Part shown: positions 1 through 64,000 of the stretch, one piece after another
Position numbering within the stretch: the first letter of the stretch is position 1
How the letters are laid out: the number at the start of each line of letters is the position of its first letter
From: Escherichia coli
Lineage (GTDB): Bacteria; Pseudomonadota; Gammaproteobacteria; Enterobacterales; Enterobacteriaceae
Length of the DNA: 64,000 nucleotides
Assembly (NCBI RefSeq): GCF_003790525.1
Contig: NZ_CP033635.1
Direction: 5' to 3' (one strand)
Notes under the pieces: model-generated
Databases searched by the model: none
What the model was told of the DNA's origin: nothing
Seen by the model: only the letters and a program-made list of their open reading frames with translations
Translations under genes and position numbers: made by a program

Positions 1-3000
1 CCGGGACGGTATCGTAAATCACCAGATACTGCCGCCAGGATTCGCCTTCATTTTCCGGCTCGCGGTACACAACGCCTTTCAGGTGATCGACATTCCCCTT
101 GAAGTAATGTTTAAGACCTAGCTGGATCGCCGCCCCAAGAGAAGCCTCCACGACACGGTCATTACTGTAACTGCTTACCGGGAGCAGAATACGCAACGCT
201 TCTGACTCCAGCTGGCGATAGAGATAGAGATAATCTTCGAACTTCGCCTTTTCGGGTTCCGTGCGATATTTGCAGCTCAAATCATGACGTGGTTCATGAT
301 CGCGAGGACGCTGCACCATGCCGCACCCGAGGCAAACTTTAAACCCGGTTCGCTTCTTCGCTTCTCCGGCAATCATCAACTCATTGGCATCATCCGCCAT
401 TTTGCCGAAGTTGATATCCCGCAGGGTGACTTTGCTTAAAAATTCAAAACCAAACGGAACTTCGCCTTCCTCAATCGCGTATGCCGCCGATACATCTTCT
501 TTTTCGAAACTAACCAATAGCTGACGCTGGAAGAAAGCAGGTTCACGGCTGTCGCTCTCGTCGCTGATCTGGCTATCACGTGCGCTGGCGCGGGCATACA
601 CCTGGCGAAGTTTCAGCAGCGTGGTTTTTTGTCCGGCGTCGGCCCACCCCGGTGTGCCACATTTCGGGCAATATTTATGCTGGTCGCCCGTCTGGTCGAT
701 ATTTTCGCTGTAGTTACAGTGGCTACAGATACGCCAGTTCTCCGGCTCAGAGACCTTCAGGTCTATCTGCTCAATTTCAACTTTATGCCCACCGGCATAG
801 AAATTATTCAGCGGAGCCAGCTCAGCCAGCGCCGTTGATGCCGGGCGTTCATATTCGAAAGTGGTGTTTTGATATTCACGCGCTTCCCCGCCTTCTTTAC
901 GCCGCCAGAGCACAGAACGTAACGTAATACCGGCTTCCGGGAAGGCGTAGTTAGGCAGCAGACCTTCATCCGTGAGGAAATTCAGCGTCTGCTTATTGTT
1001 GATTTGATTTACCAGCGCCATCAGCGCCTGCCGTTCTGAAGTTAACTCGCGCATATCGCTGTCAAAGTTTTGATCGCGCGGCGCGTTCTCCAGCTTATCG
1101 ATACTGCGCTTGAGTTTATCGATGCGTGAACGCAGAGATTTGCGATCTTCCACCAGCAGTTTTAACGCTTCTTCGATACGCTGCACCAGCGAACGCTGTC
1201 CAGGCGCACCCTGAAGATAAGACAACAACTGTTGGCGAGTTTCTGCGGCAAGATCGGGGAAGATCGCCGTAAATTGTGCAGCAATCTCCGCATGATGCTG
1301 TTCGATATATCTCAGTAAGTTATACGGAAAACCCGATTTACGCCCGAACTCCAGCTCATCCAGCATCTGTTTGACGTTTTTACAGATAGCGGATTCTGGT
1401 ACACCGGTTTTCACCCAGTTATCCATACAAAAAGCTGCCAGCTGGCGTTCGAGAATAGCCGTTGCATTGAGGAAGACGCCAGGAGCCTGCACCTGGCCCT
1501 GCATCATCTCCAGTGGTTCTTCAAAGAAAAACTGATCGTGCGGGTTCCCTTCTGCCACGGTAATGTTTAACGCGTTACCATCTTTACGACCGGCGCGACC
1601 AATACGCTGCAAGTAGTTGGCCTGAGCAGGTGGGACAGAACAGAGTAAAACGGTGGAAAGATCCCCAACGTCGATACCCATCTCCAGCGTCGGTGTTGCC
1701 GACAACAGGTTGATATTCCACGGTTGGTTGCCGCGGTAGAACGATTTTTCGGTGGCTTCGCGATCTTCACGGCTAAGCAGCCCCGTGTGTTCTGCGCCCT
1801 GCACGCGCGCGATGTCCATGTTCTCCCAACGCCAGGTCGCCGTATTGTCGACTTCCTGGTAACGACCTTCACAACGTAAAGAGAGACAAGGCGCATTACG
1901 CCACTGCCAGCCTTGATCGGCCGGAGCCCGGACAACCTCACGGCAACATGAGCAATTAAGCTGAACGACGTCACGGCTCACCACCAGCGCCGAAGGCACC
2001 AGTCCCCAGGCTTCACGCCCTTTGGTGTCAAAATCTTTTACTACTCCGGCTATTTTCAACGCCGTAAACAGGCGTCGTAACACCGTTTCCGCAACGCTAC
2101 TGATAAACAGATTATTGCCGTTACTCAGCGTGCGATTGATCCAATGCTGATACCAACTGGGGTTAGACTTCGCGCCAATCAGGCGATGGAAACCATTAAT
2201 TTTTTCAAACGACGCATAAGCCGGTTTACGCGTTTTCGGACCGATAGAAGGCATATAGCGCGAGGTACGCTCTTTTTGCGTCATCATAAAGGTCGTGCCA
2301 TCACGGCGATAACTTTCGAACGCCGGATGCATAACGGCCCCGGCCTGGCGTTGATACCAAATAACCCCCAGCGCCAGGTGCGCGACCTGCTCGACGCTCA
2401 CACCGGACATCTCATCACCCAGCTCTTCACAAAGCTGTTGATGCAGGGCGGTAATTGCCGGATTAAAGCGTTCTTTATCCACTCCGGCAACGGCATAACC
2501 GGTGGCTTCCAGCGTACGTCCGATACGCGCGCGCAGGGTAAATTCGCTGTACACCTCCCAGTCGAGGCGCAGGGAAACCAGCTCCGGCAGATCGGAGTTC
2601 TCCGCCAGTTTGCCTTCATTTTTCAGCGTCTGATAATCATTCAGCCACTGCATATTTGGTGCGATGAAGTTCGCTGCAAAATGAGCATCGTCCGGTGAAC
2701 GTTCACGCGTTTGTTGGCAAACACGCGCCGCGAACGCATCCAGCGGTAATGTCTCTTTTTCGCCAAGAACACTGGCGATTTGCCCACGAATCATCAGCGG
2801 CCAGGTTCGGGCAGTAAAAAAGCTGGCACGATGCGCGGCGTCTTGTACCGAGTCAGAAAACGTAATCAGCTTTTTATGTTCGTTGAACTGGCTGCCATAA
2901 AGCTGGTGAATCATCACCGCCGACAGACTGGCAGCCCGTGACCCCAAAATCGAAATCCCCTGTTTGCTGTTGCAGTACGGGCATTCATTAGCAAACTCCA

Positions 3001-4780
3001 GCTCGTCCTTACGCTCTTTGAGCATATCCGGGATCAGTACCTGCAACAGCTCTGTATGACCACAATGTCCACACTGGACGCTGGACTGTCGGTTCAGTTT
3101 CAGGCAGGTAGGGCACAGTTTCTGGTGTGCGCCACTGACCGCTTTTTCGTTGTTATCCGGGAAAGCGAGGACGATGGAGCGCCCTTTTTCAAAGAACTGG
3201 CGATAAATGCCGTCGAGGTCTGTTTCCAGCTGAACGCTTTGCCCATGACGCAGGCTGGCCCAGCCGGTTGCGTGGCAGTCACGGCAGTGGATAACCGGCA
3301 AATAGTGTTCGCGGTCTTCCACCGCCACATCATCGGCAAACACCAGTCGCGGCGTTTTCGCCACGCTGGCGACCAGACGACGCATCTCACGAAGCCACAA
3401 CTGGGAGCGCAGTTGCACAAATGGCAGCACCGGACGCACTTTCTTCGCCTGGAGACGTTTTTGCCGATCGTGTTCCGTTTCCGGTACTTCGAGACGTGCC
3501 TGCGCGATCAGTGCCAGAATGCTTTGCAGCACGCGTCGGGCATGGTCGGCGCTTTCTGCCAGCATAACCTGGAGATTTTCCAGACACTCTCGTTCAGAGA
3601 GGATCCCGCCTTGCAGATCATGGAGTAAGACATGCATCACGCTGTGGCGGCGTAACAGTGACCCCAGCGCAATACGCTTTTCACGCCCGTCGTCGCTCTC
3701 CAGATCGTCCGGGAGTTGCAAGTCGCTGTCGGGGAACCACAAAGGGATTTGCCCGTTAAGATACGCTACCGGGGTAGCGTAACTCTGCGGGTCCAGGGCC
3801 GAAGCGACCTCCGGCCCCGGATACTGACTGTACGCAATGGCATAATCCTGCAAGTACTCCGCTGCCGTGTAGCGATCTTCGCGAATAACGGCGTCATCGG
3901 TAAACGGCTGGTCAAAGATTGTTTTTGCGTAATCGAGCAGTTGCCCCAGTTCGTCGCCGACGGTAGCTGATGTCCCGACGCAGGCGAATCGTTGGTTATC
4001 CACACCTATGTGATGCTTCAGACGTCGCACCAGACAGGCCAGATCCGACCCTTGCGCGCCATCAAACGTATGCAATTCATCCACGACCAGGTAACGCAAT
4101 GAGCCGGGCTGGTTGTAACGCCAGAGCGGCTGATCGCCAGGGCGCATCAGCAGGTAGTCGAGCATTTTGTAGTTGGTCAACAGGATGTCCGGCGGGCTTT
4201 CGCGCAGCGTGTGCTTACAGGTAATGACCTTTTCTGCCGACATTTTCTTGCTGGGTTCGATTTCGCTGTCGCCGACAAACAAGCCGACGGTCACCTTGCC
4301 ATGCAGTTGTGGATCGCTGGCGATGGTTTTGGCGAAACGGCTGGCCTGATCGGTTGCCAGGGCGTTCATCGGGTAGATGATAATTGCTTTAACCCCGGCT
4401 TGTGACGCGCCCGCGCAGTGGTTGAGCAGCGGGAACATAAAACATTCTGTTTTACCGGAGCCGGTACCGGTTGCGACCAGCGTCGGCTGTGGCGCGTCGC
4501 TTCCCAGACGCTGAAATGCCCGGGCCTGATGCGCGTGCGGCGGGAACGGCAGCGTCAGATTAGGGAAAAAATTCAGCGGTAAGTCACTTTTACGAAACGG
4601 CAACTGGGCGGAAAGGTATGGTCCTTTCAGCAGCGTTTCGGGCTGGGCCAGAAATTGCTCCAGCATTGAGACATTATCGTTATTCTCACCGTTAAACAGC
4701 GGGCTGTTTAGCGGGAACGCCGCCCGTAAAAAGGCGGCAACGCTGTCGGCGACCTGCCGACTGACAACGGACGGCAACAT
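1..4780 (-). CDS. DEAD/DEAH-box SF2 helicase with Cys-rich C-terminal region (DUF1998-like), DrmA/DruE-like; 5' complete, 3' end beyond window start
   Basis: Minus-strand start ATG at 4780..4778 overlaps the methyltransferase stop (TGATG). Hand translation gives MLPSVVSRQ...LVATGTGSGKTECF (Walker A). Near the window start the same frame reads ...FKVCLGCGMVQRPRDHEPRHDLSCKY... and ...PENEGESWRQYLVIYDTVP with no stop codons in the stretches checked. The ORF track lists no terminated minus-strand ORF in this frame, consistent with an ORF that runs off the window. Plus-strand ORFs over 318-4405 look like antisense noise. Confidence 0.6.
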   Translation of the reverse strand, partial: MLPSVVSRQVADSVAAFLRAAFPLNSPLFNGENNDNVSMLEQFLAQPETLLKGPYLSAQLPFRKSDLPLNFFPNLTLPFPPHAHQARAFQRLGSDAPQPTLVATGTGSGKTECFMFPLLNHCAGASQAGVKAIIIYPMNALATDQASRFAKTIASDPQLHGKVTVGLFVGDSEIEPSKKMSAEKVITCKHTLRESPPDILLTNYKMLDYLLMRPGDQPLWRYNQPGSLRYLVVDELHTFDGAQGSDLACLVRRLKHHIGVDNQRFACVGTSATVGDELGQLLDYAKTIFDQPFTDDAVIREDRYTAAEYLQDYAIAYSQYPGPEVASALDPQSYATPVAYLNGQIPLWFPDSDLQLPDDLESDDGREKRIALGSLLRRHSVMHVLLHDLQGGILSERECLENLQVMLAESADHARRVLQSILALIAQARLEVPETEHDRQKRLQAKKVRPVLPFVQLRSQLWLREMRRLVASVAKTPRLVFADDVAVEDREHYLPVIHCRDCHATGWASLRHGQSVQLETDLDGIYRQFFEKGRSIVLAFPDNNEKAVSGAHQKLCPTCLKLNRQSSVQCGHCGHTELLQVLIPDMLKERKDELEFANECPYCNSKQGISILGSRAASLSAVMIHQLYGSQFNEHKKLITFSDSVQDAAHRASFFTARTWPLMIRGQIASVLGEKETLPLDAFAARVCQQTRERSPDDAHFAANFIAPNMQWLNDYQTLKNEGKLAENSDLPELVSLRLDWEVYSEFTLRARIGRTLEATGYAVAGVDKERFNPAITALHQQLCEELGDEMSGVSVEQVAHLALGVIWYQRQAGAVMHPAFESYRRDGTTFMMTQKERTSRYMPSIGPKTRKPAYASFEKINGFHRLIGAKSNPSWYQHWINRTLSNGNNLFISSVAETVLRRLFTALKIAGVVKDFDTKGREAWGLVPSALVVSRDVVQLNCSCCREVVRAPADQGWQWRNAPCLSLRCEGRYQEVDNTATWRWENMDIARVQGAEHTGLLSREDREATEKSFYRGNQPWNINLLSATPTLEMGIDVGDLSTVLLCSVPPAQANYLQRIGRAGRKDGNALNITVAEGNPHDQFFFEEPLEMMQGQVQAPGVFLNATAILERQLAAFCMDNWVKTGVPESAICKNVKQMLDELEFGRKSGFPYNLLRYIEQHHAEIAAQFTAIFPDLAAETRQQLLSYLQGAPGQRSLVQRIEEALKLLVEDRKSLRSRIDKLKRSIDKLENAPRDQNFDSDMRELTSERQALMALVNQINNKQTLNFLTDEGLLPNYAFPEAGITLRSVLWRRKEGGEAREYQNTTFEYERPASTALAELAPLNNFYAGGHKVEIEQIDLKVSEPENWRICSHCNYSENIDQTGDQHKYCPKCGTPGWADAGQKTTLLKLRQVYARASARDSQISDESDSREPAFFQRQLLVSFEKEDVSAAYAIEEGEVPFGFEFLSKVTLRDINFGKMADDANELMIAGEAKKRTGFKVCLGCGMVQRPRDHEPRHDLSCKYRTEPEKAKFEDYLYLYRQLESEALRILLPVSSYSNDRVVEASLGAAIQLGLKHYFKGNVDHLKGVVYREPENEGESWRQYLVIYDTVP

Positions 4781-7700
4781 CAGGCGCTCTCCTTATCTTG
4801 TGCAAAGAACGCCCAGGCCACTTTGTAGTCGTCTTCGCGATCCGGCTTGATAAACGGTGCCTGCCAGGTGACGGTACGGCGCTCGCCTTCGTCGCTGCGG
4901 GTATAGTCATCAAAGGTAACGCTGACGGTACCGGTTTGCAGATGTTTGACATCATCCCAGCCGATGGCTTGATCGGTGCAGTCACCGCCGGTCCAGTCCG
5001 GGCTGTCGACGTTAAAGACAAAGCCGTTTTTCAGGTCAGCTTTACGCGCGGTACGAGGCAAGCCAACGCCCACCAGCCCTTTGCTTGGGGTAAAGATAAT
5101 GCGACCGTTTTGATCGTACCAGGTGTCCGCTTCGTACTGGCGCATCACCGGGAACTGAATACGGTAGATGGCGAGTAGTTCTTCGAGGGTTAGCCCCAGC
5201 GCCTGCGCCACCAGCACGTCGATTTCCACCAGCGCCTGACGGCGGCTGTAGTCGGAGCGTAAGGCGCAGTTACGCTGCCATTCTGGGGTCAGATTGGTGA
5301 AGAAATCCTGGGGGAGCTGTGGGAGATCGCGGCTCCAATATTGTATTTTAAATTCTGAGGAATAAATGGAACACCACAATTTTTTATAATGCTCTGTTAT
5401 ACTAACCAAAGCCATCGACCTTGCATGTAAAGAGGCTCTAAACTTCTCATTACTTAATAATGGAAGTTGATTAACTAATGACTGATTCGCATGCCCCATG
5501 CCAGTACACTTGACTCTATAATCTACGACAATGGACAAAGACATCGAAAAGAAATCAAGTAAATCATAGTCATGTTTAAAAATAGTGCTTAGACACGTAT
5601 TAATATGAGAAATACCGGGAGGTATTATAGTTGCGATGAAAGTTCGTTCAGAAGTTGAACCTATCATTTCCCGATTAACAAATCTATAGCCATTAGTCAC
5701 AGGAAAGACATTACCATCCCAAGAAACTGTCGGAATTCGATTTAGAAAATCGGAATACTCGCAATTAGGAATATAATTAACCCTAGGCATATAATTATCA
5801 GGAATAGTCATCAAATCAATGGAGTCATAGTCACTATTTAATTTACATAAAGTCCGTGGCGTTTTGTAATAAGCATTCCCCACAAAGAAATGTGGTCCAG
5901 ATAATATCCATTGTGAAATTCCAGAGGGGAATTCCGTTTTCCTTTTAGTTGTACCATCTCTTTGAGCAAATGTTTCATCAAACATCACTGTAGAATAATA
6001 ATTATTTTTTATTGAAGATAGTTTTTTTGATTTAACATCAAATTTACGTAAAACTTCCAATAATTGTACTGTATGTAAAGCTGGAAGCCTTGCGTGCAGT
6101 GCAGGTGTTGAATTATCATCAAATATCCCCGCAAACAAACGTAACTCATCAATAGTAATTGTTAATACTCTTGATTTATGGGGTGATATATTCCAATTTA
6201 TTTTCAGTTTATCCCCATTGTAAGATTCTTCCTTGATACCAGGAATTTCCCCTTGATTATCATGCAAAATACTTGAATCTATTGTATACACAGAGAACAA
6301 ATTTGACATGTGTGTAAATGAAGGCGATTCTTGCAATGGACCATAAATATTAATACTAAATGTTGTTGCATGATGAACATCGGGAAAAAGCCCTAATTCA
6401 TTTTGAAATTGATAATGGTCACGCAAACGGCAGTAAATTTTGGCACGAAGTTCCCCCGCCTTGCTATCATCATAAACTCCATCAGGGTGCAATAACCCTG
6501 AAACACCATGTTCAGAAATAAGTCGCCATGAGACTGGTAAAAAACATTTATATAGATTTGTTTTTTGCCCTAACAAGCATGAAAAATTTTGCTGACTATT
6601 TAGATAGTTCTGTAATCCAACGGCAGATTCAAACTCACTTCGCCATGCATCTTCTAATCCATAGACTCGTGCAAAAGATTCTTCTCGGAGAGAAGATATA
6701 TTGGCAGCGCTAAGATTGTGCAGTACAAGCTCAGGTTTATAATCTCCCAATATTCCGCGTTCTTCCCATACAACTTTTAGCCACGGCGGGTTTCCGAGCA
6801 TCAGGTCAAAACCGCCGCGCTCGGCAAACAGGTCGCAGAACTCCAGATCCCAGTGGAAGAAACGGTACTGCTTTCTCAGGGCATCGACAATCGCCAGACG
6901 CGGCAAATGACGGAACAACACCTCGGTTTTCAGACGACCTGCGCCGGAAAACAGTGAAGACTCTTCTCGCAGCAGACCTTCTTCGGCAAACAGATCGCCG
7001 GTGGTGTGCTCCGCAACTTCAGTGACTTTTTCCGTGATTACAATCCCGTCGAGCAGGGTTTCAATCTCAAACAACCAGGTGCCGCGATCCGGTAGCTCAT
7101 CGGCTTTGTCGATCGGCCAGAACCACAGCGCGCACCAGTAGTCCATCACCCAACGCAGCTTCTGGTAGGCACTGTTATCTTCAAGACGACCACTGAAGGT
7201 TTCATCTTTACTGCTCAGCGAAGAACGCGTCTGCTCGCTGTTTTCTGCCGGCCACACCGGGTAGCTGTCGGCGGTTTTCAGACGTTCTGCTTTAAGTTGC
7301 TGGCGATAGGTGTTCCACAGAGCTTCCACCTTTTCGCTGATACGCTGCACATCAGCAATCTCATGCCCGGCAAAGCTTTTAATAAACTCTTTGCGCCAGC
7401 TGTCCAGGGCTTTGAAGTCATCCGGATAACGCTGCTTAACGGTTTTATCGCTGTAGTTAGCCATACCGCCGTCGGGCAGCAGGAAGTGAAAAATCTGCGT
7501 CTCTTCACGCGGCGTGTTCATCGCCAGTTCGACCGGCTCGCTGTTAAGCCAGCTCGGATCTTTGGCTTTTTTGTAGGTCAGTTCACTCTTGTTGAACACC
7601 TGACGGCGCGCGCCCACCAGCGAGTTACCGCAGTGCAGCTGGTAACCAAACCACGGTACAAAGGCATCGCCACTGATGGCGTTCAGCCACAGCGACACTT

Positions 7701-9702
7701 CCGCCAGTTCCACCGCCACCGGGTTTAAGTCCACGCCGAAAACGTTGTTGTCGGCAATGTACATTTTCACCCGCTGTAACTCCTGGGTGTAACGATCCTG
7801 CGGAATACGGCGACCTTCCGCCTGCTGCTTGTGGAACAGATACGCTTCCGCCAGCTGGTTGATGGCTTCGTTAAGGAACGCCGCGCTGCCCATCGCCGGT
7901 TCGCACACGGTGAGGTTTAAGATGGCATCAGCTTTAGCGTGCAGATCGGTAATCGGATCAATTTGCTCTTTAAACAGTTCTTTCAGGGCATATTTAACCA
8001 GTGAGCGGGTCAGCACTTCCGGGGTGTAATAAGAGGCAGATTTCTCACGGTCGCGCCCGGCCATACGGTAGATAAAACTGCCTTTGCGGTGAATGCGCAG
8101 ACTGCCGTCTTTCTCGTAGACCTTCTCGTCTTCGTGGTATTTGCCAATCTCATCCTTACTGACGAAGTAACCCGTCTCCAGCTCGTTAAACTCTTCCCCG
8201 GCTTTCTTCACCTCGTAGAGATCTTCGCTGGCGAAGAATCCGCGATAGGAGAGCAGCGCCTCATACACCGCACCCAACTGGTTGATACCCAACTGGCGAT
8301 AAGAAATACGTCCGCGGCGGTTAAAGCGCCCTTTGCCCGGGCGGCTTAACGACATCGCCTGGATAATCTGTTGCAGGGTTTCGTTACGGAATACCACGCG
8401 GTTAAGAATGCGCGTGTTGTTGGCATCAAACAGATGACTTTCCAGACGCGGGACGCTGAACTGATGACTATGGATGGTGATCCGGTCGCCGCTCTCCAGG
8501 TCACTCTGCATTTTCACGCCGCCGTTGTAGCCTTCGCGCACCAGTTTAAACAGCATATTCAGGCTGTCGTGGAAGTAGCGCCCGTTGCGATCTTCTTCGC
8601 TGGTCAGCGGGATCATCTCCAGATCGCGCAACGTTTCCAGGCTGTAACCTTGCAGATAGGTTTTGGCTGTCATTGGCGCATAACCCAGCTCCGGGCGCGC
8701 TTCAATGTAGAACAGGAACAGCAGGCGGTACATGTAACGCAGACATTCGCGGCTCAGTTCATCCGGGTCCACCGCACGGTTACCGGTATAGTTTGCCAGG
8801 CCACGGTCGATCAGATAATGCATCGCTTCGTTGCCCAACAACTCTATGCTTTCGCGCAGGGCATATTTCAGATCTTCCGAAACACCAAACGCATGTTTGT
8901 GCGAATTGTCATCCAGCGAGTCAAGATATGGTGCCCCACTGCCCGGCAGCAGCGAATCTTTATGTAGCAACACTGCCGTCGCTTTCAGCGTATCCGTTTC
9001 ACGACGACTTAAAATCTCTTCAAAATCAAAACGTAGCAGACGGTTTTGCGCCCACTTAGTACGGTCCAACAACAATAGCTGACGGTTACCGAGCAGCAGC
9101 ACAAAACGCGGCGGTTCATTTTGGGTGAAGACCGCCGTAGAGAGCAGATCCTGCCAGCTGCGATATTCACCGTTGGCTTTTTTGCGCAGGCTGTCGCGCT
9201 TATGTTTGTCGGTATCCGCCGGGAATTGCGCGGTCAGTAAGGAGAGCGCCAGCGGATCCAGCGTTCCTTCTTCCTGATCGTGTGCTTCAACAATCCACAG
9301 CCACGGGCTACCGTCAGTGCTGTTGTAACGCGCCAGTACTGGCAGTGGTGTATCGTCATCCAGCATTTGGATCTGCGGCGTAATTTCGTAGCCCAGCGCC
9401 TTTAACAATGGCTGCCAGCGATTACGTTGATCGGCCAGACGCTGCGGGATCTGACGCTGTTTTTCGTGCTCGGCAAGTTTGCGGAAAAACTCAGTCGCCA
9501 GACTGTTAAACTGGTTCCACGGAGCGCGGTATCCCGGCTCTACGTCTTTGCCCTGTTCACGAGCGGCACGCTCCGCTTCACGCGCTGCATTTTCCTGGGC
9601 TATCCAGGGTTCCAGCACATCGCGGATATCACTGGTGAATACCTCACCCAAATAGTGGTTAGAGTAAAATTCGTTTTCGTTATTAATACCGACCAGCGCC
9701 AT
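4780..9702 (-). CDS. drmMI: N6-adenine DNA methyltransferase, PglX/type IIG-like (DrmMI-like)
   Basis: 1640 aa ORF with an AdoMet-binding-like motif (CEPAMGSAAFLNEA), the PglX-type motif GVDLNPVAVELAEVSLWLN and the catalytic motif LGNPPW. Start lies 2 nt after the upstream SNF2 stop, suggesting translational coupling. Confidence 0.7.
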   Translation of the reverse strand: MALVGINNENEFYSNHYLGEVFTSDIRDVLEPWIAQENAAREAERAAREQGKDVEPGYRAPWNQFNSLATEFFRKLAEHEKQRQIPQRLADQRNRWQPLLKALGYEITPQIQMLDDDTPLPVLARYNSTDGSPWLWIVEAHDQEEGTLDPLALSLLTAQFPADTDKHKRDSLRKKANGEYRSWQDLLSTAVFTQNEPPRFVLLLGNRQLLLLDRTKWAQNRLLRFDFEEILSRRETDTLKATAVLLHKDSLLPGSGAPYLDSLDDNSHKHAFGVSEDLKYALRESIELLGNEAMHYLIDRGLANYTGNRAVDPDELSRECLRYMYRLLFLFYIEARPELGYAPMTAKTYLQGYSLETLRDLEMIPLTSEEDRNGRYFHDSLNMLFKLVREGYNGGVKMQSDLESGDRITIHSHQFSVPRLESHLFDANNTRILNRVVFRNETLQQIIQAMSLSRPGKGRFNRRGRISYRQLGINQLGAVYEALLSYRGFFASEDLYEVKKAGEEFNELETGYFVSKDEIGKYHEDEKVYEKDGSLRIHRKGSFIYRMAGRDREKSASYYTPEVLTRSLVKYALKELFKEQIDPITDLHAKADAILNLTVCEPAMGSAAFLNEAINQLAEAYLFHKQQAEGRRIPQDRYTQELQRVKMYIADNNVFGVDLNPVAVELAEVSLWLNAISGDAFVPWFGYQLHCGNSLVGARRQVFNKSELTYKKAKDPSWLNSEPVELAMNTPREETQIFHFLLPDGGMANYSDKTVKQRYPDDFKALDSWRKEFIKSFAGHEIADVQRISEKVEALWNTYRQQLKAERLKTADSYPVWPAENSEQTRSSLSSKDETFSGRLEDNSAYQKLRWVMDYWCALWFWPIDKADELPDRGTWLFEIETLLDGIVITEKVTEVAEHTTGDLFAEEGLLREESSLFSGAGRLKTEVLFRHLPRLAIVDALRKQYRFFHWDLEFCDLFAERGGFDLMLGNPPWLKVVWEERGILGDYKPELVLHNLSAANISSLREESFARVYGLEDAWRSEFESAVGLQNYLNSQQNFSCLLGQKTNLYKCFLPVSWRLISEHGVSGLLHPDGVYDDSKAGELRAKIYCRLRDHYQFQNELGLFPDVHHATTFSINIYGPLQESPSFTHMSNLFSVYTIDSSILHDNQGEIPGIKEESYNGDKLKINWNISPHKSRVLTITIDELRLFAGIFDDNSTPALHARLPALHTVQLLEVLRKFDVKSKKLSSIKNNYYSTVMFDETFAQRDGTTKRKTEFPSGISQWILSGPHFFVGNAYYKTPRTLCKLNSDYDSIDLMTIPDNYMPRVNYIPNCEYSDFLNRIPTVSWDGNVFPVTNGYRFVNREMIGSTSERTFIATIIPPGISHINTCLSTIFKHDYDLLDFFSMSLSIVVDYRVKCTGMGHANQSLVNQLPLLSNEKFRASLHARSMALVSITEHYKKLWCSIYSSEFKIQYWSRDLPQLPQDFFTNLTPEWQRNCALRSDYSRRQALVEIDVLVAQALGLTLEELLAIYRIQFPVMRQYEADTWYDQNGRIIFTPSKGLVGVGLPRTARKADLKNGFVFNVDSPDWTGGDCTDQAIGWDDVKHLQTGTVSVTFDDYTRSDEGERRTVTWQAPFIKPDREDDYKVAWAFFAQDKESA

Positions 9703-9704
9703 GA

Positions 9705-12563
9705 TTAACCCTCCGCTCCGGTGATAACAGCAATTACCTGAATGTAGGGTTCTTTTTCAGTCGTCATGGTGTCCTCAATCCATTCGATATAGCTGTCAAA
9801 ATTGTGTTCGATTTCGCGTTGTCTCTGCTCTTTACGGCTCTGCTTAACTGACAATTGCTGTTTGTTATCGGCAAAATCCAGCTCAAGTTGGCTCAACTGC
9901 CGCCCACGCAAAACGTCCAGCTTTTGCAGATGCTCATTCAGTTGCTGGTTAATGTGCGTTTCAAACGCATTCCGATCATGGATGAATACCTCCCGGGCAT
10001 GAGCAATAGCCGCTTCCAGTAAATCCTGCTGGCGCTGGTGATTACGATCTTTACCGCCGCTGTTAGTCAGCTTGTTACTCAACTGCGGATGACGTTGTAA
10101 AAACTCAGCAAATGGCTGACTGCCGATTAGCGATTCACGGTTAAAGCTCACCACTATCCACGGGTTCACCATCGGATGTGATTTACGGTTCGGGAATAAC
10201 CCGGAAAGAATGAAGTGATCTTCATCGGGTTCAAGCAGGTATGGCAGACGGATAACCGGTGCCTGATGACGACCAAAAGCCGAAGAGATTTTATCGTCCA
10301 GCCACTGCACTACCGGGTTGATTTGCCAGAGATACTGCACATCGGGCCAGGCATGTTGCTCACCGCGAGCGCGTGCAATCGCGTCGGTGATGACGGTTTT
10401 ATCCTGACTTAAATAGAGCTGCCAGTTCTCCGGCGCGATTTCAGGCGGTAGCTGATTGAAGCGGCGGCGTAACTCCTCCGGCGCCACCAGCGACAAGGTA
10501 TTATCAGGCAAGGTTTCATACTGGATAGTTTGACCACTGGCTTTCAGGTAACCCAATGCTCTTTCGCAGTACGCCTGTTCGCTGGCAAACAAGCTGGTGT
10601 CTGTTTCGGTGACCATTGAGGCATCGCTGGAAACCGCACTGCATATTTCGCCAAACAGATCATGTTCGGCGCTTTCCGAGACGTTGCTGTTCAGCAGTTG
10701 ATCAAACAGGCTGGCACCATCATCCTGCATCATGAACTCTGCAACCTGCTCTTCTTCCTCTTCCTGGGTAAATTTGCCGGTAAACTCCGAACTGTCCCCA
10801 ATGTTCTTCTGCGCCTGTTCGTCTTTGTTGATCAACACTTCCAGTACGCGCATATCGCCATTGATCTGCGGTTCGCTGGCCTCGGTAAGCAGATAGCGGA
10901 TTTGAGGCTGATGTTTTTGCCCATAGCGGTCAATACGCCCGTTACGTTGCTGGAATACCATCAACGACCACGGAATATCAAAGTGAATCATTTTGTGGCT
11001 AAGGTGATGCAGGTTGATCCCTTCAGATGCCACATCCGAACAAACCAGAAGACGCAACGGCGACTGCGTTTTACCAAAGGCTTCTACGGTTTCCATCAAC
11101 ACCGTATCGCCCTGATCGCCGCGCAGCGTGGCGATCTGATCATCTTTCAATTTCAGATCCGCTCGCAGTTGCTGTTCGAGGAACTCCAGCGTTTTAATGC
11201 TTTCAGTGAAGATCACCAGGCGATCTTCCGTGTTATTGGCTTTCCAGGCGAGGTCTTTTCGGATGGTGTCGAGCAGCAACTGGTATTTGCTAAACTGGCT
11301 GGCATCAATGTTATTCAGCGCCAACAGCAATGACTCCAGTTCGTTGATCTGGCTCTGGCTATTATGATCTTTACGGCTCTCAAGACGCTTCAGACGATTA
11401 GCCACTACGCTGGCACACGCCATCGGGCTGGAAAATAGCGCTTTTTCGAGGGTTATCTTGAACAGACGACCTTTGTTAGACTGGGCCTGTTCATCGTCAT
11501 CATCACGGAACTGACTCTCAACCAGGCGACGGTATGCTTCTTCTTCGGCACCGGATGCCAGGCGAGTCAGTTTGACAATATTGCGCTCGGGGAACTCGCC
11601 GGACATCTGATCTTTCACGTCTTTTTTGAAGCGACGGACAACCAGATTTTTATCGGCAAAGTCGGCGTATTCATACTCTTTCGGGTTGGCGATCGCCGTC
11701 GGGTCAAGCATGTTCATCAGGCTGGCAAAACTTTCAGCCTTACCATCATGCGGCGTCGCTGAAAGCATAATCAGCGTATCGCTACGCCCGGCGAGCAGTT
11801 TTGCCAGTTTACTGCGTAACGAACTGGTTCCACGTTCTGCGACGTTATGGGCCTCATCAATGACAATAATATCCCACCAGGCATTTTCCAGATGGTGACG
11901 ATATTCAATGTCTTGTTTCAGCGTATCGATGGAGATAATGGTCTTGTCAAAATAGTGAAACGGGTTGTGGTTGGTAGGGATGCGGTTACGCACCTTTTGT
12001 AAACCAGCAGAATCCAGGCGGGTCAATGGGATCGCAAAACGGCTCCAGAACTCCTTCTGGAATTGTGTCAGCATCGATTTAACCGCCAGAACCAGAATAC
12101 GTTTTCCGCGCCCACGACGGATCAGCTCCGAAACCAGAATACCGGCTTCCAGCGTTTTACCCAGACCGACAGCGTCGGCAATGAGTATCCGCTGGCGCGG
12201 CTGTGCCAGAGCCATCCGCGTAGGGTCGAGCTGAAACGGCATGGAATCCATCGCCGCCAGATGACCAAAATGGACTTTACTGTCTGTCGGTACGCGTTGG
12301 CGTAACTGACTTTCGATATACAACTGCGCCGCCTGATAATTGGCGGATTCATCTTCCACCAAATGCGTTTTTGCGGGATCCAGGATCTCTACTTTTTGTT
12401 CCAGTTTGGTCAGAAATAACCCTTCTTTACCGCGCACAAGCTCTGAAATACCATCGCAGGTCAGCAAATACCCACCATCACCACTGTCATCCGCCCGGCG
12501 AATACGCCATTCGGCATCACGAATAACCACCCGCATACCAGGTGCATAATTTTGCTTATTCAT
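9705..12563 (-). CDS. drmD: SNF2-family helicase (DrmD-like)
   Basis: 952 aa ORF with motif I ADAVGLGKT, motif II IIVIDEAHN and the C-terminal helicase motif QRNGRIDRYGQ. First gene of a three-gene minus-strand operon. Confidence 0.65.
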   Translation of the reverse strand: MNKQNYAPGMRVVIRDAEWRIRRADDSGDGGYLLTCDGISELVRGKEGLFLTKLEQKVEILDPAKTHLVEDESANYQAAQLYIESQLRQRVPTDSKVHFGHLAAMDSMPFQLDPTRMALAQPRQRILIADAVGLGKTLEAGILVSELIRRGRGKRILVLAVKSMLTQFQKEFWSRFAIPLTRLDSAGLQKVRNRIPTNHNPFHYFDKTIISIDTLKQDIEYRHHLENAWWDIIVIDEAHNVAERGTSSLRSKLAKLLAGRSDTLIMLSATPHDGKAESFASLMNMLDPTAIANPKEYEYADFADKNLVVRRFKKDVKDQMSGEFPERNIVKLTRLASGAEEEAYRRLVESQFRDDDDEQAQSNKGRLFKITLEKALFSSPMACASVVANRLKRLESRKDHNSQSQINELESLLLALNNIDASQFSKYQLLLDTIRKDLAWKANNTEDRLVIFTESIKTLEFLEQQLRADLKLKDDQIATLRGDQGDTVLMETVEAFGKTQSPLRLLVCSDVASEGINLHHLSHKMIHFDIPWSLMVFQQRNGRIDRYGQKHQPQIRYLLTEASEPQINGDMRVLEVLINKDEQAQKNIGDSSEFTGKFTQEEEEEQVAEFMMQDDGASLFDQLLNSNVSESAEHDLFGEICSAVSSDASMVTETDTSLFASEQAYCERALGYLKASGQTIQYETLPDNTLSLVAPEELRRRFNQLPPEIAPENWQLYLSQDKTVITDAIARARGEQHAWPDVQYLWQINPVVQWLDDKISSAFGRHQAPVIRLPYLLEPDEDHFILSGLFPNRKSHPMVNPWIVVSFNRESLIGSQPFAEFLQRHPQLSNKLTNSGGKDRNHQRQQDLLEAAIAHAREVFIHDRNAFETHINQQLNEHLQKLDVLRGRQLSQLELDFADNKQQLSVKQSRKEQRQREIEHNFDSYIEWIEDTMTTEKEPYIQVIAVITGAEG

Positions 12564-12642
12564 CGGTTTTTCTGTCTATTTGGGGCAGTGGCGGTAACGT
12601 CATCCTGAAAAATGTGGCGCGGCACACTGCGATAAAAAAGAG

Positions 12643-12667
12643 GGCCTTAAAGATATCATGAAGGCCC
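12643..12667 (-). terminator. Candidate intrinsic terminator between the druE-like gene and the SNF2 operon
   Basis: Perfect 7-bp inverted repeat GGGCCTT-N12-AAGGCCC, followed on the minus strand by CTCTTTTTTAT. Confidence 0.4.
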
Positions 12668-12786
12668 CCGGCAAAGTGACAAAATGGGAGGGAATGCGCA
12701 TAATTTGCGCATGATTTTCAAACAAAAATTATTAAAAAGTGAGCTGGGTCAACTCCCCTGGAAGATATCCTCAGGGGAGCAATTAT

Positions 12787-15700
12787 TTATCCAGCGATAA
12801 TATAACTCCTAAGGTCATTACCCGGGGCAACAGCTCGCGCTCGCGTGTTTGCCAGCCGTTCAACTTGCTGCGGTACTCGTAGAGCAAAATCAAAGAAGGT
12901 GTCTTCAATACAGCGCCAGTAGCTAAGCCCCATGTCGAGCAGGACATAATGCTGACTGCCATCGCTGAAGGTGACTGTCAGTTCTCGTCCATGCTCCGTA
13001 CTCTGGTTATCCCCCGTTAACCAGCTAATTGCTCCCAGCCACGCTGGCCCCAGATATCCTTCTTCAAGTAAAGTGGTCACAACCTGCTGACGATCTTCCT
13101 CATTAAGCCACGCGTTATAGAGAGCGTCGTGTTGGCGAGAGTTGTAATCCAATTTTTTGACGCAAACAGTGAGGCTGGCGCGTTCCGCCATTCCCTGTTC
13201 AACCAGCTCAGTTAAGATTTCACCTAACAAACGCGCCGTGAATGGGCTATTAAGATAACGATCGCTGTACTCAACATGCGTTATCTCTTTGTGGCGGGTA
13301 AATGCCTGCTTCCAGCCAGCGTGCTGTTGCGTGACTAACGACCAGAAACGCGAACCAAAACCTTCCAGCGGCCCGTCCAGTTGTTCGCAGAGATTGATGC
13401 GCACCGCCCCGGTGGGTAAGGCGGGCAGTAAATCTTCTGCACTTAAGATCTGACCCAAGAAGGTTTTTCCGGACGTTCCTTTAAGTGTCACTACTGGTGA
13501 AGACGCACTTTGTCCCCATAATTCACCAGGTGCAACGGTAGCGCTGTCGTCTGCGGCCCACTGTTGGCTTTGCCCTTCGCGAGTCACCTGCGCAAGCCAG
13601 CGTCCCTTTCCTTGCATGAGTTGCGCAGTGGCAATGGATTTCACTTGTAAGCGTCCTCCCGGCATCGCCGCCAACGCGGAAAGCTGATGTCTGGAGCTAT
13701 CAGTTAAGTTTGCCAACGGCGTGGCCACCAGCAACTCAACATGCCCACCGGAGGAGGCAAACTGGAGCAACTCTTTAAATAATGGCCATTGGGCAAAATC
13801 CCACTGTTCCTGCGGCCCCGCAAGAACCAGCGAGCAGGAGTCATAAATCTCGCTGTTCAGGCATTGCGCAATACGTAAACTCAGCGGGTTAGTTTCAACC
13901 CGGCTACCATCGCCGAAGTACTGATATTCTGGCGCGAGGTTAAGTCGCTGCAACCGTACATTGGTAAGCAGGGTTAATGCATGGTGACGATCTAATCTGT
14001 TGACATAATGCTGACTGTCGTAGCTGAGCAAGCAGTGGTGACAGAATTTATCGCAACTGCAATCGAGCAATTTTCTGGCGTAATTAAAGACATCAGCCCA
14101 ATGGTCGATCAATTGCACTGCATAACCTGCACCACCCGCATTATTGTCGTAAATGAAGATGGAATATCCGGTATAGCCATTGATATCGCGCGCTTGCTGC
14201 GTCGTCACGCCCAGCTCAGTATTTTCGATACCCAATTTATGCGCTAACCCTTCACGCAAAGCGACCGCAAGGGATCGCGCGGCAACCTCATCACGGATCA
14301 ACAGGCCATTATCATCATTGAGTTGCAGCTCAACCATATCTGTACGACTGCTATACCCCAACCACAGATCTTTATGCACATGACCGTGGCACAATTTATT
14401 GCTCCCCTGACGATCGTTACTGCCCCCTCGCAACAGGTAATGCGTATTTTCCCTCTCTGGGTTCTTAAGATTTTCAGGGGTACGCTGGGGTTGATTTTGA
14501 GATTCTGCCCGACCACATGAGAGGCAAATTGCGTAGCCGTGCCCAAATTCCCCTTCACTGAAGTGGAACAATTCCCCACTATGGCTAAAACGGTAACGTC
14601 CTAGCCCAGCATCGGGTAAAGAAACCCACACCGAAGACGGTACAAGAACACGTGGATCTTTCCAGGGAAGTTGTGCAGGCATGGATACATCATTATGCGC
14701 CTGATAACGGATATCTGTCGCAAAACCAACAGGCTGTAAATAACGCTTCACATCAAGTTGCTGTATATCCGCTTTGCAGTGACTACATTCGACAGGACGG
14801 GTAGTACTGGTTGCCCCCGCACCACATTTACGACAATGCCAGAACCACGGAATATGATGATCGCCTGACAGCTCCTGCCCGCTGGCAAGTACCTTGCCAA
14901 GCATAATGCCCGAGGAACGATATACTTTTCCGCCCAATACCACATCTGCACCTGGAGCATACTCGCGTAATGCTGTAGGCAAATCACGGCTGGGCAATTT
15001 TTCAATACGACGAGAAAAGCTTTCTCCCCCTTCATTAGGGTCAGCCTGAGTGGCTTTTATTGCGCGACGTTTTTCCAGCTCATCTGCCGTCAGATAATTG
15101 AAATTGACGACGCCAACCGGGAAACCATGCCCCGGCAGGAACGCTTCACTAATGAGTTTAGAAAACAGATATGCACCGCGATAATCACGAAGCTGATAAG
15201 CGATGGCTTTACCTGCTGGCGTTTCTTCCCACGCGCTGTTATCCGCCTTCAACGCTTCGATATTTTCCAACAGTATCGCAAGTTGGCTTCTCCAGCGGAT
15301 ATCAACCTGCTGCATCATTGCTTGTGTGCGGGTCAAGAGCTGGGTTGCCGTCAATGACATCAGGACGGTTCCCTGAGTAAGGCGTTTAAGTTTATCCGCC
15401 AGCTGATCGGCCTGGTTATTTAACCAATGGAGAAAACGAAGACACTGGCTCTCATCACCTTCAAAGAACCATTTGCAACTCAGTTTTGTCGCATCAGGAA
15501 CTTCAGCTCGTAAAAACAGACCTAAAACCAGGGCATTAACATGTCGTTGAACAATACTGCTGCTCCCAAAACGAACCCGTGGCGCACTGGCAGTAGTGTT
15601 GAACGCCCAGAGGGGGTCTTTGAATACCTCCATTCCATGCGCCGTGTTTTTACATAACGTAATGGCAGCAGATGCACTCTCTCCACGTCGACCCGCGCGG

Positions 15701-18700
15701 CCTGCACGCTGCAAATAATTTGCCGGAGCTGGAGGAACGTTGTTCATTGCCACCAAACTCATACCACCAATGTCCACCCCCATCTCCATGGTCGTGGAGC
15801 AGTTCAGCACATTAACTTTGCCTGACTTAAATTGTTTTTCATTAAACTGGTTCTGCTCAGGCGTTCTCTGCGCAGAGTGTTCCTCCAGACGATACCAGCT
15901 ATCTTTCAGGGCCAGTCGGTCGCTGCGAGTAGACCATAATCCTTCCTCGCGGGCATGTTGAATCAGCGCATTACTTTCCAGCCACTCCAGACGTTCTTCT
16001 CGGGCGATTTCTCCACCACCAGACAAACGCCAGTGACGTACAGGAAGCTCAGGCATTTCAATCAACACTGCTTTTTCAGGTGCAATTTCTTTGCTACCCG
16101 GCAAATACGGAGAGTATCCCAGTAACGTGACGTCTAACGCACGTCGAGTATAGGGGCAACGCCACACTTGCTTTGGACTGTAAAATTCAGCTTGTTGTTT
16201 AATATCCAGCTGATAACCCGACTCAAACTGACGTAAGCAGGGTCGAATTGCATCCCAGACCTCAATCATTAAGTGGTTAACTAACGATTTCCAGTGAGCC
16301 TGCTCAGGTTGTATTGCCGGAAAGACTGCAATTAATAGCTTAATGACCCGGTTATAATGGCGATCGCGTATTTGTGGCCAAAGTTGATCACGTTTCTGCC
16401 CTTTGTTTTTTTTATCTGGACCCTGGAGCATTTTTACCGGGAAACGAGCCCCCATCCAGCGAGGGTATTGCTCGTTTTCGTAAAAAACGGCACTGTTTTC
16501 ACGTATAAAGAAATCAAGAGTAATCTTCAATAAATTACGCCATTCCGCTAATTGCTTATCGGGATCGGGTAATAATGTCTTCCAGTCCTGCGGGCAGGTT
16601 GTAACTTTATCAATAAATGGATAGTGAATGGCTACCAGACCCAGACTTTCGAGGGTCCAGGCATTTTTAGGGCGGCGACCAAACTCACTGTATAAACAAA
16701 AATCTGCAAACTGTTGTTTAGTAAGATCAAGCCCAGACAATTCTTTAAAACTGCCTCTCATTCTATCGGCAAGGTCCACACTGCCAACCAGCTGTTCAGA
16801 CAGTGTTTGCCATGACATGGTTTTCTTCTGCTGATTGCCAGAGTTAGCCTGGAGTATTTGCATCGCTTCAGCATGATCCGGGCTTAAGGAACTCACCATC
16901 GGCTCGATAATTTTAAGTGCCTGAATGTCCGCCGGGCTAAGCTCTTCATTAGCAACCATCGCTTTTTTCAGCGCGTCAATAGAGTTTTTTAAAGGAAGGA
17001 TAGAAAACTGGGTAATAAAACTCTCTAACAATGCGCAGTGTGCCGGGCTGAGCTTTGCTGATGGCTCATTAATATTGGCCAACTCCTGGTAACAAAGAGC
17101 TCGCAACGTCGCTTTATCGGCATCCTGCTGTAAGCGGGCAGAAATGCGGGCAGTGCCCTGACGTGAATCCGTAAAGGTGAGCAGACGTCGACCATTAAAC
17201 GGTCCTAACTGCTCTTCTCTTGTCTGCGGTAATGGTGAAAACTCCAGCAGAGTAGGAATAATTTCATTTAAAAAAAAGGGCGCGCCAAGTCGAAGCGGAC
17301 GGAATAAAGGATTATTTTTTCGTTGGGTGTCACCACAGCAAACACAAGCAAAGGAATTATTACGTCCCTCACCTCGAGATTCCGGTCTTAACAGGTTTAT
17401 TTCATAGTGCTTTTGCGCTTCACTATCAATTTTCCCCGCCGTCGTTTCTTCCAGAGAAATGATATATTTTTCACCATCGATCGCAATCAGACGATCAAAT
17501 TGAGAGTTATTGTCTAATTCGTCGTTGTCTTCATCTTCAGAATAAACATCTACATCAAGAGCAAATTCATCCACTTCGGCAGCGGCGGGTTGCGCTACCA
17601 ACCAGTTCGTTCCATCACCGCGCACCTCCTCTTTGGCAGACAAATAAGCTGAACCACACCCGGAGCAACGTAAAACTTCAAATACCGGCGCACCACAGTC
17701 ACAATATTGGCGCTGCTCAAACCATACCTGACCAAATGGCCAGTCACTCTGATTTAATTCATGCGCTTTATGTGAGCATTGTTTGTTTGAACATGCCCAT
17801 AGACCCGCCAGTGTTCTGATAAACCCATGCATACGTAATGGCGTAAAAGCCAGTTCACCTTCTCGCGATCTCGCCATTAGGTCGAGGAGTTGCAGTAACT
17901 CACGGTGATTAATATCTGGCCAGGTTCTTCTGGCAACATTGAGCAACTCACTCAAACGTACTGCCTGCCGTCCGGGATGAGTTAACGCCTGACGCAATTG
18001 CTGGGCCACACGGTAATGACAAAGCTGTTGGTAAAGATCCTGAGGGCTCAAAGATTTAAGAGAAGTTAAAGATGTGGGATATTCATGACGAATCAGCGAC
18101 TCCGATACCCGCGGTATTTGTCGATAGCCGCGAACCACTTTGACATCACGTTCTGTAACGCCCGCGAGATCAGCGACAAATTTAGCAAGCTCCTTATTAC
18201 CTTCAGGAGAGTCTTCACCAATAGTGGCAGAGGTCGCGATAATCTGCACAGGTTTATCTGTGCCCGGTCCAACATTGAAAGCCTGCATAACACGACGTAA
18301 AAGCAGCGCTAACTCAGCAGCCTGAGAACCAATATAACTATGGGCTTCATCCAGGACGATATACTTTAACATCCCCTGAGACTTTTCGATGATTGGGGCA
18401 TCTTTACGACGAATCAGCATATATTCCAGCATGGTGGTATTCGTCACCATGATGGAAGGTGGTGCTTCGTAAATGGCTTCCCGACTCAAAGCTTGTTCAG
18501 GTACTTTCAACTGATCTTCCTGAACTTCGTATTTGGTATGCCGGGTTTCGCCATTATATAGCGCGAAGCGTATTTTCCCCTTAAATCCGCGCGTCCATTC
18601 GCGAAGCCGCTCCTGTTGGCTGTTAATTAATGCATTTAACGGATACAAGAAAATAGCTTGTGTCCCTGTTAGTGACTGACGGGTCGATTTTTGCTGACGA

Positions 18701-19110
18701 ATAAGATCTTCCAGAACCGGTACCATAAAGCATTCTGTTTTCCCGGATCCCGTACCGCTGCTCACTAACAAGGATTTTTTGTCTTCCAGAATCGTTCGCC
18801 ACGCCGTAAGTTGATGACGAAATGGCACCGGCGCTTTGCTCAATGCATCAACCAGCGGGCTGGAAATTAGCTTGTCCCGCAAATCCTCCATTGTTTCATC
18901 CGCAGGCATCCAGCCGAACGTGCTTTCGAATACCGGGTCTGCAAGCAGTGACCCCTCCTGACCGGGAGGCTGGAAATATTGTGATTCCAGATAATGAGTC
19001 AACGACTTGCTCCGCAATGCCAACTGACTTACCACCGACCTCACCGCGCGCTGATGAAGCTGATTTAGAAGTGGCGCATAATGCAGTTGCTGAACGTCCA
19101 TCAATGACAT
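12787..19110 (-). CDS. druE: DruE-like large helicase (Druantia type III-like)
   Basis: 2107 aa ORF with Walker A SSGTGSGKTECFM, DEAH-type box VLDEAHSY and a C-terminal Cys-rich region (CLSCG..., CSCDKFCHHC). Overlaps the upstream gene by 10 nt. Confidence 0.6.
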   Translation of the reverse strand: MSLMDVQQLHYAPLLNQLHQRAVRSVVSQLALRSKSLTHYLESQYFQPPGQEGSLLADPVFESTFGWMPADETMEDLRDKLISSPLVDALSKAPVPFRHQLTAWRTILEDKKSLLVSSGTGSGKTECFMVPVLEDLIRQQKSTRQSLTGTQAIFLYPLNALINSQQERLREWTRGFKGKIRFALYNGETRHTKYEVQEDQLKVPEQALSREAIYEAPPSIMVTNTTMLEYMLIRRKDAPIIEKSQGMLKYIVLDEAHSYIGSQAAELALLLRRVMQAFNVGPGTDKPVQIIATSATIGEDSPEGNKELAKFVADLAGVTERDVKVVRGYRQIPRVSESLIRHEYPTSLTSLKSLSPQDLYQQLCHYRVAQQLRQALTHPGRQAVRLSELLNVARRTWPDINHRELLQLLDLMARSREGELAFTPLRMHGFIRTLAGLWACSNKQCSHKAHELNQSDWPFGQVWFEQRQYCDCGAPVFEVLRCSGCGSAYLSAKEEVRGDGTNWLVAQPAAAEVDEFALDVDVYSEDEDNDELDNNSQFDRLIAIDGEKYIISLEETTAGKIDSEAQKHYEINLLRPESRGEGRNNSFACVCCGDTQRKNNPLFRPLRLGAPFFLNEIIPTLLEFSPLPQTREEQLGPFNGRRLLTFTDSRQGTARISARLQQDADKATLRALCYQELANINEPSAKLSPAHCALLESFITQFSILPLKNSIDALKKAMVANEELSPADIQALKIIEPMVSSLSPDHAEAMQILQANSGNQQKKTMSWQTLSEQLVGSVDLADRMRGSFKELSGLDLTKQQFADFCLYSEFGRRPKNAWTLESLGLVAIHYPFIDKVTTCPQDWKTLLPDPDKQLAEWRNLLKITLDFFIRENSAVFYENEQYPRWMGARFPVKMLQGPDKKNKGQKRDQLWPQIRDRHYNRVIKLLIAVFPAIQPEQAHWKSLVNHLMIEVWDAIRPCLRQFESGYQLDIKQQAEFYSPKQVWRCPYTRRALDVTLLGYSPYLPGSKEIAPEKAVLIEMPELPVRHWRLSGGGEIAREERLEWLESNALIQHAREEGLWSTRSDRLALKDSWYRLEEHSAQRTPEQNQFNEKQFKSGKVNVLNCSTTMEMGVDIGGMSLVAMNNVPPAPANYLQRAGRAGRRGESASAAITLCKNTAHGMEVFKDPLWAFNTTASAPRVRFGSSSIVQRHVNALVLGLFLRAEVPDATKLSCKWFFEGDESQCLRFLHWLNNQADQLADKLKRLTQGTVLMSLTATQLLTRTQAMMQQVDIRWRSQLAILLENIEALKADNSAWEETPAGKAIAYQLRDYRGAYLFSKLISEAFLPGHGFPVGVVNFNYLTADELEKRRAIKATQADPNEGGESFSRRIEKLPSRDLPTALREYAPGADVVLGGKVYRSSGIMLGKVLASGQELSGDHHIPWFWHCRKCGAGATSTTRPVECSHCKADIQQLDVKRYLQPVGFATDIRYQAHNDVSMPAQLPWKDPRVLVPSSVWVSLPDAGLGRYRFSHSGELFHFSEGEFGHGYAICLSCGRAESQNQPQRTPENLKNPERENTHYLLRGGSNDRQGSNKLCHGHVHKDLWLGYSSRTDMVELQLNDDNGLLIRDEVAARSLAVALREGLAHKLGIENTELGVTTQQARDINGYTGYSIFIYDNNAGGAGYAVQLIDHWADVFNYARKLLDCSCDKFCHHCLLSYDSQHYVNRLDRHHALTLLTNVRLQRLNLAPEYQYFGDGSRVETNPLSLRIAQCLNSEIYDSCSLVLAGPQEQWDFAQWPLFKELLQFASSGGHVELLVATPLANLTDSSRHQLSALAAMPGGRLQVKSIATAQLMQGKGRWLAQVTREGQSQQWAADDSATVAPGELWGQSASSPVVTLKGTSGKTFLGQILSAEDLLPALPTGAVRINLCEQLDGPLEGFGSRFWSLVTQQHAGWKQAFTRHKEITHVEYSDRYLNSPFTARLLGEILTELVEQGMAERASLTVCVKKLDYNSRQHDALYNAWLNEEDRQQVVTTLLEEGYLGPAWLGAISWLTGDNQSTEHGRELTVTFSDGSQHYVLLDMGLSYWRCIEDTFFDFALRVPQQVERLANTRARAVAPGNDLRSYIIAG

Positions 19111-22100
19111 ACTCCTGCTTGTTCAAAATAATATTGATAGATTACCCCTAATTGCTGCGGGGCTTGCTGATAGTGGAATTCAAAAAGCGCAGACAGTTGA
19201 TGTATCAAGTTATTATCTTTTTGGGTTAACAGCGCTGCGACTAACATCAAATTAAAACGTTTTTCAAGCCGTGAGTGATATTTATTTTTAATCCAAAGCT
19301 TATTAAAAACAGATTTTAACTCTGGAGTAATCGCACTAGACCAAAGTTCTTTAGGGAAGATACTGATACGCCCAAAGCTGTCGGGGTTCCTTAATAGCAT
19401 CTGTTTAGCTTCATTAAACTGCTCACGACTAACAGTTGGCAAGACATTACAACCGGCTGGTAGGAGTTTGCTATATGTAAGTAACATATTCGCAATGGGA
19501 GCCAGACGACGATCGATATGTGCACGATGGTTCATAAAAGCAATAAAGGGTTGCAATATATGTAATGCTAATGTTTTATCGTTAATCTGTTTTTCCAGAT
19601 AAGCCCAACACTTTTGAAAAACATCTTTCCAGATTGAAACGGGAATCCATCCCCATGAAAAGGGTAATTCTTCCTGTATATCATAAATCGTATCGCTATC
19701 ACCAGAAAGACATGATGATATTAACAACTGAACAACTACGCGGTAATTACTCGAAATACCTCTGAACAAATCCAGATCCAGCAAGGATAAGCCATTATTC
19801 ATTTTGTATTTCTTAATATACTCCGTTAATAAACAGCAATAATTTTGCAAAGGATTGTTATCTATTTCAAAAATTAGCTCATTAAAATATTTTTTTCGCT
19901 GTTCGGAATCCGCTTCGCATAGAGCATTAAGTAATAAATCATTTGTCTGTAATACAGGTAGCCCCCATTTAATTACTGGTGCAATGCGAGCTGTACCATC
20001 AAGTTTCCCCACAATTAACCATGGGCTATCCTGAACATTCAGAGCTGAAAGATCATAAGCAAATTCATCTTTTTTTAGCAACGATATGTGTAAGCCAGGA
20101 TCCTTAAGAGAAATAGCATCAACAACCAGCTCGTCTATTCTATTTGCAGGAAAAACAACAGAATTTTTTATATCAACCAGTAACCCTTGATCGTGTTCAA
20201 TAAAACTACCATCGTAGCGTTTAATACTGAGTGTTGCTTTATCCTTTCCAAATCTGTCAGAGTAAAAATCAACACATAATGTACTATTGCTGCTCCATGC
20301 ACATGCCAGCATAGCATTTAGCAAATTATAGTTCTCATAAAGTGAAATTTGTTTTAATTTGTCATTGCATCCTGATAAAAGAGGAAGGTCGGCATGTAAA
20401 TAACGGAATTTTTCAGCTACTGGATTTTCATCCAACAACTCGATATTAAGATATCCTCTTCCAGCACAAGATATGGTTAACAACTCAGCATCTATTCCAT
20501 GCAAATGCGCTATAGATGCCACACCATCAAAATGAACAGAACCATCATGAGTTACAAATCGGCCACCGCTAACCGGCTTAGGTAATAATAGTTTAAGATT
20601 AGAACCATCTTTCCAGGAGACCCGTAAATCAACGGTATTTTCCAGCATCTCCGATGAATTATAATAAATAGCACACTCGTTTTGTGAATAATCGGACTTA
20701 AGTGTTACTTTTTCATTGTTTGAATATTTGTCAATTCTAGTATCCGTTATACCAGAAAGCATTATGATGCCTTGCTGAGCACTCTCAGGTATAATATTAA
20801 TATCGAAGTCAGCTGGTAAAACTACAACTTTACCGCTAAATAAAACCTCATCATTAACTATTCGTCTGACTTCTATCTGTCCTTTTGGCATTTTTGATGC
20901 GACAGAATACCAGGCATTGTTACCTGAACGAATGGAACGCCAAAAAAGTTCTTTCTCCGGTACAATGCCATATTGCAGATCCTTTTTCCAACCGATCTTC
21001 GGCCAGGCTCGATGGACAGGATAATCCGATTTAACCAGTTCAACTTCTGTCGATTTAATATAATATTCAATCGCAGAATCATAAAGTTGCTGGGTGCGAA
21101 TTGTACAAACTGCACCATCATGTAAAACAACGCTAAATACTCCACTTATTTTAGTTAAGCTGCGTTCACTGTTTTTCAGCAACCTTGGGATATCAAACTC
21201 ACCTTCTCCACTAATATCTAAATGGCTATTTTTCGGTAGCGAAATAAACAGAGCATTTAGCCTGGAACTCACAGACCCCATACCGACAAGTTTTAGCTGC
21301 GATTCACTCTCATTCATCGCTTCAAAAACCCAGGGGAGTTCTTCAGTAAGTTCATAACCGCCTTTTGGAATTGTGTGGCCTAACAGAATTGGACCTTCAT
21401 GAAGCGACAACGAGATTTCGGCCATTGCATCTGCACCAGAGAGCTTTTGCATCGCAATAGGTAATAACTCGACCCGCCAATCTTGCTGCTCATAACGGCT
21501 TAGCATTGCCAACCTTGCCCCGCCATTTCTCCATTTTCCTGAAATGATGAGTCGGGTCTGCTCCGGCTGAATATTGCATTCAAACAAAGAGGTTAACTGT
21601 TCTGTACGCATTGTGGCCGGGAATCGGAACCGGGCATCACAATACCAACTGTCATCAACATCGACCCAGATTCTTTCAACCTGAAGACTACTTGCACTGC
21701 GTATTTCAGAAGATTGAGAAAGTAATCGCCTTACAATCTCTGCAGCATTCGCTTCGGGGAGAACGAGTGGAAGTTGAAGGTGCCAGTCTGGAGAGAGCTT
21801 ACGTAATGCAGAAACGGGATCACTGCTTTGAGGTGGATGCTCACTAAGTAATCGGCAGAGAGTCTCGCAGAATTCACCGGCTATTTCATAGACCAGTTCG
21901 TTTTGCATTGTGACAGGAATCGTATCGCCTAATTCTTGTGCAATTTTAGCGGCAGGATATTGAGATGCTTGCCCACGAAGCGCCTGATATATCCTTCTGA
22001 AATAGGTAATCAAATAACCGCTCTCATTTTCAATCATGCGGATAGGTAAACCACCTTCACAAGCCAGTGTATGCAGATAACCCGAAGCTTGCCCCAGGTT

Positions 22101-22460
22101 TCTTATCTTTCTTTTCCAGTAGCGAATGCCATCATTAACCAGCTTCTGTCGATGAACATACGGAACTTTCCAGTCAATAGAATCTAAAATTGTGTCCCAT
22201 TTAGGGTGTCCGACCGTATGAGTCCGGCGGATAAACTCTGCGGCATATATGCTAAATAGAACATCGCTATAGGAAATGAATATCGTTCTTGGATAACTAC
22301 GGGGGGCATATGTACGCAGTAGTTCTGCCAAACTTTCGTACTCTGTATCAGTACAACGGTAAGCATATAACGCCCGTCCATCAGCTCCGGATAATGAACG
22401 GCGACTAAAAAACATGTTAAGCCATTGCAAAAGTGGGTTAACTGGAGTTTTCACAAGCAA
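19101..22460 (-). CDS. druH: Large protein of unknown function, DruH-like (partner of DruE)
   Basis: 1119 aa ORF immediately upstream of and overlapping the DruE-like gene, AT-rich. Assignment is by size and context only; no catalytic motif recognised. Confidence 0.45.
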   Translation of the reverse strand: MLVKTPVNPLLQWLNMFFSRRSLSGADGRALYAYRCTDTEYESLAELLRTYAPRSYPRTIFISYSDVLFSIYAAEFIRRTHTVGHPKWDTILDSIDWKVPYVHRQKLVNDGIRYWKRKIRNLGQASGYLHTLACEGGLPIRMIENESGYLITYFRRIYQALRGQASQYPAAKIAQELGDTIPVTMQNELVYEIAGEFCETLCRLLSEHPPQSSDPVSALRKLSPDWHLQLPLVLPEANAAEIVRRLLSQSSEIRSASSLQVERIWVDVDDSWYCDARFRFPATMRTEQLTSLFECNIQPEQTRLIISGKWRNGGARLAMLSRYEQQDWRVELLPIAMQKLSGADAMAEISLSLHEGPILLGHTIPKGGYELTEELPWVFEAMNESESQLKLVGMGSVSSRLNALFISLPKNSHLDISGEGEFDIPRLLKNSERSLTKISGVFSVVLHDGAVCTIRTQQLYDSAIEYYIKSTEVELVKSDYPVHRAWPKIGWKKDLQYGIVPEKELFWRSIRSGNNAWYSVASKMPKGQIEVRRIVNDEVLFSGKVVVLPADFDINIIPESAQQGIIMLSGITDTRIDKYSNNEKVTLKSDYSQNECAIYYNSSEMLENTVDLRVSWKDGSNLKLLLPKPVSGGRFVTHDGSVHFDGVASIAHLHGIDAELLTISCAGRGYLNIELLDENPVAEKFRYLHADLPLLSGCNDKLKQISLYENYNLLNAMLACAWSSNSTLCVDFYSDRFGKDKATLSIKRYDGSFIEHDQGLLVDIKNSVVFPANRIDELVVDAISLKDPGLHISLLKKDEFAYDLSALNVQDSPWLIVGKLDGTARIAPVIKWGLPVLQTNDLLLNALCEADSEQRKKYFNELIFEIDNNPLQNYCCLLTEYIKKYKMNNGLSLLDLDLFRGISSNYRVVVQLLISSCLSGDSDTIYDIQEELPFSWGWIPVSIWKDVFQKCWAYLEKQINDKTLALHILQPFIAFMNHRAHIDRRLAPIANMLLTYSKLLPAGCNVLPTVSREQFNEAKQMLLRNPDSFGRISIFPKELWSSAITPELKSVFNKLWIKNKYHSRLEKRFNLMLVAALLTQKDNNLIHQLSALFEFHYQQAPQQLGVIYQYYFEQAGVCH

Positions 22461-22671
22461 CCTGCCTTCCTTTGATACAATTCGTAACAGGTTACTATCA
22501 TCATAAAAAAGCTCAACCCGATGAACTCGCTAAAAATGAGACAAATCATTTATATCTCGAAAAAACTTGTTACAATCATGAGCGCTACACCGAACTTAAC
22601 CATATAAATTATGTGTGTTTTGTTTATTTTTTAAACAATTACAACTATCCATTATTTACACAGGTATCAAA

Positions 22672-24324
22672 ATGTTAGCGCAGCTTTTTGAGCAGTTGTT
22701 TCAATCGATAGACTCTACACTGATCACCAATATTTTCATCTGGGCTGTTATATTCGTATTTTTATCAGCGTGGTGGTGTGACAAAAAAAATATACATAGT
22801 AAGTTTAGAGAATATGCTCCAACCTTAATGGGGGCATTAGGTATTCTGGGTACTTTCATTGGTATTATTATTGGGTTACTCAATTTTAATACTGAAAGTA
22901 TTGATACCAGCATCCCCGTATTATTAGGCGGCCTAAAAACAGCATTCATTACAAGCATTGTAGGTATGTTTTTTGCCATTTTATTTAATGGAATGGATGC
23001 TTTCTTTTTTGCCAATAAACGAAGTGCGTTAGCAGAAAATAACCCTGAATCTGTTACACCTGAACATATCTATCATGAATTAAAAGAGCAGAACCAGACT
23101 CTGACTAAATTAGTCTCGGGTATTAACGGTGATAGTGAAGGTTCTCTTATTGCTCAAATAAAATTACTACGTACTGAGATTAGCGATTCCTCGCAGGCAC
23201 AATTAGCTAATCACACTCATTTCAGTAATAAGCTTTGGGAACAACTTGAACAATTTGCAGATCTAATGGCAAAAGGTGCTACAGAACAAATTATTGATGC
23301 TTTACGACAAGTCATTATTGATTTTAATGAAAATTTAACTGAACAGTTTGGTGAAAACTTTAAAGCACTTGATGCCTCTGTAAAAAAACTTGTTGAGTGG
23401 CAGGAAAATTATAAAACGCAAGTTGAGCTGATGTCAGAACAATATCAACAAAGTGTCGAGTCTCTGGTTGAAACAAAAACTGCGGTTGCCGGGATTTGGG
23501 AAGAATGTAAAGAAATTCCTCTGGCTATGTCTGAACTGCGTGAAGTGCTTCAGGTGAACCAACATCAAATCAGCGAACTCTCCCGCCATTTAGAAACCTT
23601 TGTCGCCATCCGCGATAAAGCTACAACCGTATTACCTGAAATACAGAACAAAATGGCTGAAGTGGGTGAACTGCTGAAATCCGGAGCTGCAAATGTTAGT
23701 GCATCTCTTGAGCAAACCAGCCAGCAAATACTTCTTAATGCAGATTCAATGCGCGTGGCCCTGGATGAAGGTACCGAAGGATTCAGACAATCGGTTACCC
23801 AAACACAACAAGCATTTGCCTCGATGGCACATGATGTCAGCAATTCCTCCGAAACTCTAACCAGCACGTTAGGTGAAACAATTACTGAAATGAAACAAAG
23901 TGGTGAAGAATTCCTGAAGTCACTAGAGTCGCACTCGAAAGAATTGCATAGAAATATGGAACAAAATACGACTAATGTAATTGATATGTTCAGTAAGACT
24001 GGTGAAAAGATTAACCATCAACTATCCAGTAATGCCGATAATATGTTTGATTCAATCCAGACATCATTTGATAAGGCAAGTGCAGGGCTGACTTCTCAAG
24101 TCAGAGAATCAATTGAAAAATTTGCTCTATCCATCAACGAGCAGTTACATGCTTTTGAGCAAGCAACTGAACGTGAGATGAACCGTGAAATGCAATCATT
24201 AGGTAATGCTCTGCTTTCAATCAGCAAAGGTTTTGTCGGTAACTATGAAAAACTTATTAAAGATTACCAAATAATTATGGGGCAGTTACAAGCATTAATT
24301 TCTGCTAATAAACATCGAGGGTAA
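22672..24324 (+). CDS. zorA: ZorA-like MotA/ExbB-family membrane protein with long coiled-coil tail (Zorya type II-like)
   Basis: N-terminal hydrophobic helices (IFIWAVIFVFLSAWW, LMGALGILGTFIGIIIGLL, AFITSIVGMFFAILF) followed by about 400 aa of Q/E/L-rich coiled coil. The internal ATG at 22672 is preferred over the track start at 22615. Confidence 0.6.
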   Translation: MLAQLFEQLFQSIDSTLITNIFIWAVIFVFLSAWWCDKKNIHSKFREYAPTLMGALGILGTFIGIIIGLLNFNTESIDTSIPVLLGGLKTAFITSIVGMFFAILFNGMDAFFFANKRSALAENNPESVTPEHIYHELKEQNQTLTKLVSGINGDSEGSLIAQIKLLRTEISDSSQAQLANHTHFSNKLWEQLEQFADLMAKGATEQIIDALRQVIIDFNENLTEQFGENFKALDASVKKLVEWQENYKTQVELMSEQYQQSVESLVETKTAVAGIWEECKEIPLAMSELREVLQVNQHQISELSRHLETFVAIRDKATTVLPEIQNKMAEVGELLKSGAANVSASLEQTSQQILLNADSMRVALDEGTEGFRQSVTQTQQAFASMAHDVSNSSETLTSTLGETITEMKQSGEEFLKSLESHSKELHRNMEQNTTNVIDMFSKTGEKINHQLSSNADNMFDSIQTSFDKASAGLTSQVRESIEKFALSINEQLHAFEQATEREMNREMQSLGNALLSISKGFVGNYEKLIKDYQIIMGQLQALISANKHRG

Positions 24325-24330
24325 TCGATC

Positions 24331-25038
24331 ATGGATAAGATTATAGGGAAACAATTACCTAAAAAAGATCAAGATAATGAACACTGGGTATCCATGTCAG
24401 ACCTAATGGCAGGGCTGATGATGGTTTTTATGTTCATATCTATTGCTTATATGCACTACGTACGTATTGAAAAAGAAAAAATTAAAGAAGTTGCCGTAGC
24501 CTACGAGAATGCTCAGTTACAGCTTTATAATGCTCTGGATATTGAGTTTGCAAAGGATTTGCAAGACTGGGATGCAGAGATCGATAAGCAGACTCTGGAG
24601 GTTCGATTTAAATCACCGGATGTTTTATTTGGCTTAGGAAGCACAGAGCTTAAACCAAAGTTTAAACTCATTCTTGACGACTTCTTTCCTCGCTACCTAA
24701 AAGTTCTTGATAATTATCAAGAACATATTACTGAAGTCCGCATTGAAGGTCACACAAGTACTGACTGGACTGGAACAACGAATCCTGATATTGCTTATTT
24801 TAATAATATGGCACTATCACAAGGTCGTACACGTGCAGTATTACAATACGTTTATGATATAAAAAATATCGCGACACACCAACAATGGGTTAAAAGTAAA
24901 TTTGCCGCAGTAGGTTATTCATCTGCACATCCCATTCTTGATAAAACCGGCAAGGAGGATCCTAATCGCTCTCGTCGTGTCACCTTCAAAGTTGTAACAA
25001 ATGCCGAGTTGCAGATTAGAAAGATTATTCAGGAGTAA
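24331..25038 (+). CDS. zorB: ZorB-like MotB/OmpA-family protein
   Basis: Single N-terminal transmembrane segment (LMAGLMMVFMFISIAYM) and a C-terminal OmpA-like peptidoglycan-binding signature (EGHTSTDWTG...ALSQGRTRAVLQYV). Starts 6 nt after the zorA-like stop. Confidence 0.65.
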   Translation: MDKIIGKQLPKKDQDNEHWVSMSDLMAGLMMVFMFISIAYMHYVRIEKEKIKEVAVAYENAQLQLYNALDIEFAKDLQDWDAEIDKQTLEVRFKSPDVLFGLGSTELKPKFKLILDDFFPRYLKVLDNYQEHITEVRIEGHTSTDWTGTTNPDIAYFNNMALSQGRTRAVLQYVYDIKNIATHQQWVKSKFAAVGYSSAHPILDKTGKEDPNRSRRVTFKVVTNAELQIRKIIQE

Positions 25039-25041
25039 GAG

Positions 25042-26145
25042 ATGAAATTATCTATCGACATTTCAGAACTTATTCAATTAGGGAAGAAAATGTTACCAGA
25101 AGGAGTCGATTTTTTTCTGGATGAATCCCCTATTGACTTTGATCCTATAGATATTGAGTTATCCACGGGTAAAGAAGTTAGTATCGAAGATCTTGACCCT
25201 GGTAGCGGGCTAATCTCTTATCATGGCCGCCAGGTTCTTTTATATATTAGGGACCATTCAGGGCGTTATGATGCGGCTATCATCGATGGCGAAAAAGGAA
25301 AACGTTTTCATATTGCCTGGTGCAGAACTCTTGATGAAATGCGCCATAAAAATCGATTTGAAAGGTATCATGCAACTAACCGCATAGATGGTTTATTCGA
25401 AATTGATGATGGTTCAGGCCGGAGCCAGGATGTTGATTTACGGGTATGTATGAATTGTCTGGAACGACTTAATTACAAAGGAAGTATTGATAAACAAAGG
25501 AAAAGAGAGATTTTTAAATCATTCTCATTAAATGAGTTTTTTTCAGATTATAGTACCTGTTTTCGTCATATGCCTAAGGGTATCTATGACAAAACAAATA
25601 GTGGGTATGTCGAAAACTGGAAAGATATATCAAAATCAATACGAGAAAAGGCCAAGTATACTTGTAATGATTGTGGTGTGAATTTATCAACCGCCAAAAA
25701 CTTGTGCCATGTCCATCATAAAAATGGCATCAAATATGATAATCACCATGAAAACCTTCTTGTTCTGTGTAAGGATTGCCATCGTAAACAGCCCCTCCAT
25801 GAAGGTATATTCGTTACCCAAGCTGAGATGGCTATCATTCAACGTTTACGTTCCCAACAAGGGTTATTAAAAGCCGAATCCTGGAATGAAATATATGACC
25901 TGACTGATCCATCAGTACATGGTGATATTAATATGATGCAACATAAAGGCTTTCAACCTCCTGTTCCTGGGTTAGATCTTCAAAACTCAGAACATGAAAT
26001 TATTGCAACCGTAGAAGCAGCATGGCCAGGCCTTAAAATTGCAGTTAACCTTACTCCCGCCGAAGTCGAAGGATGGAGAATATATACCGTGGGTGAGCTG
26101 GTTAAAGAAATACAAACAGGAGCCTTTACGTCAGCAACGTTGTAA
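25042..26145 (+). CDS. zorE: ZorE-like HNH endonuclease
   Basis: HNH motif CNDCGVNLSTAKNLCHVHHKNGIKYDNHHENLLVLCKDCH. Starts 3 nt after the zorB-like stop. Confidence 0.6.
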   Translation: MKLSIDISELIQLGKKMLPEGVDFFLDESPIDFDPIDIELSTGKEVSIEDLDPGSGLISYHGRQVLLYIRDHSGRYDAAIIDGEKGKRFHIAWCRTLDEMRHKNRFERYHATNRIDGLFEIDDGSGRSQDVDLRVCMNCLERLNYKGSIDKQRKREIFKSFSLNEFFSDYSTCFRHMPKGIYDKTNSGYVENWKDISKSIREKAKYTCNDCGVNLSTAKNLCHVHHKNGIKYDNHHENLLVLCKDCHRKQPLHEGIFVTQAEMAIIQRLRSQQGLLKAESWNEIYDLTDPSVHGDINMMQHKGFQPPVPGLDLQNSEHEIIATVEAAWPGLKIAVNLTPAEVEGWRIYTVGELVKEIQTGAFTSATL

Positions 26146-26354
26146 ATTCCGAAACTCCGTGAAAGTTAAGACTTTCACGGAAGATAAATAAAATTTTCCT
26201 GATTTGTGACTCAAATTACAAAAGTCGTTTATGGCATAACTTGTCTGTTTTTTTGGTGTAATAGGTATAAAGGCATATGCTATGGTTAGCCTTATATTTA
26301 AAACTTTCCTCATACGGGTGAAGGTTAAAGCTTGGTAGATAGGTTACAGTCACA

Positions 26355-26853
26355 ATGAATAAAGCAATAACGGTGCTTGCTATAATGATGGCTTCATTTT
26401 CCGTAAATGCGTATGTATTACCGGAAACGCCTGTGCCATTTAAAAGTGGTACCGGAGAAATTGATAACAACACTGTCTACATTGGTTTAGGTAGCGCAGG
26501 TACGGCATGGTACAAGCTGGAGAAACAGACCAAAGATAAAAAAATGGACAGCGTTAGCTGCATTTCCTGGTGGACCGAGAGATCAAGCAACCTCTGCATT
26601 TATTGATGGCAATCTGTATGTGTTTGGCGGCATTGGCAAAAACAGCGAGGGCTTGACTCAGGTATTTAATGACGTACACAAATACAACCCCAAAACCAAT
26701 AGCTGGGTTAAATTGATGTCGCACGCGCCGATGGGCATGGCGGGTCATGTGACATTTGTACACAACGGCAAGGCTTATGTTACTGGCGGTGTTAACCAGA
26801 ATATCTTCAACGGCTATTTTGAAGATCTTAACGAAGCTGGAAAAGATTCAACA
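26355..26853 (+). pseudogene. nanM: nanM (N-acetylneuraminate epimerase, Kelch repeat) remnant: frameshifted and 3'-truncated
   Basis: N-terminal signal peptide and Kelch-repeat sequence closely resemble E. coli NanM. The frame breaks in the A8 run at about 26541-26548 (nanM-like sequence continues in another frame), and similarity ends after ...NEAGKDST at about 26853. Confidence 0.7.
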
Positions 26854-26971
26854 TACCGAACGCCGGAGAACTGGACGACGACACCACGAAGCAGTCATTT
26901 CAGTCGGGGGATGATTGTAGACAAATTTGTTGACGCTATTTTGCGGTTTTGGCGTGAAGGGTGAGCATTCA

Positions 26972-27613
26972 TTAATTTGCATCCATCAACGCTTTTAACT
27001 GCTCCGGCGAAAACGGTGGTTTGCGTCGGTGCAACATCGCATGGCAATTAGGGCACACAGGAAGCAAATCATTAACTGGATCCAGCTGGTAATCCTCTTT
27101 AATGGCTGAAAGCGGCACCAGGTGATGCATATGGATAAAACCCTCAGCGATATCGCCATAGATCTTCACCAGATCAACGCCGCATACGTTGCACTGGCAT
27201 CCATGATGTTCGACCGCTTTATCTCGGGCCTTTTTATCGCGTTCATAGCGGTTTACTGTCACCTTTATCGCCGCACCTTCAACGTATGTCTCCTGCGACG
27301 GCAACTCATCCGGGAACAGAACGTCGGCTATGGGAGCCGCAGCGGCTTTATCCTGATGAATATGAAATCCCTGCTCTATGAGTAGTTTGACGCATTTAGA
27401 TTTTATTCCGCCGGTGAAATCCGCAGGGGTAAATTGCGTCCCCGTCATCAATGTCGCTGCGATGCCAGCAATCGCCTTCGAGGGGTAACGTCGGCCATGA
27501 TATTCAATCTTATACAACCGCGCAGGCTGGAACTGATGAGTTTCTCCCGCATCCCATAAATGGATAGCTTCGATGATATACCGCCGCGGAAGATGATCGG
27601 GGAGTTTATTCAT
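26972..27613 (-). CDS. HNH endonuclease-domain protein with unassigned N-terminal domain
   Basis: 213 aa ORF with C-terminal HNH-type motif CQCNVCGVDL...HMHHLVPL...PVCPNCHAMLH. Divergent from the next gene. Confidence 0.5.
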   Translation of the reverse strand: MNKLPDHLPRRYIIEAIHLWDAGETHQFQPARLYKIEYHGRRYPSKAIAGIAATLMTGTQFTPADFTGGIKSKCVKLLIEQGFHIHQDKAAAAPIADVLFPDELPSQETYVEGAAIKVTVNRYERDKKARDKAVEHHGCQCNVCGVDLVKIYGDIAEGFIHMHHLVPLSAIKEDYQLDPVNDLLPVCPNCHAMLHRRKPPFSPEQLKALMDAN

Positions 27614-27692
27614 GGAGAATGTCCTTATACGTTCTCAGAACAGGCAGCAAAAAAACAAATGAGATCAAGGTAATATATCTTCACTTGCAGGC

Positions 27693-28622
27693 TTGAACAG
27701 CAGAAAATTTGCGAGCATGATCGCAACTATTTCACTGCCAGGGATATCAATGGCTTCCAGTAAATCGCTACAGCAGGCAATCGCCAATATAAAAATCTGG
27801 CACAAGGGTGAACAGCGCGCGCCGCATAAACCATTGTTACTGCTATACGTATTAGCGGGATACCTGAATGGGCATCCGCGCCTTTTCGATTATGGATTGG
27901 AAATCTACGAACCTCTGCACAATTTACTGGAACGTTTTGGGCCACAGCGTTCACAGTACCGACCTGATATGCCGTTCTGGCGATTACAAGGCGACGGATT
28001 CTGGCAATTACACAATGCCGAGCTTTGCTCAACAGCAGGGAGCAGCCGACAACCGCCAGTGAAGGAACTGAACGAATACCACGTTGCAGGCGGTTTCGAT
28101 GAACAGCACTACGCCCTGGTAACCGGCAATAAAAAACTCATCAATACTCTGGCGCAACAGATACTCGAAGCGCACTTCACCGAGAGTATTCAGGAAGAAA
28201 TTGCTGACGAGCTGGGTTTTGATCTCCAGCAAATCCGTAAACAGCGTGACCCGTTATTTCGCAAAAATGTATTACGCGCTTATAACTACCAGTGCGCGAT
28301 ATGTGGCTTTAATATGCGCCACGACGACACCACCGTCGCGCTGGAAGCGGCGCATATAAAATGGAAACAGCACGGCGGTCCTTGTGAAATTCCTAATGGC
28401 CTGGCGCTTTGCGCAATTCACCATAAAGCCTTTGATAAAGGATCGATTGGCCTGGATGAAAATATGCGGGTACTGGTCTCGGATGCGGTAAACGGCGGAG
28501 GGATCGTTGAGAGATTATTCTGGGATTTTGATGGGAAAACTATTGCGTTGCCACAGGTGCGTAAAAATTACCCTTTTGAGGGGTTTGTGGAGTGGCATCG
28601 AAAAGAGGTTTTTAGGGGGTGA
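27693..28622 (+). CDS. HNH endonuclease-domain protein with unassigned N-terminal domain (candidate modification-dependent nuclease)
   Basis: 309 aa ORF with C-terminal HNH-like motif YQCAICGFNMRHDDTTVALEAAHIKW...LALCAIHHKAFD. The N-terminal roughly 180 aa are of unknown fold. Confidence 0.5.
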   Translation: MNSRKFASMIATISLPGISMASSKSLQQAIANIKIWHKGEQRAPHKPLLLLYVLAGYLNGHPRLFDYGLEIYEPLHNLLERFGPQRSQYRPDMPFWRLQGDGFWQLHNAELCSTAGSSRQPPVKELNEYHVAGGFDEQHYALVTGNKKLINTLAQQILEAHFTESIQEEIADELGFDLQQIRKQRDPLFRKNVLRAYNYQCAICGFNMRHDDTTVALEAAHIKWKQHGGPCEIPNGLALCAIHHKAFDKGSIGLDENMRVLVSDAVNGGGIVERLFWDFDGKTIALPQVRKNYPFEGFVEWHRKEVFRG

Positions 28623-28733
28623 GGTTGATAACTATCGCGTCCCTATAATCTTGCCATCTCGTGCATTGAGATGTTAAAAGCTACAAATGTTCTCCCTATT
28701 TTTCAATGTAGACATTTATAGCAATATCAAAAT

Positions 28734-39054: not shown

Positions 39055-39229
39055 AACATTCTCCCTCTGAGACGGAAGCCACTATAGTACTCGCCCGCCA
39101 ATTAAGCAAAGAAACTTTGCTTAATTTTTATTTATAGCAATGTTATTTGTTTTGATGTCATTCGCCTTCTATACTCAGTCGGTATATCAAACCGCAATTG
39201 ATTAACCTGCAAATAAGAATAAAACTGAT

Positions 39230-40123
39230 ATGTACTACTCAAAGTTTCTTGAGAAACACAAATCCCCCCTCAGCCACGCACAATGGTTGCGCTTGCGCTA
39301 TATTGAGCGCCAGCTACTGTGGGAACGAAAGGTCACTTCGCGCATGATTGCTGAAGAGTTTGGCGTCTCGGCGCAACAAGCTCGTACTGATGTAAGAACC
39401 TATATGGAGGTCGCTCCAGGCAATGCTATTGAGAAGGGGGCCGGCCGAAAAGGGTATTTCCCCAGTACGACGTTTACGCCTGTTTTGCTGGGAGACAACG
39501 ATCTGGTCTGGCGTACGACGGTAGAATTTCAACCGCCGCAAGCGGCCCACGCGCAGGAAATCCCGCTCATCCATCGCGCAGTGCATAGCCGCACGCTGGC
39601 AATTTTTTTGTCAGCAATCGAACAGAAAGGACAAGTAAAAGTGACTTATGCGTCAATGGAAAACCCGGAAGGCATATCTCGTACACTAAGCCCTACGGTA
39701 ATTATCACCGTTAACGGGCGTCAGCATGTGCGAGCCTATGACTGGGGAAGTTCGGCGTTTAAGGACTTTGTTTTGGCGCGATTTCTGGACTTGCCGGAAC
39801 TGATTGTTCCTGCACCCGCCCCGCCACGCAAAGATACCGCGTGGGAGGTCATAATCCCCGTGCGTTTTATAGCCAATCCAACACTAAACAAAGCGCAACA
39901 AGAGGTAATTAAGCGGGACTATTTACTTGAACCCTCTGAATTCAACATTCGTGCACCAATGATTTTTTATTTATGCCCTGAAAACAATCTGCCTAAAACA
40001 GATGATGAATATGCACAAGCTACTGACGCCAGCAGCCACGGCCCCTTTATCTACCCTGTTCTAGCTGTGCACGCCCAAACAGGGGAGCCTATTCATAAGT
40101 ACCGCCATGCAGGTGAGAGATAG
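39230..40123 (+). CDS. Candidate HTH/WYL-domain transcriptional regulator, divergent from the Wadjet operon
   Basis: 297 aa ORF with an N-terminal HTH-like segment (SRMIAEEFGVSAQQARTDVRTY) and a central region resembling a WYL domain. Divergently transcribed from the jetA-like gene with a 175-bp shared intergenic region. Confidence 0.4.
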   Translation: MYYSKFLEKHKSPLSHAQWLRLRYIERQLLWERKVTSRMIAEEFGVSAQQARTDVRTYMEVAPGNAIEKGAGRKGYFPSTTFTPVLLGDNDLVWRTTVEFQPPQAAHAQEIPLIHRAVHSRTLAIFLSAIEQKGQVKVTYASMENPEGISRTLSPTVIITVNGRQHVRAYDWGSSAFKDFVLARFLDLPELIVPAPAPPRKDTAWEVIIPVRFIANPTLNKAQQEVIKRDYLLEPSEFNIRAPMIFYLCPENNLPKTDDEYAQATDASSHGPFIYPVLAVHAQTGEPIHKYRHAGER

Positions 40124-40269
40124 ACATTCTGTTTACTAATAATTTATAGCCATTCACTGTTCCTGCATCATAGATATGGTGCAGCAACATTAAACACCAG
40201 CCATCTAAAAATTATGATTTATTAATTTCTGATTCAGTTAAATTCCTCTGAAAATAGATCCGTTATAGT

Positions 40270-40530
40270 TCCATGCATCTTTTGAAATCCCGACCAAATA
40301 ATGGGGTCGGCAAACATCTATTTGAGACGTTGGTTCTCATCCTCAAGATCTTTGATTATTTTAATATCAGAAGATTCCATACCACCGTATCTGGACTTCC
40401 AGTTGTAGTAAGTGGCTCAGAGAAGCCTGCCTCCCGGCAGACATCTTTAACAGTTCGCCCGTATTCAAGCGATTTAATCACGGCGATAATCTGATGCTCA
40501 GTAAAAGGGGCTTTACGCATAGCGATCTCC
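40270..40530 (-). pseudogene. IS3-family transposase OrfA remnant (frameshifted and truncated)
   Basis: Minus-strand translation MRKAPFTEHQIIAVIKSLEYGRTVKDVCREAGFSE..., then a frame break, then ...DIKIIKDLEDENQRLK*. Only about 260 bp of the element remains. Confidence 0.5.
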
Positions 40531-40594
40531 TTCATTGGCAGATTGATTATGCCGGAGGATCTCTAAATGTTAATGGCACGATTATGCGGGATAT

Positions 40595-41500
40595 TTACAA
40601 TACCAGTCCAACCCTCAGCTTACTGCAATGCCCATCAAGAGGGATGGTCCACATTGACGTATCAAAATCGCTCTCTGACCAGCGAGCAAAACGCAGCTCA
40701 CTGGATCGAATAAAGATAAGCAGAGTGAGTTCTGTCGCCCAGCGGGTTAGCGGCCTGCCGGTATAGCTGTCTATTTTCTCAAGTAACTCAGGGATGCGCT
40801 TTAACTCCAGCGCCGGACGATGCTGTCGATTACTGGAAGCAACCGCCCCCGCCATCTCCTGCGCCGGATTGTAATGAATTAACCCGCTTTGCACTGCATA
40901 ACGCATGATGGCCGTGGTGCGCTGTTGAAGGCGGGAAGCCACTTCAAAACGTCCAGATTTCTCCACGGCTTTAATGGGAATTAACAGATCGCGGGTGCCC
41001 AGTTCAGCAATATTGCGAGCACCAATTGTTGGGAAGATATTGTCCTCCAGGCTCTTTTTTCCACGATTAGCATGATCTTCCGACCATTTTTGGTTTGTCA
41101 CGAGCCACTCTCTGGCAACCTTCTCGAAAGTAATAATCTCTTTCGCCTGCTCTTCTTTCACAGCACGTTTATGCTCACGAGGATCGATACCAGCAGCGAC
41201 CAGCTTTCTGGCCTCTTCCCTTTTCTTCCGCGCATCCGCCAGCGAAACATCCGGGTAAACGCCGAACGCCATCAAATGTTGTTTACCACCAAAACGGAAA
41301 CGAAATCACCAATACTTTGAACCGCCAGGTTTTACAAGTAAAGACATGCCGTCGCCGTCAACAAGTGAATACTCTTTCTCCTCTGACTTCACAGAACGAA
41401 CTTTAGTATCCGTTAGGGCAATAATGGTCTTCCTTCCATTGGTATCTCGTGAGTATACAAGCAATATCGAATCGGCAAATATACTCATAAGTATACTCAC
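40595..41500 (-). pseudogene. P4-type tyrosine integrase, decayed (frameshifted, catalytic C-terminus missing)
   Basis: Two ORF fragments: 41306-41500 (...LTDTKVRSVKSEEKEYSLVDGDGMSLLVKPGGSKYW) and 40595-41275 (...GVYPDVSLADARKKREEARKLVAAGIDP...RFARWSE...). Both resemble the N-terminal two-thirds of the intact integrase at 51562-52815. Confidence 0.6.
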
Positions 41501-41622
41501 AAGCCTGTTGATGTGGGTTGAGTCAGGTTGACTTCAGTTGAGAAGAAAAGCTGGAAAAGCCTTGCGTGGCGCGGATTTCAGGCATAAAAAAAGACCTCAG
41601 TTGAGGTCTATTTACATACTTT

Positions 41623-41645
41623 TGGTGCGAAGGCCGGACTCAAAC
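41623..41645. repeat. Degenerate copy of the leuX 3' end (att remnant / tandem-island junction)
   Basis: tggtgcgaaggccggactcaaac matches the leuX 3' end tggtgccgaaggccggactcgaac at 52979-53002 except for one deletion and one substitution. Confidence 0.6.
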
Positions 41646-41847
41646 ATCAAAATAAGTTAATGATAAAAAACAAATAATAAAACACAACAATGAAATATGC
41701 CCCCTTTTGTGCCCCCACTGTTTTTCTGACCAATCTATTTTCAGCCCATCAATAAATCGGAAAGTTAAATCATTTTTAATCAGTAAGTTTGGATCCGTAG
41801 CTCGGCTCCAAACCAGTGCATCTTTTATCCACATAAAAAATTTTTTT

Positions 41848-42135
41848 TCGAAAGAACTGTTCACACTGTTCACCTTTCTGTTTTCTCCTTTTATTTCATA
41901 GTGATAGGTGGTGAATAATGGGTGAAGGGTGAACATTCGATTCTTCACCTCCGGCATTCTGCCGGTGTGACTTGTGCAGGGGATTAATTTCCCGTGCTGA
42001 AATCACACCGGAAGAAAAAAGTTTTTTTTGATTTGATTGTTCACACTGTTCACCTTTCGTTTTTCTCTTTTAATTTCAGTGTGATAACGGGTGAATATAC
42101 GGTGAAGGGTGAACAGTGGATTGTTCACCTTCGGG
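41848..42135. repeat. P4 crr-like cis-replication region: two roughly 110-bp direct repeats carrying TGTTCACC iterons
   Basis: Near-identical units at about 41848-41950 and 42020-42135 separated by about 70 bp. Each contains TGTTCAC(A/C)CTGTTCACC and inverted GGTGAA copies. Confidence 0.6.
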
Positions 42136-42146
42136 GAATTCAGGGA

Positions 42147-42172
42147 TAAAAAAAGACCGGCAGATGCCGGTC
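42147..42172 (-). terminator. Intrinsic terminator downstream of the alpha gene
   Basis: GACCGGCA..TGCCGGTC hairpin followed on the minus strand by a T7 run, a few nt after the alpha stop. Confidence 0.55.
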
Positions 42173-42179
42173 AGGTGGG

Positions 42180-44513
42180 TCAGGCTGTTGCAGGGTCGTC
42201 ACATTTTGGCAGCCAGTCGCCGTAGCTTTCCTCTTTCAGCGTCAGGTTGGTCTGTATCCCCTGTTTGGTATGGCGCTTCTCGTAATTCAGTCCGTATTCC
42301 TTCAGCATCACCGGCAGCCCCAGCCCGAACATTTTCAGACTGAGTACATTCCGGTAGCCGTTTGCCTCCATGTAGGCCAGATAGGCGTGATAGAGGTATT
42401 TACGGTAATTGCGCGGGATGATACTGGCGTTCCCCATATACATGCCGCTGGTCTGCGGCAGGGTTTCCAGATAGCCGATAAAATCAAACGTCGGGTCGGC
42501 ATCCCGTTTGATGTTCAGTGCCTCGTCTGAGTTCTGCTGGGACTGAAGCAGTGACCGGGCGAGCATCGGGTCGCTGAACTTCTGCATCAGGTGACGCACG
42601 ATGACCGCCAGCTCGCGGGTGATTTTGTCCTTAAGCTGCGGGTCGCGCTCCTGCGGGGCTATCTGTTCCGGGAAGTGAATAATCACCCGCCGGCGTGACA
42701 CGCCGCCGCTGCGGTCGGTGAAGCGCATCGGGTTATTGTTCACGGCCAGAATTACCGCCGGGATATGCGTGGAGTATGCATCCCGGTATTTCGGGTCAAC
42801 GGACACCGCATCGCCGCCGGTGATGGCCTTGAGTCCGGCACCGTCGCCGCTCCATTTTTCCTGGTCCGGCAGGCGTATCAGTGAGAAGCCAGTTAACGCG
42901 GCACGTTCACGCGGGGATTCCAGCGTCTCGATGGTGGCCGACGTGGCGTTATCCTCCCCGGCCAGCAGGGTGGCTATTTCGGCCATGATACTTTTGCCGC
43001 TGCCGCCGGGACCGGTCACCTCCAGAAAGAGCTGCCAGTCGTAGCGGTTTGCCAGCACCATAAACAGTGCGGCCAGAATCACGTCGCGTTTTTCCGCACG
43101 GCCACCGGCGGCACGGTCAAGCCAGCACCAGAACGCGGGGGCGTGGGTCTCCAGCGTTTCACCGTCCACCGGCGGGGTGAAATCCACATCGCACAGGGTG
43201 CGCATCCAGTGTGACGGACTGTGCGGGTGGAACGTGCCGTTCTGCGTGTCGAGCACGCCGTTACGAAAGCCAATCAGGCGGCGGGAGGGGGCTTCCTGCT
43301 GCGGAATAATCAGCTTCAGGGTGTCCACCACGGAGGCCACCTTCCCGGAGGAGAACGGCGCGCGCAGACGCTGAAACAGCCCGGCCACATCCCGGGCAAA
43401 GTCCTGTGGTGGCAGCACCTTCCAGACACCATTTTCATAACGGGACAGAAGCTGGCCGTTGGCATCGACCGCGAGCGCCTCGCCGTAATGCTCATAGATA
43501 CGCATGGCCTTTTCGCTGGTACTCATGGCGGAAAACTCCGCTTCACTCATGGTGTCGAACGGGCTTTCAGCCGGTGGCCGGATGGCATCGTAAATGGCCT
43601 TACGGGTGGCCTCCCCGCCGTACTGCGTGAAGGCATCATTCCAGTCACCGAAGACCGGTGGCAGGGCAACAACACCTTCACACGCATCTGCGGCTGCGGC
43701 GGCTTTTTTCTGGCCATCACCGCTGAGGTCACGGTCAGCGGCAAGGACAATCTGACAGGCGGGGTGCTTCTGCCGGGCAAGGCTGGCCAGAGAAAGGAGG
43801 TTCACGGAAGAAAGCGCCACCATCACCGTTTCACCGGTCAGGTGATGCACGGTAAGTGCGGTCGCGTATCCCTCCGCTATCCACAGACGTTTTCCGGCCT
43901 GATTCTGTCCTTCAAGGATGTGACAGGTGCCCCTGACCTGTCCGCCTTTCAGGGTGCGCTTACGGCCGTCAGCACTGATTAACTGAAGGTTAACCAGTTC
44001 GCCGCTGTCGTCATACAGTGGCACCACAAGGTCACCGGCGCGCCAGCTCACGCCACCGGCTCTGTGTGTGCCGGTCAGCATCCGGCATTCCCGGCCGGGA
44101 AAGCCCTTGCGGGTCAGGTAGGCGTTACCGGTTCCGGGACGGGTTTTCGCCATCAGGGTTTGTGCCAGTGCGGCGGCGTTCTTCCGGGCAGCGTCTGTTT
44201 CAGCACCGGCGGCAGCCGTCACTGCCGGGTCAGCCGGGGGCAGGCTGCCGGTCACGGCAGCCACCTTTGTGGCCGCGTCGGACGGGGAGACACCAAACAC
44301 CTTTTCAACCAGTTTCAGGCCGTCACCGGCACCACACTGATTGCAGTACCAGGTGCCGCGCCCCTCCCTGTCATCAAAACGGAAGCGGTCACTCCCGCCA
44401 CAGACCGGACAGGGCTGATGACGGTTCTTCAGCACCTGAATCCCCAGCGCCGGGAGAATACGCGGCCAGTGGCCGAGCGCATGGCTGACGGTGGCGGTTA
44501 CGTTCATTTTCAT
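42180..44513 (-). CDS. alpha: P4 alpha-like primase-helicase
   Basis: 777 aa ORF with an N-terminal zinc-binding primase motif (CPVCGGSDRF...YCNQCGAGDG), next to the TGTTCACC iteron clusters. Confidence 0.8.
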   Translation of the reverse strand: MKMNVTATVSHALGHWPRILPALGIQVLKNRHQPCPVCGGSDRFRFDDREGRGTWYCNQCGAGDGLKLVEKVFGVSPSDAATKVAAVTGSLPPADPAVTAAAGAETDAARKNAAALAQTLMAKTRPGTGNAYLTRKGFPGRECRMLTGTHRAGGVSWRAGDLVVPLYDDSGELVNLQLISADGRKRTLKGGQVRGTCHILEGQNQAGKRLWIAEGYATALTVHHLTGETVMVALSSVNLLSLASLARQKHPACQIVLAADRDLSGDGQKKAAAAADACEGVVALPPVFGDWNDAFTQYGGEATRKAIYDAIRPPAESPFDTMSEAEFSAMSTSEKAMRIYEHYGEALAVDANGQLLSRYENGVWKVLPPQDFARDVAGLFQRLRAPFSSGKVASVVDTLKLIIPQQEAPSRRLIGFRNGVLDTQNGTFHPHSPSHWMRTLCDVDFTPPVDGETLETHAPAFWCWLDRAAGGRAEKRDVILAALFMVLANRYDWQLFLEVTGPGGSGKSIMAEIATLLAGEDNATSATIETLESPRERAALTGFSLIRLPDQEKWSGDGAGLKAITGGDAVSVDPKYRDAYSTHIPAVILAVNNNPMRFTDRSGGVSRRRVIIHFPEQIAPQERDPQLKDKITRELAVIVRHLMQKFSDPMLARSLLQSQQNSDEALNIKRDADPTFDFIGYLETLPQTSGMYMGNASIIPRNYRKYLYHAYLAYMEANGYRNVLSLKMFGLGLPVMLKEYGLNYEKRHTKQGIQTNLTLKEESYGDWLPKCDDPATA

Positions 44514-44527
44514 GGTGTTGTTCTCCT

Positions 44528-44848
44528 TCAGTGCAGTACCGGCGCTTTTATGTGACGGGCACAGAGTTCATCCATCACAACCAGCCCGAGAAAGGACAGC
44601 GACGGCGCGGCCTTCAGGGGGCCGGATTCCATTAAATCTTCCAGCAGGGCACAGGCTATCTGACGCCCTTTTTCCTCACCGTGCTGGCGCAGATAAAAGC
44701 CTTCCAGCTCAGCGGCGATGGCCGCCTCCAGTGACTCAAGGGTGAGATGCGGGTAGCGGTGCTGACGTTCGCACACGGTCAGCCAGGCACAGGCGACAGC
44801 GCGACGGTAAAGGGCAGCGCGTAAGACGGGCGGTAAGGGTGTTTTCAT
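44528..44848 (-). CDS. Small P4-type protein (orf106/Cnr-like), function uncertain
   Basis: 106 aa ORF immediately upstream of alpha in the same operon. Confidence 0.45.
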
Positions 44849-44983
44849 TTGTTTTCCTCCCTGTGACAGATGACTGCATTCCGTGCCGGTTGCATTAACT
44901 GATAAGGCATATCTGCGTCTCCTGAAGACGTGCGTATCCCTGCGCGAATACGCACATTTAATTTTTCGGGTGTCGTTTTTTAA

Positions 44984-45439
44984 TTACAGATAATTGCGGT
45001 AACTGTTATCCGGGGTGATTTCCGGGTCAGGCTCCGTGCGGGGAATTTCCCGCCATTCCCGCGCCACCGGTGCCGCCCGGCTGACCGGAACAGTGTCCTG
45101 CGGGTAAATATCCAGATATTTCTCCCGCCATTTCTGTAATTCCGGGTCTCCGGCCATTTCTTTCAGTACCGCATGCCGGTTTACGGGGCTGCGTTTGAAC
45201 AGGTCAGGACGGTCACAGGTAAATTCCCGCAGAAAACGCCCCAGCGGGATGTCTGTGGTGCGCCCGTCGGCGAGGATACGCACAAGGATACTGAATTTAC
45301 GGCGGTACGGGTTCCAGACAATGTCCGGGCAGCGGTACGGCATTTCCCACGGAATACCGTCTTCCAGAATGCCGACCACGGCCACATCGGGAAAACCGGC
45401 AGAACGGTAAATCTCACCGGGCTGGGGAAAATCAAACAT
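44984..45439 (-). CDS. P4 orf151-like protein
   Basis: 151 aa ORF in the epsilon-alpha operon position. Confidence 0.45.
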   Translation of the reverse strand: MFDFPQPGEIYRSAGFPDVAVVGILEDGIPWEMPYRCPDIVWNPYRRKFSILVRILADGRTTDIPLGRFLREFTCDRPDLFKRSPVNRHAVLKEMAGDPELQKWREKYLDIYPQDTVPVSRAAPVAREWREIPRTEPDPEITPDNSYRNYL

Positions 45440-45719
45440 GCGTCCTGTCTCCCCGGTCTTTCTGCTGGGCGAGAAAATCGCGGCACAGGCCTTTGGCTTT
45501 CAGCTCATTCAGCACAAAATCAATATCTTCATTCAGGTAGCTGAAAATATGCGGAATGTAGAGCTGATGCAGGCCGGAGAGTTCACGGTGAATCAAATCA
45601 CCCCCAACAAACTGGGATACGGCGCTGGCGCGGTTGAGCTTATGGTAAGCCTCAATGCTGAGGTGTTCACGGGCGTCATGACGCGCTGAGACGGTCTGAG
45701 GGGCTTTTTTATTACGCAC
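45432..45719 (-). CDS. P4 epsilon-like small protein (putative GTG start)
   Basis: 95-codon frame beginning at a GTG at 45719..45717 ([20 protein letters not shown]...). The longer track ORF 45432-45959 has an implausible N-terminal extension. Confidence 0.35.
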
Positions 45720-46298
45720 GGGACACCTCCACCACCGGCAGACGGGCAGCAAGGGAGAGCACATAGTCACGGACAAGGGAACGGCGGGCGCTGCGTTCAT
45801 CACCGGCGACGGTGCGAAGCATGCAGATACGGGGATGACGGTCTGCGCGACGGACAGCCGCAAACACAAAGACAAATTCAGGGTGTGAGGGGGTAAGGGT
45901 TGTAGCCATAAGGCAGCCTCCTTCGAGTAGCAAATAACTGCTATCGCCGGAGTTCTCACGCTCGATGGCGATAGCCCAGACGGGGGTGAGAATACCGGCC
46001 TCGAAGAATACCGGCCAGCCCGGAGGCTGCCCCGCCTGAGCTACCATTGACTCAGTGGCATAACATGCGATTGCGAACAGGATAATACCTGCACGGCAAA
46101 CCACACGCCACACCATAATCTGGCGCTCTGTGGCGTTGATTGCGACACAAAAAAAGACGCATGGCGCGTCATATGTCGCCTTCGAGTTACACGGGTTCTC
46201 ACGCCCGGCTGCCGATTTTGCGGCAACGGAAAGACTATATCCGCAAATGCCGGAAAAAGGCAAGCCAGAAAAAGGGAGTTTTTGCAGAGCGGGCATCA

Positions 46299-46565
46299 TC
46301 ATGCGTCATACCCCCGTTTGCGTCCGGCAATGCGGCCGGCCATCCATGCGGTGACTTCAGAGTGCAGCCAGGCCACATTTTTACCGCCAAGACTCACCTG
46401 CGGCGGAAATTCCCCCTTACGGATGAGTTCGTAGATGGTCGAGCGTGACAGGCCGCACAGGTGCATCACTTCCGGAAGACGCAAAAAACGCTCCTGTGTG
46501 ATGTCCGGCTGCGGCATCAGTGGCGTCACAGGGGCGGGAGACGGGGAAGAAAAAACAGCTTGCAT
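46299..46565 (-). CDS. vis: Vis/AlpA-family small DNA-binding regulator
   Basis: 88 aa ORF with an AlpA-type HTH ([26 protein letters not shown]), at the head of the leftward operon. Confidence 0.6.
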
Positions 46566-46844
46566 CGGGCTACCTCGTTAATGTCCATACAGCACCGGAT
46601 AAGTCTGTCCGGCTTCGGGTAGCGCTTTATTTTGTGAATATTTTCAGCAGACGCAACAGGGGGGATTTGTTCCGGCAGCCTTACAATGCTTGTGTGTTTT
46701 TTGTTCATCTCCACTTAAAGTCATTTAAAGCCACTTAAAGCAATTCGTAATTTTTATAGTGAAATACAAATCGTTTTTTCTTATTCATTCCCGGCGAATT
46801 AATAAAAACAAACAGTAGTAAACAGCACAAAAAGCCCATCAACG

Positions 46845-46948
46845 GGTGAACAGTGGTGAACAGACGGTGAACAGTCATTACTGCGATTGTTCACCCTTTA
46901 ACTTACTGTATTACTTATCTTTTTTCTTATGGCGAACAGAGGTGAACA
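46845..46948. repeat. ori-like iteron cluster (GGTGAACAG repeats)
   Basis: Three tandem GGTGAACAG copies at 46845-46874 with 1-2 bp spacers, an inverted TGTTCACC at 46888-46895, and further copies at 46932-46948. Confidence 0.5.
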
Positions 46949-47117
46949 GTAAAATATAAAAAAACAAACAGTAAGACGGTTTTTCCTGCGACCTTTTCCT
47001 GGCTTGCCGGTGTGAGGATGAGTCTCCTGTGTCAGGGCTGGCACATCTGCAATGCGTCGTGTTGTTGTCCGGTGTACGTCACAATTTTCTTAACCTGAAG
47101 TGACGAGGAGCCGGAAA

Positions 47118-47852
47118 ATGTCTGACAACACCATCCCTGAATATCTGCAACCCGCGCTGGCACAACTGGAAAAGGCCAGAGCCGCCCATCTTGAGAACGC
47201 CCGCCTGATGGATGAGACCGTCACGGCCATTGAACGGGCAGAGCAGGAAAAAAATGCGCTGGCGCAGGCCGACGGAAACGACGCTGACGACTGGCGCACG
47301 GCCTTTCGTGCAGCCGGTGGTGTCCTGAGCGACGAGCTGAAACAGCGCCACATTGAGCGCGTGGCACGCCGGGAGCTGGTACAGGAATATGACAATCTGG
47401 CCGTGGTGCTGAATTTTGAACGCGAACGCCTGAAAGGGGCGTGTGACAGCACGGCCACCGCCTACCGGAAGGCACATCATCACCTGCTGAGTCTGTATGC
47501 AGAGCATGAGCTGGAACACGCCCTGAATGAAACCTGTGAGGCGCTTGTCCGGGCAATGCATCTGAGCATTCTGGTACAGGAAAATCCGCTCGCCAACACC
47601 ACCGGGCATCAGGGCTACGTCGCACCCGATAAAGCTGTCATGCAGCAGGTGAAATCATCGCTGGAACAGAAAATAAAACAGATGCAAATCAGCCTCACCG
47701 GCGAGCCGGTTCTCCGGCTGACCGGACTGTCAGCGGCAACACTCCCGCACATGGATTATGAGGTGGCAGGCACACCGGCACAGCGCAAGGTGTGGCAGGA
47801 CAAAATAGACCAGCAGGGAGCAGTGCTTAAGGCCAGAGGACTGCTGTCATGA
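47118..47852 (+). CDS. sid: P4 Sid-like capsid size determination protein
   Basis: 244 aa from the internal ATG (MSDNTIPEYLQPALAQLEKARAAHLENARLMDE...). Stop overlaps the delta start (ATGA). Confidence 0.75.
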   Translation: MSDNTIPEYLQPALAQLEKARAAHLENARLMDETVTAIERAEQEKNALAQADGNDADDWRTAFRAAGGVLSDELKQRHIERVARRELVQEYDNLAVVLNFERERLKGACDSTATAYRKAHHHLLSLYAEHELEHALNETCEALVRAMHLSILVQENPLANTTGHQGYVAPDKAVMQQVKSSLEQKIKQMQISLTGEPVLRLTGLSAATLPHMDYEVAGTPAQRKVWQDKIDQQGAVLKARGLLS

Positions 47853-48349
47853 TTTACTGCCCGTCGTGTGGACATGTTGCTCACACCCGTCGCGCACATT
47901 TCATGGACGATGGCACCAAGATAATGATTGCACAGTGCCGGAATATTTATTGCTCTGCGACATTTGAAGCGAGTGAAAGCTTTTTCTCTGACAGTAAAGA
48001 TTCAGGAATGGAATACATTTCAGGCAAACAGAGATACCGCGATTCACTGACGTCAGCCTCCGGCAGTATGAAACGCCCGAAAAGAATGCTTGTTACCGGA
48101 TATTGTTGTCGGAGATGTAAAGGCCTTGCACTGTCAAGAACATCGCGGCGTCTGTCTCAGGAAGTCACCGAGCGTTTTTATGTGTGCACGGATCCGGGCT
48201 GTGGTCTGGTGTTTAAAACGCTTCAGACCATCAACCGCTTCATTGTCCGCCCGGTCACACCGGACGAACTGGCAGAAAGCCTGCATGAAAAACAGGAACT
48301 GCCGCCAGTACGGTTAAAAACACAATCATATTCGCTGCGTCTGGAATGA
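47849..48349 (+). CDS. delta: P4 Delta-like late-gene activator (tandem Ogr-type zinc fingers)
   Basis: 166 aa ORF with two zinc-finger modules (MIYCPSCGHVAH...CRNIYC and CCRRCKGLAL...CTDPGC). Confidence 0.8.
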   Translation: MIYCPSCGHVAHTRRAHFMDDGTKIMIAQCRNIYCSATFEASESFFSDSKDSGMEYISGKQRYRDSLTSASGSMKRPKRMLVTGYCCRRCKGLALSRTSRRLSQEVTERFYVCTDPGCGLVFKTLQTINRFIVRPVTPDELAESLHEKQELPPVRLKTQSYSLRLE

Positions 48350-48422
48350 GGGCTGCCGGTTAACACCGGCCGTCGCCGCACACCGTATTTTTATTCTTCA
48401 GCATGATGAGAAAGAGATAACG

Positions 48423-48995
48423 ATGGAAAGCACAGCCTTACAGCAGGCCTTTGACACCTGCCAGAATAACAAAGCAGCATGGCTGCAACGCAAAAATGAG
48501 CTGGCTGCGGCCGAACAGGAATATCTGCGGCTTCAGTCCGGGGAAGGCAGAAACGTCAGTCGCCTTGACGAATTACGCAATATTATCGAAGTCAGAAAAT
48601 GGCAGGTGAATCAGGCCGCCGGTCGTTATATTCGTTCGCATGAAGCCGTTCAGCACATCAGCATCCGCGACCGGCTGAATGATTTTATGCAGCAGCACGG
48701 CACAGCACTGGCGGCGGCACTGGCACCGGAGCTGATGGGCTACAGTGAGCTGACGGCCATTGCCCGAAACTGTGCCATACAGCGTGCCACAGATGCCCTG
48801 CGTGAAGCCCTTCTGTCCTGGCTTGCGAAGGGTGAAAAAATTAATTATTCCGCACAGGATAGCGACATTTTAACGACCATCGGATTCAGGCCTGACGTGG
48901 CTTCGGTGGATGACAGCCGTGAAAAATTCACCCCTGCGCAGAACATGATTTTTTCGCGTAAAAGTGCGCAACTGGCATCACGTCAGTCTGTGTAA
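48423..48995 (+). CDS. psu: P4 Psu-like polarity suppression protein
   Basis: 190 aa ORF, third gene of the sid-delta-psu late operon. Confidence 0.75.
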   Translation: MESTALQQAFDTCQNNKAAWLQRKNELAAAEQEYLRLQSGEGRNVSRLDELRNIIEVRKWQVNQAAGRYIRSHEAVQHISIRDRLNDFMQQHGTALAAALAPELMGYSELTAIARNCAIQRATDALREALLSWLAKGEKINYSAQDSDILTTIGFRPDVASVDDSREKFTPAQNMIFSRKSAQLASRQSV

Positions 48996-49368
48996 AATTC
49001 CCCGAAAATCCGCCCGTTTTTACTGAAAAAAGCCATGCATCGATAAGGTGCATGGCTTTGCATGCGTTTCCCTGCCTCATTTTCTGCAAACCGCGCCATT
49101 CCCGGCGCGGTCTGAGCGTGTCAGTGAAACTGCATTAAAACCGCCCCGCAAAGCGGGCGGGCGAGGCGGGGAAAGCACTGCGCGCATGATATAAAAGAGT
49201 ATTAAGAATTTTACAGAAACAGCTAATACAGACGCTGAAGTAAAATCATTGAGACCATTCGTGATTTGATGCAAAAAATTGCACAACATAAGCTCCTATG
49301 GTTCATAGTAATACTATTAAACCTATCTTTTCGTTGGTATATTACCCATTTTGTAATGGAGAATTGAA

Positions 49369-51501
49369 ATGCTTTCTACTCAGGATATAAACGGTTTTTT
49401 TAATGCTGTTGACTCTCTCAAAAGGTTTAAACGAGCAGAAATAAGGGACAACAAAGATAAACCACTTATTGATTCACTTTACACAGATCTATTGCCAAAC
49501 AATCACGTCTTCAAAATGTGCTACGGGGAAAACACTACATTTTTAATTGGAAGAAAAGGCACAGGAAAATCCACAATAATTCTTAAACTTGAAAGTGAGT
49601 ACAGAAAAGAATCTTCATACCTCCCATGCTATATAGATACAAAAACAGTATTCGAAAGTGTTAGAGGTGAGTATCAAAAAATAGACTACCTAAAAGGGAA
49701 GATACCTGAAGAGCATCTAGAAAAATATTTAGTCGAGCGTGCATTCATTAAAAACATCTTGAAATCAATCGGTGACGAATTGAATATTCGAGCAGAAAGC
49801 ATATTCTCAAAACTAGCAGGGATTGTTAATGCAAGCAAAAAACAAGCGGTAAAAGCAAAAATAACAAAACTACTTTTAATGGTGGACAATAACCAAATAA
49901 TAAAAGAAATTGAAATACCCGTAATAACAGAAGTAAATACTAAACTTACTAAGGCGAACGAATCAGAAAATGGAACTACCCAAAACTATAACTCTGAGCT
50001 AACTGTAAAAATCGGAACATCACAACATGAAGGTGGTGGAAAAATAGGAGCGGTAAAAGGAATCACCTCAAGACAGAAAAACAATGACGCTTGGGAAAAG
50101 AGTTTCTCTACAGCCCTTCTAAAGGTTTTTCAAATCACATCAGTAATTGAAGAAATTAAAATCATATTAAGAGAGCTAGGAGTAAAAAAGCTTGTAATAT
50201 TTTTAGACGATTTCTCTGAAGTTGAAGAGAAGACGCTAAAAAACTTCGTCGATGTTGTACTTGCTCCGCTAAATAACTGGGCTAATGATTTCATTTGTTT
50301 TAAAGTCGCTGCCTACCCAAGTCGCATATATTATGGCGACATTGATGTTGGCAAAATAGATGTGGTAAATTTAGATTTTTATAATTTATATTCTAATTAT
50401 GATAAATCTACGATGGAATCCTTATCAGCTGACTTCACCAAGAGACTTTTAAATCAAAGGCTTAATCAGTTTTGCACATTGAAGTTTGAAGATTATTTTG
50501 ATACATCTTCAGCTACTCCAGAAGAGTACTATGATCTTATATTTAAAGTATCCATGAATGTCCCTAGAATTATAGGATACATTCTTTATTACTGCCATCA
50601 AACCAATGTATCTCTTGGCAGAAAAATAAATAAAGGCTCAATCGAGAAAGCAGCTCAGACTTATTATGAGCAAGTTGTATCTAAGTTTTTCGATATTGCC
50701 ACGCATAGTCTGATGTCTTTCAGTGAAAAAGTTTCTGAACTTCAGCAAAAAGAGATTCTAAATCTCTTCGTTCAGAAATTAAAAACGATTAAGCGACAAA
50801 TAATAACAAATGAACTAACTGGCACAATTTACAATAGAGACAGAACAAATCCTTATTGTAGTCATTTTTATTTTCAACCTAATCTTGAACATTTTCTGCG
50901 TACATTGGAGCTTAATTTCTTCATTACCAAATATAATGAATTAGTAAATAAAGACGGAAACAAGGTCTCGATATATGGAATAAATTATGGATTAGCTCGA
51001 AGTGAAAACCTCAAATGGGGAAAACCTGAAGGTAATCAGTTCCGTAGTTATTTCGTAGAAAGACCATTTGATTTCAACAAAGATATCGAAGATTTCTTAA
51101 GAGAATCGAAAAAAATCGTATGTCTTAATAGCTCTTGTGATAAAACCTATCCATATGAAGAACTTGCATTTCTTGAATATAATAAAATGAGATGTATTGA
51201 ATGCCAGTCGCCTGTTGAAGTAAGATCGTTTTCTGAAAGTATCAGTTCTGAAATATCTAAAATTGACAACGCTAAACTTTTACCAAAATTAGAATTAATG
51301 ATATTACATGAACTGAATAAGGCAGACGATCATCTCCTAGCTCGAGACATTGCTGAGGAACTAGACGCTTCATCACAATTAATTGCCAAACGGGCTGAAA
51401 AATTAGACAGAAAAGGTCTTGTTTTTAGAGATAAAAGTGATGCATTAATTAAGTATTCAATAACAAATAAAGCAGTAGAAGGTTATTTCTATGATGACTA
51501 A
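49369..51501 (+). CDS. Uncharacterised P-loop NTPase with C-terminal zinc ribbon and winged-helix-like domain; candidate anti-phage defence gene in the P4 psu-int hotspot
   Basis: 710 aa ORF, conspicuously AT-rich compared with flanking P4-like genes. Walker A LIGRKGTGKST, Walker B-like LVIFLDDFSEVEE, Cys4 cluster CLNSSCDKTYPYEELAFLEYNKMRCIECQSP, and a C-terminal wHTH-like segment. Confidence 0.6.
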   Translation: MLSTQDINGFFNAVDSLKRFKRAEIRDNKDKPLIDSLYTDLLPNNHVFKMCYGENTTFLIGRKGTGKSTIILKLESEYRKESSYLPCYIDTKTVFESVRGEYQKIDYLKGKIPEEHLEKYLVERAFIKNILKSIGDELNIRAESIFSKLAGIVNASKKQAVKAKITKLLLMVDNNQIIKEIEIPVITEVNTKLTKANESENGTTQNYNSELTVKIGTSQHEGGGKIGAVKGITSRQKNNDAWEKSFSTALLKVFQITSVIEEIKIILRELGVKKLVIFLDDFSEVEEKTLKNFVDVVLAPLNNWANDFICFKVAAYPSRIYYGDIDVGKIDVVNLDFYNLYSNYDKSTMESLSADFTKRLLNQRLNQFCTLKFEDYFDTSSATPEEYYDLIFKVSMNVPRIIGYILYYCHQTNVSLGRKINKGSIEKAAQTYYEQVVSKFFDIATHSLMSFSEKVSELQQKEILNLFVQKLKTIKRQIITNELTGTIYNRDRTNPYCSHFYFQPNLEHFLRTLELNFFITKYNELVNKDGNKVSIYGINYGLARSENLKWGKPEGNQFRSYFVERPFDFNKDIEDFLRESKKIVCLNSSCDKTYPYEELAFLEYNKMRCIECQSPVEVRSFSESISSEISKIDNAKLLPKLELMILHELNKADDHLLARDIAEELDASSQLIAKRAEKLDRKGLVFRDKSDALIKYSITNKAVEGYFYDD

Positions 51502-51561
51502 ATAGAAACTAACAATGAAAAGCTCAACGCTGATTCTAGGGCGTTGAGCTACTTAATAATT

Positions 51562-52815
51562 TTAGATCCTAGCAAAATCATAGGCCGTAATATTTTGATA
51601 TCGATTAATATCTAGATAGTCAGCCCACCATTGCATCATCAAACGACGCTCTTCTAAATGCTCTGAAGTATGAATATAAGCTGCGCGTACATTGTTACGT
51701 TCTGAATGGCTCAATTGACGTTCTATCGCATCATCACTCCATAGTCCCGATTCCCCCAACGCCCCGCGTGCCATAGTCCTAAAACCATGGCCACATACTT
51801 CTGTTTTTGTGTCATATCCCATTACACGCAATGCATTGTTTACCGTATTTTCACTCATAACCTTAGTTGCGTCATGATCGCCCGGGAAAAGAAAGTCTCT
51901 ATCACCACTAATCTGCTTAAGCTGTTCTAACAATATAATCGCCTGTCGGCTAAGCGGAACTATATGCTCCTCTTTCATTTTCATGCCACGATACGAGTAA
52001 CGTACGCCTTTAATTTCTTCTCGTTTAGCAGGAATACGCCAAGTAGCGTTATCAAAATCAAATTCTTTCCAACGAGCAAAACGTAATTCACTTGAACGAA
52101 CAAAAGTTAGTAAAGAAAGCTCAACCGCAATTTTCGTCATCATACGCCCACGATATACATCAAGACGTGCCAAGAACTCATGGAAACGATGTGATGGTAG
52201 CGCCGGGTAGTGCCGCGTTTTCGCCGTAGATAACGCACCGGCCATATCAATTGCAGGATTTGAGTCTACATAATCGTTCTGAACAGCATAGCGCATAATA
52301 GCAGTGACACGTTGCTGAAGACGCTGCGCTACATCATGCTTACCACTGGCATCAACTTTTTTTATCGGTGCCAAAAGGTGACTAGTTTTAAGCTGTCGAA
52401 TATCAGACGAGCCAATATAGGGAAAGATATAAAGCTCTAGATAGCGAAGAACCCGTGCCCGATGTTCCTCACTCCAACGCTTATTGCTGGCATGCCATTC
52501 ACGAGCAATAGTTTCAAAATTATAAGCACCAGCATTAACTGCTTGGGCCTCTTTCTGTACTGCTTTTGGATCTATACCTTGCACCAGCAACTTTTTGGCT
52601 TCATCCCTTCTAGCTCTAGCTTCAGCAAGCGTCACAGTCGGCCAAACACCAAAAGCAAGACGATCCTCTTTTTTGTCGGAAGGTCGTCTATATTTCATAC
52701 GCCAATATTTAGAGCCTTTGACAGAAACCTCGAGGTACAAACCGCCACCATCGGCCATTTTATAGGTTTTATCTTTTGGCTTTGCGGTCTCGACCTGTCT
52801 GGCGTTGAGCTTCAT
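51562..52815 (-). CDS. int: P4-type tyrosine integrase (IntB-like), intact
   Basis: MKLNARQVETAKPKDKTYKMADGGGLYLEV... with a complete C-terminal catalytic region (...HGFRTMARGAL..., ...HSERNNVRAAYIHT). Begins about 165 bp from the leuX 3' end, in the same orientation. Confidence 0.85.
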   Translation of the reverse strand: MKLNARQVETAKPKDKTYKMADGGGLYLEVSVKGSKYWRMKYRRPSDKKEDRLAFGVWPTVTLAEARARRDEAKKLLVQGIDPKAVQKEAQAVNAGAYNFETIAREWHASNKRWSEEHRARVLRYLELYIFPYIGSSDIRQLKTSHLLAPIKKVDASGKHDVAQRLQQRVTAIMRYAVQNDYVDSNPAIDMAGALSTAKTRHYPALPSHRFHEFLARLDVYRGRMMTKIAVELSLLTFVRSSELRFARWKEFDFDNATWRIPAKREEIKGVRYSYRGMKMKEEHIVPLSRQAIILLEQLKQISGDRDFLFPGDHDATKVMSENTVNNALRVMGYDTKTEVCGHGFRTMARGALGESGLWSDDAIERQLSHSERNNVRAAYIHTSEHLEERRLMMQWWADYLDINRYQNITAYDFARI

Positions 52816-52978
52816 TTGGGGGCACATCCCTAATCGAAGTTAAGATGCCCCCAATTATGCCCCCAATGACATCCGGATTTCAACGTACAACCTCGGACGA
52901 CTCGGGACGTTAAAATCACTGCAAGCATTGATTTTTAAGGAATTATTGGACTTTCTCGGATGGTCTAGGAAGTGCTTA

Positions 52979-53063
52979 TGGTGCCGAAGGCCGGACTCGA
53001 ACCGGCACGTATTTCTACGGTTGATTTTGAATCAACTGCGTCTACCGATTTCGCCACTTCGGC
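52979..53063 (-). tRNA. leuX: tRNA-Leu (anticodon CAA), leuX
   Basis: Reverse complement reads GCCGAAGTGGCGAAATCGGTAGACGCAGTTGATTCAAAATCAACCGTAGAAATACGTGCCGGTTCGAGTCCGGCCTTCGGCACCA, an 85-nt class II tRNA with CAA anticodon and encoded CCA. Confidence 0.9.
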
Positions 53064-53258
53064 ACTGAAGAGGTATGCGGAAAACGTTGTGGATTATACC
53101 TGTCGCACGCCACCATGCAAGCGCCAGCTTGCTCGCATCTCGCTAAGTGCTGAAATTTTCAGCATTACACTCAGCGATGTGTAACCTTTGTCACACTCCA
53201 GGCACCCCGCCCTGCCATGCTCTACACTTCCCAGACAACACCAGAGAAGGACCAAAAA

Positions 53259-54278
53259 ATGTCGATGATAAAAAGCTATGCCGCAAAAGAAGCGGGCGGC
53301 GAACTGGAACTTTATGAGTACGATCCCGGTGAATTGAAGCCACAAGATGTTGAAGTGCAGGTGGATTACTGCGGGATCTGCCATTCCGATCTGTCGATGA
53401 TCGACAACGAATGGGGATTTTCACAGTATCCGCTGGTTGCCGGGCATGAGGTGATTGGTCGCGTGGTGGCGCTCGGGAGTGCCGCACAGGATAAAGGTTT
53501 GCAGGTCGGTCAGCGTGTCGGGATTGGCTGGACGGCACGCAGCTGCGGGCATTGCGATGCCTGTATTAGCGGTAATCAGATCAACTGCGAGCAAGGTGCG
53601 GTGCCAACAATTATGAATCGCGGCGGTTTTGCCGAGAAGTTGCGTGCGGACTGGCAATGGGTGATTCCGCTGCCAGAAAATATCGATATCGAGTCCGCCG
53701 GGCCGCTGCTGTGTGGTGGTATCACGGTCTTTAAACCACTGTTGATGCACCATATCACTGCTACCAGCCGCGTTGGGGTAATTGGTATTGGCGGGCTGGG
53801 GCATATCGCTATAAAACTTCTGCACGCAATGGGATGCGAGGTGACAGCCTTTAGTTCTAATCCGGCGAAAGAGCAGGAAGTACTGGCGATGGGTGCCGAT
53901 AAAGTGGTGAATAGCCGCGATCCGCAGGCACTGAAAACTCTGGCGGGGCAGTTTGATCTCATTATCAATACTGTGAACGTCAGCCTCGACTGGCAGCCTT
54001 ATTTTGAGGCGCTGACGTATGGCGGTAATTTCCATACGGTCGGTGCGGTTCTCACGCCGCTGTCTGTTCCGGCCTTTACGTTAATTGCGGGCGACCGCAG
54101 CGTCTCTGGCTCTGCTACCGGCACGCCTTATGAGCTGCGTAAGCTGATGCGCTTTGCCGCCCGCAGCAAGGTTGCGCCAACTACCGAACTGTTCCCGATG
54201 TCGAAAATTAACGACGCCATCCAGCATGTGCGCGACGGTAAGGCGCGTTACCGCGTGGTTCTGAAAGCCGATTTTTGA
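53259..54278 (+). CDS. ahr: NADPH-dependent aldehyde reductase Ahr (YjgB), zinc-type alcohol dehydrogenase
   Basis: [45 protein letters not shown]... with zinc-ligand and GxGxxG motifs. Internal start preferred over the track start at 53217. Confidence 0.9.
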
Positions 54279-54281
54279 AAA

Positions 54282-54845
54282 TCATTCGCAGCGCTGATCT
54301 GAGGCGCTGCCCCCTTTCGCACATATTCTGTCTTGTCGTATCGCCAGCACGGCCTGCCGACATTGTTCGGTGACATTGGCAATATCATGGTTGATATCAA
54401 TGCGCACAATATCCTGTTCATCTGCTTGTGGACGCTCCAGCGCCTCAAACTGACTTTTTAGTAACGCTACCGGCATAAAATGCCCAGCCCGCCGCTGCAT
54501 TCGCGCGAGAATAGTTTCATAGTCGCCATCTAACCAGAGGAAATGAACATGGGGGCTACCCTTGCGTAAAATATCACGATACTGTTTTTTTAATGATGAA
54601 CAGACAATAAATCCTGTTTCATTCTTTTTATAAAGACTGTATGAAGCATCATTTAAGCGTTCCAGCCAGGGAAGTCGATCTTCATCAGATAATGGAATAC
54701 CCTGCGACATTTTATCTATATTTTTGGCTGGATGAAGATCGTCACCATCAATAAATTTAGCAGATAATAACGTGGCAACCTTGCTACCAATTAATGTTTT
54801 ACCACTCCCTGAAACGCCCATCAAAATAAAGCTTTCACCCGCCAT
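54282..54845 (-). CDS. idnK: Gluconokinase IdnK
   Basis: MAGESFILMGVSGSGKTLIGSKVATLLSAKFIDGDDLHP... (P-loop), divergent from idnD. Confidence 0.9.
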   Translation of the reverse strand: MAGESFILMGVSGSGKTLIGSKVATLLSAKFIDGDDLHPAKNIDKMSQGIPLSDEDRLPWLERLNDASYSLYKKNETGFIVCSSLKKQYRDILRKGSPHVHFLWLDGDYETILARMQRRAGHFMPVALLKSQFEALERPQADEQDIVRIDINHDIANVTEQCRQAVLAIRQDRICAKGGSASDQRCE

Positions 54846-55061
54846 TTAAAATCTCCTGAGTCATCTTACCTGCTGCGATACTACGCCTGGTGGCATAATA
54901 ATTTCACGTTTTTTTATTTCTGCTGATAAGAATTACAAGGCACATCACGTTATGCGTAACATAGTAATGTAACAATTTTCTGACGTGATCTTCATCACAA
55001 ATAATGACAATTAAAACCGCTTAAATGCTTCCGAGGTGTCTACCTGACCAGTGAGGAATTT

Positions 55062-56093
55062 ATGCAAGTGAAAACACAGTCCTGCGTTGTTGCGGGCAAG
55101 AAAACTGTTGCCGTTACCGAGCAGACGATAGATTGGAATAATAATGGAACATTAGTACAAATAACCCGAGGTGGAATTTGCGGTTCCGATTTACATTATT
55201 ATCAGGAAGGAAAAGTAGGTAATTTCATGATAAAGGCACCGATGGTGTTAGGTCATGAAGTTATCGGTAAAGTTATTCATAGCGACTCATCAGAATTACA
55301 TGAAGGGCAAACGGTAGCCATTAATCCGTCTAAACCGTGCGGTCACTGCAAATACTGCATTGAACATAACGAGAATCAGTGTACAGATATGCGTTTTTTT
55401 GGCAGTGCCATGTATTTCCCTCATGTTGATGGTGGTTTTACCCGTTATAAAATGGTCGAAACGTCGCAATGTGTCCCTTATCCGGCCAAAGCTGACGAAA
55501 AGGTTATGGCTTTTGCCGAACCTTTAGCCGTCGCGATTCATGCCGCACATCAGGCCGGCGAGTTACAGGGCAAGCGAGTATTTATTTCTGGTGTTGGGCC
55601 CATTGGCTGCCTGATTGTCAGTGCTGTGAAAACACTGGGGGCCGCGGAAATTGTCTGTGCCGATGTGAGTCCCCGTTCCCTTTCGCTGGGCAAAGAGATG
55701 GGGGCGGAGGTGCTCGTAAACCCACAAAACGACGACATGGATCACTGGAAAGCGGAAAAAGGCTATTTCGATGTCAGCTTTGAAGTGTCCGGTCATCCTT
55801 CATCAGTGAATACCTGCCTGGAGGTCACTCGTGCACGCGGCGTAATGGTGCAGGTAGGGATGGGAGGCGCGATGGCAGAATTCCCAATGATGACGTTGAT
55901 TGGTAAGGAGATTTCACTCAAAGGCTCTTTCCGTTTTACCAGCGAATTTAATACCGCAGTGTCATGGCTGGCGAATGGCGTTATCAATCCACTGCCTTTA
56001 CTGAGTGCTGAATATCCCTTCACTGACCTGGAAGAGGCGCTACGTTTCGCCGGTGATAAAACCCAGGCAGCAAAAGTCCAGCTTGTTTTCTAA
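55062..56093 (+). CDS. idnD: L-idonate 5-dehydrogenase IdnD
   Basis: 343 aa zinc-dependent MDR-family dehydrogenase; first gene of the idnDOTR operon. Confidence 0.85.
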   Translation: MQVKTQSCVVAGKKTVAVTEQTIDWNNNGTLVQITRGGICGSDLHYYQEGKVGNFMIKAPMVLGHEVIGKVIHSDSSELHEGQTVAINPSKPCGHCKYCIEHNENQCTDMRFFGSAMYFPHVDGGFTRYKMVETSQCVPYPAKADEKVMAFAEPLAVAIHAAHQAGELQGKRVFISGVGPIGCLIVSAVKTLGAAEIVCADVSPRSLSLGKEMGAEVLVNPQNDDMDHWKAEKGYFDVSFEVSGHPSSVNTCLEVTRARGVMVQVGMGGAMAEFPMMTLIGKEISLKGSFRFTSEFNTAVSWLANGVINPLPLLSAEYPFTDLEEALRFAGDKTQAAKVQLVF

Positions 56094-56116
56094 GAGATAA
56101 ATAAAGGAATAATACA

Positions 56117-56881
56117 ATGAACGATCTATTTTCACTGGCAGGAAAAAATATCTTGATTACCGGTTCAGCACAGGGCATTGGCTATTTACTGGCAACCGGC
56201 CTGGGTAAATATGGCGCACAAATAATTATTAATGATATTACTGCCGAACGCGCAGAACTTGCTGTAGAAAAACTCCACCAGGAGGGTATTCAGGCCGTTG
56301 CCGCACCTTTTAATGTTACTCATAAACATGAAATTGATGCCGCCGTTGAACATATCGAAAAGGACATCGGCCCCATTGATGTGCTGGTGAATAACGCCGG
56401 TATCCAGCGCCGTCATCCTTTTACTGAGTTCCCTGAACAAGAGTGGAATGATGTGATCGCAGTAAACCAGACCGCCGTGTTCCTGGTATCGCAAGCGGTA
56501 ACTCGTCACATGGTTGAACGCAAGGCAGGTAAAGTTATTAATATTTGCTCGATGCAAAGCGAACTGGGACGTGACACCATCACCCCTTATGCCGCATCGA
56601 AAGGGGCGGTAAAAATGCTCACCCGCGGCATGTGCGTCGAGCTGGCGCGCCACAATATTCAGGTCAACGGTATTGCGCCGGGCTATTTCAAAACAGAAAT
56701 GACTAAAGCACTGGTTGAGGACGAAGCCTTCACCGCCTGGTTGTGCAAACGGACCCCCGCCGCACGCTGGGGAGATCCGCAGGAACTGATTGGTGCTGCG
56801 GTGTTCCTTTCTTCAAAAGCCTCTGATTTCGTAAACGGCCACCTGTTGTTTGTTGATGGCGGCATGTTAGTGGCTGTTTAA
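56117..56881 (+). CDS. idnO: 5-keto-D-gluconate 5-reductase IdnO (SDR family)
   Basis: 254 aa ORF with SDR motifs TGSAQGIG and Y-x3-K. Confidence 0.85.
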   Translation: MNDLFSLAGKNILITGSAQGIGYLLATGLGKYGAQIIINDITAERAELAVEKLHQEGIQAVAAPFNVTHKHEIDAAVEHIEKDIGPIDVLVNNAGIQRRHPFTEFPEQEWNDVIAVNQTAVFLVSQAVTRHMVERKAGKVINICSMQSELGRDTITPYAASKGAVKMLTRGMCVELARHNIQVNGIAPGYFKTEMTKALVEDEAFTAWLCKRTPAARWGDPQELIGAAVFLSSKASDFVNGHLLFVDGGMLVAV

Positions 56882-56945
56882 CACCTACTACCCTACGTGC
56901 AGCGCGAAAGCGCTGCTTTTCTGGCACTAATAAGAGATAAAGACT

Positions 56946-58265
56946 ATGCCATTAATCATTATTGCGGCAGGCGTCGCGCTGCTTCTTATCCTGATGATCG
57001 GCTTTAAAGTTAACGGCTTTATTGCCCTCGTTCTGGTCGCTGCCGTCGTCGGATTTGCCGAAGGGATGGATGCACAGGCCGTCCTGCACTCTATACAAAA
57101 TGGTATCGGCAGCACGCTCGGCGGGCTGGCAATGATCCTCGGTTTCGGGGCCATGTTAGGCAAGCTGATTTCTGATACGGGCGCGGCACAACGTATCGCC
57201 ACTACGCTGATTGCTACTTTTGGTAAAAAACGCGTGCAATGGGCGCTAGTGATCACCGGTCTGGTTGTCGGCCTCGCCATGTTTTTTGAAGTGGGTTTTG
57301 TCCTGCTGCTGCCGTTGGTATTTACCATCGTGGCATCATCTGGATTACCCCTGTTGTATGTTGGCGTACCGATGGTAGCAGCGCTCTCTGTAACCCACTG
57401 TTTTCTGCCGCCACATCCAGGGCCTACTGCCATCGCGACTATCTTTGAGGCTAATCTCGGAACGACTCTACTGTATGGATTTATCATTGCCATTCCGACA
57501 GTTATTGTCGCAGGACCGCTGTTTTCTAAACTGCTAACTCGCTTTGAGAAAGCACCACCGGAAGGCTTATTTAATCCTCATCTGTTTAGCGAAGAGGAGA
57601 TGCCCTCCTTCTGGAACAGTATTTTCGCTGCAGTGATCCCGGTCATCCTGATGGCTATCGCCGCCGTTTGTGAAATTACGTTACCGAAAACTAACACCGT
57701 GCGCCTCTTCTTTGAATTTGTCGGTAACCCTGCCGTTGCGCTGTTTATTGCCATTGTTATTGCGATTTTCACACTGGGCCGACGTAATGGACGCACCATC
57801 GAGCAAATCATGGATATCATTGGGGATTCTATAGGCGCTATCGCGATGATTGTGTTTATTATCGCTGGCGGCGGCGCGTTTAAGCAGGTATTAGTAGATA
57901 GCGGTGTCGGGCAGTATATTTCACACTTAATGACCGGAACTACACTTTCGCCGTTATTGATGTGCTGGACTGTTGCGGCGCTGTTGCGTATCGCTCTGGG
58001 CTCTGCCACCGTCGCGGCCATTACCACCGCGGGTGTGGTGTTGCCGATTATCAACGTTACCCATGCCGATCCCGCTTTAATGGTACTGGCAACTGGTGCG
58101 GGCAGCGTGATCGCGTCACACGTAAACGACCCTGGCTTCTGGCTATTTAAAGGGTATTTTAATCTGACGGTTGGTGAAACGTTGCGTACCTGGACGGTGA
58201 TGGAAACCCTTATTTCTATTATGGGTTTGCTGGGCGTGTTAGCCATTAACGCCGTATTGCACTGA
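56946..58265 (+). CDS. idnT: Gluconate/idonate transporter IdnT (GntP family)
   Basis: 439 aa polytopic membrane protein in the idn operon. Confidence 0.85.
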   Translation: MPLIIIAAGVALLLILMIGFKVNGFIALVLVAAVVGFAEGMDAQAVLHSIQNGIGSTLGGLAMILGFGAMLGKLISDTGAAQRIATTLIATFGKKRVQWALVITGLVVGLAMFFEVGFVLLLPLVFTIVASSGLPLLYVGVPMVAALSVTHCFLPPHPGPTAIATIFEANLGTTLLYGFIIAIPTVIVAGPLFSKLLTRFEKAPPEGLFNPHLFSEEEMPSFWNSIFAAVIPVILMAIAAVCEITLPKTNTVRLFFEFVGNPAVALFIAIVIAIFTLGRRNGRTIEQIMDIIGDSIGAIAMIVFIIAGGGAFKQVLVDSGVGQYISHLMTGTTLSPLLMCWTVAALLRIALGSATVAAITTAGVVLPIINVTHADPALMVLATGAGSVIASHVNDPGFWLFKGYFNLTVGETLRTWTVMETLISIMGLLGVLAINAVLH

Positions 58266-58331
58266 AAGAATAAAATATTGTGATGTAGTTTCGGGGGAAG
58301 ATTGAAGATTCCCCCGACGTTGGGAGAAGTT

Positions 58332-64000: not shown

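Follow-up and report, generated by a model that had tools for sequence, protein, structure and literature searches.

Which defence system is encoded by the three long, closely packed reading frames on the minus strand at positions 1-12563 of a 64,000-nt stretch of Escherichia coli DNA (contig NZ_CP033635.1; hereafter the window)? A first-pass annotation had taken them for the first three genes of a class 1 DISARM operon running off the left edge. Completion of the operon, profile and structure comparisons, and orthology to published loci point to a different assignment. Judged from sequence, and with a probability of about 0.9, the locus represents the ARMADA type II anti-phage system armA-armB-armC-armD; the window includes armA and armB whole, and armC for the first three quarters of its length. 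The system is already known, and the value of the result lies in its correct filing as ARMADA II, a relative of DISARM but not a DISARM operon, which matters because tools dated 2023 (e.g. PADLOC-DB v2.0.0) still split ARMADA II into DrmD, type IIG and DruE-like matches.

Genes and junctions in the window

The features of the locus are as follows (L001, the leftward extension of the locus, has coordinates equal to the window coordinate plus 15000).

9705-12563, minus strand: armA, open reading frame for an SNF2/RapA/BrxHII-like helicase of 952 aa (Walker A K136, DEAH D236)
4780-9702, minus strand: armB, a PglX/DrmMI/type IIG-like gamma-class N6-adenine DNA methyltransferase of 1640 aa (SAM motif G605, NPPW N971)
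5203-6750, minus strand: hypervariable part of armB, encoding residues ~985-1500 and putatively the target-recognition region
1-4780, minus strand: first 1593 of the 2113 codons of armC, a YprA/MrfA-family SF2 helicase
3947-4531, minus strand: RecA1/DEAD domain of armC
2972-3286, minus strand: CxxC zinc cluster of armC
1583-1804, minus strand: Helicase_C domain of armC
1-136, minus strand: start of the MZB/DUF1998 module of armC, halved by the window edge
L001 13439-15000, left of the window: remainder of armC, including the Vsr-like nuclease
12564-12786, minus strand: druE-armA intergenic region, with a terminator-like hairpin and promoter-like hexamers

The tight coupling of the three genes was confirmed from the sequence, with a 2-nt gap between armA and armB (TAA TC ATG) and a one-base overlap between armB and armC (TGATG). 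All motifs quoted in the first-pass annotation are present, namely DEAH at residue 236 and QRNGRIDRYGQ at 539 of ArmA, DLNPVAVELAEVSLWL at 658 and NPPW at 971 of ArmB, and GTGSGKTECF at 105 and CLGCG at 1483 of ArmC, which also contains nine CxxC pairs. From position 4780, the armC frame is open for 1593 codons up to the window edge, so no in-frame stop in 1-4780 splits the helicase. The lengths of the reading frames, together with the profile scores given below, are far beyond chance. The gap between druE and armA measures 223 bp, and the two gene groups are co-directional. Consensus scans, the only basis for these sites, placed a minus-strand hairpin followed by a T-run at 12755-12741 and promoter-like sites at 12682-12655 and 12578-12549, which would agree with reports that plasmid-borne ARMADA functions from native promoters.

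Completion of the operon and its distribution

The operon was extended leftwards through the record of E. coli SMS-3-5, to which window positions 1-12600 are 100% identical, as they are to at least 12 further complete genomes; at ≥95% identity, the region is present in 527 of 5426 complete E. coli genomes. In the extended contig, full-length ArmC has 2113 aa and is followed, across a 4-nt overlap (ATGA), by a fourth gene, armD, whose 704-aa product is annotated in SMS-3-5 as a UvrD-helicase-domain protein. The completed order is an SNF2 helicase (952 aa), an N6-adenine methyltransferase (1640 aa), a YprA/DruE-like helicase (2113 aa) and a UvrD/GajB-like helicase (704 aa). Beyond armD, SMS-3-5 carries unrelated small genes on the opposite strand; next in line are a truncated nanS, nanM, nanC and the fim operon. 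The first gene past armD, at L001 10164-10814 (plus strand, ~5 kb left of the window), encodes a 216-aa hypothetical protein with a weak match to the uracil-DNA-glycosylase superfamily (E 0.004).

The order of methyltransferase, MZB helicase (2107 aa) and UvrD gene recurs in Pseudomonas putida. By BLAST, identity between the window and SMS-3-5 extends only over 1-31299 and 32615-41647, with a different element at 41648-61984, and no complete E. coli genome matches positions 30500-54000 in full.

Domain architecture of the Arm proteins

ArmA scored 333 bits against the PADLOC profile DrmD, 201 bits against BrxHII and 133 against NCBIfam RapA. Against NCBIfam DISARM_DrmD it reached 349.7 bits, under the cut-off of 610; by profile comparison, ArmA is homologous to this family but outside its threshold. 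None of the four Arm proteins passed any NCBIfam model. In PADLOC, ArmB matched REase_MTase_IIG with 934 bits over nearly its full length and DrmMI with 190 bits in three partial stretches, while PglX profiles gave only ~22-28 bits and Pfam only weak matches to MmeI_Mtase and Eco57I. No nuclease domain was detected in ArmB by Pfam or NCBIfam profiles or by a PDB sequence search.

In ArmC, Pfam recognized DEAD (residues 84-278), Helicase_C (993-1066) and MZB/PF09369 (DUF1998; ~1549-1638, E 8.5e-13), the last bearing out a suspected DUF1998-like region and showing that this module is fused inside the helicase. The protein scored 348 bits on DruE versus 50 bits on DrmA, the latter falling on the generic Helicase_C region. 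The earlier statement that the helicase core closely resembles DruE was too strong, as the two proteins are 34% identical in a 211-aa stretch of RecA1 (E 4e-30) and 23% identical in a later stretch of 719 aa, which makes them homologous but not close. Predicted structures indicate that ArmC ends in a Vsr-like PD-(D/E)xK nuclease fold with invariant acidic and His residues, and that ArmD carries a RelE-like domain fused N-terminally to a UvrD/GajB-like helicase, whose core scored 123.5 bits on GajB profiles. Neither the Vsr domain of ArmC nor the RelE domain of ArmD was detected by Pfam, and predicted structures were therefore needed. An exhaustive representative search for homologues of the ArmC C-terminus returned 933 matches, whereas a word-indexed search gave 5; PDB sequence searches with the ArmC C-terminus and with ArmB found nothing. 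Profile searches of ArmC, ArmD and the next gene revealed no PLD domain.

Assignment to ARMADA type II and alternative readings

ARMADA type II (ArmA-D) was named and tested in two 2025 preprints (Bell et al., PMC12458937; Li et al., 10.1101/2025.09.22.677730). It is defined by a BrxHII/RapA-like ArmA, a PglX-like ArmB, a YprA-like ArmC with a C-terminal Vsr nuclease, and an ArmD joining RelE to a GajB-like part (PMC12458937; 10.1101/2025.09.22.677730). The reading frames, the extended contig and the profiles reproduce this strict gene order (BrxHII/RapA-like SNF2, PglX-like, YprA-like, GajB-like UvrD), and the fused DUF1998/MZB module, the C-terminal Vsr-type nuclease domain, the RelE-UvrD ArmD and orthology to validated loci were likewise found. 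ArmA has the RefSeq accession WP_001041505.1, which is Bell's ArmA representative (Bell et al., Table S2), and all eight residues mutated by Bell et al. bear the same numbering here (ArmA K136/D236, ArmB G605/N971, ArmC K110/D234, ArmD K266/D454). Identity to the O157:H7 Sakai proteins (ECs_5261-5264) is 100% for ArmA (ECs_5261), 83.9% for ArmB, 99.5% for ArmC and 99.6% for ArmD. In addition, SMS-3-5 was named by Li et al. as a carrier of three co-localised systems (10.1101/2025.09.22.677730), and the upstream neighbours of armA, Druantia III and Zorya II, match the published island.

A canonical class 1 DISARM (drmD, drmMI, drmA, drmB, drmC), with drmB and drmC just left of the window, would agree with the DrmD match of ArmA (333 bits), the DrmMI match of ArmB (190 bits) and the presence of DUF1998 in the helicase, and the description of a defence operon that has in common with class 1 DISARM an SNF2 helicase resembling DrmD and an adenine methyltransferase partly matching DrmMI stands. 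However, the extended contig contains neither drmB nor drmC and adds one gene only, the RelE-UvrD helicase. The leftward search proposed for DUF1998 and PLD genes located DUF1998 within the 2113-aa helicase, but no separate DUF1998 (DrmB) gene in the extended contig and no PLD domain (DrmC) in ArmC, ArmD or the next gene. The helicase scores of 50 bits on DrmA versus 348 bits on DruE and the DISARM_DrmD score of 349.7 bits, below the equivalog cut-off of 610, also argue against DISARM, as does the phylogeny of Bell et al., which groups ArmC with Druantia and not with DISARM (PMC12458937). Since the locus showed no DrmB encoded as a gene of its own, no DrmC of the PLD family and no DrmD scoring at equivalog level, class 1 DISARM was refuted as a candidate and retains almost no probability. 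The idea of a fused DrmA-DrmB helicase fared better: DUF1998 is fused, and the discoverers wrote the same, but the architecture is not a new non-canonical one, having already been named ARMADA type II. Since three DISARM features fail, yet the fused DrmA-DrmB relation is shared with the discoverers, the original interpretation is partly supported.

The best PADLOC match of ArmB, REase_MTase_IIG (934 bits, nearly full length), and its weak Pfam matches to MmeI_Mtase and Eco57I could also be taken to mean that ArmB works on its own as a type IIG restriction-modification enzyme, both cutting and methylating, with the three helicases as accessories. We consider this very unlikely, because no nuclease domain was detected in ArmB, the conserved nuclease fold sits in ArmC, and deletion of armA, armC or armD abolishes or reduces defence; the PADLOC IIG label, moreover, goes back to the way large methyltransferases are classified in databases rather than to assays. 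Less remote, but still unlikely, is that druHE and armABCD belong together as a single co-directional system of six genes, with ARMADA as an extension module of Druantia III. Co-directional genes across a 223-bp gap, the homology of the ArmC and DruE helicases, and measured synergy and co-occurrence in hundreds of E. coli genomes (PMC12458937; 10.1101/2025.09.22.677730) would be expected of such a unit, whereas armABCD alone on a plasmid protects (PMC12458937), partial defence remains after each single-system deletion (PMC12458937; 10.1101/2025.09.22.677730), 17 E. coli strains in Li et al. carry ARMADA II alone (10.1101/2025.09.22.677730), and the druE-armA gap holds terminator-like and promoter-like sites. 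The preferred reading therefore remains ARMADA type II, encoded by armA-armB-armC-armD.

A hypervariable segment in ArmB

Alignment of eight E. coli ArmB alleles, all mutually different, revealed at least 99% identity outside residues ~985-1500 and 50-82% inside, with the most variable blocks at ~1101-1198 and ~1345-1444. The allele of the window occurs in only 17 of the 526 genomes carrying the locus. The variable segment lies directly downstream of the catalytic motif NPPW, a position that in gamma-class methyltransferases, MmeI and PglX among them, is taken by the target-recognition domain. Given this placement and the confinement of the variation to ~985-1500, we lean slightly towards the view that the segment is a swappable, possibly bipartite target-recognition module, through which E. 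coli ARMADA II islands that are otherwise ~99% identical may carry many different methylation/restriction specificities.

If this is true, the ArmB specificity of the window would be a rare one, and ARMADA would be a specificity-shuffling, restriction-modification-like system, offering a direct handle on the recognition step. Because the ArmB allele differs from that of O157:H7, its recognition specificity may differ from that of the tested systems. Such variability may explain possible differences in phage range among strains with near-identical islands, and its localisation provides a cheap, testable route to the ARMADA recognition motif. Li et al. reported that island diversity lies mostly in armB (10.1101/2025.09.22.677730); neither the localisation of the variation within ArmB nor a link to specificity came up in text searches of the two papers (PMC12458937; 10.1101/2025.09.22.677730).

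Neighbouring defence island and P4-like satellite

A complete Druantia type III system lies directly upstream of armA (12787-22460, minus strand), and a Zorya type II system, divergent from druH, completes the published Zorya-Druantia-ARMADA island. Further right are small defence-type genes (26325-29732) and a Wadjet type III system (29859-39054, minus strand).

12787-19110, minus strand: druE (PADLOC, 2180 bits)
19101-22460, minus strand: druH (PADLOC, 2541 bits)
22615-26145, plus strand: zorA2, zorB2 and zorE of Zorya type II
26325-26852: nanM fragment of 529 bp, 94.5% identical to nanM
26972-27613: HNH/type IV-like fragment
27693-28622: HNH protein of 309 aa; the SMS-3-5 annotation calls it a phosphorothioated-DNA-binding restriction endonuclease
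28734-29732: PADLOC candidate PDC-S11 protein (375 bits)
29859-30914, minus strand: JetD
32601-36686, minus strand: JetC, cut short at residue 1361 of 1478 by an insertion sequence
36689-37585, minus strand: JetB
37588-39054, minus strand: JetA

The nanM fragment mirrors the intact nanM left of ArmD, so that the Zorya-Druantia-ARMADA block is bracketed. The insertion sequence in jetC (~1.3 kb, 31299-32615; 402-aa transposase reading frame at 31334-32542) is absent from SMS-3-5, and with jetC truncated Wadjet is probably inactive in the window's strain. At the junction of the ARMADA/Wadjet island and a P4-like element lies an integrase fragment (40595-41275, minus strand; 226 aa, profile positions 59-271), which looks to be a remnant of the recombinase by which the older, now immobilised island was brought in; Bell et al. 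describe such immobilised islands at leuX (PMC12458937).

A further observation concerns ZorE. The very C-terminal end of ArmC (residues ~2020-2100, L001 13442-13700) is homologous to the C-terminal module of ZorE from the same island (ZorE residues 279-335, window 25876-26046; 40% identity over 57 aa, E 2e-8), and the ZorE profiles of PADLOC and NCBIfam match ArmC as well. In the predicted structure of ArmC, the shared module corresponds to a small, degenerate Vsr-like domain; a ZorE-like tail was also sought in DruE and is absent there. The module could serve in docking or DNA binding in both proteins, with a bearing on the reported synergy.

The P4-like satellite prophage occupies ~41650-53063 and is integrated at the tRNA-Leu(CAA) gene leuX.

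42180-44513: P4-family primase
45964-46240: C4 antisense and isrK RNAs
48423-48995: Psu (Pfam E 4.7e-88)
49369-51501: 710-aa cargo protein (35% GC), between psu and int
51562-52827: satellite integrase
52979-53063: leuX, tRNA-Leu(CAA)

The 710-aa protein gave only a weak match to the Sll1717-family P-loop ATPases, and no match in PADLOC or in a PDB sequence search. The interval between psu and int is a known hotspot for defence cargo in P4-like satellites, and the protein may accordingly be encoded by an undescribed or recently described defence gene. No direct repeat of the leuX 3' end marking the satellite boundary was found at ≤3 mismatches.

Function and proposed mechanism

Functional data come from other groups and from loci identical to this one at 100% (ArmA), 99.5% (ArmC) and 99.6% (ArmD), with ArmB at 83.9%. 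On a plasmid, armABCD alone protects E. coli against many phages, without killing the cell, i.e. without abortive infection (PMC12458937; 10.1101/2025.09.22.677730). All four genes are needed, deletion of armA, armC or armD abolishing or reducing defence, and the ATPase (Walker) motifs of ArmA, ArmC and ArmD as well as the NPPW motif of ArmB are required (PMC12458937; 10.1101/2025.09.22.677730). ARMADA also synergises with the adjacent Druantia III (PMC12458937; 10.1101/2025.09.22.677730). A 2026 review files the system under 'unknown mechanisms'.

The domain content would be compatible with the following scheme. ArmB may methylate adenine in a strain-specific motif, read by its variable post-catalytic region, and so mark self DNA. 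Together with the SNF2 translocase ArmA, it would detect unmethylated motifs on incoming DNA, as has been proposed for PglX/BrxHII of BREX and for DISARM. ArmC, putatively a translocase for single-stranded DNA of the YprA/MrfA type, equipped with zinc modules and an OB-CON-DUF1998 canopy, would then load on phage DNA and could cut it with its C-terminal Vsr-like PD-(D/E)xK nuclease, while ArmD, whose UvrD/GajB-like helicase is headed by a RelE fold, might assist unwinding or sensing. The RelE fold sits awkwardly in this DNA-centred scheme.

Comparison with known defence systems

Class 1 DISARM and ARMADA both combine a large adenine methyltransferase with two helicases, one of the SNF2 type and one of the YprA family associated with a DUF1998 module. 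They likely also share the principle that self DNA is marked by methylation and foreign DNA is attacked by way of helicases. In contrast to DISARM, ARMADA has DUF1998 fused to the helicase with no separate DrmB, a Vsr-like nuclease fused to the helicase in place of a PLD DrmC, an extra RelE-UvrD helicase, and a helicase clade nearer to Druantia.

DruE of Druantia III resembles ArmC in being a YprA-family helicase of ~2100 aa with zinc modules and a fused DUF1998. However, DruE has PLD-like C-terminal domains and the partner DruH, whereas ArmC has a Vsr-like end and methyltransferase, SNF2 and UvrD partners, and the two share 23-34% identity. Druantia is recognized by DruE accompanied by DruA-D, DruMFG or DruH, a combination not found in the ARMADA operon, where ArmC gives a partial DruE match of 348 bits against 2180 for the neighbouring DruE. 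BREX is similar in the PglX/MmeI-like motif layout of ArmB, the need for the catalytic motif, the variable region after the catalytic domain and the BrxHII match of ArmA (201 bits), but ARMADA contains no BrxA, BrxB, BrxC, BrxL or PglZ, and ArmB reaches only ~22-28 bits on PglX profiles. The helicase core of ArmD resembles GajB of Gabija (123.5 bits), but ArmD has no GajA partner and bears an N-terminal RelE-fold domain.

The ARMADA II loci of E. coli NCTC 12900, ATCC 8739 and EDL933 are like the present one in their four genes, gene order, domain architecture and Druantia III/Zorya II neighbourhood. Relative to O157:H7 ARMADA II, it is ArmB that differs here, with all differences located within residues ~985-1500.

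What the first reader, a model, noticed from the sequence alone, without database searches (positions are those of the whole stretch)
12564..12786. Structured intergenic region between the Druantia-like and DISARM-like operons
Seen in sequence: two hairpins whose loops share the sequence AAGATATC (CTCCCCTG-gaagatatcc-TCAGGGGAG at about 12753-12779, and GGGCCTT-aaagatatcatg-AAGGCCC at 12643-12667, the latter followed by a T-run on the minus strand). There is also an 11-bp direct repeat TGCGCAT(A/G)ATT at 12695-12705 and 12707-12717, each containing the palindrome TGCGCA. Inference: this is a terminator for druE plus a regulatory or operator module for the downstream operon, suggesting the two systems are separately controlled.
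Basis: seen in the sequence. Interest (0 to 1): 0.4.

Follow-up and report, generated by a model that had tools for sequence, protein, structure and literature searches.

The report
Terminator-promoter junction between two defence operons
The 223-base gap between the Druantia III genes (druHE) and the ARMADA II genes (armABCD) of an E. coli defence island holds the end signals of the first operon and the start signals of the second; it is an ordinary regulatory junction, and the motif shared by the two hairpin loops appears to be coincidence.

Summary
The window is E. coli SMS-3-5. All genes here are on the minus strand: druH-druE, then the 223-nt gap (12564-12786), then armABCD (ARMADA II, DISARM-related).

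The reported hairpins, T-run and 11-mer repeat are real; two coordinates are off by one.

Comparison with about 40 variants of this gap from other genera and metagenomes splits it into modules:
- **H1 (12753-12779)** is a conserved RNA hairpin just after the upstream operon. Four of its base pairs show compensatory changes, and every one-sided change gives G·U.
- **H2 (12640-12669, plus U6)** looks like a canonical terminator, but only in the E. coli lineage. Elsewhere its 5' arm is gone.
- **The H2 "loop" sequence is invariant** as TGnTAnnnT, an extended -10 promoter motif. I therefore place the arm promoter inside H2, followed by an ~80-nt leader with a conserved stem.

A published plasmid carrying exactly this gap plus armABCD gives phage defence, which fits a promoter in the gap.

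The shared AAGATATC is lineage-specific; 41% of shuffles contain some repeated 8-mer.

The ATGCGCAT repeats are non-random (0.25% of shuffles) but only partly conserved, and their binding factor is unknown.

No transcript-end data could be obtained. Interest is low.

The parts
12787..19110 (-). druE (DruE3, 2107 aa). The stop codon TAA is at 12787-12789. This is the last gene of the upstream druHE operon.
   Evidence: ORF list. PADLOC DruE3, E = 0. RefSeq annotation.
12753..12779 (-). H1: a GC-rich hairpin 7 nt after the druE stop codon (8-bp stem CUCCCCUG/CAGGGGAG; -16 kcal/mol here, -19 in most E. coli). It is the conserved 3' hairpin of the upstream operon.
   Evidence: RNAalifold on 18 variants gives 8 pairs, 4 of them with both-sided compensatory changes; all one-sided changes give U·G.
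12731..12755 (-). Weak second hairpin GAGUUGACCCAGCUC (12741-12755) followed by ACUUUUUAAU. It is terminator-like and shares GAG with the 3' arm of H1. It contains the invariant TTGAC (12748-12752).
   Evidence: Terminator scan hit. The same hit occurs in Enterobacter wuhouensis L009. Variants CAGCUC/UGGCUC/UAGCUC/CAACUC keep the pairing. TTGAC is invariant in 18 of 18 variants.
12694..12716 (.). Two copies of the palindrome ATGCGCAT (12694-12701, and 12705-12712 as TTGCGCAT), 11 bp apart. They can be read as a tandem 11-mer or as a 7-bp inverted repeat. On the preferred TSS they lie at about -49 to -67. This is a candidate factor-binding site.
   Evidence: 0.25% of shuffles. The promoter-proximal copy is semi-conserved (CTGCGCATTAC, TTGCGAGAT); the distal copy is variable.
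12640..12669 (-). H2: a 9-bp hairpin GGGGGCCUU / AAGGCCCUC with a 12-nt loop. With the U6 tract at 12634-12639 it makes a canonical-looking intrinsic terminator. It is present only in the E. coli lineage and the L093-type lineage.
   Evidence: dG is -15.1 (E. coli type), -15.8 (L093 type) and -8.5 (Klebsiella plasmid), against 0 to -1.9 kcal/mol in hyp/Siccibacter, Serratia, L097, L103 and L105 types.
12650..12658 (-). TGaTATCTT: a candidate extended -10 element of the armABCD promoter, lying in the H2 loop.
   Evidence: TG and T-A-n-n-n-T are invariant in all 21 distinct variants, including two Aeromonadaceae, while position -13 and the middle of the hexamer vary. In contig L103, homology to the gap begins at this motif.
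12655..12682 (-). Alternative register of the same promoter: TTGTCA-16-CATGAT (9 of 12 matches).
   Evidence: Promoter scan and top PWM hit in the E. coli type. Not conserved in relatives.
12643..12648 (-). Predicted armABCD transcription start, inside the 3' arm of H2. Transcripts that begin here cannot form H2.
   Evidence: Inferred from the -10 position. No experimental TSS was available.
12564..12642 (-). armA leader, about 80 nt. It has a conserved CUCUUUUUUAUCGCAGUG start, a stem P1 (GCAGUG at 12625-12630 pairing with CACUGC at 12585-12590), and an unpaired A-rich ribosome-binding region AGACAGAAAAACCG with a poor Shine-Dalgarno match.
   Evidence: P1 appears in the MFE fold of 5 of 6 lineages, and the Serratia type keeps it through G:C to A:U and U:A to U:G changes.
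9705..12563 (-). armA (SNF2/DrmD-like helicase, 952 aa), the first gene of ARMADA II. armB is at 4780-9702. armC runs off the left end of the window.
   Evidence: naming from 10.1101/2025.09.22.677730.

Best explanation
The gap is a composite transcriptional junction made of two separable modules.

**Module 1 (about 12726-12786)** belongs to whatever operon lies upstream. It holds a conserved GC-rich RNA hairpin (H1) and a weak hairpin followed by a U-run. Together these end and/or stabilise the druHE mRNA.

**Module 2 (about 12564-12725)** belongs to armABCD. It holds:
- a possible factor site (two ATGCGCAT palindromes one helical turn apart);
- an extended -10 sigma-70-type promoter (TGaTATCTT, 12650-12658);
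- an ~80-nt leader with a closing stem and an open, A-rich ribosome-binding region.

In the E. coli lineage only, the promoter spacer has become complementary to the start of the leader. The resulting hairpin H2, with its U6 tract, should stop any RNA polymerase arriving from druE at 12634-12639. Transcripts that start at the arm promoter begin inside the 3' arm of H2 and so escape termination. Druantia III and ARMADA II would then be transcribed separately in this strain.

**Shown here:** the structures, their conservation or loss, and the module boundaries. Sufficiency of the gap plus armABCD for defence is shown in the literature.

**Inferred:** the exact transcription start, actual termination at H1 and H2, and any protein binding.
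For: **Gene identities and strand.**

**H1.** It forms in all 18 variants (-10 to -22 kcal/mol). Four of 8 pairs show compensatory changes, and one-sided changes give only U·G, which fits selection on the sense-strand RNA. It follows DruE of five sequence types and also an unrelated 743-aa gene.

**Module boundaries.**
- Strain U1 keeps the H1 module after the 743-aa gene although ARMADA is absent.
- L097 and L119 keep only the arm-side module.
- L093 is a mosaic of types.

**H2.** Stable only in E. coli-like lineages, although the underlying sequence is conserved everywhere.

**Promoter motif.** TGnTAnnnT is invariant in 21 variants, including Aeromonadaceae. L103 and L097 have no co-directional upstream gene yet retain this block.

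**Published construct.** Primer FN1701 anneals at ATAATTGCTCCCCTGGGGATATC, the first bases after the druE stop codon. pARMADA is therefore the gap plus armABCD, described as 'native promoters', and it protects BL21-AI (10.1101/2025.09.15.676423). From the primer tails and the known lacZ-alpha sequence, I read the insert as antisense to the vector's lac promoter.

**Deletion strains.** Deleting druHE from start codon to stop codon leaves ARMADA active in ATCC 8739, and the druHE deletion mutant of EDL933 likewise keeps ARMADA-dependent protection.
Against: - No 5' or 3' end mapping was available. The one Cappable-seq data set for EDL933 is truncated in the held copy.
- The promoter has no convincing -35 element.
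- The consensus scan finds no promoter at all in the L009, L011 and L103 gaps.
- A rough PWM ranks other, lineage-specific sites as high or higher, such as TTGACC-16-TATCGT after H1 and TTTACA-16-TAAATT in L097.
- The H2 loop is 12 nt, longer than typical terminators, and the scan's 3-8 nt loop rule missed it.
- H1 is not followed directly by a U-tract, so it may be a stabiliser rather than a terminator.
- In the plasmid experiment, read-through from the vector is not excluded.
- The TTGAC that is invariant after H1 is not explained by this model.
Confidence: 0.6

Rival explanations
1. Leader attenuator. The arm promoter lies further upstream, for example TTGACC (12747-12752) with a weak -10, or near the ATGCGCAT repeats. 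H2 would then sit inside the arm leader as a premature terminator that tunes or conditionally blocks arm expression. The conserved block CAUGAUAUCUUUAAGGCCCUCUUUUUUAUCGCAGUG would be an RNA element rather than a promoter.
For: - TTGAC is invariant after H1.
- TTGACC-15/16-TAATTT/TATCGT score as well as the preferred site in the E. coli and Siccibacter types, and TTTACA-16-TAAATT is the top hit in L097.
- The block downstream of the -10 is as conserved as the -10 itself.
Against: - H2 is missing in most lineages that carry ArmA at 88-95% identity, so attenuation cannot be the conserved role.
- No -10 partner for TTGAC is conserved; the Serratia type has none.
- L097, L103 and L125 lack TTGAC.
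- The short ORFs that run into H2 (18 and 33 codons) have no Shine-Dalgarno sequence and are not conserved; the ATG is lost in L010-type gaps (my reading of the sequences).
- No Rfam family matches at threshold.
Confidence: 0.2
2. Operator model. The two GATATC-centred near-palindromes (H1, H2) and/or the ATGCGCAT pair are DNA binding sites for a dimeric regulator that co-controls the two defence systems.
For: - H1 and H2 are 26-27 bp near-palindromes centred on GATATC, with 15 of 20 identical positions.
- AAGATATC occurs 6 times in the window against 2 expected, with two of the six in this gap.
- The ATGCGCAT pair is non-random. It is spaced 11 bp apart at about -50 to -65, a typical activator position.
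Against: - The GATATC loop of H1 exists only in the E. coli lineage and even varies within it (GAGGATATC, GGGGATATC, GGAGATATC, GGGGATAAC).
- H1 evolves as a stem: compensatory and G·U changes, with a free loop.
- Some repeated 8-mer is found in 41% of shuffles.
- No regulator gene is annotated in the island next to these operons.
- The distal ATGCGCAT copy degenerates in other lineages and is absent from the Serratia type.
Confidence: 0.12
3. The gap is a repeated or mobile element, a recombination site, or a small-RNA gene, rather than operon punctuation.
For: - A 74%-identical copy lies after a different gene pair next to IS remnants.
- The gap is mosaic between lineages.
- There is a weak Rfam hit to suhB/mmgR (23.4 bits, E = 0.033).
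Against: - There is one copy per genome in 534 E. coli genomes (highest 2), and apart from 7 diverged copies it always lies between druE and armA.
- A covariance model of the H1 module finds one hit per locus and nothing else in the window.
- The 20-mer search finds a single site.
- The Rfam hit is far below the gathering score of 41 and consists mainly of a hairpin plus a U-run.
- The diverged copy is explained by the same junction with another upstream cassette whose ARMADA part was lost.
Confidence: 0.04
4. There is no separate control. druHE and armABCD form one six-gene transcript, and the hairpins only modulate mRNA stability or are neutral.
For: - All six genes are co-directional.
- One MAG has only ~26 nt between druE and armA.
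- Serratia-type gaps lack any U-tract terminator.
Against: - ARMADA II occurs mostly without DruHE across phyla.
- It is preceded by divergent genes in L097 and L103.
- It works when cloned with only this gap.
- H2 plus U6 in this strain has canonical terminator features.
Confidence: 0.1

Closest known systems
Rho-independent (intrinsic) transcription terminators of Enterobacteria
   Same: H2 has a GC-rich 9-bp stem, dG of about -15 kcal/mol, and a U6 tract immediately 3', all downstream of a stop codon on the coding strand. The small hairpin at 12741-12755 plus UUUUU also fits the loose consensus.
   Different: The H2 loop is 12 nt, where 3-8 is usual. H2 is not conserved outside one lineage, and it overlaps the next promoter. 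H1, the conserved hairpin, has no adjacent U-tract.
Extended -10 (TGn) sigma-70 promoters (established E. coli promoter class; from general knowledge)
   Same: TG at -15/-14, one free base, then TAnnnT. The invariant positions are exactly those that matter for this class, and there is little or no -35 element.
   Different: The hexamer is weak (TATCTT, TACTCT, TACCCT). The start site is unmapped. Activity of this specific element has not been tested.
3'-UTR stabiliser hairpins, such as REP/BIME-type extragenic palindromes
   Same: H1 is a stable GC-rich palindrome just after a stop codon. It could block 3' exonucleases.
   Different: It is single-copy and does not belong to a dispersed family.
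Direct-repeat boxes of OmpR/PhoB-type response regulators (7-bp repeats with a 4-bp A/T spacer, 11-bp period; from general knowledge)
   Same: ATGCGCA-AATT-ATGCGCA has the same 7+4 architecture and lies upstream of the putative core promoter.
   Different: The sequence matches no box that I can name. Each unit is itself a palindrome. Conservation is partial, and no binding data exist.
The published 'native promoter' fragment of ARMADA II (pARMADA; 10.1101/2025.09.15.676423)
   Same: It is the same 223-bp gap (the O157 allele, 99% identical), used as the only upstream sequence for armABCD.
   Different: The paper does not dissect it. No terminator, promoter or leader elements are described in the four papers I searched for such terms.

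Membership tests
Intrinsic terminator (H2) | GC-rich stem of at least 5-7 bp on the transcribed strand | tested here: met
   9 pairs, of which 6 G-C, 1 G·U and 2 A-U; -15.1 kcal/mol.
Intrinsic terminator (H2) | U-tract directly after the stem | tested here: met
   The stem ends ..CCCUC and is followed directly by UUUUUUAU (U6 at 12634-12639).
Intrinsic terminator (H2) | Short loop (typically 3-8 nt) | tested here: not met
   The loop is 12 nt. The consensus scan, which allows loops of 3-8 nt, did not report H2.
Intrinsic terminator (H2) | Produces 3' ends in vivo | not testable with these tools
   No Term-seq or 3'-RACE data were found.
Intrinsic terminator (H1) | U-tract directly after the stem | tested here: not met
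   H1 is followed by UUGACCCAGC. The U5 run comes 20 nt later, after a second weak hairpin. The Serratia type has no U-run at all.
Conserved structured RNA element (H1) | Base pairs kept through compensatory changes in relatives | tested here: met
   4 of 8 pairs have both-sided changes; the remaining changes give U·G.
Extended -10 sigma-70 promoter | TG at -15/-14 and TAnnnT, conserved in orthologous regions | tested here: met
   Invariant in 21 distinct variants.
Extended -10 sigma-70 promoter | A mapped transcription start 6-8 nt downstream, with activity lost on mutation | not testable with these tools
   The held TSS tables are truncated. The only indirect evidence is the pARMADA construct.
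Canonical -35/-10 sigma-70 promoter | At least 9 of 12 matches with a 16-18 bp spacer at a conserved position | tested here: inconclusive
   TTGTCA-16-CATGAT is found in this window, but there is no hit in L009, L011 or L103.
Dispersed extragenic repeats (REP/BIME/ERIC/MITE) | Many copies per genome | tested here: not met
   Median of 1 place per genome, highest 2. Single hits in the window.
Any Rfam family (riboswitch, sRNA, leader) | Score at or above the family's gathering threshold | tested here: not met
   The best hit is suhB/mmgR at 23.4 bits against a threshold of 41.

The most novel reading that the evidence does not exclude
The gap is a conserved joint at which ARMADA II exchanges its upstream partner module.

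- The partner can be DruHE of several types, or an uncharacterised 1569-aa + 743-aa pair with no detectable homology. A distant relative of that pair sits upstream of a Vibrio ARMADA.
- Each partner ends in an H1-type hairpin.

In the E. coli lineage the joint has additionally evolved a terminator wrapped around the arm promoter, which insulates the two synergistic systems from each other. On this reading, the unknown pair would be a new defence or sensor module that works with ARMADA II in the way Druantia III does.
Probability: 0.3. Interest if true: 0.5.

Novelty: new member of a known kind. Interest (0 to 1): 0.2.

Why it matters

Three practical points follow:
- Knowing that the 223-bp gap carries the druHE end signals, the probable arm promoter and the arm leader helps in designing clean deletions, reporters and expression constructs.
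- In E. coli a terminator probably uncouples the two operons. This affects how polar effects and synergy data are interpreted, for example when a druHE deletion leaves the druH promoter reading towards arm.
- The lineage-specific gain of a terminator around a conserved promoter is a neat but not unprecedented example of how neighbouring defence cassettes become insulated.

As biology, this is ordinary operon punctuation.

Tried and rejected
- **Rfam scan of 12000-13300 at E up to 10.** Only sub-threshold hits (suhB/mmgR at 23.4 bits), judged to be a hairpin plus U-run artefact.
- **Repeat or mobile element.** Single copy; no terminal inverted repeats around the two AAGATATC copies (my reading). 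A covariance model of the H1 module finds nothing else.
- **Shared loop motif as a functional signal.** Rejected on shuffles and non-conservation.
- **Leader-peptide attenuation.** ORFs of 18 and 33 codons run into or through H2, but they have no Shine-Dalgarno sequence, are not conserved, and the ATG is lost in some lineages.
- **uORF overlapping the armA start.** The frame is shared by the E. coli and hyp types but not by the Serratia type. Dropped.
- **Other sigma-factor consensus sequences, checked by eye from memory.**
  - Sigma-32: the spacing is wrong.
  - Sigma-28: GCCGATAA occurs only in the Serratia leader.
  - Sigma-54: none found.
- **Plus-strand promoter-like site GTGACA-17-CATAAT (10 of 12).** The -10 is CATAAA in the common E. 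coli allele, so this is probably chance.
- **Experimental TSS.** The EDL933 Cappable-seq tables (PMC10469882) are cut at about 0.54 Mb in the held copy, whereas the locus is at 5.42 Mb. Searches for Z5899 and ECs5257 found no transcript data. The Druantia and ARMADA papers I searched for such terms contain no mapping.
- **MAFFT plus RNAalifold on the whole leader.** This gave no useful consensus because of indels, so I used per-lineage folds instead.
- **ArmB methylation motif as a link to GATATC or TGCGCA.** No motif is reported.

Full report
**Where we are.** The window matches E. coli SMS-3-5 at 100% identity (NC_010498.1). All relevant genes are on the minus strand, so transcription runs from high to low coordinates:
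- druH, 19101-22460;
- druE, 12787-19110;
- the 223-nt gap, 12564-12786;
- a 952-aa SNF2 helicase, 9705-12563;
- a 1640-aa methyltransferase, 4780-9702;
- a 2113-aa helicase and a UvrD-like helicase, which run off the left end of the window.

PADLOC identifies DruH3 and DruE3 at E = 0, and DrmD-like and DrmMI-like proteins downstream. The downstream four genes have since been named ARMADA II (armABCD). The Zorya II - Druantia III - ARMADA II array on O-island 172 has been studied genetically (10.1101/2025.09.22.677730 and 10.1101/2025.09.15.676423).

**The observation.** Both hairpins, the T-run and the tandem 11-mers are present; two coordinates are off by one.
- On the minus-strand RNA, H2 extends to 9 pairs (12640-12669, -15.1 kcal/mol) and abuts UUUUUU (12634-12639).
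- The 11-mers are two copies of the palindrome ATGCGCAT spaced 11 bp apart. They also form a perfect 7-bp inverted repeat.
- In 2000 dinucleotide shuffles, two or more perfect 7-bp hairpins occur in 1.1% and such a tandem repeat in 0.25%. Some repeated 8-mer occurs in 41%.
- The gap as a whole folds better than its shuffles (z = -3.9 on the minus strand).

The structures are therefore non-random, but the shared octamer is not significant in itself.

**Distribution.**
- The gap is present in 534 of 5426 complete E. coli genomes and on 17 plasmids, as a single copy in nearly all of them (highest 2).
- In 527 genomes it is flanked by druE and armA.
- Seven genomes carry a 74%-identical copy downstream of a different pair of genes (1569 aa + 743 aa), next to IS remnants.

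A scan of 100,044 species genomes with ArmA returned 80 loci. ArmA-ArmB occurs across many phyla, mostly without DruHE. DruHE lies upstream in Escherichia, Siccibacter, Serratia, Yersinia, an Enterobacter MAG, Vibrio, Enterovibrio and one MAG. In Enterobacter wuhouensis, Mangrovibacter and Citrobacter, the complete 1569 + 743 aa pair sits upstream instead, joined to armA by a homologous gap. A DNA-pattern scan of metagenomes added 48 contigs. Together these give about 40 distinct versions of the gap.

**What the comparison shows.**

*H1 is conserved as a structure.*
- Three main stem types occur: CUCCCCUG/CAGGGGAG, CUCCCCCAC/GUGGGGGAG and CCCCCUGCC/GGCAGGGGG. Their loops are unrelated.
- Every one of the 18 variants folds at -10 to -22 kcal/mol.
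- RNAalifold finds 8 pairs. Four have both-sided compensatory changes, and every one-sided change is C to U, giving U·G. U·G pairs only in the sense-strand RNA.
- H1 follows DruE of several types and also the unrelated 743-aa gene. It stays with that gene in genomes that lack ARMADA. It is therefore the 3' module of the upstream operon.
- It is not directly followed by a U-tract. A weak second hairpin plus UUUUU follows in the E. coli and 'hyp' types but not in the Serratia type.
- H1 is therefore at least a 3' stabiliser and at most a leaky terminator.

*H2 is not conserved as a structure.*
- Its 5' arm is replaced in the Siccibacter/'hyp', Serratia, L097, L103 and L105 types, where dG is 0 to -1.9 kcal/mol.
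- The sequence of its loop and 3' flank is nevertheless highly conserved: RTGnTAYYCTTTAA...CTCTTTTTTATCGCAGTG.
- Across 21 distinct variants, including two Aeromonadaceae, the invariant positions are TG, T, A and the final T of TGnTAnnnT. The position between TG and the hexamer, and the middle of the hexamer, vary. That is the signature of an extended -10 promoter.
- In contig L103 the genes upstream are divergent, and homology to the gap begins at this motif. In L097, also with divergent neighbours, homology begins about 100 nt further upstream and H1 is absent.

*Downstream of the promoter lies a conserved leader.*
- Its closing stem (GCAGUG...CACUGC) is kept in the Serratia type through G:C to A:U and U:A to U:G changes.
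- The A-rich ribosome-binding region AGACAGAAAAACCG is left unpaired.

*The ATGCGCAT pair is only partly conserved.* The promoter-proximal copy persists in recognisable form. The distal copy drifts and is absent from the Serratia type.

**Experimental anchor.** In Bell et al. (10.1101/2025.09.15.676423), ARMADA II was cloned 'under its native promoters' into pBeloBAC11 and protected BL21-AI.
- The forward primer FN1701 anneals to ATAATTGCTCCCCTGGGGATATC, which is the first bases after the druE stop codon. The construct therefore carries exactly this gap plus armABCD.
- From the primer tails and the known lacZ-alpha sequence, the insert is antisense to the vector's lac promoter. This is my inference.
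- Deleting druHE from start codon to stop codon in ATCC 8739 leaves ARMADA active, and the EDL933 druHE deletion mutant likewise keeps ARMADA-dependent protection.

These results fit a promoter in the gap. They do not locate it, and they do not exclude vector read-through.

**Mechanism proposed.** druHE transcripts end at, or are protected by, H1 and the following weak terminator. In the E. coli lineage, any read-through meets H2 plus U6. The arm promoter's -10 element sits in the H2 loop, so arm transcripts start at about 12643-12648, inside the 3' arm of H2. They cannot form the terminator, and they continue through the ~80-nt leader into armA. The ATGCGCAT pair, at about -49 to -67, may bind an unknown factor.

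Confidence:
- that a promoter lies somewhere in the gap: high;
- that its core is the element in the H2 loop: about 0.6. There is no good -35 element, the consensus scan finds nothing in relatives, and a rough PWM gives competing lineage-specific sites.

The main rival places the promoter upstream, which would make H2 a leader attenuator. It is weakened because H2 is absent from most lineages.

**What it is not.**
- It is not a dispersed repeat or mobile element.
- It is not a known RNA family.
- It is not a pair of operators defined by GATATC: the H1 loop motif is lineage-specific and varies even within E. coli.

**Limits.**
- No transcript-end data could be obtained. The EDL933 Cappable-seq tables are truncated in the held copy.
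- The TTGAC that is invariant after H1 remains unexplained.
- Separate control is not universal. Serratia-type gaps have no terminator-like signal, and one MAG has a ~26-nt gap.

**Verdict.** The details differ, however. The conserved hairpin is H1. H2 is a lineage-specific terminator built around what is most likely the arm promoter. The shared loop octamer is coincidental. This is ordinary operon punctuation in an interesting and now well-known defence island. Novelty: a new member of a known kind. Interest: about 0.2.

Noticed in passing
L002 12237-19174 (minus); L009/L010/L018 about 811-7745; not in the window: A two-gene cassette (1569 aa + 743 aa) has no Pfam, NCBIfam, PADLOC or PDB sequence match. 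It takes the place of druHE directly upstream of ARMADA II in Enterobacter wuhouensis, Mangrovibacter, Citrobacter and two metagenome contigs. It also occurs in 148 E. coli genomes at the leuX/nan-fim island without ARMADA. It is a candidate uncharacterised defence or partner module.
   Followed up: partly
L016 2334-7861: A Vibrio ARMADA II locus has a co-directional 1182-aa + 660-aa pair upstream. The larger protein weakly matches the C-terminal part of the 1569-aa protein (34% over 95 aa, E = 3e-9). The association may therefore be old.
   Followed up: partly
window 12748-12752 (minus TTGAC): TTGAC immediately after H1 is invariant in all 18 H1-bearing variants, including the much-diverged Serratia type. 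It has no consistent -10 partner, and its role is unexplained.
   Followed up: partly
L093 / L126 (metagenome contigs): The gap is mosaic in these contigs: a 'hyp'-type H1, an E. coli-type middle region and H2 (perfect 9-bp stem GAGGGCCUU), and a 'hyp'-type leader. Recombination breakpoints therefore fall inside the 223 nt.
   Followed up: partly
L005 about 9000-9060 (strain KE50): Downstream of the 743-aa gene, homology to other strains breaks inside the H1 loop. The 3' arm is replaced by nanS-side sequence. This suggests a rearrangement breakpoint at the palindrome.
   Followed up: no
L119 (metagenome contig QZMH01005423.1): Unrelated low-GC sequence is joined to the gap at TTTTTGTTTGAAAATCATGCGCA. 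This may be an assembly chimera or a real junction.
   Followed up: no
window 12676-12704 (+): A plus-strand promoter-like site, GTGACA-17-CATAAT (10 of 12), points antisense into the druE 3' end. Its -10 overlaps the ATGCGCAT repeat and is CATAAA in the common E. coli allele, so it is probably chance.
   Followed up: partly
window 22461-22614: druH and the Zorya II operon (zorA2 from 22615, + strand) are divergent, with only about 150-210 nt between them. This gap must hold both promoters. I did not examine it.
   Followed up: no
RefSeq annotation of O157 genomes (hits H24, H26, H28): DruE is still named 'motility-regulating DEAH-box RNA helicase' in some RefSeq records, following PMC3681947. 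A 2026 preprint reports no motility or fliC effect of deleting druE (10.64898/2026.05.13.724758).
   Followed up: no

What the first reader, a model, noticed from the sequence alone, without database searches (positions are those of the whole stretch)
12787..22460. Druantia type III-like gene pair (DruH-like plus DruE-like helicase)
Seen in sequence: an 1119 aa ORF of unknown function overlaps by 10 nt a 2107 aa helicase with Walker A SGTGSGKTECFM, a DEAH-type box and C-terminal Cys clusters. Established knowledge: Druantia type III consists of DruH and the large helicase DruE. Inference: the pair is a Druantia III system; it sits directly beside the DISARM-like operon, which carries a paralogous helicase.
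Basis: partly seen in the sequence, partly recalled or inferred. Interest (0 to 1): 0.65.

Follow-up and report, generated by a model that had tools for sequence, protein, structure and literature searches.

The report
Known E. coli Druantia III defence operon

Summary
ORF 19101..22460(-) (1119 aa) gives an end-to-end match to the PADLOC DruH3 profile (2541 bits). ORF 12787..19110(-) (2107 aa) does the same for DruE3 (2180 bits, against 38 bits for DrmA). The 9.7 kb is 100% identical to E. coli SMS-3-5, and 545 of 5426 complete E. coli genomes carry it. DruE scores 4862 bits against PDB 9tu7-9tuc (self-score 4910). DruH is about 98% identical to 9tud over the roughly 960 residues of the alignment that were shown. 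Every catalytic, DNA-contact and ATP-contact residue checked is conserved, apart from one probable misprint in the source paper. The island lies at tRNA-leuX. For alleles 98-98.6% identical, the literature from 2025-26 shows that both genes are needed for direct, non-abortive immunity, and that DruE is a 3'-to-5' DNA helicase that loads on 3'-tailed or forked DNA. Still disputed are whether DruE's PLD pocket is a nuclease, and whether DruH is a sensor, an exonuclease or an ssDNA clamp. Novelty: already known. Interest is low.

The parts
19101..22460 (-). druH (1119 aa from TTG; possibly 1117 aa from the GTG at 22454). YjiT / STY4851-ECs_5259 family with no Pfam domain. Published structures show Ig-like domains flanked by N- and C-terminal helical domains.
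   Evidence: PADLOC DruH3 PDLC00041, 2541 bits, profile 1-1117/1117. NCBIfam NF038336, 980 bits. No Pfam hit. About 98% identical to PDB 9tud 'DruH' over the ~960 residues of the alignment shown. ATP/ssDNA-site residues N672, Y733, D735, R1031, H1062, R1064 and K1067 are all present.
12787..19110 (-). druE (2107 aa as the longest ORF). The likely true start is the ATG at 19101, giving 2104 aa and a 1-nt overlap with the druH stop codon. YprA/MrfA-family SF2 DExH helicase with Zn modules and a C-terminal PLD-like tandem.
   Evidence: PADLOC DruE3 PDLC00037, 2180 bits, profile 4-2051/2055. PDB 9tu7-9tuc, 4862 bits against a self-score of 4910. RefSeq CDS of 6315 nt in SMS-3-5. 28 of 29 published contact or catalytic residues are conserved when numbering is shifted by +3.
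18217..18819 (-). DruE RecA1 lobe (Pfam DEAD, aa 98-298). Contains the Walker A motif GTGSGKT (nt 18736-18756) and DEAH (nt 18340-18351).
   Evidence: Pfam PF00270, E = 5e-24. Motifs located. Published motif I and II mutants of the ATCC 8739 allele abolish defence.
15682..15897 (-). DruE RecA2 lobe core (Pfam Helicase_C, aa 1072-1143). It lies about 770 residues from RecA1 because of large insertions.
   Evidence: Pfam PF00271, E = 1.9e-12. Matches to YprA/MrfA 6znp and to Lhr-type helicases fall here.
14029..14268 (-). DruE MZB (MrfA Zn-binding, formerly DUF1998) domain, aa 1615-1694, containing C1684, C1686, C1690 and C1693.
   Evidence: Pfam PF09369, E = 7.4e-12. Cys positions. The published C1681G/C1683G/C1687G mutant (2104-aa numbering) loses defence.
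12790..14010 (-). DruE C-terminal tandem of PLD-like domains (aa 1701-2107), the mark of subtype III-A. It has no canonical HKD motif. The family-invariant residues are D1950-R-Y1952 and H2040-x-R2042.
22461..22614 (.). 154-bp AT-rich region between druH and the longest zorA ORF, holding the divergent druHE and zorABE promoters (inferred).
   Evidence: Sequence. Consensus promoter-like sites on both strands, which is weak evidence. Divergent transcription is stated for EDL933. Plasmids carrying this 'native promoter' confer defence.
12564..12786 (-). 223-bp spacer between the druE stop codon and the armA start codon. It has a hairpin (CTCCCCTG...CAGGGGAG) just after druE. [quoted passage not shown]
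   Evidence: Sequence. A terminator-like site at 12755..12741. Not tested experimentally.

Best explanation
This is an intact chromosomal copy of the E. coli type III-A Druantia anti-phage system, the two-gene operon druH-druE. It sits in the leuX-associated defence island known as OI-172 in O157:H7, between Zorya II and ARMADA II.

Shown in the literature for alleles 98-98.6% identical in DNA (ATCC 8739, EDL933) or for orthologues:
- Both genes are necessary, and together they are sufficient, for broad protection against dsDNA phages.
- Immunity is direct: cells survive and the phage is cleared. It does not depend on host methylation.
- Defence needs the DruE ATPase motifs I, II and VI and the MZB zinc site.
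- DruE is a dimeric MrfA/YprA-like 3'-to-5' DNA helicase. It loads only on DNA with an exposed single strand (3' tails, forks).

Inferred, and my preferred mechanism:
- Linear, recombination-prone phage replication intermediates expose ssDNA-duplex junctions that the circular, protein-covered host chromosome does not.
- DruE threads such an end into its closed channel and unwinds the phage genome.
- DruH is held inactive by ATP at physiological concentration and acts on the ssDNA that DruE exposes. It may trim 3' ends, and it docks by its C-terminal helical domain on the DruE stalk.
- The unwound DNA is then destroyed. The agent could be the non-canonical PLD pocket of DruE, DruH, or co-resident nucleases such as ZorE and RecBCD.

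Which nuclease does the killing, and whether DruH also senses phage tail or baseplate proteins, is unresolved.
For: Identity of the system:
- Full-length DruH3 and DruE3 profile matches and the YjiT family match.
- Pfam DEAD, Helicase_C and MZB domains in DruE.
- PLD-superfamily fold of the C-terminus.
- Near-identity to PDB 9tu7-9tuc and 9tud.
- 100% nucleotide identity to E. coli SMS-3-5, a strain named as carrying the three-system island.
- 98.0% identity to O157:H7 alleles and 98.6% to strain KCTC 2571.

Intactness:
- No frameshifts or internal stops.
- 28 of 29 DruE residues and 7 of 7 DruH residues named as functional are conserved. The MZB cysteines are present.

Mechanism from papers:
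- Both genes required, helicase and MZB mutants are dead, direct clearance, methylation-independent.
- 3'-to-5' unwinding of 3'-tailed and forked DNA, and dimer structures.
- DruH binds ssDNA and is inhibited by ATP.
- DruH acts as a 3'-5' exonuclease, and a fork-dependent 1:1 DruE-DruH complex forms, in P. aeruginosa.
- DruE degrades long DNA.
- Synergy with Zorya II and ARMADA II.
Against: Nothing argues against the identification. The mechanism is contested among the 2026 preprints.
- Himpich et al. saw no DruE nuclease activity and found the PLD domains dispensable for defence. Hu et al. state that the system lacks an apparent nuclease.
- Wu et al. and Loeff et al. report nuclease activity for both DruE and DruH.
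- Stable DruE-DruH binding was not seen for the E. coli proteins.
- Loading polarity differs between studies: 3' overhang in E. coli, 5'-overhang junction after DruH trimming in P. aeruginosa.
- The M. smegmatis system was reported to be abortive and triggered by a tail protein.
- No experiment was done on this particular allele.
Confidence: 0.9

Rival explanations
1. DruH is the infection sensor. Its Ig-like and baseplate-J-like domains recognise late phage structural proteins (baseplate or tail). This drives DruH dimerisation and nicking of branched phage DNA, which creates the ssDNA on which DruE assembles into a higher-order helicase-nuclease. This is a protein-triggered model rather than a purely DNA-structure-triggered one.
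For: Wu et al. report several supporting results: structural similarity of DruH residues 1-676 to baseplate J proteins, weak co-immunoprecipitation with Bas37 gp7-like protein, positively selected sites in the Ig-like domains, and dimer-dependent nicking. In M. smegmatis the minor tail protein Gp25 activates the system. The window's DruH differs from 9tud at about 2% of positions, while the DruE score sits closer to its self-score. That fits a faster-evolving sensor.
Against: The authors themselves call the evidence indirect. Hu, Himpich and Loeff explain activation through DNA structure alone. Purified proteins act on naked DNA substrates with no phage protein present. I did not test whether the substitutions cluster in the Ig-like domains. 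A rough count shows no obvious enrichment.
Confidence: 0.3
2. The system does not degrade DNA itself. DruE only unwinds phage DNA, and ATP-released DruH coats the separated strands. This immobilises the genome so that other nucleases (ZorE, RecBCD, ARMADA II, restriction enzymes) can finish it. The PLD-like tandem would be structural, or used only for cross-talk with neighbouring systems.
For: Hu et al. propose this model. Himpich et al. found no reproducible nuclease activity, found the PLD domains dispensable, and suggest a role in synergy. The C-terminus lacks a canonical HxK(x)4D motif and no Pfam PLD model recognises it. The best structural match is MITD1, a non-catalytic PLD-like fold. 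The operon is almost always embedded between Zorya II and ARMADA II.
Against: D1950-R-Y and H2040-x-R2042 are invariant or nearly invariant across 26 homologues that are only 23-32% identical to the query. That argues for a functional pocket. Alanine substitutions of the equivalent P. aeruginosa residues abolish defence and in-vitro degradation. Wu et al. see ATP/Mg-dependent degradation by E. coli DruE. druHE alone protects a K-12 strain that lacks restriction systems, Zorya and ARMADA.
Confidence: 0.3
3. [not shown]
Against: Himpich et al. found no effect of a druE deletion on fliC transcript or motility in the same strain. Biochemistry and cryo-EM show a DNA helicase bound to DNA. Deletion and transfer experiments show phage defence. 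The gene lies in a mobile defence island present in only about 10% of E. coli genomes.
Confidence: 0.03

Closest known systems
[not shown]
   Same: Same two genes, same order and stop/start overlap, and the same flanks (Zorya II upstream and divergent, ARMADA II downstream). DNA is 98.0-98.6% identical. The proteins are about 98% (DruH, over the part of the alignment shown) and near-identical (DruE, by bit score). All functional residues checked are conserved.
   Different: Only allelic substitutions, about 20 in DruH relative to 9tud. The window's allele is the SMS-3-5 type, 100% identical. No experiment has been reported on this exact allele.
Pseudomonas aeruginosa type III Druantia (Loeff, Chanez and Jinek 2026)
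   Same: Same DruH + DruE architecture, with helicase, DUF1998/MZB and PLD-like domains. The DRY and HxR pocket residues are conserved in the window's DruE, judged by motif and spacing.
   Different: A distant orthologue. C-terminal regions of family members are only 23-32% identical to the query. It protects against T-even phages, whereas the E. coli system does not protect against glucosyl-hmC T-even phages. The reported substrate polarity and DruE-DruH complex formation differ.
ARMADA type II ArmC (window 1..4780, partial) and the armABCD operon
   Same: ArmC is a YprA-family DExH helicase with a DUF1998 module and is paralogous to DruE: 24-34% identity over the helicase lobes, with DruE3 as its best PADLOC hit. 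It is encoded 223 bp downstream and acts synergistically with Druantia III.
   Different: ARMADA has four genes, including an SNF2 helicase (ArmA), a 1640-aa adenine methyltransferase (ArmB) and a UvrD-like ArmD. It has no DruH. The ArmC nuclease domains are reported to be non-PLD.
DISARM class 1 (DrmA, DrmB, DrmC, DrmD, DrmMI)
   Same: DruE resembles a fusion of DrmA (helicase), DrmB (DUF1998) and DrmC (PLD). Both are activated by ssDNA overhangs.
   Different: Druantia III has no methyltransferase and no SNF2 partner. DrmA profiles score only 35-38 bits on DruE. Defence is methylation-independent.
Bacillus subtilis MrfA / YprA DNA-repair helicase (PDB 6znp)
   Same: Same helicase core with an MZB Zn domain (phmmer E = 1.4e-19). 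Same 3'-to-5' DNA translocation.
   Different: MrfA is 751 aa, is a repair factor, and works with the MrfB exonuclease. DruE is about three times larger, with dimerisation, duplex-binding, Zn and PLD-like additions.

Membership tests
Druantia type III (DruH + DruE; Doron et al. 2018 as implemented in PADLOC and DefenseFinder) | A DruE protein: a very large SF2 DExH helicase with a DUF1998/MZB zinc module, belonging to the type III clade | tested here: met
   DruE3 PDLC00037 scores 2180 bits end to end, against 575, 360 and 342 bits for DruE1, DruE2 and DruE4. Pfam finds DEAD, Helicase_C and MZB.
Druantia type III (DruH + DruE; Doron et al. 2018 as implemented in PADLOC and DefenseFinder) | A DruH protein (about 1100 aa, no annotated domains, YjiT / STY4851 family) | tested here: met
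   DruH3 PDLC00041 scores 2541 bits over 1-1117/1117. NF038336 scores 980 bits against a cut-off of 150. No Pfam domain. PDB 9tud is named 'DruH'.
Druantia type III (DruH + DruE; Doron et al. 2018 as implemented in PADLOC and DefenseFinder) | The two genes are adjacent, on the same strand and in one operon, with druH first | tested here: met
   Both lie on the minus strand, with the druH stop overlapping the druE start by 1 or 10 nt.
Druantia type III (DruH + DruE; Doron et al. 2018 as implemented in PADLOC and DefenseFinder) | No type I (DruA-D) or type II (DruM, DruF, DruG) partner genes | tested here: met
   PADLOC scans of the flanking ORFs returned only Zorya II, ARMADA/DISARM-like, restriction, PDC-S11 and Wadjet families.
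Druantia type III (DruH + DruE; Doron et al. 2018 as implemented in PADLOC and DefenseFinder) | Confers phage resistance that needs both genes | not testable with these tools
   Shown for the ATCC 8739 and EDL933 alleles, which are 98.0-98.6% identical in DNA to the window. Not shown for this allele.
Druantia subtype III-A (as opposed to III-B) | DruE carries a C-terminal tandem of PLD-like domains | tested here: met
   [not shown]
YprA / MrfA helicase family | SF2 DEAD/DEAH core plus Helicase_C plus an MrfA Zn-binding (MZB) domain | tested here: met
   Pfam PF00270, PF00271 and PF09369. YprA 6znp, E = 1.4e-19.
   DrmA profiles score only 35-38 bits on a single short stretch. The DUF1998 and PLD-like modules are fused into DruE. 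There is no methyltransferase in the druHE operon. The nearby methyltransferase belongs to armABCD.

The most novel reading that the evidence does not exclude
The invariant DRY / HxR pocket in the second PLD-like domain of DruE (D1950-R-Y1952 and H2040-x-R2042 here) may be a genuine, non-canonical PLD-family nuclease site. It would be dispensable when druHE acts alone against some phages but required in its native setting, for example for hand-over of DNA intermediates to ZorE or ARMADA II. That would reconcile the contradictory 2026 reports. A secondary possibility is that the roughly 2% of DruH substitutions in this SMS-3-5-type allele change which phages are recognised.
Probability: 0.3. 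Interest if true: 0.3.

Novelty: already known. Interest (0 to 1): 0.1.

Why it matters
For discovery purposes it matters little. This is a textbook instance of a defence system that was named in 2018. By 2026 it had been characterised genetically, biochemically and structurally, using alleles 98-98.6% identical in DNA from other E. coli strains. Its value is as annotation. It marks the window as the leuX defence island (Zorya II, Druantia III, ARMADA II) that accounts for much of the phage resistance of O157:H7 and other E. coli, which is relevant to choosing phages for therapy. It also gives an intact natural allele in which the open question about the DruE PLD pocket and the role of DruH could be tested.

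Tried and rejected
- Pfam on DruH found nothing. Pfam on the DruE C-terminus, and on 25 homologues of it, also found nothing.
- phmmer of the DruE C-terminus against PDB sequences found only DruE itself. The PLD assignment therefore could not be made by sequence.
- A regex search for the canonical HxK(x)4D motif found none.
- Single-sequence AlphaFold of the C-terminus gave an unusable model with pLDDT 39.6. It was repeated with a 26-sequence alignment built from the representative-library search.
- The idea that the adjacent 952-aa helicase is the DruE paralogue was rejected, because blastp found nothing below E = 1. The paralogue is ArmC.
- The idea that the helicase is DrmA or DISARM was rejected on profile scores.
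- Rfam and tandem-repeat scans found nothing inside 12-23 kb.
- The promoter/terminator consensus scan gave 27 promoter-like sites against 17.4 +/- 3.3 expected, and terminator-like sites at the chance level. I treat it as uninformative apart from the sites in the two intergenic spacers.
- I did not retrieve the ATCC 8739 or EDL933 sequences themselves. Identity to the tested alleles is inferred from O157:H7 and KCTC 2571 rows and from the PDB chains. That KCTC 2571 is equivalent to ATCC 8739 is my own recollection and was not verified.
Full report
OBSERVATION. Their longest versions overlap by 10 nt. The quoted motifs are present: SGTGSGKTECFM with the Walker A lysine at K124, DEAH at 254-257, and CxxC pairs at 482, 589, 1426, 1442, 1529 and 1690.

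There are two refinements to the start codons. RefSeq and the experimental papers start DruE at the second ATG (19101). That gives 2104 aa and a 1-nt TGATG stop/start overlap, with an AGGAG 10 nt upstream. The DruH profile and PDB 9tud begin aligning at codon 3, a GTG here, so the DruH start could be TTG (1119 aa) or GTG (1117 aa).

WHAT IT IS. The upstream protein matches PADLOC DruH3 model PDLC00041 over all 1117 profile positions (2541 bits). The helicase matches DruE3 model PDLC00037 over positions 4-2051 of 2055 (2180 bits). It scores far lower on DruE1 (575), DruE2 (360) and DruE4 (342), and only 35-38 bits on DrmA.

NCBIfam places DruH in the YjiT / STY4851-ECs_5259 family (980 bits against a cut-off of 150). 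Pfam sees nothing in DruH. In DruE, Pfam finds DEAD (aa 98-298), Helicase_C (aa 1072-1143) and the MrfA Zn-binding domain, formerly DUF1998 (aa 1615-1694).

Both proteins have solved structures. DruE scores 4862 bits against PDB 9tu7-9tuc, against a self-score of 4910. DruH is about 98% identical to 9tud, which is deposited as 'DruH', over the roughly 960 residues of the alignment that were shown.

ORIGIN AND CONTEXT. The 9.7 kb is 100% identical to E. coli SMS-3-5. It occurs in 545 of 5426 complete E. coli genomes, and in 505 of them at 80% coverage or more. O157:H7, O55:H7 and O145 alleles are 97.9-98.0% identical, and strain KCTC 2571 is 98.6% identical. Window 1..31299 is 100.000% identical to the SMS-3-5 island.

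Upstream and divergent lies Zorya II: zorA2, zorB2 and zorE at 22615..26145. It consists of a DrmD-like SNF2 helicase (9705..12563), a 1640-aa methyltransferase (4780..9702) and a large helicase that runs off the window (1..4780). Since 2025 this operon has been named ARMADA type II, armABCD.

It is 24-34% identical to DruE in the helicase lobes, and its best PADLOC hit is DruE3 at 330 bits. The adjacent SNF2 protein ArmA has no significant similarity to DruE.

The whole island lies at tRNA-Leu(CAA) leuX (52979..53063), next to a P4-like satellite. [quoted passage not shown] Wu et al. place this E. coli lineage in their Druantia III 'cluster 11'.

INTACTNESS. There are no frameshifts or internal stops. 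With a +3 numbering offset, 28 of 29 DruE residues named by Wu et al. as nucleotide or DNA contacts are present. The exception, 'K97', is Q here. It lies at the Q-motif position, so it is probably a misprint or an allelic difference. All seven DruH residues named at the ATP/ssDNA site are present: N672, Y733, D735, R1031, H1062, R1064 and K1067. The MZB cysteines whose mutation kills defence are present.

SUBTYPE. Type III-A is distinguished from III-B by a C-terminal tandem of PLD-like domains in DruE. Sequence methods do not see it:
- There is no HKD motif.
- There is no Pfam hit in the query or in 25 homologues.
- There is no PDB sequence hit other than DruE itself.

A single-sequence AlphaFold model failed, with pLDDT 39.6. 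I then searched the 1.84-billion-protein representative library with aa 1701-2107, which gave 717 hits at E <= 0.001. I aligned 25 full-coverage homologues with the query and obtained a model with pLDDT 89.5.

In the alignment, D1950, H2040 and R2042 are invariant, and R1951 and Y1952 are nearly invariant, across sequences only 23-32% identical to the query. By motif and spacing, not by a sequence alignment, they correspond to D1917, R1918, Y1919, H1999 and R2001. These form the putative nuclease pocket of P. aeruginosa DruE, whose mutation abolishes defence.

HOW IT WORKS. Several points are shown, either for the near-identical ATCC 8739/NCTC12923 allele or in EDL933:
- Both genes are required, and together they are sufficient.
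- Cultures survive even at high multiplicity of infection.
- Defence does not depend on host methylation.
- Helicase motifs I, II and VI and the MZB zinc site are essential.
- DruE is a dimeric 3'-to-5' DNA helicase of the MrfA/YprA family. It unwinds 3'-tailed and forked DNA but not blunt or 5'-tailed DNA.

The role of DruH and the killing step are disputed:
- Hu et al.: DruH is an ssDNA-binding protein that is switched off by physiological ATP, and the system has no nuclease.
- Himpich et al.: no DruE nuclease activity was seen, the PLD domains are dispensable, and DruH associates with DruE only indirectly.
- Wu et al.: DruH is a sensor with dimer-dependent nicking activity, and DruE degrades long DNA.
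- Loeff et al., working on P. aeruginosa: DruH is a 3'-5' exonuclease that creates a 5'-overhang junction, recruits DruE into a 1:1 complex, and both strands are degraded through the PLD pocket.
- Li and He, working on M. smegmatis: the system blocks genome circularisation, behaves as abortive infection, and is triggered by a minor tail protein.

My preferred synthesis is recognition of ssDNA-duplex junctions on linear or recombining phage DNA, ATP-driven unwinding by DruE, DruH acting on the exposed strand, and then degradation. Two variants are kept as rivals: 'DruH as protein sensor' and 'unwind and immobilise, with other nucleases doing the killing'.

COMPARISON AND NOVELTY. Every sequence-testable defining feature of Druantia type III and of subtype III-A is met. 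The DISARM definition is not met. The copy differs from the experimentally studied alleles only by allelic substitutions. The finding is a correct annotation of an already known and now well-characterised system.

The only open science attached to it belongs to the field rather than to this locus: whether the conserved non-canonical PLD pocket is a real nuclease, and what DruH senses.

OTHER THINGS SEEN.
- An IS256-family element (31300..32614) interrupts jetC of a type III Wadjet system.
- The P4-like satellite at leuX carries a low-GC 710-aa P-loop ATPase with a winged-helix C-terminus and no PADLOC match. It sits in the slot where a related strain carries a TIR protein.
- The same satellite has C4 antisense RNA and isrK matches.

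Noticed in passing
window 31300..32614 (within jetC; jetD 29859..30914, jetC 32601..36686 plus tail ORF 30927..31244, jetB 36689..37585, jetA 37588..39054): A 1315-bp IS256-family insertion sequence interrupts jetC of a type III Wadjet system. Its transposase is 31334..32542(-), 430 bits to NF033543. It has 30-nt imperfect terminal inverted repeats and an inferred 8-bp target duplication. The JetC3 profile is covered only to position 1358 of 1478. SMS-3-5 has the uninterrupted 1478-aa gene, so Wadjet is probably inactive in this strain.
   Followed up: partly
window 49369..51501 (+): A 710-aa ORF in a 35% GC patch lies between the P4-type integrase (51562..52827) and psu (48423..48995) of a P4-like satellite at leuX. 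It has an N-terminal P-loop ATPase (Sll1717-like, E = 2e-9, below cut-off) and a C-terminal winged helix (MarR_2, E = 1.8e-4). It has no PADLOC hit. In strain GN03139 the same slot holds a TIR-domain protein. It is therefore a candidate uncharacterised defence gene in the P4 hotspot.
   Followed up: partly
window 1..12563 (-): ARMADA type II operon: armA (SNF2, 9705..12563), armB (1640-aa methyltransferase, 4780..9702) and the first 1593 aa of armC (1..4780), which runs off the window. armD is outside the window. PADLOC 2023 labels these only as DrmD / REase_MTase_IIG / DruE-like, so an automated run would probably not call the system.
   Followed up: partly
window 22615..26145 (+): A complete Zorya type II operon (zorA2, zorB2, zorE) is transcribed divergently from druHE across a 154-bp AT-rich spacer. 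This is the published synergy partner of Druantia III.
   Followed up: partly
window 26972..29732: Three more small defence-type genes lie between Zorya II and Wadjet: an HNH endonuclease (26972..27613, -), a phosphorothioate-DNA-binding HNH restriction endonuclease (27693..28622, +), and a PDC-S11 candidate defence protein (28734..29732, -; 375 bits).
   Followed up: no
window 12001..26000: GC content falls steadily along the divergent operons: about 51% at the 3' end of druE, 46% at its 5' part, 41-43% in druH, and 37-39% in Zorya II. This suggests a mosaic origin or different ages for the modules.
   Followed up: no
window 45964..46240 (-): Rfam finds C4 antisense RNA, its a1/b1 target and isrK inside the P4-like satellite, which is the P4-type immunity RNA region.
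   Followed up: no
window 40595..41275 (-): A truncated second P4-type integrase (226 aa, matching positions 59-271 of a 413-position model) sits between the defence island and the intact P4-like satellite. This implies tandem integrations at leuX. Identity to SMS-3-5 ends at 41647.
   Followed up: no
E. coli genome collection: 17 of the 551 druHE matches are on plasmids, for example a 100-kb plasmid NZ_CP172872.1 at 96.4% identity. Several chromosomal copies are interrupted by IS1, IS2 or IS3 elements. Some RefSeq records still name DruE 'motility-regulating DEAH-box RNA helicase'.
   Followed up: no

What the first reader, a model, noticed from the sequence alone, without database searches (positions are those of the whole stretch)
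22672..26145. Zorya type II-like system (zorA-zorB-zorE) in an AT-rich block
Seen in sequence: a MotA/ExbB-like membrane protein with a roughly 400 aa coiled-coil tail, a MotB/OmpA-like protein and an HNH nuclease, separated by 6 and 3 nt. Established knowledge: Zorya type II is ZorA plus ZorB plus the HNH nuclease ZorE. The block is visibly AT-rich and is divergently arranged from druH across a 211-bp promoter region (22461-22671).
Basis: partly seen in the sequence, partly recalled or inferred. Interest (0 to 1): 0.6.

Follow-up and report, generated by a model that had tools for sequence, protein, structure and literature searches.

The report
Known E. coli Zorya II defence operon
The three genes are an intact copy of the already characterised type II Zorya anti-phage system (zorA-zorB-zorE), base-for-base identical to annotated copies in at least 14 sequenced E. 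coli strains and sitting in a well-described defence island, so the finding is correct but ordinary.

Summary
The observation and the interpretation both hold. Window 22672-26145 (+) carries three tightly spaced genes of 550, 235 and 367 aa, with gaps of 6 and 3 nt. Each scores above the curated cut-off of the NCBIfam equivalog model for ZorA2, ZorB2 and ZorE, over the full length. The PADLOC ZorA2, ZorB2 and ZorE2 models agree.

The DNA, including the 211-bp spacer to druH, is 100% identical to E. coli SMS-3-5 and at least 13 other complete genomes, where RefSeq already names the genes zorA2, zorB2 and zorE. 593 of 5426 complete E. coli genomes hold a match. The O157:H7 allele is 98.3% identical.

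Every residue shown by published mutagenesis to be needed is present at the same position: ZorB D24, H141, S143, R215 and R230, and ZorE H90, H226, K231, N234, H235, H247 and H253. The divergent zorABE/druHE arrangement next to ARMADA II is the published OI-172 defence island, which a 2025 preprint explicitly reports in SMS-3-5.

The flagellar-stator and Tol/Exb reading is rejected. The block is AT-rich (38% GC against 50% in the core genes).

Nothing here is new: this is a correct call of an already known system, and interest is low.

The parts
22672..24324 (+). zorA2, 550 aa: MotA/ExbB-type inner-membrane subunit with a long cytoplasmic helical tail
   Evidence: NCBIfam NF041792 scores 1139 bits (cut-off 700) over 1-550/550. 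PADLOC ZorA2 gives E = 2.6e-302. The solved S. kujiense type II ZorA (8VVI) matches at E = 7e-38. RefSeq names it zorA2, WP_000880882.1.
22705..23013 (+). ZorA membrane core (aa 12-114): three hydrophobic segments and the MotA_ExbB channel motif
   Evidence: Kyte-Doolittle segments at 12-36, 48-74 and 81-114. Pfam MotA_ExbB matches 51-110 at E = 1.6e-6.
23014..24321 (+). ZorA cytoplasmic tail (aa 115-550), amphipathic and alpha-helical
   Evidence: 4 Pro in 445 aa. Hydrophobic periodicity at 3.5-3.67 residues has z = 11-14. Pfam helical-repeat families (Apolipoprotein, ApoLp-III) match. Deleting aa 106-550 of the 550-aa ATCC 8739 ZorA abolishes defence (PMC11890865).
24331..25038 (+). zorB2, 235 aa: MotB-like subunit
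   Evidence: NCBIfam NF041787 scores 443.8 bits (cut-off 400). PADLOC ZorB2 gives E = 2.2e-104. 8VVI ZorB matches at E = 1.5e-52 over 13-234.
24388..24462 (+). ZorB transmembrane helix (aa 20-44) carrying the ion-coupling Asp24 (codon 24400-24402)
   Evidence: Hydropathy analysis and D24 in the context WVSMSDLMAGL. ZorB D24N abolishes defence in the published type II system (PMC11890865).
24625..24969 (+). ZorB OmpA-like peptidoglycan-binding domain (aa 99-213; the binding residues R215 and R230 lie just beyond it)
   Evidence: Pfam OmpA matches at E = 3.8e-8. H141, S143, R215 and R230 are present. All four are needed for peptidoglycan binding and defence (PMC11890865).
25042..26145 (+). zorE, 367 aa: HNH nickase effector
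   Evidence: NCBIfam NF041791 scores 691 bits (cut-off 600) over 1-358/358. PADLOC ZorE2 gives E = 1.9e-176. RefSeq names it zorE, WP_000777273.1.
25594..25827 (+). ZorE HNH (beta-beta-alpha-metal) core, aa 185-262, with CxxC zinc ligands at 208 and 243
   Evidence: PHROGs HNH endonuclease families match at E = 2.7e-9 to 1e-4. The PADLOC homing endonuclease model matches at E = 2e-6. Residues H226, K231, N234, H235, N238, L239, H247 and H253 are present at the positions mutated in PMC13192584. Pfam HNH_3 reaches only E = 0.081.
25867..26142 (+). ZorE C-terminal extension (aa about 276-367), present in the long ZorE variant
   Evidence: The short PADLOC ZorE model (283 positions) ends at aa 275, while the long model (375) covers aa 1-363. 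PMC13192584 reports a nuclease-like C-terminal extension in 90% of Druantia-associated ZorE proteins. Its function is inferred, not shown.
22461..22671 (.). Divergent zorA-druH intergenic spacer, 211 bp, 31% GC; presumed to hold both promoters
   Evidence: Coordinates. Hexamer matches lie at 22472-22501 and 22549-22576 (+), and at 22635-22608 and 22678-22651 (-), but they are not enriched over shuffles. Divergent transcription is stated for EDL933 in bioRxiv 10.1101/2025.09.22.677730.
19101..22460 (-). druH (Druantia III), neighbouring partner system
   Evidence: PADLOC DruH3 scores 2541 bits over the full length.
12787..19110 (-). druE (Druantia III helicase-nuclease); RefSeq places the start at 19101
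   Evidence: PADLOC DruE3 scores 2180 bits. RefSeq annotation.

Best explanation
This is an intact type II Zorya anti-phage system, zorA2-zorB2-zorE, in an E. coli chromosome. It lies in the leuX-associated defence island that also carries Druantia III and ARMADA II.

The likely mechanism comes from published work on near-identical alleles. Five ZorA and two ZorB subunits form an ion-driven, MotAB-like 5:2 motor in the inner membrane. The periplasmic OmpA-like domain of ZorB binds peptidoglycan and is thought to sense envelope perturbation when a phage injects its DNA. This opens the ion path through ZorB Asp24. The resulting rotation or rearrangement of ZorA is passed down its roughly 440-residue cytoplasmic helical tail. 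The tail recruits and concentrates ZorE, an HNH nickase, at the entry site, where ZorE nicks DNA and blocks infection, mainly by podoviruses of the T7/T3 type.

Shown here: gene identity and intactness, presence of all residues known to be needed, domain layout, and genomic context. Shown in the literature for the ATCC 8739 and EDL933 alleles: the 5:2 architecture (solved on a homologue), the requirement for D24, for peptidoglycan binding and for the tail, ZorE nicking, and protection against T7 and Autographiviridae. Still inferred: what is actually sensed, the rotation itself, and how the tail activates ZorE.
For: Family membership: NCBIfam equivalogs are above cut-off for all three proteins, and PADLOC agrees.

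Identity: 100% DNA identity to annotated zorA2/zorB2/zorE in SMS-3-5 and at least 13 more genomes. A match is present in 593 of 5426 complete E. coli genomes. The O157:H7 allele is 98.3% identical.

Structure: homology to the solved type II ZorAB complex 8VVI, with ZorA at E = 7e-38 and ZorB at E = 1.5e-52.

Functional residues: ZorB D24, H141, S143, R215 and R230, and ZorE H90, E99, Y109, H226, K231, N234, H235, N238, L239, H247 and H253, all sit at the published positions (with 19 and 22). Protein lengths of 550 and 235 aa equal those of the tested ATCC 8739 ZorA and ZorB.

Domains: MotA_ExbB, OmpA and HNH domains are detected, and the tail is helical.

Literature: PMC11890865, bioRxiv 10.1101/2025.09.22.677730 and PMC13192584.
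Against: No experiment exists on this exact strain. Expression from the 211-bp spacer is not demonstrated, and the promoter scan is not above chance. Pfam itself does not significantly detect the HNH domain (E = 0.081), and no solved ZorE structure exists.

I could not retrieve the ATCC 8739 allele to give an exact percentage identity to the tested proteins. The literature disagrees on whether Zorya acts as direct immunity or at a cost to the infected cell.
Confidence: 0.95

Rival explanations
1. The first two genes are a spare flagellar stator (MotAB) or a Tol/Exb-type energiser, and the third is an unrelated HNH homing endonuclease, so no defence system is present.
For: There is weak generic similarity: Pfam MotA_ExbB at E = 1.6e-6 and OmpA at E = 3.8e-8. 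Low-scoring NCBIfam hits to MotB, MotS and MotD exist.
Against: The MotB-family scores are 27-40 bits against cut-offs of 259-300. No MotA, TolQ or ExbB family hits ZorA at E <= 1e-3, whereas the Zorya II equivalogs are passed over the full length. A 440-aa tail is absent from stators. The genes sit in an AT-rich defence island, not in a flagellar or tol operon.
Confidence: 0.01
2. The locus is a genuine Zorya II but is silent or inactive in this strain, as a decaying island passenger.
For: The island shows decay nearby: a Kelch-repeat pseudogene directly downstream, an IS256-family insertion in jetC and integrase remnants. IS-truncated or IS-interrupted zor genes exist in other strains. Promoters are not demonstrated.
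Against: All three reading frames are full length, without frameshifts, and identical to copies kept in many unrelated strains. All known essential residues are present. The 98.3%-identical EDL933 locus is active from its native chromosomal position, and the ATCC 8739 locus is active from its native promoter.
Confidence: 0.04
3. The functional unit is larger than zorABE. ZorE, with its C-terminal extension, works partly as a ZorAB-independent accessory nuclease of the adjacent Druantia III, so the divergent druHE-zorABE pair is one composite system. This does not exclude the best explanation.
For: The genes are directly adjacent and divergent across 211 bp, and druH shares the AT-rich composition. 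This ZorE is the long variant. PMC13192584 reports that synergy against Bas37 needs ZorE but not ZorAB, and that 90% of Druantia-associated ZorE proteins carry the C-terminal extension.
Against: No stable ZorE-Druantia complex was detected. In EDL933 the Druantia III-Zorya II synergy was only weak and limited to a few phages. Zorya II works alone against T7 when cloned without Druantia. 17 genomes carry Zorya II alone.
Confidence: 0.3

Closest known systems
Type II Zorya of E. coli ATCC 8739 (ZorA-ZorB-ZorE; Doron et al. 2018 from my own knowledge; Mariano et al. 2025, PMC11890865)
   Same: Gene order and protein lengths are the same (ZorA 550 aa, ZorB 235 aa). So are ZorB D24, H141, S143, R215 and R230, the HNH effector, and the NCBIfam equivalog families.
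   Different: No difference was detected. The exact percentage identity to the ATCC 8739 allele could not be computed here, because that record was not retrieved.
OI-172 defence island of E. coli O157:H7 EDL933 (zorABE / druHE / armABCD; bioRxiv 10.1101/2025.09.22.677730)
   Same: The architecture is the same: armC-armB-armA-druE-druH on one strand and zorABE divergent from it. The paper names SMS-3-5, which is 100% identical to the window here, as a carrier.
   Different: The O157:H7 zorABE allele is 98.3% identical at the DNA level, not 100%. The distal part of the island differs between strains.
Sulfuricurvum kujiense type II ZorAB complex, PDB 8VVI
   Same: It belongs to the same family and is the only solved type II structure: a 5:2 complex with the ZorB peptidoglycan-binding dimer ordered on top.
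   Different: S. kujiense ZorA is 378 aa, so its tail is about 170 residues shorter. The sequence similarity is only moderate (E = 7e-38).
Type I Zorya (ZorABCD; PDB 8QYH, 8QYK, 8QYY and 8VVN)
   Same: It shares the ZorAB motor principle and recruitment of a nuclease through the tail.
   Different: The effectors are ZorC and ZorD instead of ZorE, and ZorA is larger. The ZorA1 and ZorB1 models score far lower here: 33 bits against a cut-off of 400 for ZorB1.
Flagellar stator MotAB and ExbBD / TolQR
   Same: A 5:2 ion-driven membrane motor with a conserved Asp in the B subunit. The OmpA-like peptidoglycan anchor is shared with MotB.
   Different: There is no rotor or TonB/TolA partner gene. The locus has a long cytoplasmic tail, a nuclease partner and a defence-island context, and the family models are not met.

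Membership tests
Zorya type II | ZorA2: a MotA/ExbB-type membrane core followed by a long cytoplasmic helical tail | tested here: met
   NF041792 scores 1139 bits against a cut-off of 700 over 1-550/550. PADLOC ZorA2 gives E = 2.6e-302. Pfam MotA_ExbB matches 51-110. There are three transmembrane segments and helical periodicity at z = 11-14.
Zorya type II | ZorB2: an N-terminal transmembrane helix with the ion-coupling Asp, plus an OmpA-like peptidoglycan-binding domain | tested here: met
   NF041787 scores 443.8 bits against a cut-off of 400. D24 lies in the transmembrane segment 20-44, and H141, S143, R215 and R230 are present. Pfam OmpA matches 99-213. 8VVI ZorB matches at E = 1.5e-52.
Zorya type II | ZorE: an HNH nuclease effector with catalytic and metal-binding residues | tested here: met
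   NF041791 scores 691 bits against a cut-off of 600. PHROGs HNH families match at E = 2.7e-9. CxxC motifs lie at 208 and 243, and H226, N234, H235, H247 and H253 are present. Caveat: Pfam HNH_3 reaches only E = 0.081.
Zorya type II | Operon zorA-zorB-zorE on one strand, with no ZorC/ZorD (type I) or ZorF/ZorG (type III) | tested here: met
   The gaps are 6 and 3 nt. The flanking genes are druH and a Kelch pseudogene. The only ZorD-like score nearby belongs to ArmA, at E = 3.8e-15 against 1.4e-99 for DrmD, which reflects generic SNF2 similarity.
Zorya type II | Confers anti-phage protection that needs all three genes | not testable with these tools
   This was shown for the ATCC 8739 allele (T7, CS16F) and for the EDL933 allele in its native host (Autographiviridae). 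The window's allele is 98.3% identical in DNA to O157:H7 alleles.
Flagellar stator MotAB | Passes the MotA and MotB family models and is linked to flagellar genes | tested here: not met
   MotB, MotS and MotD models score 27-40 bits against cut-offs of 259-300, and there is no MotA hit. No flagellar genes lie in the window.
ExbBD / TolQR | Passes the ExbB/TolQ and ExbD/TolR family models, with a TonB or TolA partner | tested here: not met
   No NCBIfam ExbB, TolQ, ExbD or TolR family is hit at E <= 1e-3. The B subunit has an OmpA domain, which ExbD and TolR lack.

The most novel reading that the evidence does not exclude
The ZorE C-terminal extension (aa about 276-367) is a second, uncharacterised nuclease-like module, and together with the shared 211-bp divergent control region it makes druHE-zorABE one co-regulated composite system rather than two neighbours. 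A 2026 preprint already proposes part of this, so even if true it would extend existing work rather than discover something new.
Probability: 0.2. Interest if true: 0.3.

Novelty: already known. Interest (0 to 1): 0.08.

Why it matters
It matters little as a discovery. The locus is the textbook E. coli type II Zorya, already annotated automatically by RefSeq, present in about 11% of complete E. coli genomes, and studied structurally, biochemically and genetically.

Its practical value is as a positive control for the scan. A reader with no tools correctly recognised a defence system, its subtype and its Druantia neighbour from raw sequence.

For the biology of the strain, it predicts resistance to T7/T3-like podoviruses and possible synergy with the adjacent Druantia III. 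That is relevant to phage therapy against E. coli lineages that carry this island.

Tried and rejected
1. PDB sequence searches with full-length ZorE and with the 75-aa HNH core returned only chance hits, such as capsid proteins and zinc fingers. No solved ZorE relative is detectable by sequence.

2. A Pfam scan of ZorE gave no significant domain; HNH_3 reached E = 0.081. The HNH call therefore rests on the PHROGs, PADLOC and NCBIfam profiles and on the motif.

3. The promoter and terminator scan of 22300-26700 found no more sites than shuffled sequence. It cannot support or refute the 'promoter region' label, and no terminator-like site was found downstream of zorE on the + strand.

4. I looked for protein accessions or the strain of origin in PMC13192584, to tie the window's allele to the tested one. 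None were found. The ATCC 8739 record was not among the listed hits, so its exact identity was not computed.

5. I considered that partial zorE matches in other genomes (24% coverage) might be free-standing 'orphan' ZorE genes. This was rejected: in EC590 the match is an IS1-truncated pseudogene in a pheV island.

6. I considered that the window is SMS-3-5 itself. This was rejected: the window has an extra IS in jetC and a different element at 41.6-62 kb.

7. An Rfam scan found no RNA family in or near the Zorya locus.
Full report
**Observation.** The ORF list shows three consecutive + strand ORFs at 22615/22672-24324, 24331-25038 and 25042-26145. With the ATG at 22672, which RefSeq also uses, they encode 550, 235 and 367 aa. 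The divergent minus-strand ORF at 19101-22460 leaves a 211-bp spacer at 22461-22671. That spacer would be 217 bp if druH starts at the GTG two codons in, where the PADLOC DruH profile begins.

Composition supports the 'AT-rich block'. zorABE is 38.1% GC, the spacer 31.3% and druH 39.9%. The window as a whole is 48.0% and the core genes at 53-64 kb are 50.2%. The AT-rich block therefore also includes druH, but not druE (48.7%).

**Identity.** Against NCBIfam, all three proteins exceed the curated cut-offs of the type II Zorya equivalog models over their full length:
- ZorA2, NF041792: 1139 bits against 700.
- ZorB2, NF041787: 443.8 bits against 400.
- ZorE, NF041791: 691 bits against 600.

PADLOC gives ZorA2 E = 2.6e-302, ZorB2 E = 2.2e-104 and ZorE2 E = 1.9e-176. 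It identifies the neighbours as DruH and DruE of Druantia III.

ZorA hits no MotA, TolQ or ExbB family. ZorB hits MotB-type families at only 27-40 bits against cut-offs of 259-300.

ZorA and ZorB are homologous to the solved type II ZorAB complex of Sulfuricurvum kujiense (8VVI; E = 7e-38 and 1.5e-52). They are only distantly related to type I ZorA structures.

**Anatomy.**
- ZorA has three hydrophobic segments within residues 12-114 and a MotA_ExbB match at 51-110. Its tail of about 440 aa has four prolines and strong amphipathic-helix periodicity, z = 11-14 at 3.5-3.67 residues.
- ZorB has one transmembrane helix (20-44) with Asp24, and an OmpA domain at 99-213.
- ZorE has CxxC pairs at 208 and 243 around an HH...NH...H motif (H225/H226, N234/H235, H247).
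- Pfam does not detect the ZorE HNH domain significantly (HNH_3 E = 0.081), and the PDB holds no detectable relative. About a dozen PHROGs HNH endonuclease families do match residues 185-262, at E down to 2.7e-9, as does the PADLOC homing-endonuclease model.
- This ZorE is the long form. The 283-position PADLOC model stops at residue 275 and the 375-position model covers residues 1-363.

**Distribution.** The 3685 bp from the spacer to the zorE stop are 100% identical to E. coli SMS-3-5 (NC_010498.1) and at least 13 other complete genomes, where RefSeq already annotates zorA2, zorB2 and zorE. 593 of 5426 complete E. coli genomes hold a match, and 529 hold at least 80% of it. O157:H7 and O145 strains carry an allele 98.3% identical.

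The window is not SMS-3-5 itself. Window positions 2461-41647, the part covered by the fetched SMS-3-5 locus, are identical to it apart from a single mismatch and a 1.3-kb insertion. From 41.6 kb onwards the window carries a different element.

**Literature.**
- Mariano et al. 2025 (PMC11890865) solved type I and II ZorAB as 5:2 MotAB-like motors. They showed that the E. coli ATCC 8739 Zorya II protects against T7 and CS16F. Defence needs all three genes, ZorB D24, the ZorA tail (deletion of aa 106-550) and the ZorB peptidoglycan-binding residues H141, S143, R215 and R230. ZorE is mainly a Mg/Mn-dependent nickase that ZorAB recruits to the membrane on infection.
- The window's proteins have the same lengths, and every one of these residues sits at the same position.
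- Wu et al. 2026 (PMC13192584) mutated ZorE H90, E99, Y189, H226, K231, N234/H235, N238/L239 and H247/H253. Those I checked are at the same positions here.
- Li et al. 2025 (bioRxiv 10.1101/2025.09.22.677730) describe exactly this arrangement as the OI-172 defence island of EDL933: zorABE divergent from druHE, followed by armABCD. They list SMS-3-5 and ATCC 8739 as carriers and find the three systems together in 426 of 3792 genomes. In the native host, Zorya II protects chiefly against Autographiviridae.
- The window matches this layout: armA (9705-12563), armB (4780-9702) and the 3' part of armC (before 4780), all on the minus strand.

**Mechanism.** I commit to the published model. A ZorA5B2 ion-driven motor senses envelope or peptidoglycan perturbation at phage entry through the ZorB periplasmic domain. 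Ion flow through D24 drives movement of ZorA and its tail. The tail recruits and concentrates the ZorE nickase locally.

Established here: identity, intactness and residue conservation. Established elsewhere, on alleles at least 98% identical: the genetic requirements, nicking and the phage spectrum. Not established anywhere: the sensed signal, the rotation, and tail-to-ZorE coupling. Whether the infected cell survives is disputed.

A non-exclusive extension is that ZorE also serves Druantia III without ZorAB against some phages. The adjacency and the long ZorE variant here fit that reading.

**Rivals.** A stator or Tol/Exb paralogue is excluded by the family scores. A silent or decaying locus is unlikely, given intact frames that are identical across many strains, although parts of the island are decaying.

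**Verdict.** The feature is already known, annotated and experimentally characterised, so interest is low.

Noticed in passing
window 31300-32606 (transposase ORF 31334-32542, minus strand); jetC 32601-36686 and remnant before 31299: An IS256-family insertion sequence of about 1307 bp, with an 8-bp target duplication GTCGGGTG, interrupts jetC of a type III Wadjet system. That system comprises jetD 29859-30914, jetC, jetB 36689-37585 and jetA 37588-39054. SMS-3-5 has the uninterrupted 4437-bp jetC, so Wadjet III is probably inactive in this strain.
   Followed up: partly
window 49369-51501 (+), within the P4-like element at about 41.6-52.9 kb: A 710-aa ORF in a low-GC patch (33-37% GC) sits between psu (48423-48995) and the integrase (51562-52827) of a P4-like satellite. 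I recall this as a defence hotspot of P4-like satellites (own knowledge, not checked here). It matches no PADLOC family. It has only a weak N-terminal P-loop signal and a C-terminal MarR-type winged helix, and RefSeq calls it 'MarR family transcriptional regulator'. Other strains carry TIR or TPR proteins within the same stretch. It is a candidate uncharacterised defence gene.
   Followed up: partly
window 45964-46051, 46150-46227 and 46188-46240 (minus strand): Rfam finds C4 antisense RNA, its a1/b1 targets and isrK. These are the immunity RNA module of the P4-like satellite integrated at tRNA-Leu(CAA) leuX (52979-53063).
   Followed up: no
window 1-12563 (minus strand): The window holds the ARMADA II genes: armC (3' part, running off the window start to 4780), armB, a 1640-aa methyltransferase (4780-9702), and armA, an SNF2 helicase (9705-12563). 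PADLOC 2023 has no ARMADA models and calls these type IIG REase-MTase / DrmMI and DrmD. The assignment rests on synteny with EDL933 OI-172.
   Followed up: partly
window 26216-29732: Downstream of zorE lie four features: a Kelch-repeat (nanM-like) pseudogene; an HNH endonuclease (26972-27613, minus strand); a phosphorothioated-DNA-binding restriction endonuclease (27693-28622; NCBIfam 437 bits against a cut-off of 180); and a PADLOC candidate system PDC-S11 protein (28734-29732, minus strand; E = 8.8e-113).
   Followed up: partly
L002 9000-9872 (E. coli EC590, NZ_CP016182.2): Some E. coli genomes retain only the 3' 872 bp of zorE (96.4% identical). In EC590 it is an IS1-truncated pseudogene in a pheV-associated island. 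One other genome has an IS3 element inside the zor operon. Zorya II is therefore lost by IS-mediated decay in some lineages.
   Followed up: yes
window 19101-19110: The druE start is ambiguous. The longest ORF starts at the ATG at 19110, a 10-bp overlap with the druH stop. RefSeq starts druE at 19101, a 1-bp overlap.
   Followed up: no

Follow-up and report, generated by a model that had tools for sequence, protein, structure and literature searches.

The nanM gene of Escherichia coli K-12 (yjhT, b4310) belongs to the nanCMS operon and encodes the periplasmic N-acetylneuraminate mutarotase. The NanM protein has the architecture of a six-bladed homodimer (PMC10017367). An array of type II Zorya, type III Druantia and ARMADA II is described in a preprint as conserved in the tRNA-Leu and tRNA-Phe islands of E. 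coli (bioRxiv 10.1101/2025.09.15.676423). In the window, by which we mean the whole analyzed stretch of 64,000 nt of E. coli DNA, this array is present immediately to the left of a short nan remnant, hereafter the stub, and the stub is homologous to the first 166 codons of K-12 nanM. The sections of the same preprint that were consulted make no mention of a nan remnant or of nan repeats flanking the array, and no description of the remnant was found in the literature on the nanM pseudogene, on nanC, or on Zorya, Druantia, fimB and nanS. The stub itself is already known as annotated, namely as an ordinary pseudogene remnant (RefSeq/PGAP), and it is to be seen as a passenger or as a relic of the junction and not as part of the defence system. 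Based on the comparisons presented here, the stub is best explained (with a probability of roughly 0.85) as what decay has left of the right-hand one of two direct nanM-nanS repeats, which bracket the ∼33-kb ARMADA II–Druantia III–Zorya II array.

This array lies in the left third of the window, as deduced from matches to the DruE, DruH and JetACD profiles, with DruE at 12787–19110, DruH at 19101–22460 and zorABE at 22615–26145. The part to the right of the stub contains an HNH endonuclease gene, a gene for a restriction endonuclease that acts on phosphorothioated DNA (PT-REase), genes for a NucS-like nuclease and a WYL regulator, a type III Wadjet system, a P4-like element, leuX (52979–53063) and then the core genes ahr and idnDOTR. 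The array and the stub are located in the leuX-fim variable region of E. coli. E. coli SMS-3-5 is a close relative of the strain from which the window derives, though not that strain itself, with 100% identity over 1–31299 and 32615–40323 and 99.9% identity over 39752–41647; the window differs by an IS1414 inserted at 31300–32614 and by another leuX-proximal element to the right of 41647. When the insertion was searched for through the IS1414/jetC junction (30900–33000), none of the complete genomes covered it. The segment 26146–27000 was 100% identical to SMS-3-5 (NC_010498.1, 4908429–4909283, minus strand), and the identical match was also observed in ∼15–16 further complete genomes. Genome counts refer throughout to a set of 5426 complete E. 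coli genomes.

The nanM fragment and its junctions

The fragment nanM' (26355–26853, plus strand) comprises the first 498 nt (166 codons) of nanM and one extra A, and it is annotated as a pseudogene. In SMS-3-5, a PGAP pseudogene has the same limits (ECSMS35_RS29560, 'Kelch repeat-containing protein; frameshifted; incomplete; missing C-terminus'). The nucleotide identity to the nanM genes of K-12 and SMS-3-5 was 95% over 518 nt, and residues 21–167 of the frame-repaired protein matched residues 2–148 of YjhT (PDB 2UVK) with E = 9e-95; the NanM homology of the retained part is far above chance. The first-pass annotation of this DNA had noted a NanM-derived reading frame that starts at 26355 and a NanM similarity that ends at 26853 (...NEAGKDST), and both are borne out by the PGAP limits, the 95% identity and the 2UVK match. 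The repaired product, together with the NanS-derived tail described below, scored under the cutoffs of both family profiles, with 257 versus 416 bits for NF010730 (NanM/YjhT family) and 203 versus 256 for TIGR03547. It covered only positions 6–177 of the 384 positions of NF010730, and the match to 2UVK extended over 148 of the 357 residues of the chain (∼41%), which is short of a complete six-bladed Kelch propeller of ∼350 mature residues. The nanM reading frame is interrupted, and the open reading frames are split into 26355–26606 and 26620–26964. According to these alignments, the fragment would encode at most the signal peptide and ∼2.5 of the six Kelch blades, and it is predicted to have no mutarotase function.

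The accessory DNA ends to the left of the fragment. The zorE gene (25042–26145, plus strand), with which the type II Zorya system ends, was identified with NCBIfam NF041791 (691 bits versus a cutoff of 600) and is annotated as zorE by PGAP in SMS-3-5. It is followed by a spacer of ∼180 nt (26146–26324, no strand assigned), which always accompanies zorE and whose right edge is the true accessory junction. Next comes a short stretch (26325–26354, plus strand) that holds a few terminal bases of nanC at its stop codon and the intergenic region between nanC and nanM, as determined by alignment to canonical nanC/nanM loci. These canonical loci align to the window only from 26325 (megablast) or 26335 (blastn), and the end of K-12 nanC and the intergenic region were also compared directly with the window. 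The block consisting of the zorE 3' end, the spacer and the start of nanM was found in 561–582 of the 5426 complete genomes (561 at ≥80% coverage), O157:H7 and O145 included, and the spacer is joined to zorE in EP91B and C289 as well. The boundary between island and core was thus placed at ∼26325–26335, with zorE and the spacer present in 582 of the 5426 genomes and the nanM side matched in 5084. When nanC coding sequence was sought in 26146–26334, only the last few codons before the stop were porin-like, and the frame was closed further upstream. The idea that the spacer is an identifiable degenerate 3' end of nanC was rejected because no convincing NanC coding was found. The order of the nanCMS operon is not preserved at the stub, where ∼10 nt around the nanC stop are left and zorE with its ∼180-nt spacer stands upstream. 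The fragment does lie at an accessory-region junction, as had been proposed, but this junction is the one on the left, where the zorE spacer meets the nanC stop, and not position 26853.

At position 26853, a junction of another kind was found. The BLAST segments of nanM and nanS overlap at TTCAAC (26847–26852), which identifies the breakpoint as an in-frame microhomology deletion. The microhomology at the nanM::nanS junction, TTCAAC(A), occupies 26847–26853 on the plus strand, and its counterparts read GATTCAAC in K-12 nanM and GGTTCAGC in K-12 nanS. The deletion joins nt 498 of nanM to nt ∼858 of nanS, and ∼1.53 kb is missing compared with K-12, namely nt 499–1107 of nanM, a 64-nt spacer and nt 1–∼857 of nanS. 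The sequence that follows, nanS' (26854–26964, plus strand), corresponds to the terminal ∼112 nt of a nanS allele that has diverged, with the C-terminal ∼37 codons and the stop codon (26962–26964). Over 26847–26966, the window and the terminal 130 nt of K-12 nanS are 76.5% identical in nucleotides, with a 12-nt indel. Translation continues in the NanM frame from ...GKDST directly into YRTPENWTTTPRSSHFSRGMIVDKFVDAILRFWREG and a stop, and the C-terminus of K-12 NanS reads ...GSAYRSPENWTTALRSSHFSTAARRGIISDRFVEAILQFWRER before its stop. In a PDB search, residues 156–201 of the fusion matched residues 287–336 (of 337) of NanS (PDB 3PT5, E = 2e-10); only these C-terminal ∼46 residues align to 3PT5, and the NanS esterase domain is not represented. 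Moreover, both pieces are annotated in CUPS05, where the equivalent nanS piece is labeled by PGAP as 'sialate O-acetylesterase, missing N-terminus'. The nanS 3' end therefore follows in frame at the very point after which all similarity had been said to be lost, as indicated by the 76% nucleotide identity, the 3PT5 match and the CUPS05 label. Position 26853 is a genuine deletion breakpoint, as the first-pass annotation had it, but the deletion is internal to nanM-nanS and does not mark cargo meeting core. With nan-operon DNA on both of its flanks, it is not an island/core boundary.

A small ythB-like open reading frame of 25 aa (26895–26972, minus strand) is antisense to the nanS tail and is annotated by PGAP as the hypothetical protein WP_212734751.1. 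It aligns with K-12 YthB (MNAHPSRQNRKIASTNLSTIIPRLK versus MNKLPAHLSRQNCKIASTNLSEIIPRRAAVLK), whose gene is likewise antisense to the nanS tail. The HNH endonuclease gene (26972–27613, minus strand) is the usual downstream neighbor of nanS, and the same gene follows nanS in ECO21. Its stop codon at 26972 lies past the nanS stop and overlaps the ythB-like frame, so the HNH gene cluster does not begin at the breakpoint, where it had been placed. The PT-REase gene (27750–28622, plus strand) was identified with NCBIfam NF045808 (437 bits versus a cutoff of 180). The start region of the HNH gene and the DNA upstream of it are 86% identical to the K-12 DNA just past nanS, and the longer segment 27585–28017, which contains the HNH start, the DNA upstream of HNH and the 5' part of the PT-REase gene, shows 86–89% identity to the K-12 DNA next to nanS; the PT-REase remnant of K-12 amounts to 248 nt at 88.7% identity. 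Part of the segment 26854–28700 was matched in 4886 of the 5426 complete genomes, and at least 80% of it in 325. HNH and PT-REase genes, or their remnants, adjoin nanS in these 4886 genomes, K-12 being one that keeps remnants. In ECO21, which has no array, the order is fimB-nanC-nanM-nanS-(ythB-like)-HNH-PT-REase, and the HNH and PT-REase flank of the window is 96% identical to that of ECO21. Since these genes adjoin nanS in array-free genomes, the HNH gene cluster is the normal nanS-distal neighbor. The HNH and PT-REase genes are an old nanS flank and not newly arrived cargo, and the earlier notion that core sequence was overwritten by defence cargo at 26853 has to be given up on the strength of the 4886 genomes and of ECO21.

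The adenine run and the frameshift

The frameshift site is an A7 homopolymer (26538–26544, plus strand), which was located by regular expression and is one A longer than the in-frame A6. It had correctly been noticed that the frame changes within an A run, and the run does carry one extra A (A6 to A7), but it is not the A8 at 26541–26548 that had been reported. The accompanying expectation that an A7 run would mean an intact nanM was mis-specified, since intact nanM carries A6. The A6 run was observed in K-12 nanM, in the resident nanM of SMS-3-5, in the nanM of GF4-3, in the L002 stub and in some sister stubs. A7 was counted in at least 60 complete genomes, compared with at least 14 for A6. 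For A7, 27 complete genomes matched a 95-nt probe at 100%, at least 33 more aligned to the whole probe with one SNP and without gaps, and the run was confirmed directly in CFSAN061763 and N3. For A6, the record span of at least 13 genomes is one base shorter, among them CFSAN061771, in which A6 was confirmed directly; CUPS05 is a further case, with an alignment gap at the run and a 498-nt nanM fragment that is not flagged as frameshifted. The A7 genomes are of varied laboratory, host and geographic origin. They fall into at least three haplotypes, and the A6 haplotype L002 has an A7 haplotype as its nearest relative. Because of this spread over haplotypes and of the kinship of L002, a clean split into an A7 clade and an A6 clade was rejected. 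The same two observations indicate that the run length probably changed in more than one event, or that it was transferred between haplotypes by recombination. The A7 run is a real polymorphism without functional consequence: the frameshift is irrelevant to function because the fragment is just as truncated in the A6 alleles, whose product is a 202-aa NanM(1–166)::NanS(C-terminal) fusion.

Two alternative explanations of the run have to be weighed at this point. The frameshift might be a homopolymer sequencing or assembly error, the true sequence being A6 and in frame. Single-base homopolymer errors are common in long-read assemblies, and A6 versions of the same stub do exist; nevertheless, this explanation is very unlikely, given that A7 recurs in 27 and at least 33 more complete genomes of varied origin on at least three haplotypes, and that SMS-3-5, a Sanger-era genome of 2008, stands against it as well. 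An error would in any case be immaterial, as the A6 product is still a truncated NanM::NanS fusion of 202 aa. It is scarcely credible that slippage at the A7 run, programmed or transcriptional, gives a functional NanM(1–166)::NanS(C-terminal) fusion. RNA polymerase can slip on poly-A runs, the nanM and nanS parts are joined in frame, and the 202-aa fusion frame retains a signal peptide. However, only ∼41% of the six-bladed propeller is present (148/357, 2UVK), NanS before residue 287 of 337 is absent, so that the catalytic part is missing, and nanC and the promoter region are absent too. In a promoter and terminator consensus scan of the stub, nothing above the shuffled expectation was observed, and the single weak promoter-like site (26166–26194) fell short of the number in shuffled sequence. 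The same copy has lost different parts in other lineages, which argues against constraint. Nor does the run behave like a programmed frameshift, with both A6 and A7 among near-identical stubs and with the region deleted outright in other lineages.

The second nan copy and the origin of the proposed right-hand repeat

SMS-3-5 carries an intact nanC and nanM (WP_012311657.1) beside fimB at 4942284–4944126. This copy, which has the orientation of the stub, lies 33 kb away from it on the far side of the array, and its position corresponds to ∼7 kb past the left edge of the window. The resident nanS of SMS-3-5 was found by direct translation to be an uninterrupted 326-codon open reading frame. Two nanM-homologous places were observed in all 30 of the stub-bearing genomes listed. 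The lineage had been described as one in which nanM was reduced to a stub; the intact nanC-nanM-nanS beside fimB in SMS-3-5, and the second nanM place in the listed stub-bearing genomes, contradict this. Judging from SMS-3-5 and the ∼16 genomes with an identical stub, an intact nanM is probably present and the mutarotase has very probably not been lost in the lineage of the window. Both SMS-3-5 copies carry the nanS tail and ∼45 nt past the tail, which indicates that ∼2.2 kb of nan DNA once flanked the array on either side as a direct repeat. A duplication that reached into the HNH and PT-REase genes was also considered and was rejected, because the resident copy shares only nanM, the nanS tail and the ∼45 nt beyond.

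The right-hand copy has met different fates in other lineages. In GF4-3, a full-length nanM of the canonical type directly follows zorE, gntP-fim-nanC is missing, and uxuA is joined to the array. The O157-type right-hand copy has lost nt 17–354 and everything from nt ∼600 to upstream of the PT-REase gene, including nanS and HNH, and it keeps nanM sequence past codon 166. In C289, a zorE'-nanM' fragment lies between copies of IS1 and IS5 in the pheV island. Such different lesions across lineages are the pattern that would be expected for a redundant copy under no selection.

The sequence of the right-hand copy bears on its source. The stub differs from K-12 or resident nanM at 13–15 of the first 189 nt and at 8–11 of the next 309 nt, and its nanM part is diverged by ∼5% or more from every canonical E. 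coli nanM. The nanS tail is 74–77% identical to the tail in ∼4900 genomes. A DNA scan with a degenerate protein motif across one-genome-per-species references detected the tail allele (RGMIVDKFVDAIL, which lacks 4 aa) only in E. whittamii (92.5% nucleotide identity) and Escherichia sp. E1V33. E. whittamii was rejected as the donor of the nanM part, as its nanM shows 83% identity to the stub and is too divergent. The CUPS05 stub has the same junction and tail with a nanM 5' end of the canonical type. Given a divergence of ∼5% in nanM and ∼24% in the tail, a simple recent in-situ duplication is insufficient, and introgression or gene-conversion patches are needed. We infer that patches of the copy were exchanged by recombination or conversion, and its nanS allele may have been introgressed.

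The remnant could also be a foreign passenger, that is, the nan locus of another Escherichia lineage brought in together with a mobile defence array. Consistent with such a source are the tail allele seen only in E. whittamii and Escherichia sp. E1V33 among the one-per-species references, the distance of at least 5% between the nanM part and every canonical E. coli nanM, the zorE'-nanM' piece in the pheV island, and the mobility of the array on MGEs at tRNA-Leu and tRNA-Phe that is reported in the preprint (bioRxiv 10.1101/2025.09.15.676423). We regard it as possible, though on balance unlikely, because the flank runs seamlessly into HNH and PT-REase genes of the E. coli type (96% to ECO21), the nanM of E. 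whittamii reaches only 83% identity to the stub, and canonical E. coli nanM sequence stands at the same junction in GF4-3 and CUPS05. This explanation overlaps with that of a decayed direct repeat and differs from it only in the origin of the right-hand copy. Far less probable is the proposal of the first-pass annotation, in which the lineage's own core nanM was destroyed by slippage and deletion where HNH-cluster cargo overwrote the core at 26853. The fragment is indeed nanM-derived, frameshifted and truncated, and the region is dense in defence genes. The DNA to the right of 26853 is nevertheless the nanS 3' end, the HNH and PT-REase genes are canonical nanS neighbors in array-free genomes, and SMS-3-5, whose sequence is identical here, has an intact nanC-nanM-nanS at a distance of 33 kb.

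If the stub is the decayed right-hand member of a direct repeat, the array would have become joined to a complete nanM-nanS-HNH flank, and homology-driven (Campbell-type) integration of a circular fragment containing the array and nanMS may have produced the duplication, or else unequal exchange. The order of events may also have been another one, with a GF4-3-like replacement allele first and a later re-acquisition of fim-nan; the comparison of GF4-3 with SMS-3-5 is compatible both with a deletion derivative and with an ancestral replacement allele. The redundant right-hand copy would then have decayed neutrally, its first loss being the ∼1.53 kb removed by the in-frame nanM/nanS microhomology deletion, and the A run may since have drifted between A6 and A7 by slippage.

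Significance and comparison with known systems

The biological weight of the stub is small, as it is a redundant gene copy in decay. The junction between zorE and the nanC stop, together with the lineage-specific deletions in the right-hand copy, provides markers for the ancestry and spread of the ARMADA-Druantia-Zorya array, including that of O157:H7. Duplicated core fragments within islands can mislead by-eye annotation, and the over-reading corrected here concerns both the mutarotase, which is very probably kept, and the HNH/PT-restriction pair, which is the old nanS flank. It is doubtful, although worth stating, that the nan copies serve as homology handles, through which the array would be gained by a single crossover that integrates a circular fragment bearing the array and nanMS, and lost by RecA recombination between the repeats. 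If they did, loss of the array would regenerate the canonical nanCMS-HNH locus, and the shrinking of the right repeat from ∼2.2 kb to ∼0.5 kb plus 0.1 kb would progressively lock the array in the chromosome. The conserved zorE-nanM junction, present in ∼10% of E. coli genomes, would in that case be a sign that defence islands are exchanged without an integrase, and repeats of this kind would bear on the gain, loss and stabilization of large defence arrays.

Among known processes, Campbell-type integration resembles this locus in that the array has ∼2.2 kb of nanM-nanS and ∼45 nt on either side of it, in direct orientation. Unlike a plain Campbell-type duplication, the repeats are 5–24% diverged and one of them is internally deleted; such integration is a candidate mechanism for the locus. 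Compared with K-12 nanM, which is the operon copy, the stub is a second copy. Its protein is nearly identical to K-12 NanM from residue 64 on, and the signal peptide is kept, as is the nanC-nanM intergenic region, whereas codons 167–368 are missing, the A6 run has an extra A, nanC is absent upstream, and a nanS tail is fused to the fragment. The annotated pseudogene ECSMS35_RS29560 of SMS-3-5 has the same sequence and coordinates as the stub, and equivalents are found in 95 other complete genomes; its annotation ends at 26853, leaves the nanS tail unlabeled and does not indicate that it is a second copy. The nanM fragment of the O157:H7 type (e.g., D8Z76_RS24900 in NZRM4169) and the GF4-3 nanM share with the window an identical junction of zorE, spacer and nanC stop, and these right-hand copies occupy the same place as the stub at the Zorya end of the Druantia/ARMADA array. 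They differ from the window in that the O157 type carries two other deletions and GF4-3 retains the whole of nanM.

Association of the nan remnant with zorE

The nan remnant of the window (26355-26964), a decayed second nanM–nanS copy, lies to the right of zorE, and the same junction was recognized in other strains. In strain C289, the island at pheV (tRNA-Phe) holds a truncated zorE, the spacer and a nanM fragment of 249 nt (positions 8324-9669 of the extracted locus, L016); this piece is flanked by IS1 and IS5 copies, and the nan locus is located far away. The presence of zorE and the nanM fragment together in the pheV island indicates that the nan fragment moves together with zorE. In GF4-3 (L012/L013), the array directly adjoins uxuA on one side and a full-length nanM on the other, and gntP, the entire fim operon and nanC are missing. 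Given the loss of the fim operon, GF4-3 should be without type 1 fimbriae.

Directly 3' of the zorE stop codon, a perfect-looking hairpin was found at 26150-26186 (CTCCGTGAAAGT-TAAG-ACTTTCACGGAAG). It was not among the output of the terminator scan, because it is not followed by a T-run. The hairpin may end the zorABE transcript ahead of the nan remnant.

nanS, ythB and the HNH gene

The resident nanS of SMS-3-5 (L004 20240-21220) was labeled by PGAP as 'incomplete, missing C-terminus' (567 nt), and its DNA translates without interruption as an ORF of 326 codons with 97.8% identity to K-12 nanS. The nanS genes of ECO21 and GF4-3 were similarly annotated as 'partial', and these labels, that of SMS-3-5 included, may be an annotation artefact tied to the overlapping ythB-like ORF. 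Escherichia whittamii has an intact nanM, with only the nanS tail behind it (∼70 codons, L010 1488-1703), of the same allele type as the window stub (RGMIVDKFVDAIL). That so short a tail follows nanM indicates that nanS was truncated independently in this species too.

The K-12 small-protein gene ythB (L003 8540-8700) was also compared with the window (27581-27709 and 26895-26972). Its first ∼5 codons (MNKLP), together with the promoter-proximal DNA, correspond to the beginning of the HNH gene, and the remainder is antisense to the nanS tail, so that K-12 ythB looks like a chimeric relic. Such a form would be expected if K-12 had lost the HNH body (∼630 nt) by deletion; alternatively, this body could have been inserted between short imperfect repeats in the window lineage.

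Defence array and leuX-proximal elements

The array is complete in the window (1-26145), with ARMADA II-type genes (a methyltransferase of 1640 aa and a helicase of 952 aa), DruE (12787-19110) and DruH (19101-22460) of Druantia III, and zorA, zorB and zorE of Zorya II. Further right, an IS1414 (IS256-family) copy is located at 31300-32614 inside jetC of the type III Wadjet, bounded by an 8-bp target duplication (GTCGGGTG, 31292-31299 and 32615-32622). In SMS-3-5, jetC is uninterrupted (an intact ORF of 1478 codons), and the insertion was found in none of the 5426 complete E. coli genomes of the collection. With jetC interrupted, the Wadjet of this isolate is probably inactive.

Within 40595-53063, an integrase fragment (40595-41275) precedes a P4-like element, which encodes a primase (42180-44513) and whose intact integrase (51562-52827) abuts leuX (52979-53063, minus strand); this part differs from SMS-3-5. 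The array at 1-26145 is the tripartite array that a preprint (bioRxiv 10.1101/2025.09.15.676423) reports as conserved. The preprint also describes a pattern in which an active element adjoins tRNA-Leu and an older, immobilised element is located further out; the window fits this pattern, with its intact integrase at leuX and the integrase fragment farther off.

What the first reader, a model, noticed from the sequence alone, without database searches (positions are those of the whole stretch)
26972..28622. Divergent pair of HNH nuclease genes with unassigned N-terminal domains
Seen in sequence: two HNH-motif proteins (213 aa on the minus strand, 309 aa on the plus strand) transcribed divergently from a 79-bp intergenic region, each with a roughly 120-180 aa N-terminal domain I cannot assign. 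Inference: architectures of a sensor domain plus HNH are typical of modification-dependent (type IV) restriction enzymes. Their position between Zorya and Wadjet supports a defence role, and they may act independently or as a pair.
Basis: partly seen in the sequence, partly recalled or inferred. Interest (0 to 1): 0.6.

Follow-up and report, generated by a model that had tools for sequence, protein, structure and literature searches.

The report
Two back-to-back modification-dependent HNH nucleases
The two divergent genes are a near-identical copy of a known E. coli restriction enzyme that cuts sulfur-modified (phosphorothioate) DNA, plus an uncharacterised nuclease whose small N-terminal domain has no known function; they sit together but seem to work independently.

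Summary
The window is the E. coli SMS-3-5 chromosome. Both ORFs are intact and both N-terminal domains can now be assigned.

- **Plus-strand gene.** It most likely starts at ATG 27750 (290 aa), not TTG 27693 (309 aa). It is a sulfur-binding-domain (SBD) + HNH enzyme: NCBIfam NF045808, 437 bits against a cutoff of 180. It is 98% identical to the syntenic ORF of E. coli W, which I infer to be EcoWI, a characterised enzyme that cuts GpsAAC/GpsTTC phosphorothioate DNA.
- **The pairing is optional.** Of 5426 complete E. coli genomes, 325 keep both genes, 913 only head-HNH and 1381 only SBD-HNH. E. coli W keeps a 105-nt head-HNH remnant. The divergent pair recurs in Citrobacter and Klebsiella. K. 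aerogenes adds a third gene, Mrr_N-HNH.

Verdict: two autonomous type IV-style nucleases, one essentially known and one a new member of a known kind.

An invariant 18-bp palindrome upstream of SBD-HNH remains unexplained.

The parts
26972..27613 (-). head-HNH gene (213 aa; RefSeq WP_001037975.1 'HNH endonuclease'): ScoMcrA_N head domain + linker + McrA-type HNH
   Evidence: ORF; annotation; Pfam HNH; PF26345+PF01844 precomputed on homologues; RBS AAGGA upstream of the ATG
27350..27613 (-). coding region of the head domain (residues about 1-88; alpha-beta-beta-alpha-alpha-beta)
26975..27253 (-). coding region of the HNH nuclease domain (residues about 121-213) with its conserved pre-HNH segment
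   Evidence: Invariant C141, C144, H163, H164, C187, N189, C190, H191, H195 in 22 homologues; phmmer to EcoKMcrA 6GHC residues 199-269
27614..27749 (.). 136-bp divergent intergenic spacer
   Evidence: no strong sigma-70 consensus found
27709..27726 (.). palindrome TTGCGA-GCATGA-TCGCAA, invariant upstream of SBD-HNH genes; candidate operator overlapping a weak promoter (TTGAAC 27693-27698, 17-nt spacer, CATGAT 27716-27721)
   Evidence: Identical in 9/9 aligned upstream regions from 6 genera. Exact in 16 fetched loci; 1 mismatch in most others and in decayed loci. Single site in the window.
27750..28622 (+). SBD-HNH gene (290 aa; WP_000168557.1 'phosphorothioated DNA-binding restriction endonuclease'); allele of the E. 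coli W ORF inferred to be EcoWI
   Evidence: NF045808 436.7 bits vs cutoff 180; 6/290 differences from the E. coli W orthologue; annotation
27762..28229 (+). coding region of the sulfur-binding domain (residues about 5-160)
   Evidence: phmmer to ScoMcrA SBD 5ZMO E 2.1e-7, with H25-K26-P27 aligned to H116-R117-P118; PF26340 on cluster representatives
28293..28457 (+). coding region of the HNH_2 nuclease core (residues 182-236: C182xxC185, H202, N216, C221xxH224, H225)
   Evidence: Pfam HNH_2 E 1.3e-9; motif positions

Best explanation
These are two autonomous, single-polypeptide, modification-dependent (type IV / IIM-like) HNH restriction endonucleases. They are encoded back to back in an old enterobacterial cassette at the nanS-proximal edge of an E. 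coli defence hotspot.

Gene 2 (27750-28622) is an EcoWI-type enzyme. By homology to EcoWI and ScoMcrA, its N-terminal sulfur-binding domain docks on an Rp-phosphorothioate in GpsAAC/GpsTTC. The protein dimerises, and the C-terminal HNH cuts both strands a few bases away (N7/N6 for EcoWI) using Mg2+. This destroys incoming DNA that carries Dnd-type backbone modification.

Gene 1 (26972-27613) is predicted to be an active HNH nuclease. Its only other module, the roughly 88-aa ScoMcrA-type head domain, is inferred to supply DNA or target engagement for a different, still unknown, feature of foreign DNA.

Neither enzyme needs the other. Adjacency reflects common descent within a cassette of HNH enzymes with different sensor domains: head, SBD and Mrr_N.

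Shown here: domain identities, intact catalytic residues, orthology to the E. coli W ORF, and the distribution. Inferred: that the W ORF is EcoWI, the PT specificity of this allele, and any activity or target of head-HNH.
For: SBD-HNH identity:
- NF045808 full-length match at 436.7 bits against a cutoff of 180.
- SBD homology to ScoMcrA structures 5ZMO/5ZMM/5ZMN.
- PF26340 + PF13391 on cluster representatives.
- 98% identity to the syntenic E. coli W ORF, 290 aa and 33.3 kDa, against 33.4 kDa reported for EcoWI.
- EcoWI biochemistry, and in vivo restriction when cloned alone (PMC7461809).

Head-HNH identity:
- phmmer hit to the ScoMcrA head.
- PF26345.
- Zn-Cys4 and His residues invariant in 22 homologues.

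Head domain and its HNH module belong to type IV architectures:
- Head co-occurs with EVE, SRA, DUF3427, McrB AAA and NOV_C.
- The same HNH module is fused to dozens of other N-terminal domains across phyla.

Independence:
- E. coli genomes: both genes in 325, head-HNH only in 913, SBD-HNH only in 1381, odds ratio 0.72.
- E. coli W has only a 105-nt head-HNH remnant.
- SBD-HNH stands alone in Salmonella, Buttiauxella, E. hormaechei, Lelliottia and Kluyvera.
- Head-HNH stands alone in an E. coli ICE, in Shewanella and in Atlantibacter/Pseudescherichia.

Cassette ancestry: K. aerogenes has head-HNH, SBD-HNH and Mrr_N-HNH together.
Against: - No experiment exists for this allele or for any head-HNH protein.
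- The ScoMcrA authors call the head domain 'of unknown function'. They describe it as flexibly attached and not among the domains making dimer contacts.
- In most proteins the head accompanies another reader domain. It may therefore be an accessory module rather than a sensor.
- The SBD has M73-P74 where ScoMcrA has the sulfur-contacting Y164-P165. The E. coli W orthologue shares this.
- In head-HNH the 'N' position of the HNH motif is occupied by D182.
- The same divergent arrangement persists in three genera in different genomic contexts. That is also what a functional pair would show.
- The E. coli counts reflect a few clonally inherited deletions, not many independent events.
- Identification of the E. 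coli W ORF as EcoWI rests on the enzyme's name, length and mass. The paper gives no accession.
Confidence: 0.7

Rival explanations
1. The two genes form one functional system. Head-HNH would be an accessory or partner of SBD-HNH, for example a hetero-oligomer, a second-strand nickase, or a regulator of PT-dependent cleavage, co-regulated from the shared spacer.
For: The divergent arrangement with a 130-180-bp spacer is conserved in E. coli, two Citrobacter species, K. quasipneumoniae and K. aerogenes, in different genomic contexts. Head and SBD are fused in one polypeptide in ScoMcrA. Both proteins have diverged in parallel: about 65-70% and about 78-80% identity between genera.
Against: EcoWI restricts PT-DNA in vitro and in vivo on its own, and its native strain keeps only a remnant of head-HNH. 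Intact copies are not positively associated in 5426 E. coli genomes (odds ratio 0.72). Each gene occurs alone in several genera. The conserved palindrome goes with SBD-HNH whether or not the partner is present. The head domain is fused to many readers, and none of the 150 best head-domain representatives carries an SBD.
Confidence: 0.15
2. Head-HNH is not a modification-dependent defence enzyme. It could be a non-specific or structure-specific nuclease, a decaying relic, or a protein in which the head domain binds a protein or small ligand rather than DNA.
Against: The ORF is intact and all Zn and catalytic residues are invariant. The family is very large: more than 2500 proteins at 90% clustering, and 4007 head-domain clusters at 50%. 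Head-domain partners are overwhelmingly restriction-type modules. There are no viral homologues. The gene sits in defence islands next to other type IV genes.
Confidence: 0.15

Closest known systems
EcoWI (E. coli W), phosphorothioate-dependent SBD-HNH endonuclease (PMC7461809; PMC9521924)
   Same: Same architecture (SBD + HNH_2) and same length (290 aa). 284/290 identical residues to the E. coli W ORF at the same chromosomal position next to nanCMS. Same upstream palindrome.
   Different: Six substitutions (L50S, N58S, G156R, H208Q, F276Y, G278V), none at Zn or catalytic positions. Here the neighbouring head-HNH gene is intact; in E. coli W it is a 105-nt remnant. That the W ORF is the published EcoWI is my inference, because the paper gives no accession.
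ScoMcrA (S. coelicolor; PDB 5ZMM/5ZMN/5ZMO), head-SBD-SRA-HNH type IV enzyme (PMC6224610)
   Different: ScoMcrA has all its modules in one 561-aa chain, including an SRA domain that is absent here. In this window head and SBD sit on two separate HNH proteins with two different HNH subtypes (PF01844 and PF13391). ScoMcrA recognises GpsGCC and Dcm-methylated DNA and prefers Mn2+.
EcoKMcrA (PDB 6GHC) and the modular sensor-HNH enzymes (TagI, VcaM4I, ScoA3IV; PMC6765204, PMC7897488)
   Same: The HNH domain of the 213-aa protein aligns to McrA residues 199-269, with the same CxxC...HH...CPNCH layout. The same HNH module is fused to EVE-, SRA- and DUF3427-like N-termini in other phyla.
   Different: The sensor here is the head domain, for which no modified-base or backbone ligand is known. 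D182 replaces the motif asparagine.
Mrr_N (winged-helix)-HNH proteins / wH-HNH methyl-adenine-dependent enzymes (bioRxiv 10.1101/2023.06.07.544091)
   Same: A Mrr_N-HNH gene with the same HNH subtype lies directly downstream of SBD-HNH in Enterobacter sp. MGH24, C. portucalensis and K. aerogenes. It occupies the 'second HNH' role in the same cassette.

Membership tests
Phosphorothioate-dependent SBD-HNH restriction endonucleases (NCBIfam NF045808; EcoWI/SprMcrA type) | Full-length match to the curated family model above its cutoff | tested here: met
   436.7 bits against a cutoff of 180; profile positions 2-284 of 284
Phosphorothioate-dependent SBD-HNH restriction endonucleases (NCBIfam NF045808; EcoWI/SprMcrA type) | N-terminal DNA sulfur-binding domain homologous to the ScoMcrA SBD, with the sulfur-cavity residues (H-R/K-P and Y-P) | tested here: inconclusive
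   Domain homology is met: 5ZMO E 2.1e-7, and PF26340 on 98-99% identical representatives. H25-K26-P27 is present. The Y-P position reads M73-P74, as in the E. coli W orthologue. The effect on sulfur binding cannot be judged from sequence.
Phosphorothioate-dependent SBD-HNH restriction endonucleases (NCBIfam NF045808; EcoWI/SprMcrA type) | C-terminal HNH with CxxC/CxxH zinc site and catalytic H-N-H | tested here: met
   Pfam HNH_2 E 1.3e-9; C182xxC185, H202, N216, C221xxH224, H225
Phosphorothioate-dependent SBD-HNH restriction endonucleases (NCBIfam NF045808; EcoWI/SprMcrA type) | Cleavage stimulated by phosphorothioate modification; restriction of dnd+ DNA | not testable with these tools
   Shown for EcoWI (PMC7461809). 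Transferred to this allele through 98% identity to the E. coli W ORF.
ScoMcrA_N (PF26345) + HNH (PF01844) proteins | N-terminal domain homologous in sequence and fold to the ScoMcrA head domain | tested here: met
ScoMcrA_N (PF26345) + HNH (PF01844) proteins | Intact beta-beta-alpha-Me HNH with Cys4 zinc site | tested here: met
   Pfam HNH E 3.9e-4. C141, C144, C187, C190, H163, H164, H191 and H195 are invariant in 22 homologues. The motif 'N' position holds a nearly invariant D182.
Type IV (modification-dependent) restriction enzymes, as applied to head-HNH | A domain that binds modified DNA and makes cleavage modification-dependent | not testable with these tools
   The head domain has no known ligand. 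The only support is guilt by association with EVE, SRA, DUF3427 and McrB architectures.
Type IV (modification-dependent) restriction enzymes, as applied to head-HNH | Solitary nuclease with no cognate methyltransferase in the cassette | tested here: met
   No methyltransferase is annotated between ZorE and JetD. The nearest one belongs to another system, upstream of the Druantia genes.
Obligate two-gene (paired) defence system | The two genes are co-retained and co-lost across genomes | tested here: not met
   E. coli: 325 both, 913 head only, 1381 SBD only, odds ratio 0.72. Each gene occurs alone in several genera.

The most novel reading that the evidence does not exclude
The ScoMcrA-type head domain is itself a previously unrecognised reader of a DNA feature: a modified base, a backbone modification, or a DNA structure. 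Head-HNH would then be a new specificity class of type IV restriction enzyme. The enterobacterial head-HNH / SBD-HNH / Mrr_N-HNH cluster would be a 'sensor battery' of three HNH enzymes. A further untested possibility is that the cluster is controlled through the invariant palindrome upstream of SBD-HNH.
Probability: 0.3. Interest if true: 0.55.

Novelty: new member of a known kind. Interest (0 to 1): 0.33.

Why it matters
The SBD-HNH gene adds nothing new in kind, because it is an allele of an enzyme already used as a reagent (EcoWI-seq). The survey does show three things about the locus:
- It is an ancestral E. coli locus, intact in about 31% of complete genomes.
- It is reduced to a 247-nt scar in K-12-type strains.
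- It carries a strictly conserved upstream palindrome that suggests regulated expression.

The head-HNH gene points to a very large, uncharacterised family: 4007 head-domain clusters at 50% identity. Its defining domain is known only as an unexplained appendage in one crystal structure. The 213-aa protein is the minimal architecture in which that domain can be studied alone. It is therefore a convenient entry point for finding what the head binds, and possibly a new modification-dependent reagent.

Tried and rejected
1. The 309-aa TTG start. Rejected in favour of ATG 27750.
2. Direct proof that the E. coli W ORF is EcoWI. Neither the paper nor its supplement gives an accession or sequence. I located the E. 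coli W locus myself and rely on name, length and mass.
3. Assigning the head domain to a known fold.
   - The viral structure library gives nothing.
   - The Pfam release behind profile_search lacks PF26345.
4. The 'Rosetta stone' argument that the head-SBD fusion in ScoMcrA implies a functional link. This is weakened by two results: none of the 150 best head-domain representatives contains an SBD, and the head is fused to many other readers.
5. A promoter scan of the spacer found no site at the tool's threshold. The weak promoter TTGAAC-17-CATGAT is my own reading.
6. The palindrome as an RNA hairpin. The Kluyvera variant changes both arms without keeping complementarity, so there is no support.
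7. The palindrome as a CRP site. The geometry resembles TGTGA-N6-TCACA, but its position 32 nt upstream of the ATG does not fit activation. Left unexplained.
8. Whether SMS-3-5 carries dnd or ssp genes elsewhere in its genome could not be checked with these tools.
9. A literature search for work on the head domain found only the 2018 structure paper.

Full report
**Observation**

The window is identical to E. coli SMS-3-5 (NC_010498.1, about 4.907 Mb, reverse strand). Both have HNH motifs (Pfam HNH E 3.9e-4; HNH_2 E 1.3e-9).

The plus-strand gene most likely starts at ATG 27750, giving 290 aa:
- The curated family profile begins at residue 25 of the 309-aa reading.
- RefSeq uses this ATG.
- An AGGGA ribosome-binding site precedes it.
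- In nine enterobacterial orthologues the ATG is conserved, while the sequence upstream carries frame-breaking indels.

The spacer is therefore 136 bp, not 79 bp.

**The plus-strand gene**

It scores 436.7 bits, end to end, against NCBIfam NF045808 'phosphorothioated DNA-binding restriction endonuclease', whose cutoff is 180. Its N-terminal 140 or so residues align to the sulfur-binding domain (SBD) of ScoMcrA (PDB 5ZMO/5ZMN/5ZMM, E 2e-7 to 1e-6). Cluster representatives that are 98-99% identical carry Pfam PF26340 (DNA-SBD_ScoMcrA) plus PF13391. The zinc and catalytic residues are present: C182xxC185, H202, N216, C221xxH224, H225.

I located the orthologue in E. coli W. It lies at the same position next to nanC-nanM-nanS, is 290 aa and 33.3 kDa, and differs at 6 of 290 residues.

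EcoWI is described as follows (PMC7461809):
- a 33.4-kDa SBD-HNH enzyme and a dimer in solution;
- Mg2+-dependent, cutting GpsAAC/GpsTTC at N7/N6;
- sufficient on its own plasmid to block transformation by dnd+ plasmids.

The paper gives no accession. Equating the W ORF with EcoWI is therefore my inference from name, length and mass.

**The minus-strand gene**

Residues 24-87 match residues 29-93 of ScoMcrA, the 'head' domain (phmmer E 3.8e-5). Homologues carry Pfam PF26345 (ScoMcrA_N) plus PF01844.

[quoted passage not shown] They describe it as flexibly attached, and it is not among the three domains that make dimer contacts (PMC6224610). I found no later work on it.

The C-terminal half is a McrA-type HNH and aligns to EcoKMcrA 6GHC residues 199-269. 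Across 22 homologues down to 43% identity, C141, C144, H163, H164, C187, N189, C190, H191 and H195 are invariant. The motif asparagine position holds a nearly invariant Asp (D182). The protein is therefore predicted to be an active nuclease.

**What the head domain keeps company with**

A profile of the head alone finds 4007 clusters (50% identity representatives) at E <= 1e-3, in proteins of 100 to more than 1000 aa.

Pfam scans of 106 of them give these counts:

| Pfam family | Members |
|---|---|
| HNH | 39 |
| HNH_2 | 20 |
| EVE | 12 |
| McrB-type AAA_5 | 7 |
| NOV_C | 7 |
| nSTAND3 | 6 |
| DUF3427 | 4 |
| SAD/SRA | 3 |
| MrcB_N | 2 |
| AspBHI_N | 1 |

Foldseek against AFDB50 shows the same partners. 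There is no viral homologue.

Conversely, the HNH module of this protein is fused to dozens of unrelated N-terminal domains across bacterial phyla.

The head is thus a module of modification-dependent restriction proteins. Because it usually accompanies a recognised reader domain, it may be an accessory rather than the primary sensor. In the 213-aa protein it is the only non-catalytic domain. Head domains are mostly basic (median pI 8.8) with conserved R41 and K46. That is compatible with nucleic-acid binding but does not prove it.

**Are the genes a pair?**

Evidence for linkage:
- The same divergent arrangement occurs in two Citrobacter species (L002, L003) and in K. quasipneumoniae (L086-L089), each in a different genomic context.
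- K. aerogenes has head-HNH divergent from SBD-HNH, followed by a third gene, Mrr_N-HNH (L106/L107).
- Enterobacter sp. MGH24 and C. portucalensis keep SBD-HNH followed, 10 nt later, by Mrr_N-HNH.

This looks like an old cassette of HNH enzymes with different sensor domains, from which members are lost.

Evidence against obligate partnership:
- SBD-HNH stands alone in Salmonella, Buttiauxella, E. hormaechei, Lelliottia and Kluyvera.
- Head-HNH stands alone in Atlantibacter, Pseudescherichia, an E. coli integrative element and Shewanella.
- In 5426 complete E. coli genomes, near-full-length head-HNH is in 1238, SBD-HNH in 1706, and both in 325. That is slightly fewer than the 389 expected under independence (odds ratio 0.72).

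Representative E. coli loci show the classes:

| State of the locus | Example strains |
|---|---|
| SBD-HNH intact, 105-nt head-HNH remnant | W, XJ6.1, 2015C-3108 |
| Head-HNH intact, SBD-HNH truncated | EC416 |
| Both decayed | TUM9754, E02 |
| Only a 247-nt SBD scar | K-12-like strains |

These counts reflect clonally inherited deletions rather than independent events. They still show that each gene persists without the other, and EcoWI works alone.

The fusion of head and SBD in ScoMcrA is weak evidence for a link. None of the 150 best head-domain representatives contains an SBD.

**Regulatory element**

The spacer is poorly conserved between genera, apart from one block. That block is an invariant TTGA (27693-27696) followed by the 18-bp palindrome TTGCGA-GCAT(G/C)A-TCGCAA (27709-27726), which ends 24 nt before the ATG of SBD-HNH.
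- The palindrome is exact in 16 fetched loci from six genera, with or without a partner gene.
- It has one mismatch in several other loci, including the two loci where the gene has decayed.
- It is unique in the window.

A weak promoter (TTGAAC-17-CATGAT) would place the palindrome over the spacer and -10 region, which is an operator-like position. No regulator gene is in the cassette. I could not identify a binding factor and I leave the element unexplained.

**Context**

The pair lies in a dense defence island. In window order the island holds:
- a large methyltransferase and a DrmD/BrxHII-like helicase;
- Druantia type III (DruE3, DruH3);
- Zorya type II (ZorA2/B2/E);
- a frameshifted nanM fragment;
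- the pair;
- a PDC-S11 PD-(D/E)XK candidate;
- Wadjet type III (JetD3, JetC3, JetA3).

The nanM fragment marks the ancestral chromosomal site of the pair, downstream of nanCMS.

**Verdict**

The type IV reading is supported: firmly for SBD-HNH, which is essentially a known enzyme, and by association for head-HNH, which is an uncharacterised member of a known class. The genes most likely act independently.

The residual novelty has three parts: the unknown role of the head domain, the three-member HNH cassette, and the conserved palindrome.

Noticed in passing
window 27693-27726: An invariant TTGA plus the 18-bp palindrome TTGCGAGCAT(G/C)ATCGCAA lies upstream of every enterobacterial SBD-HNH gene examined, whatever the neighbouring genes. 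It picks up mismatches where the gene has decayed. It is a candidate operator with no identified binding factor.
   Followed up: partly
L106 2260-4636 (Klebsiella aerogenes; also L107): A three-gene HNH cluster: head-HNH divergent from SBD-HNH, followed by Mrr_N-HNH. It unifies the head-HNH pairing seen in this window with the Mrr_N-HNH pairing seen in Enterobacter sp. MGH24 (L011 2264-3908) and C. portucalensis (L020).
   Followed up: partly
window 26355-26850; L092 5820-6216; L097 27973-29138: A frameshifted, truncated nanM fragment lies left of the pair. In other E. coli the pair sits directly downstream of nanC-nanM-nanS. K-12-type genomes keep only a 247-nt SBD-HNH scar next to the small protein gene ythB, then yjhR. 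The locus is an ancestral, widely decayed E. coli site at the edge of a variable defence hotspot.
   Followed up: partly
window 28734-29732 (-): A 332-aa PD-(D/E)XK/NucS-like protein matches the PADLOC candidate system PDC-S11 (E 9e-113). It follows SBD-HNH here and, as a frameshifted copy, in strain 2015C-3108 (L094 4094-5090). In other strains this position holds McrBC, BREX or a helicase instead.
   Followed up: no
window 9705-22460 and 29859-37731: Upstream lie Druantia type III (DruH3 19101-22460, DruE3 12787-19101), a DrmD/BrxHII-like helicase (9705-12563) and a very large methyltransferase. Downstream lies Wadjet type III (JetD3, JetC3, JetA3). The 298-aa gene in the JetB position (35366-36262) has no PADLOC hit.
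   Followed up: no
window 26895-26972 (-): RefSeq annotates a 25-aa 'hypothetical protein' abutting the stop codon of head-HNH. A 29-aa counterpart sits next to the head-HNH remnant in other strains (for example L091 5903-5992, L097 29049-29138). Its significance is unknown and it may be spurious.
   Followed up: no
L008-L081 (genome-contig loci): The HNH module of the 213-aa protein includes its conserved pre-HNH segment VEGxxxxVxVNRYERDxxAR. This module is fused to dozens of unrelated N-terminal domains of 70-1100 aa in cyanobacteria, Bacteroidota, Planctomycetota, Chloroflexota, archaea and others. Many of those domains are unannotated and could be a reservoir of candidate sensor domains.
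   Followed up: no
L103 4001-4654 (E. coli, ENA ERZ17811408): A second E. coli head-HNH paralogue (59% identical, seen on 565 contigs) lies on an integrative/conjugative-type element, next to TraI_2 and ArdC genes and with no SBD-HNH. The family therefore also travels on mobile elements.
   Followed up: no
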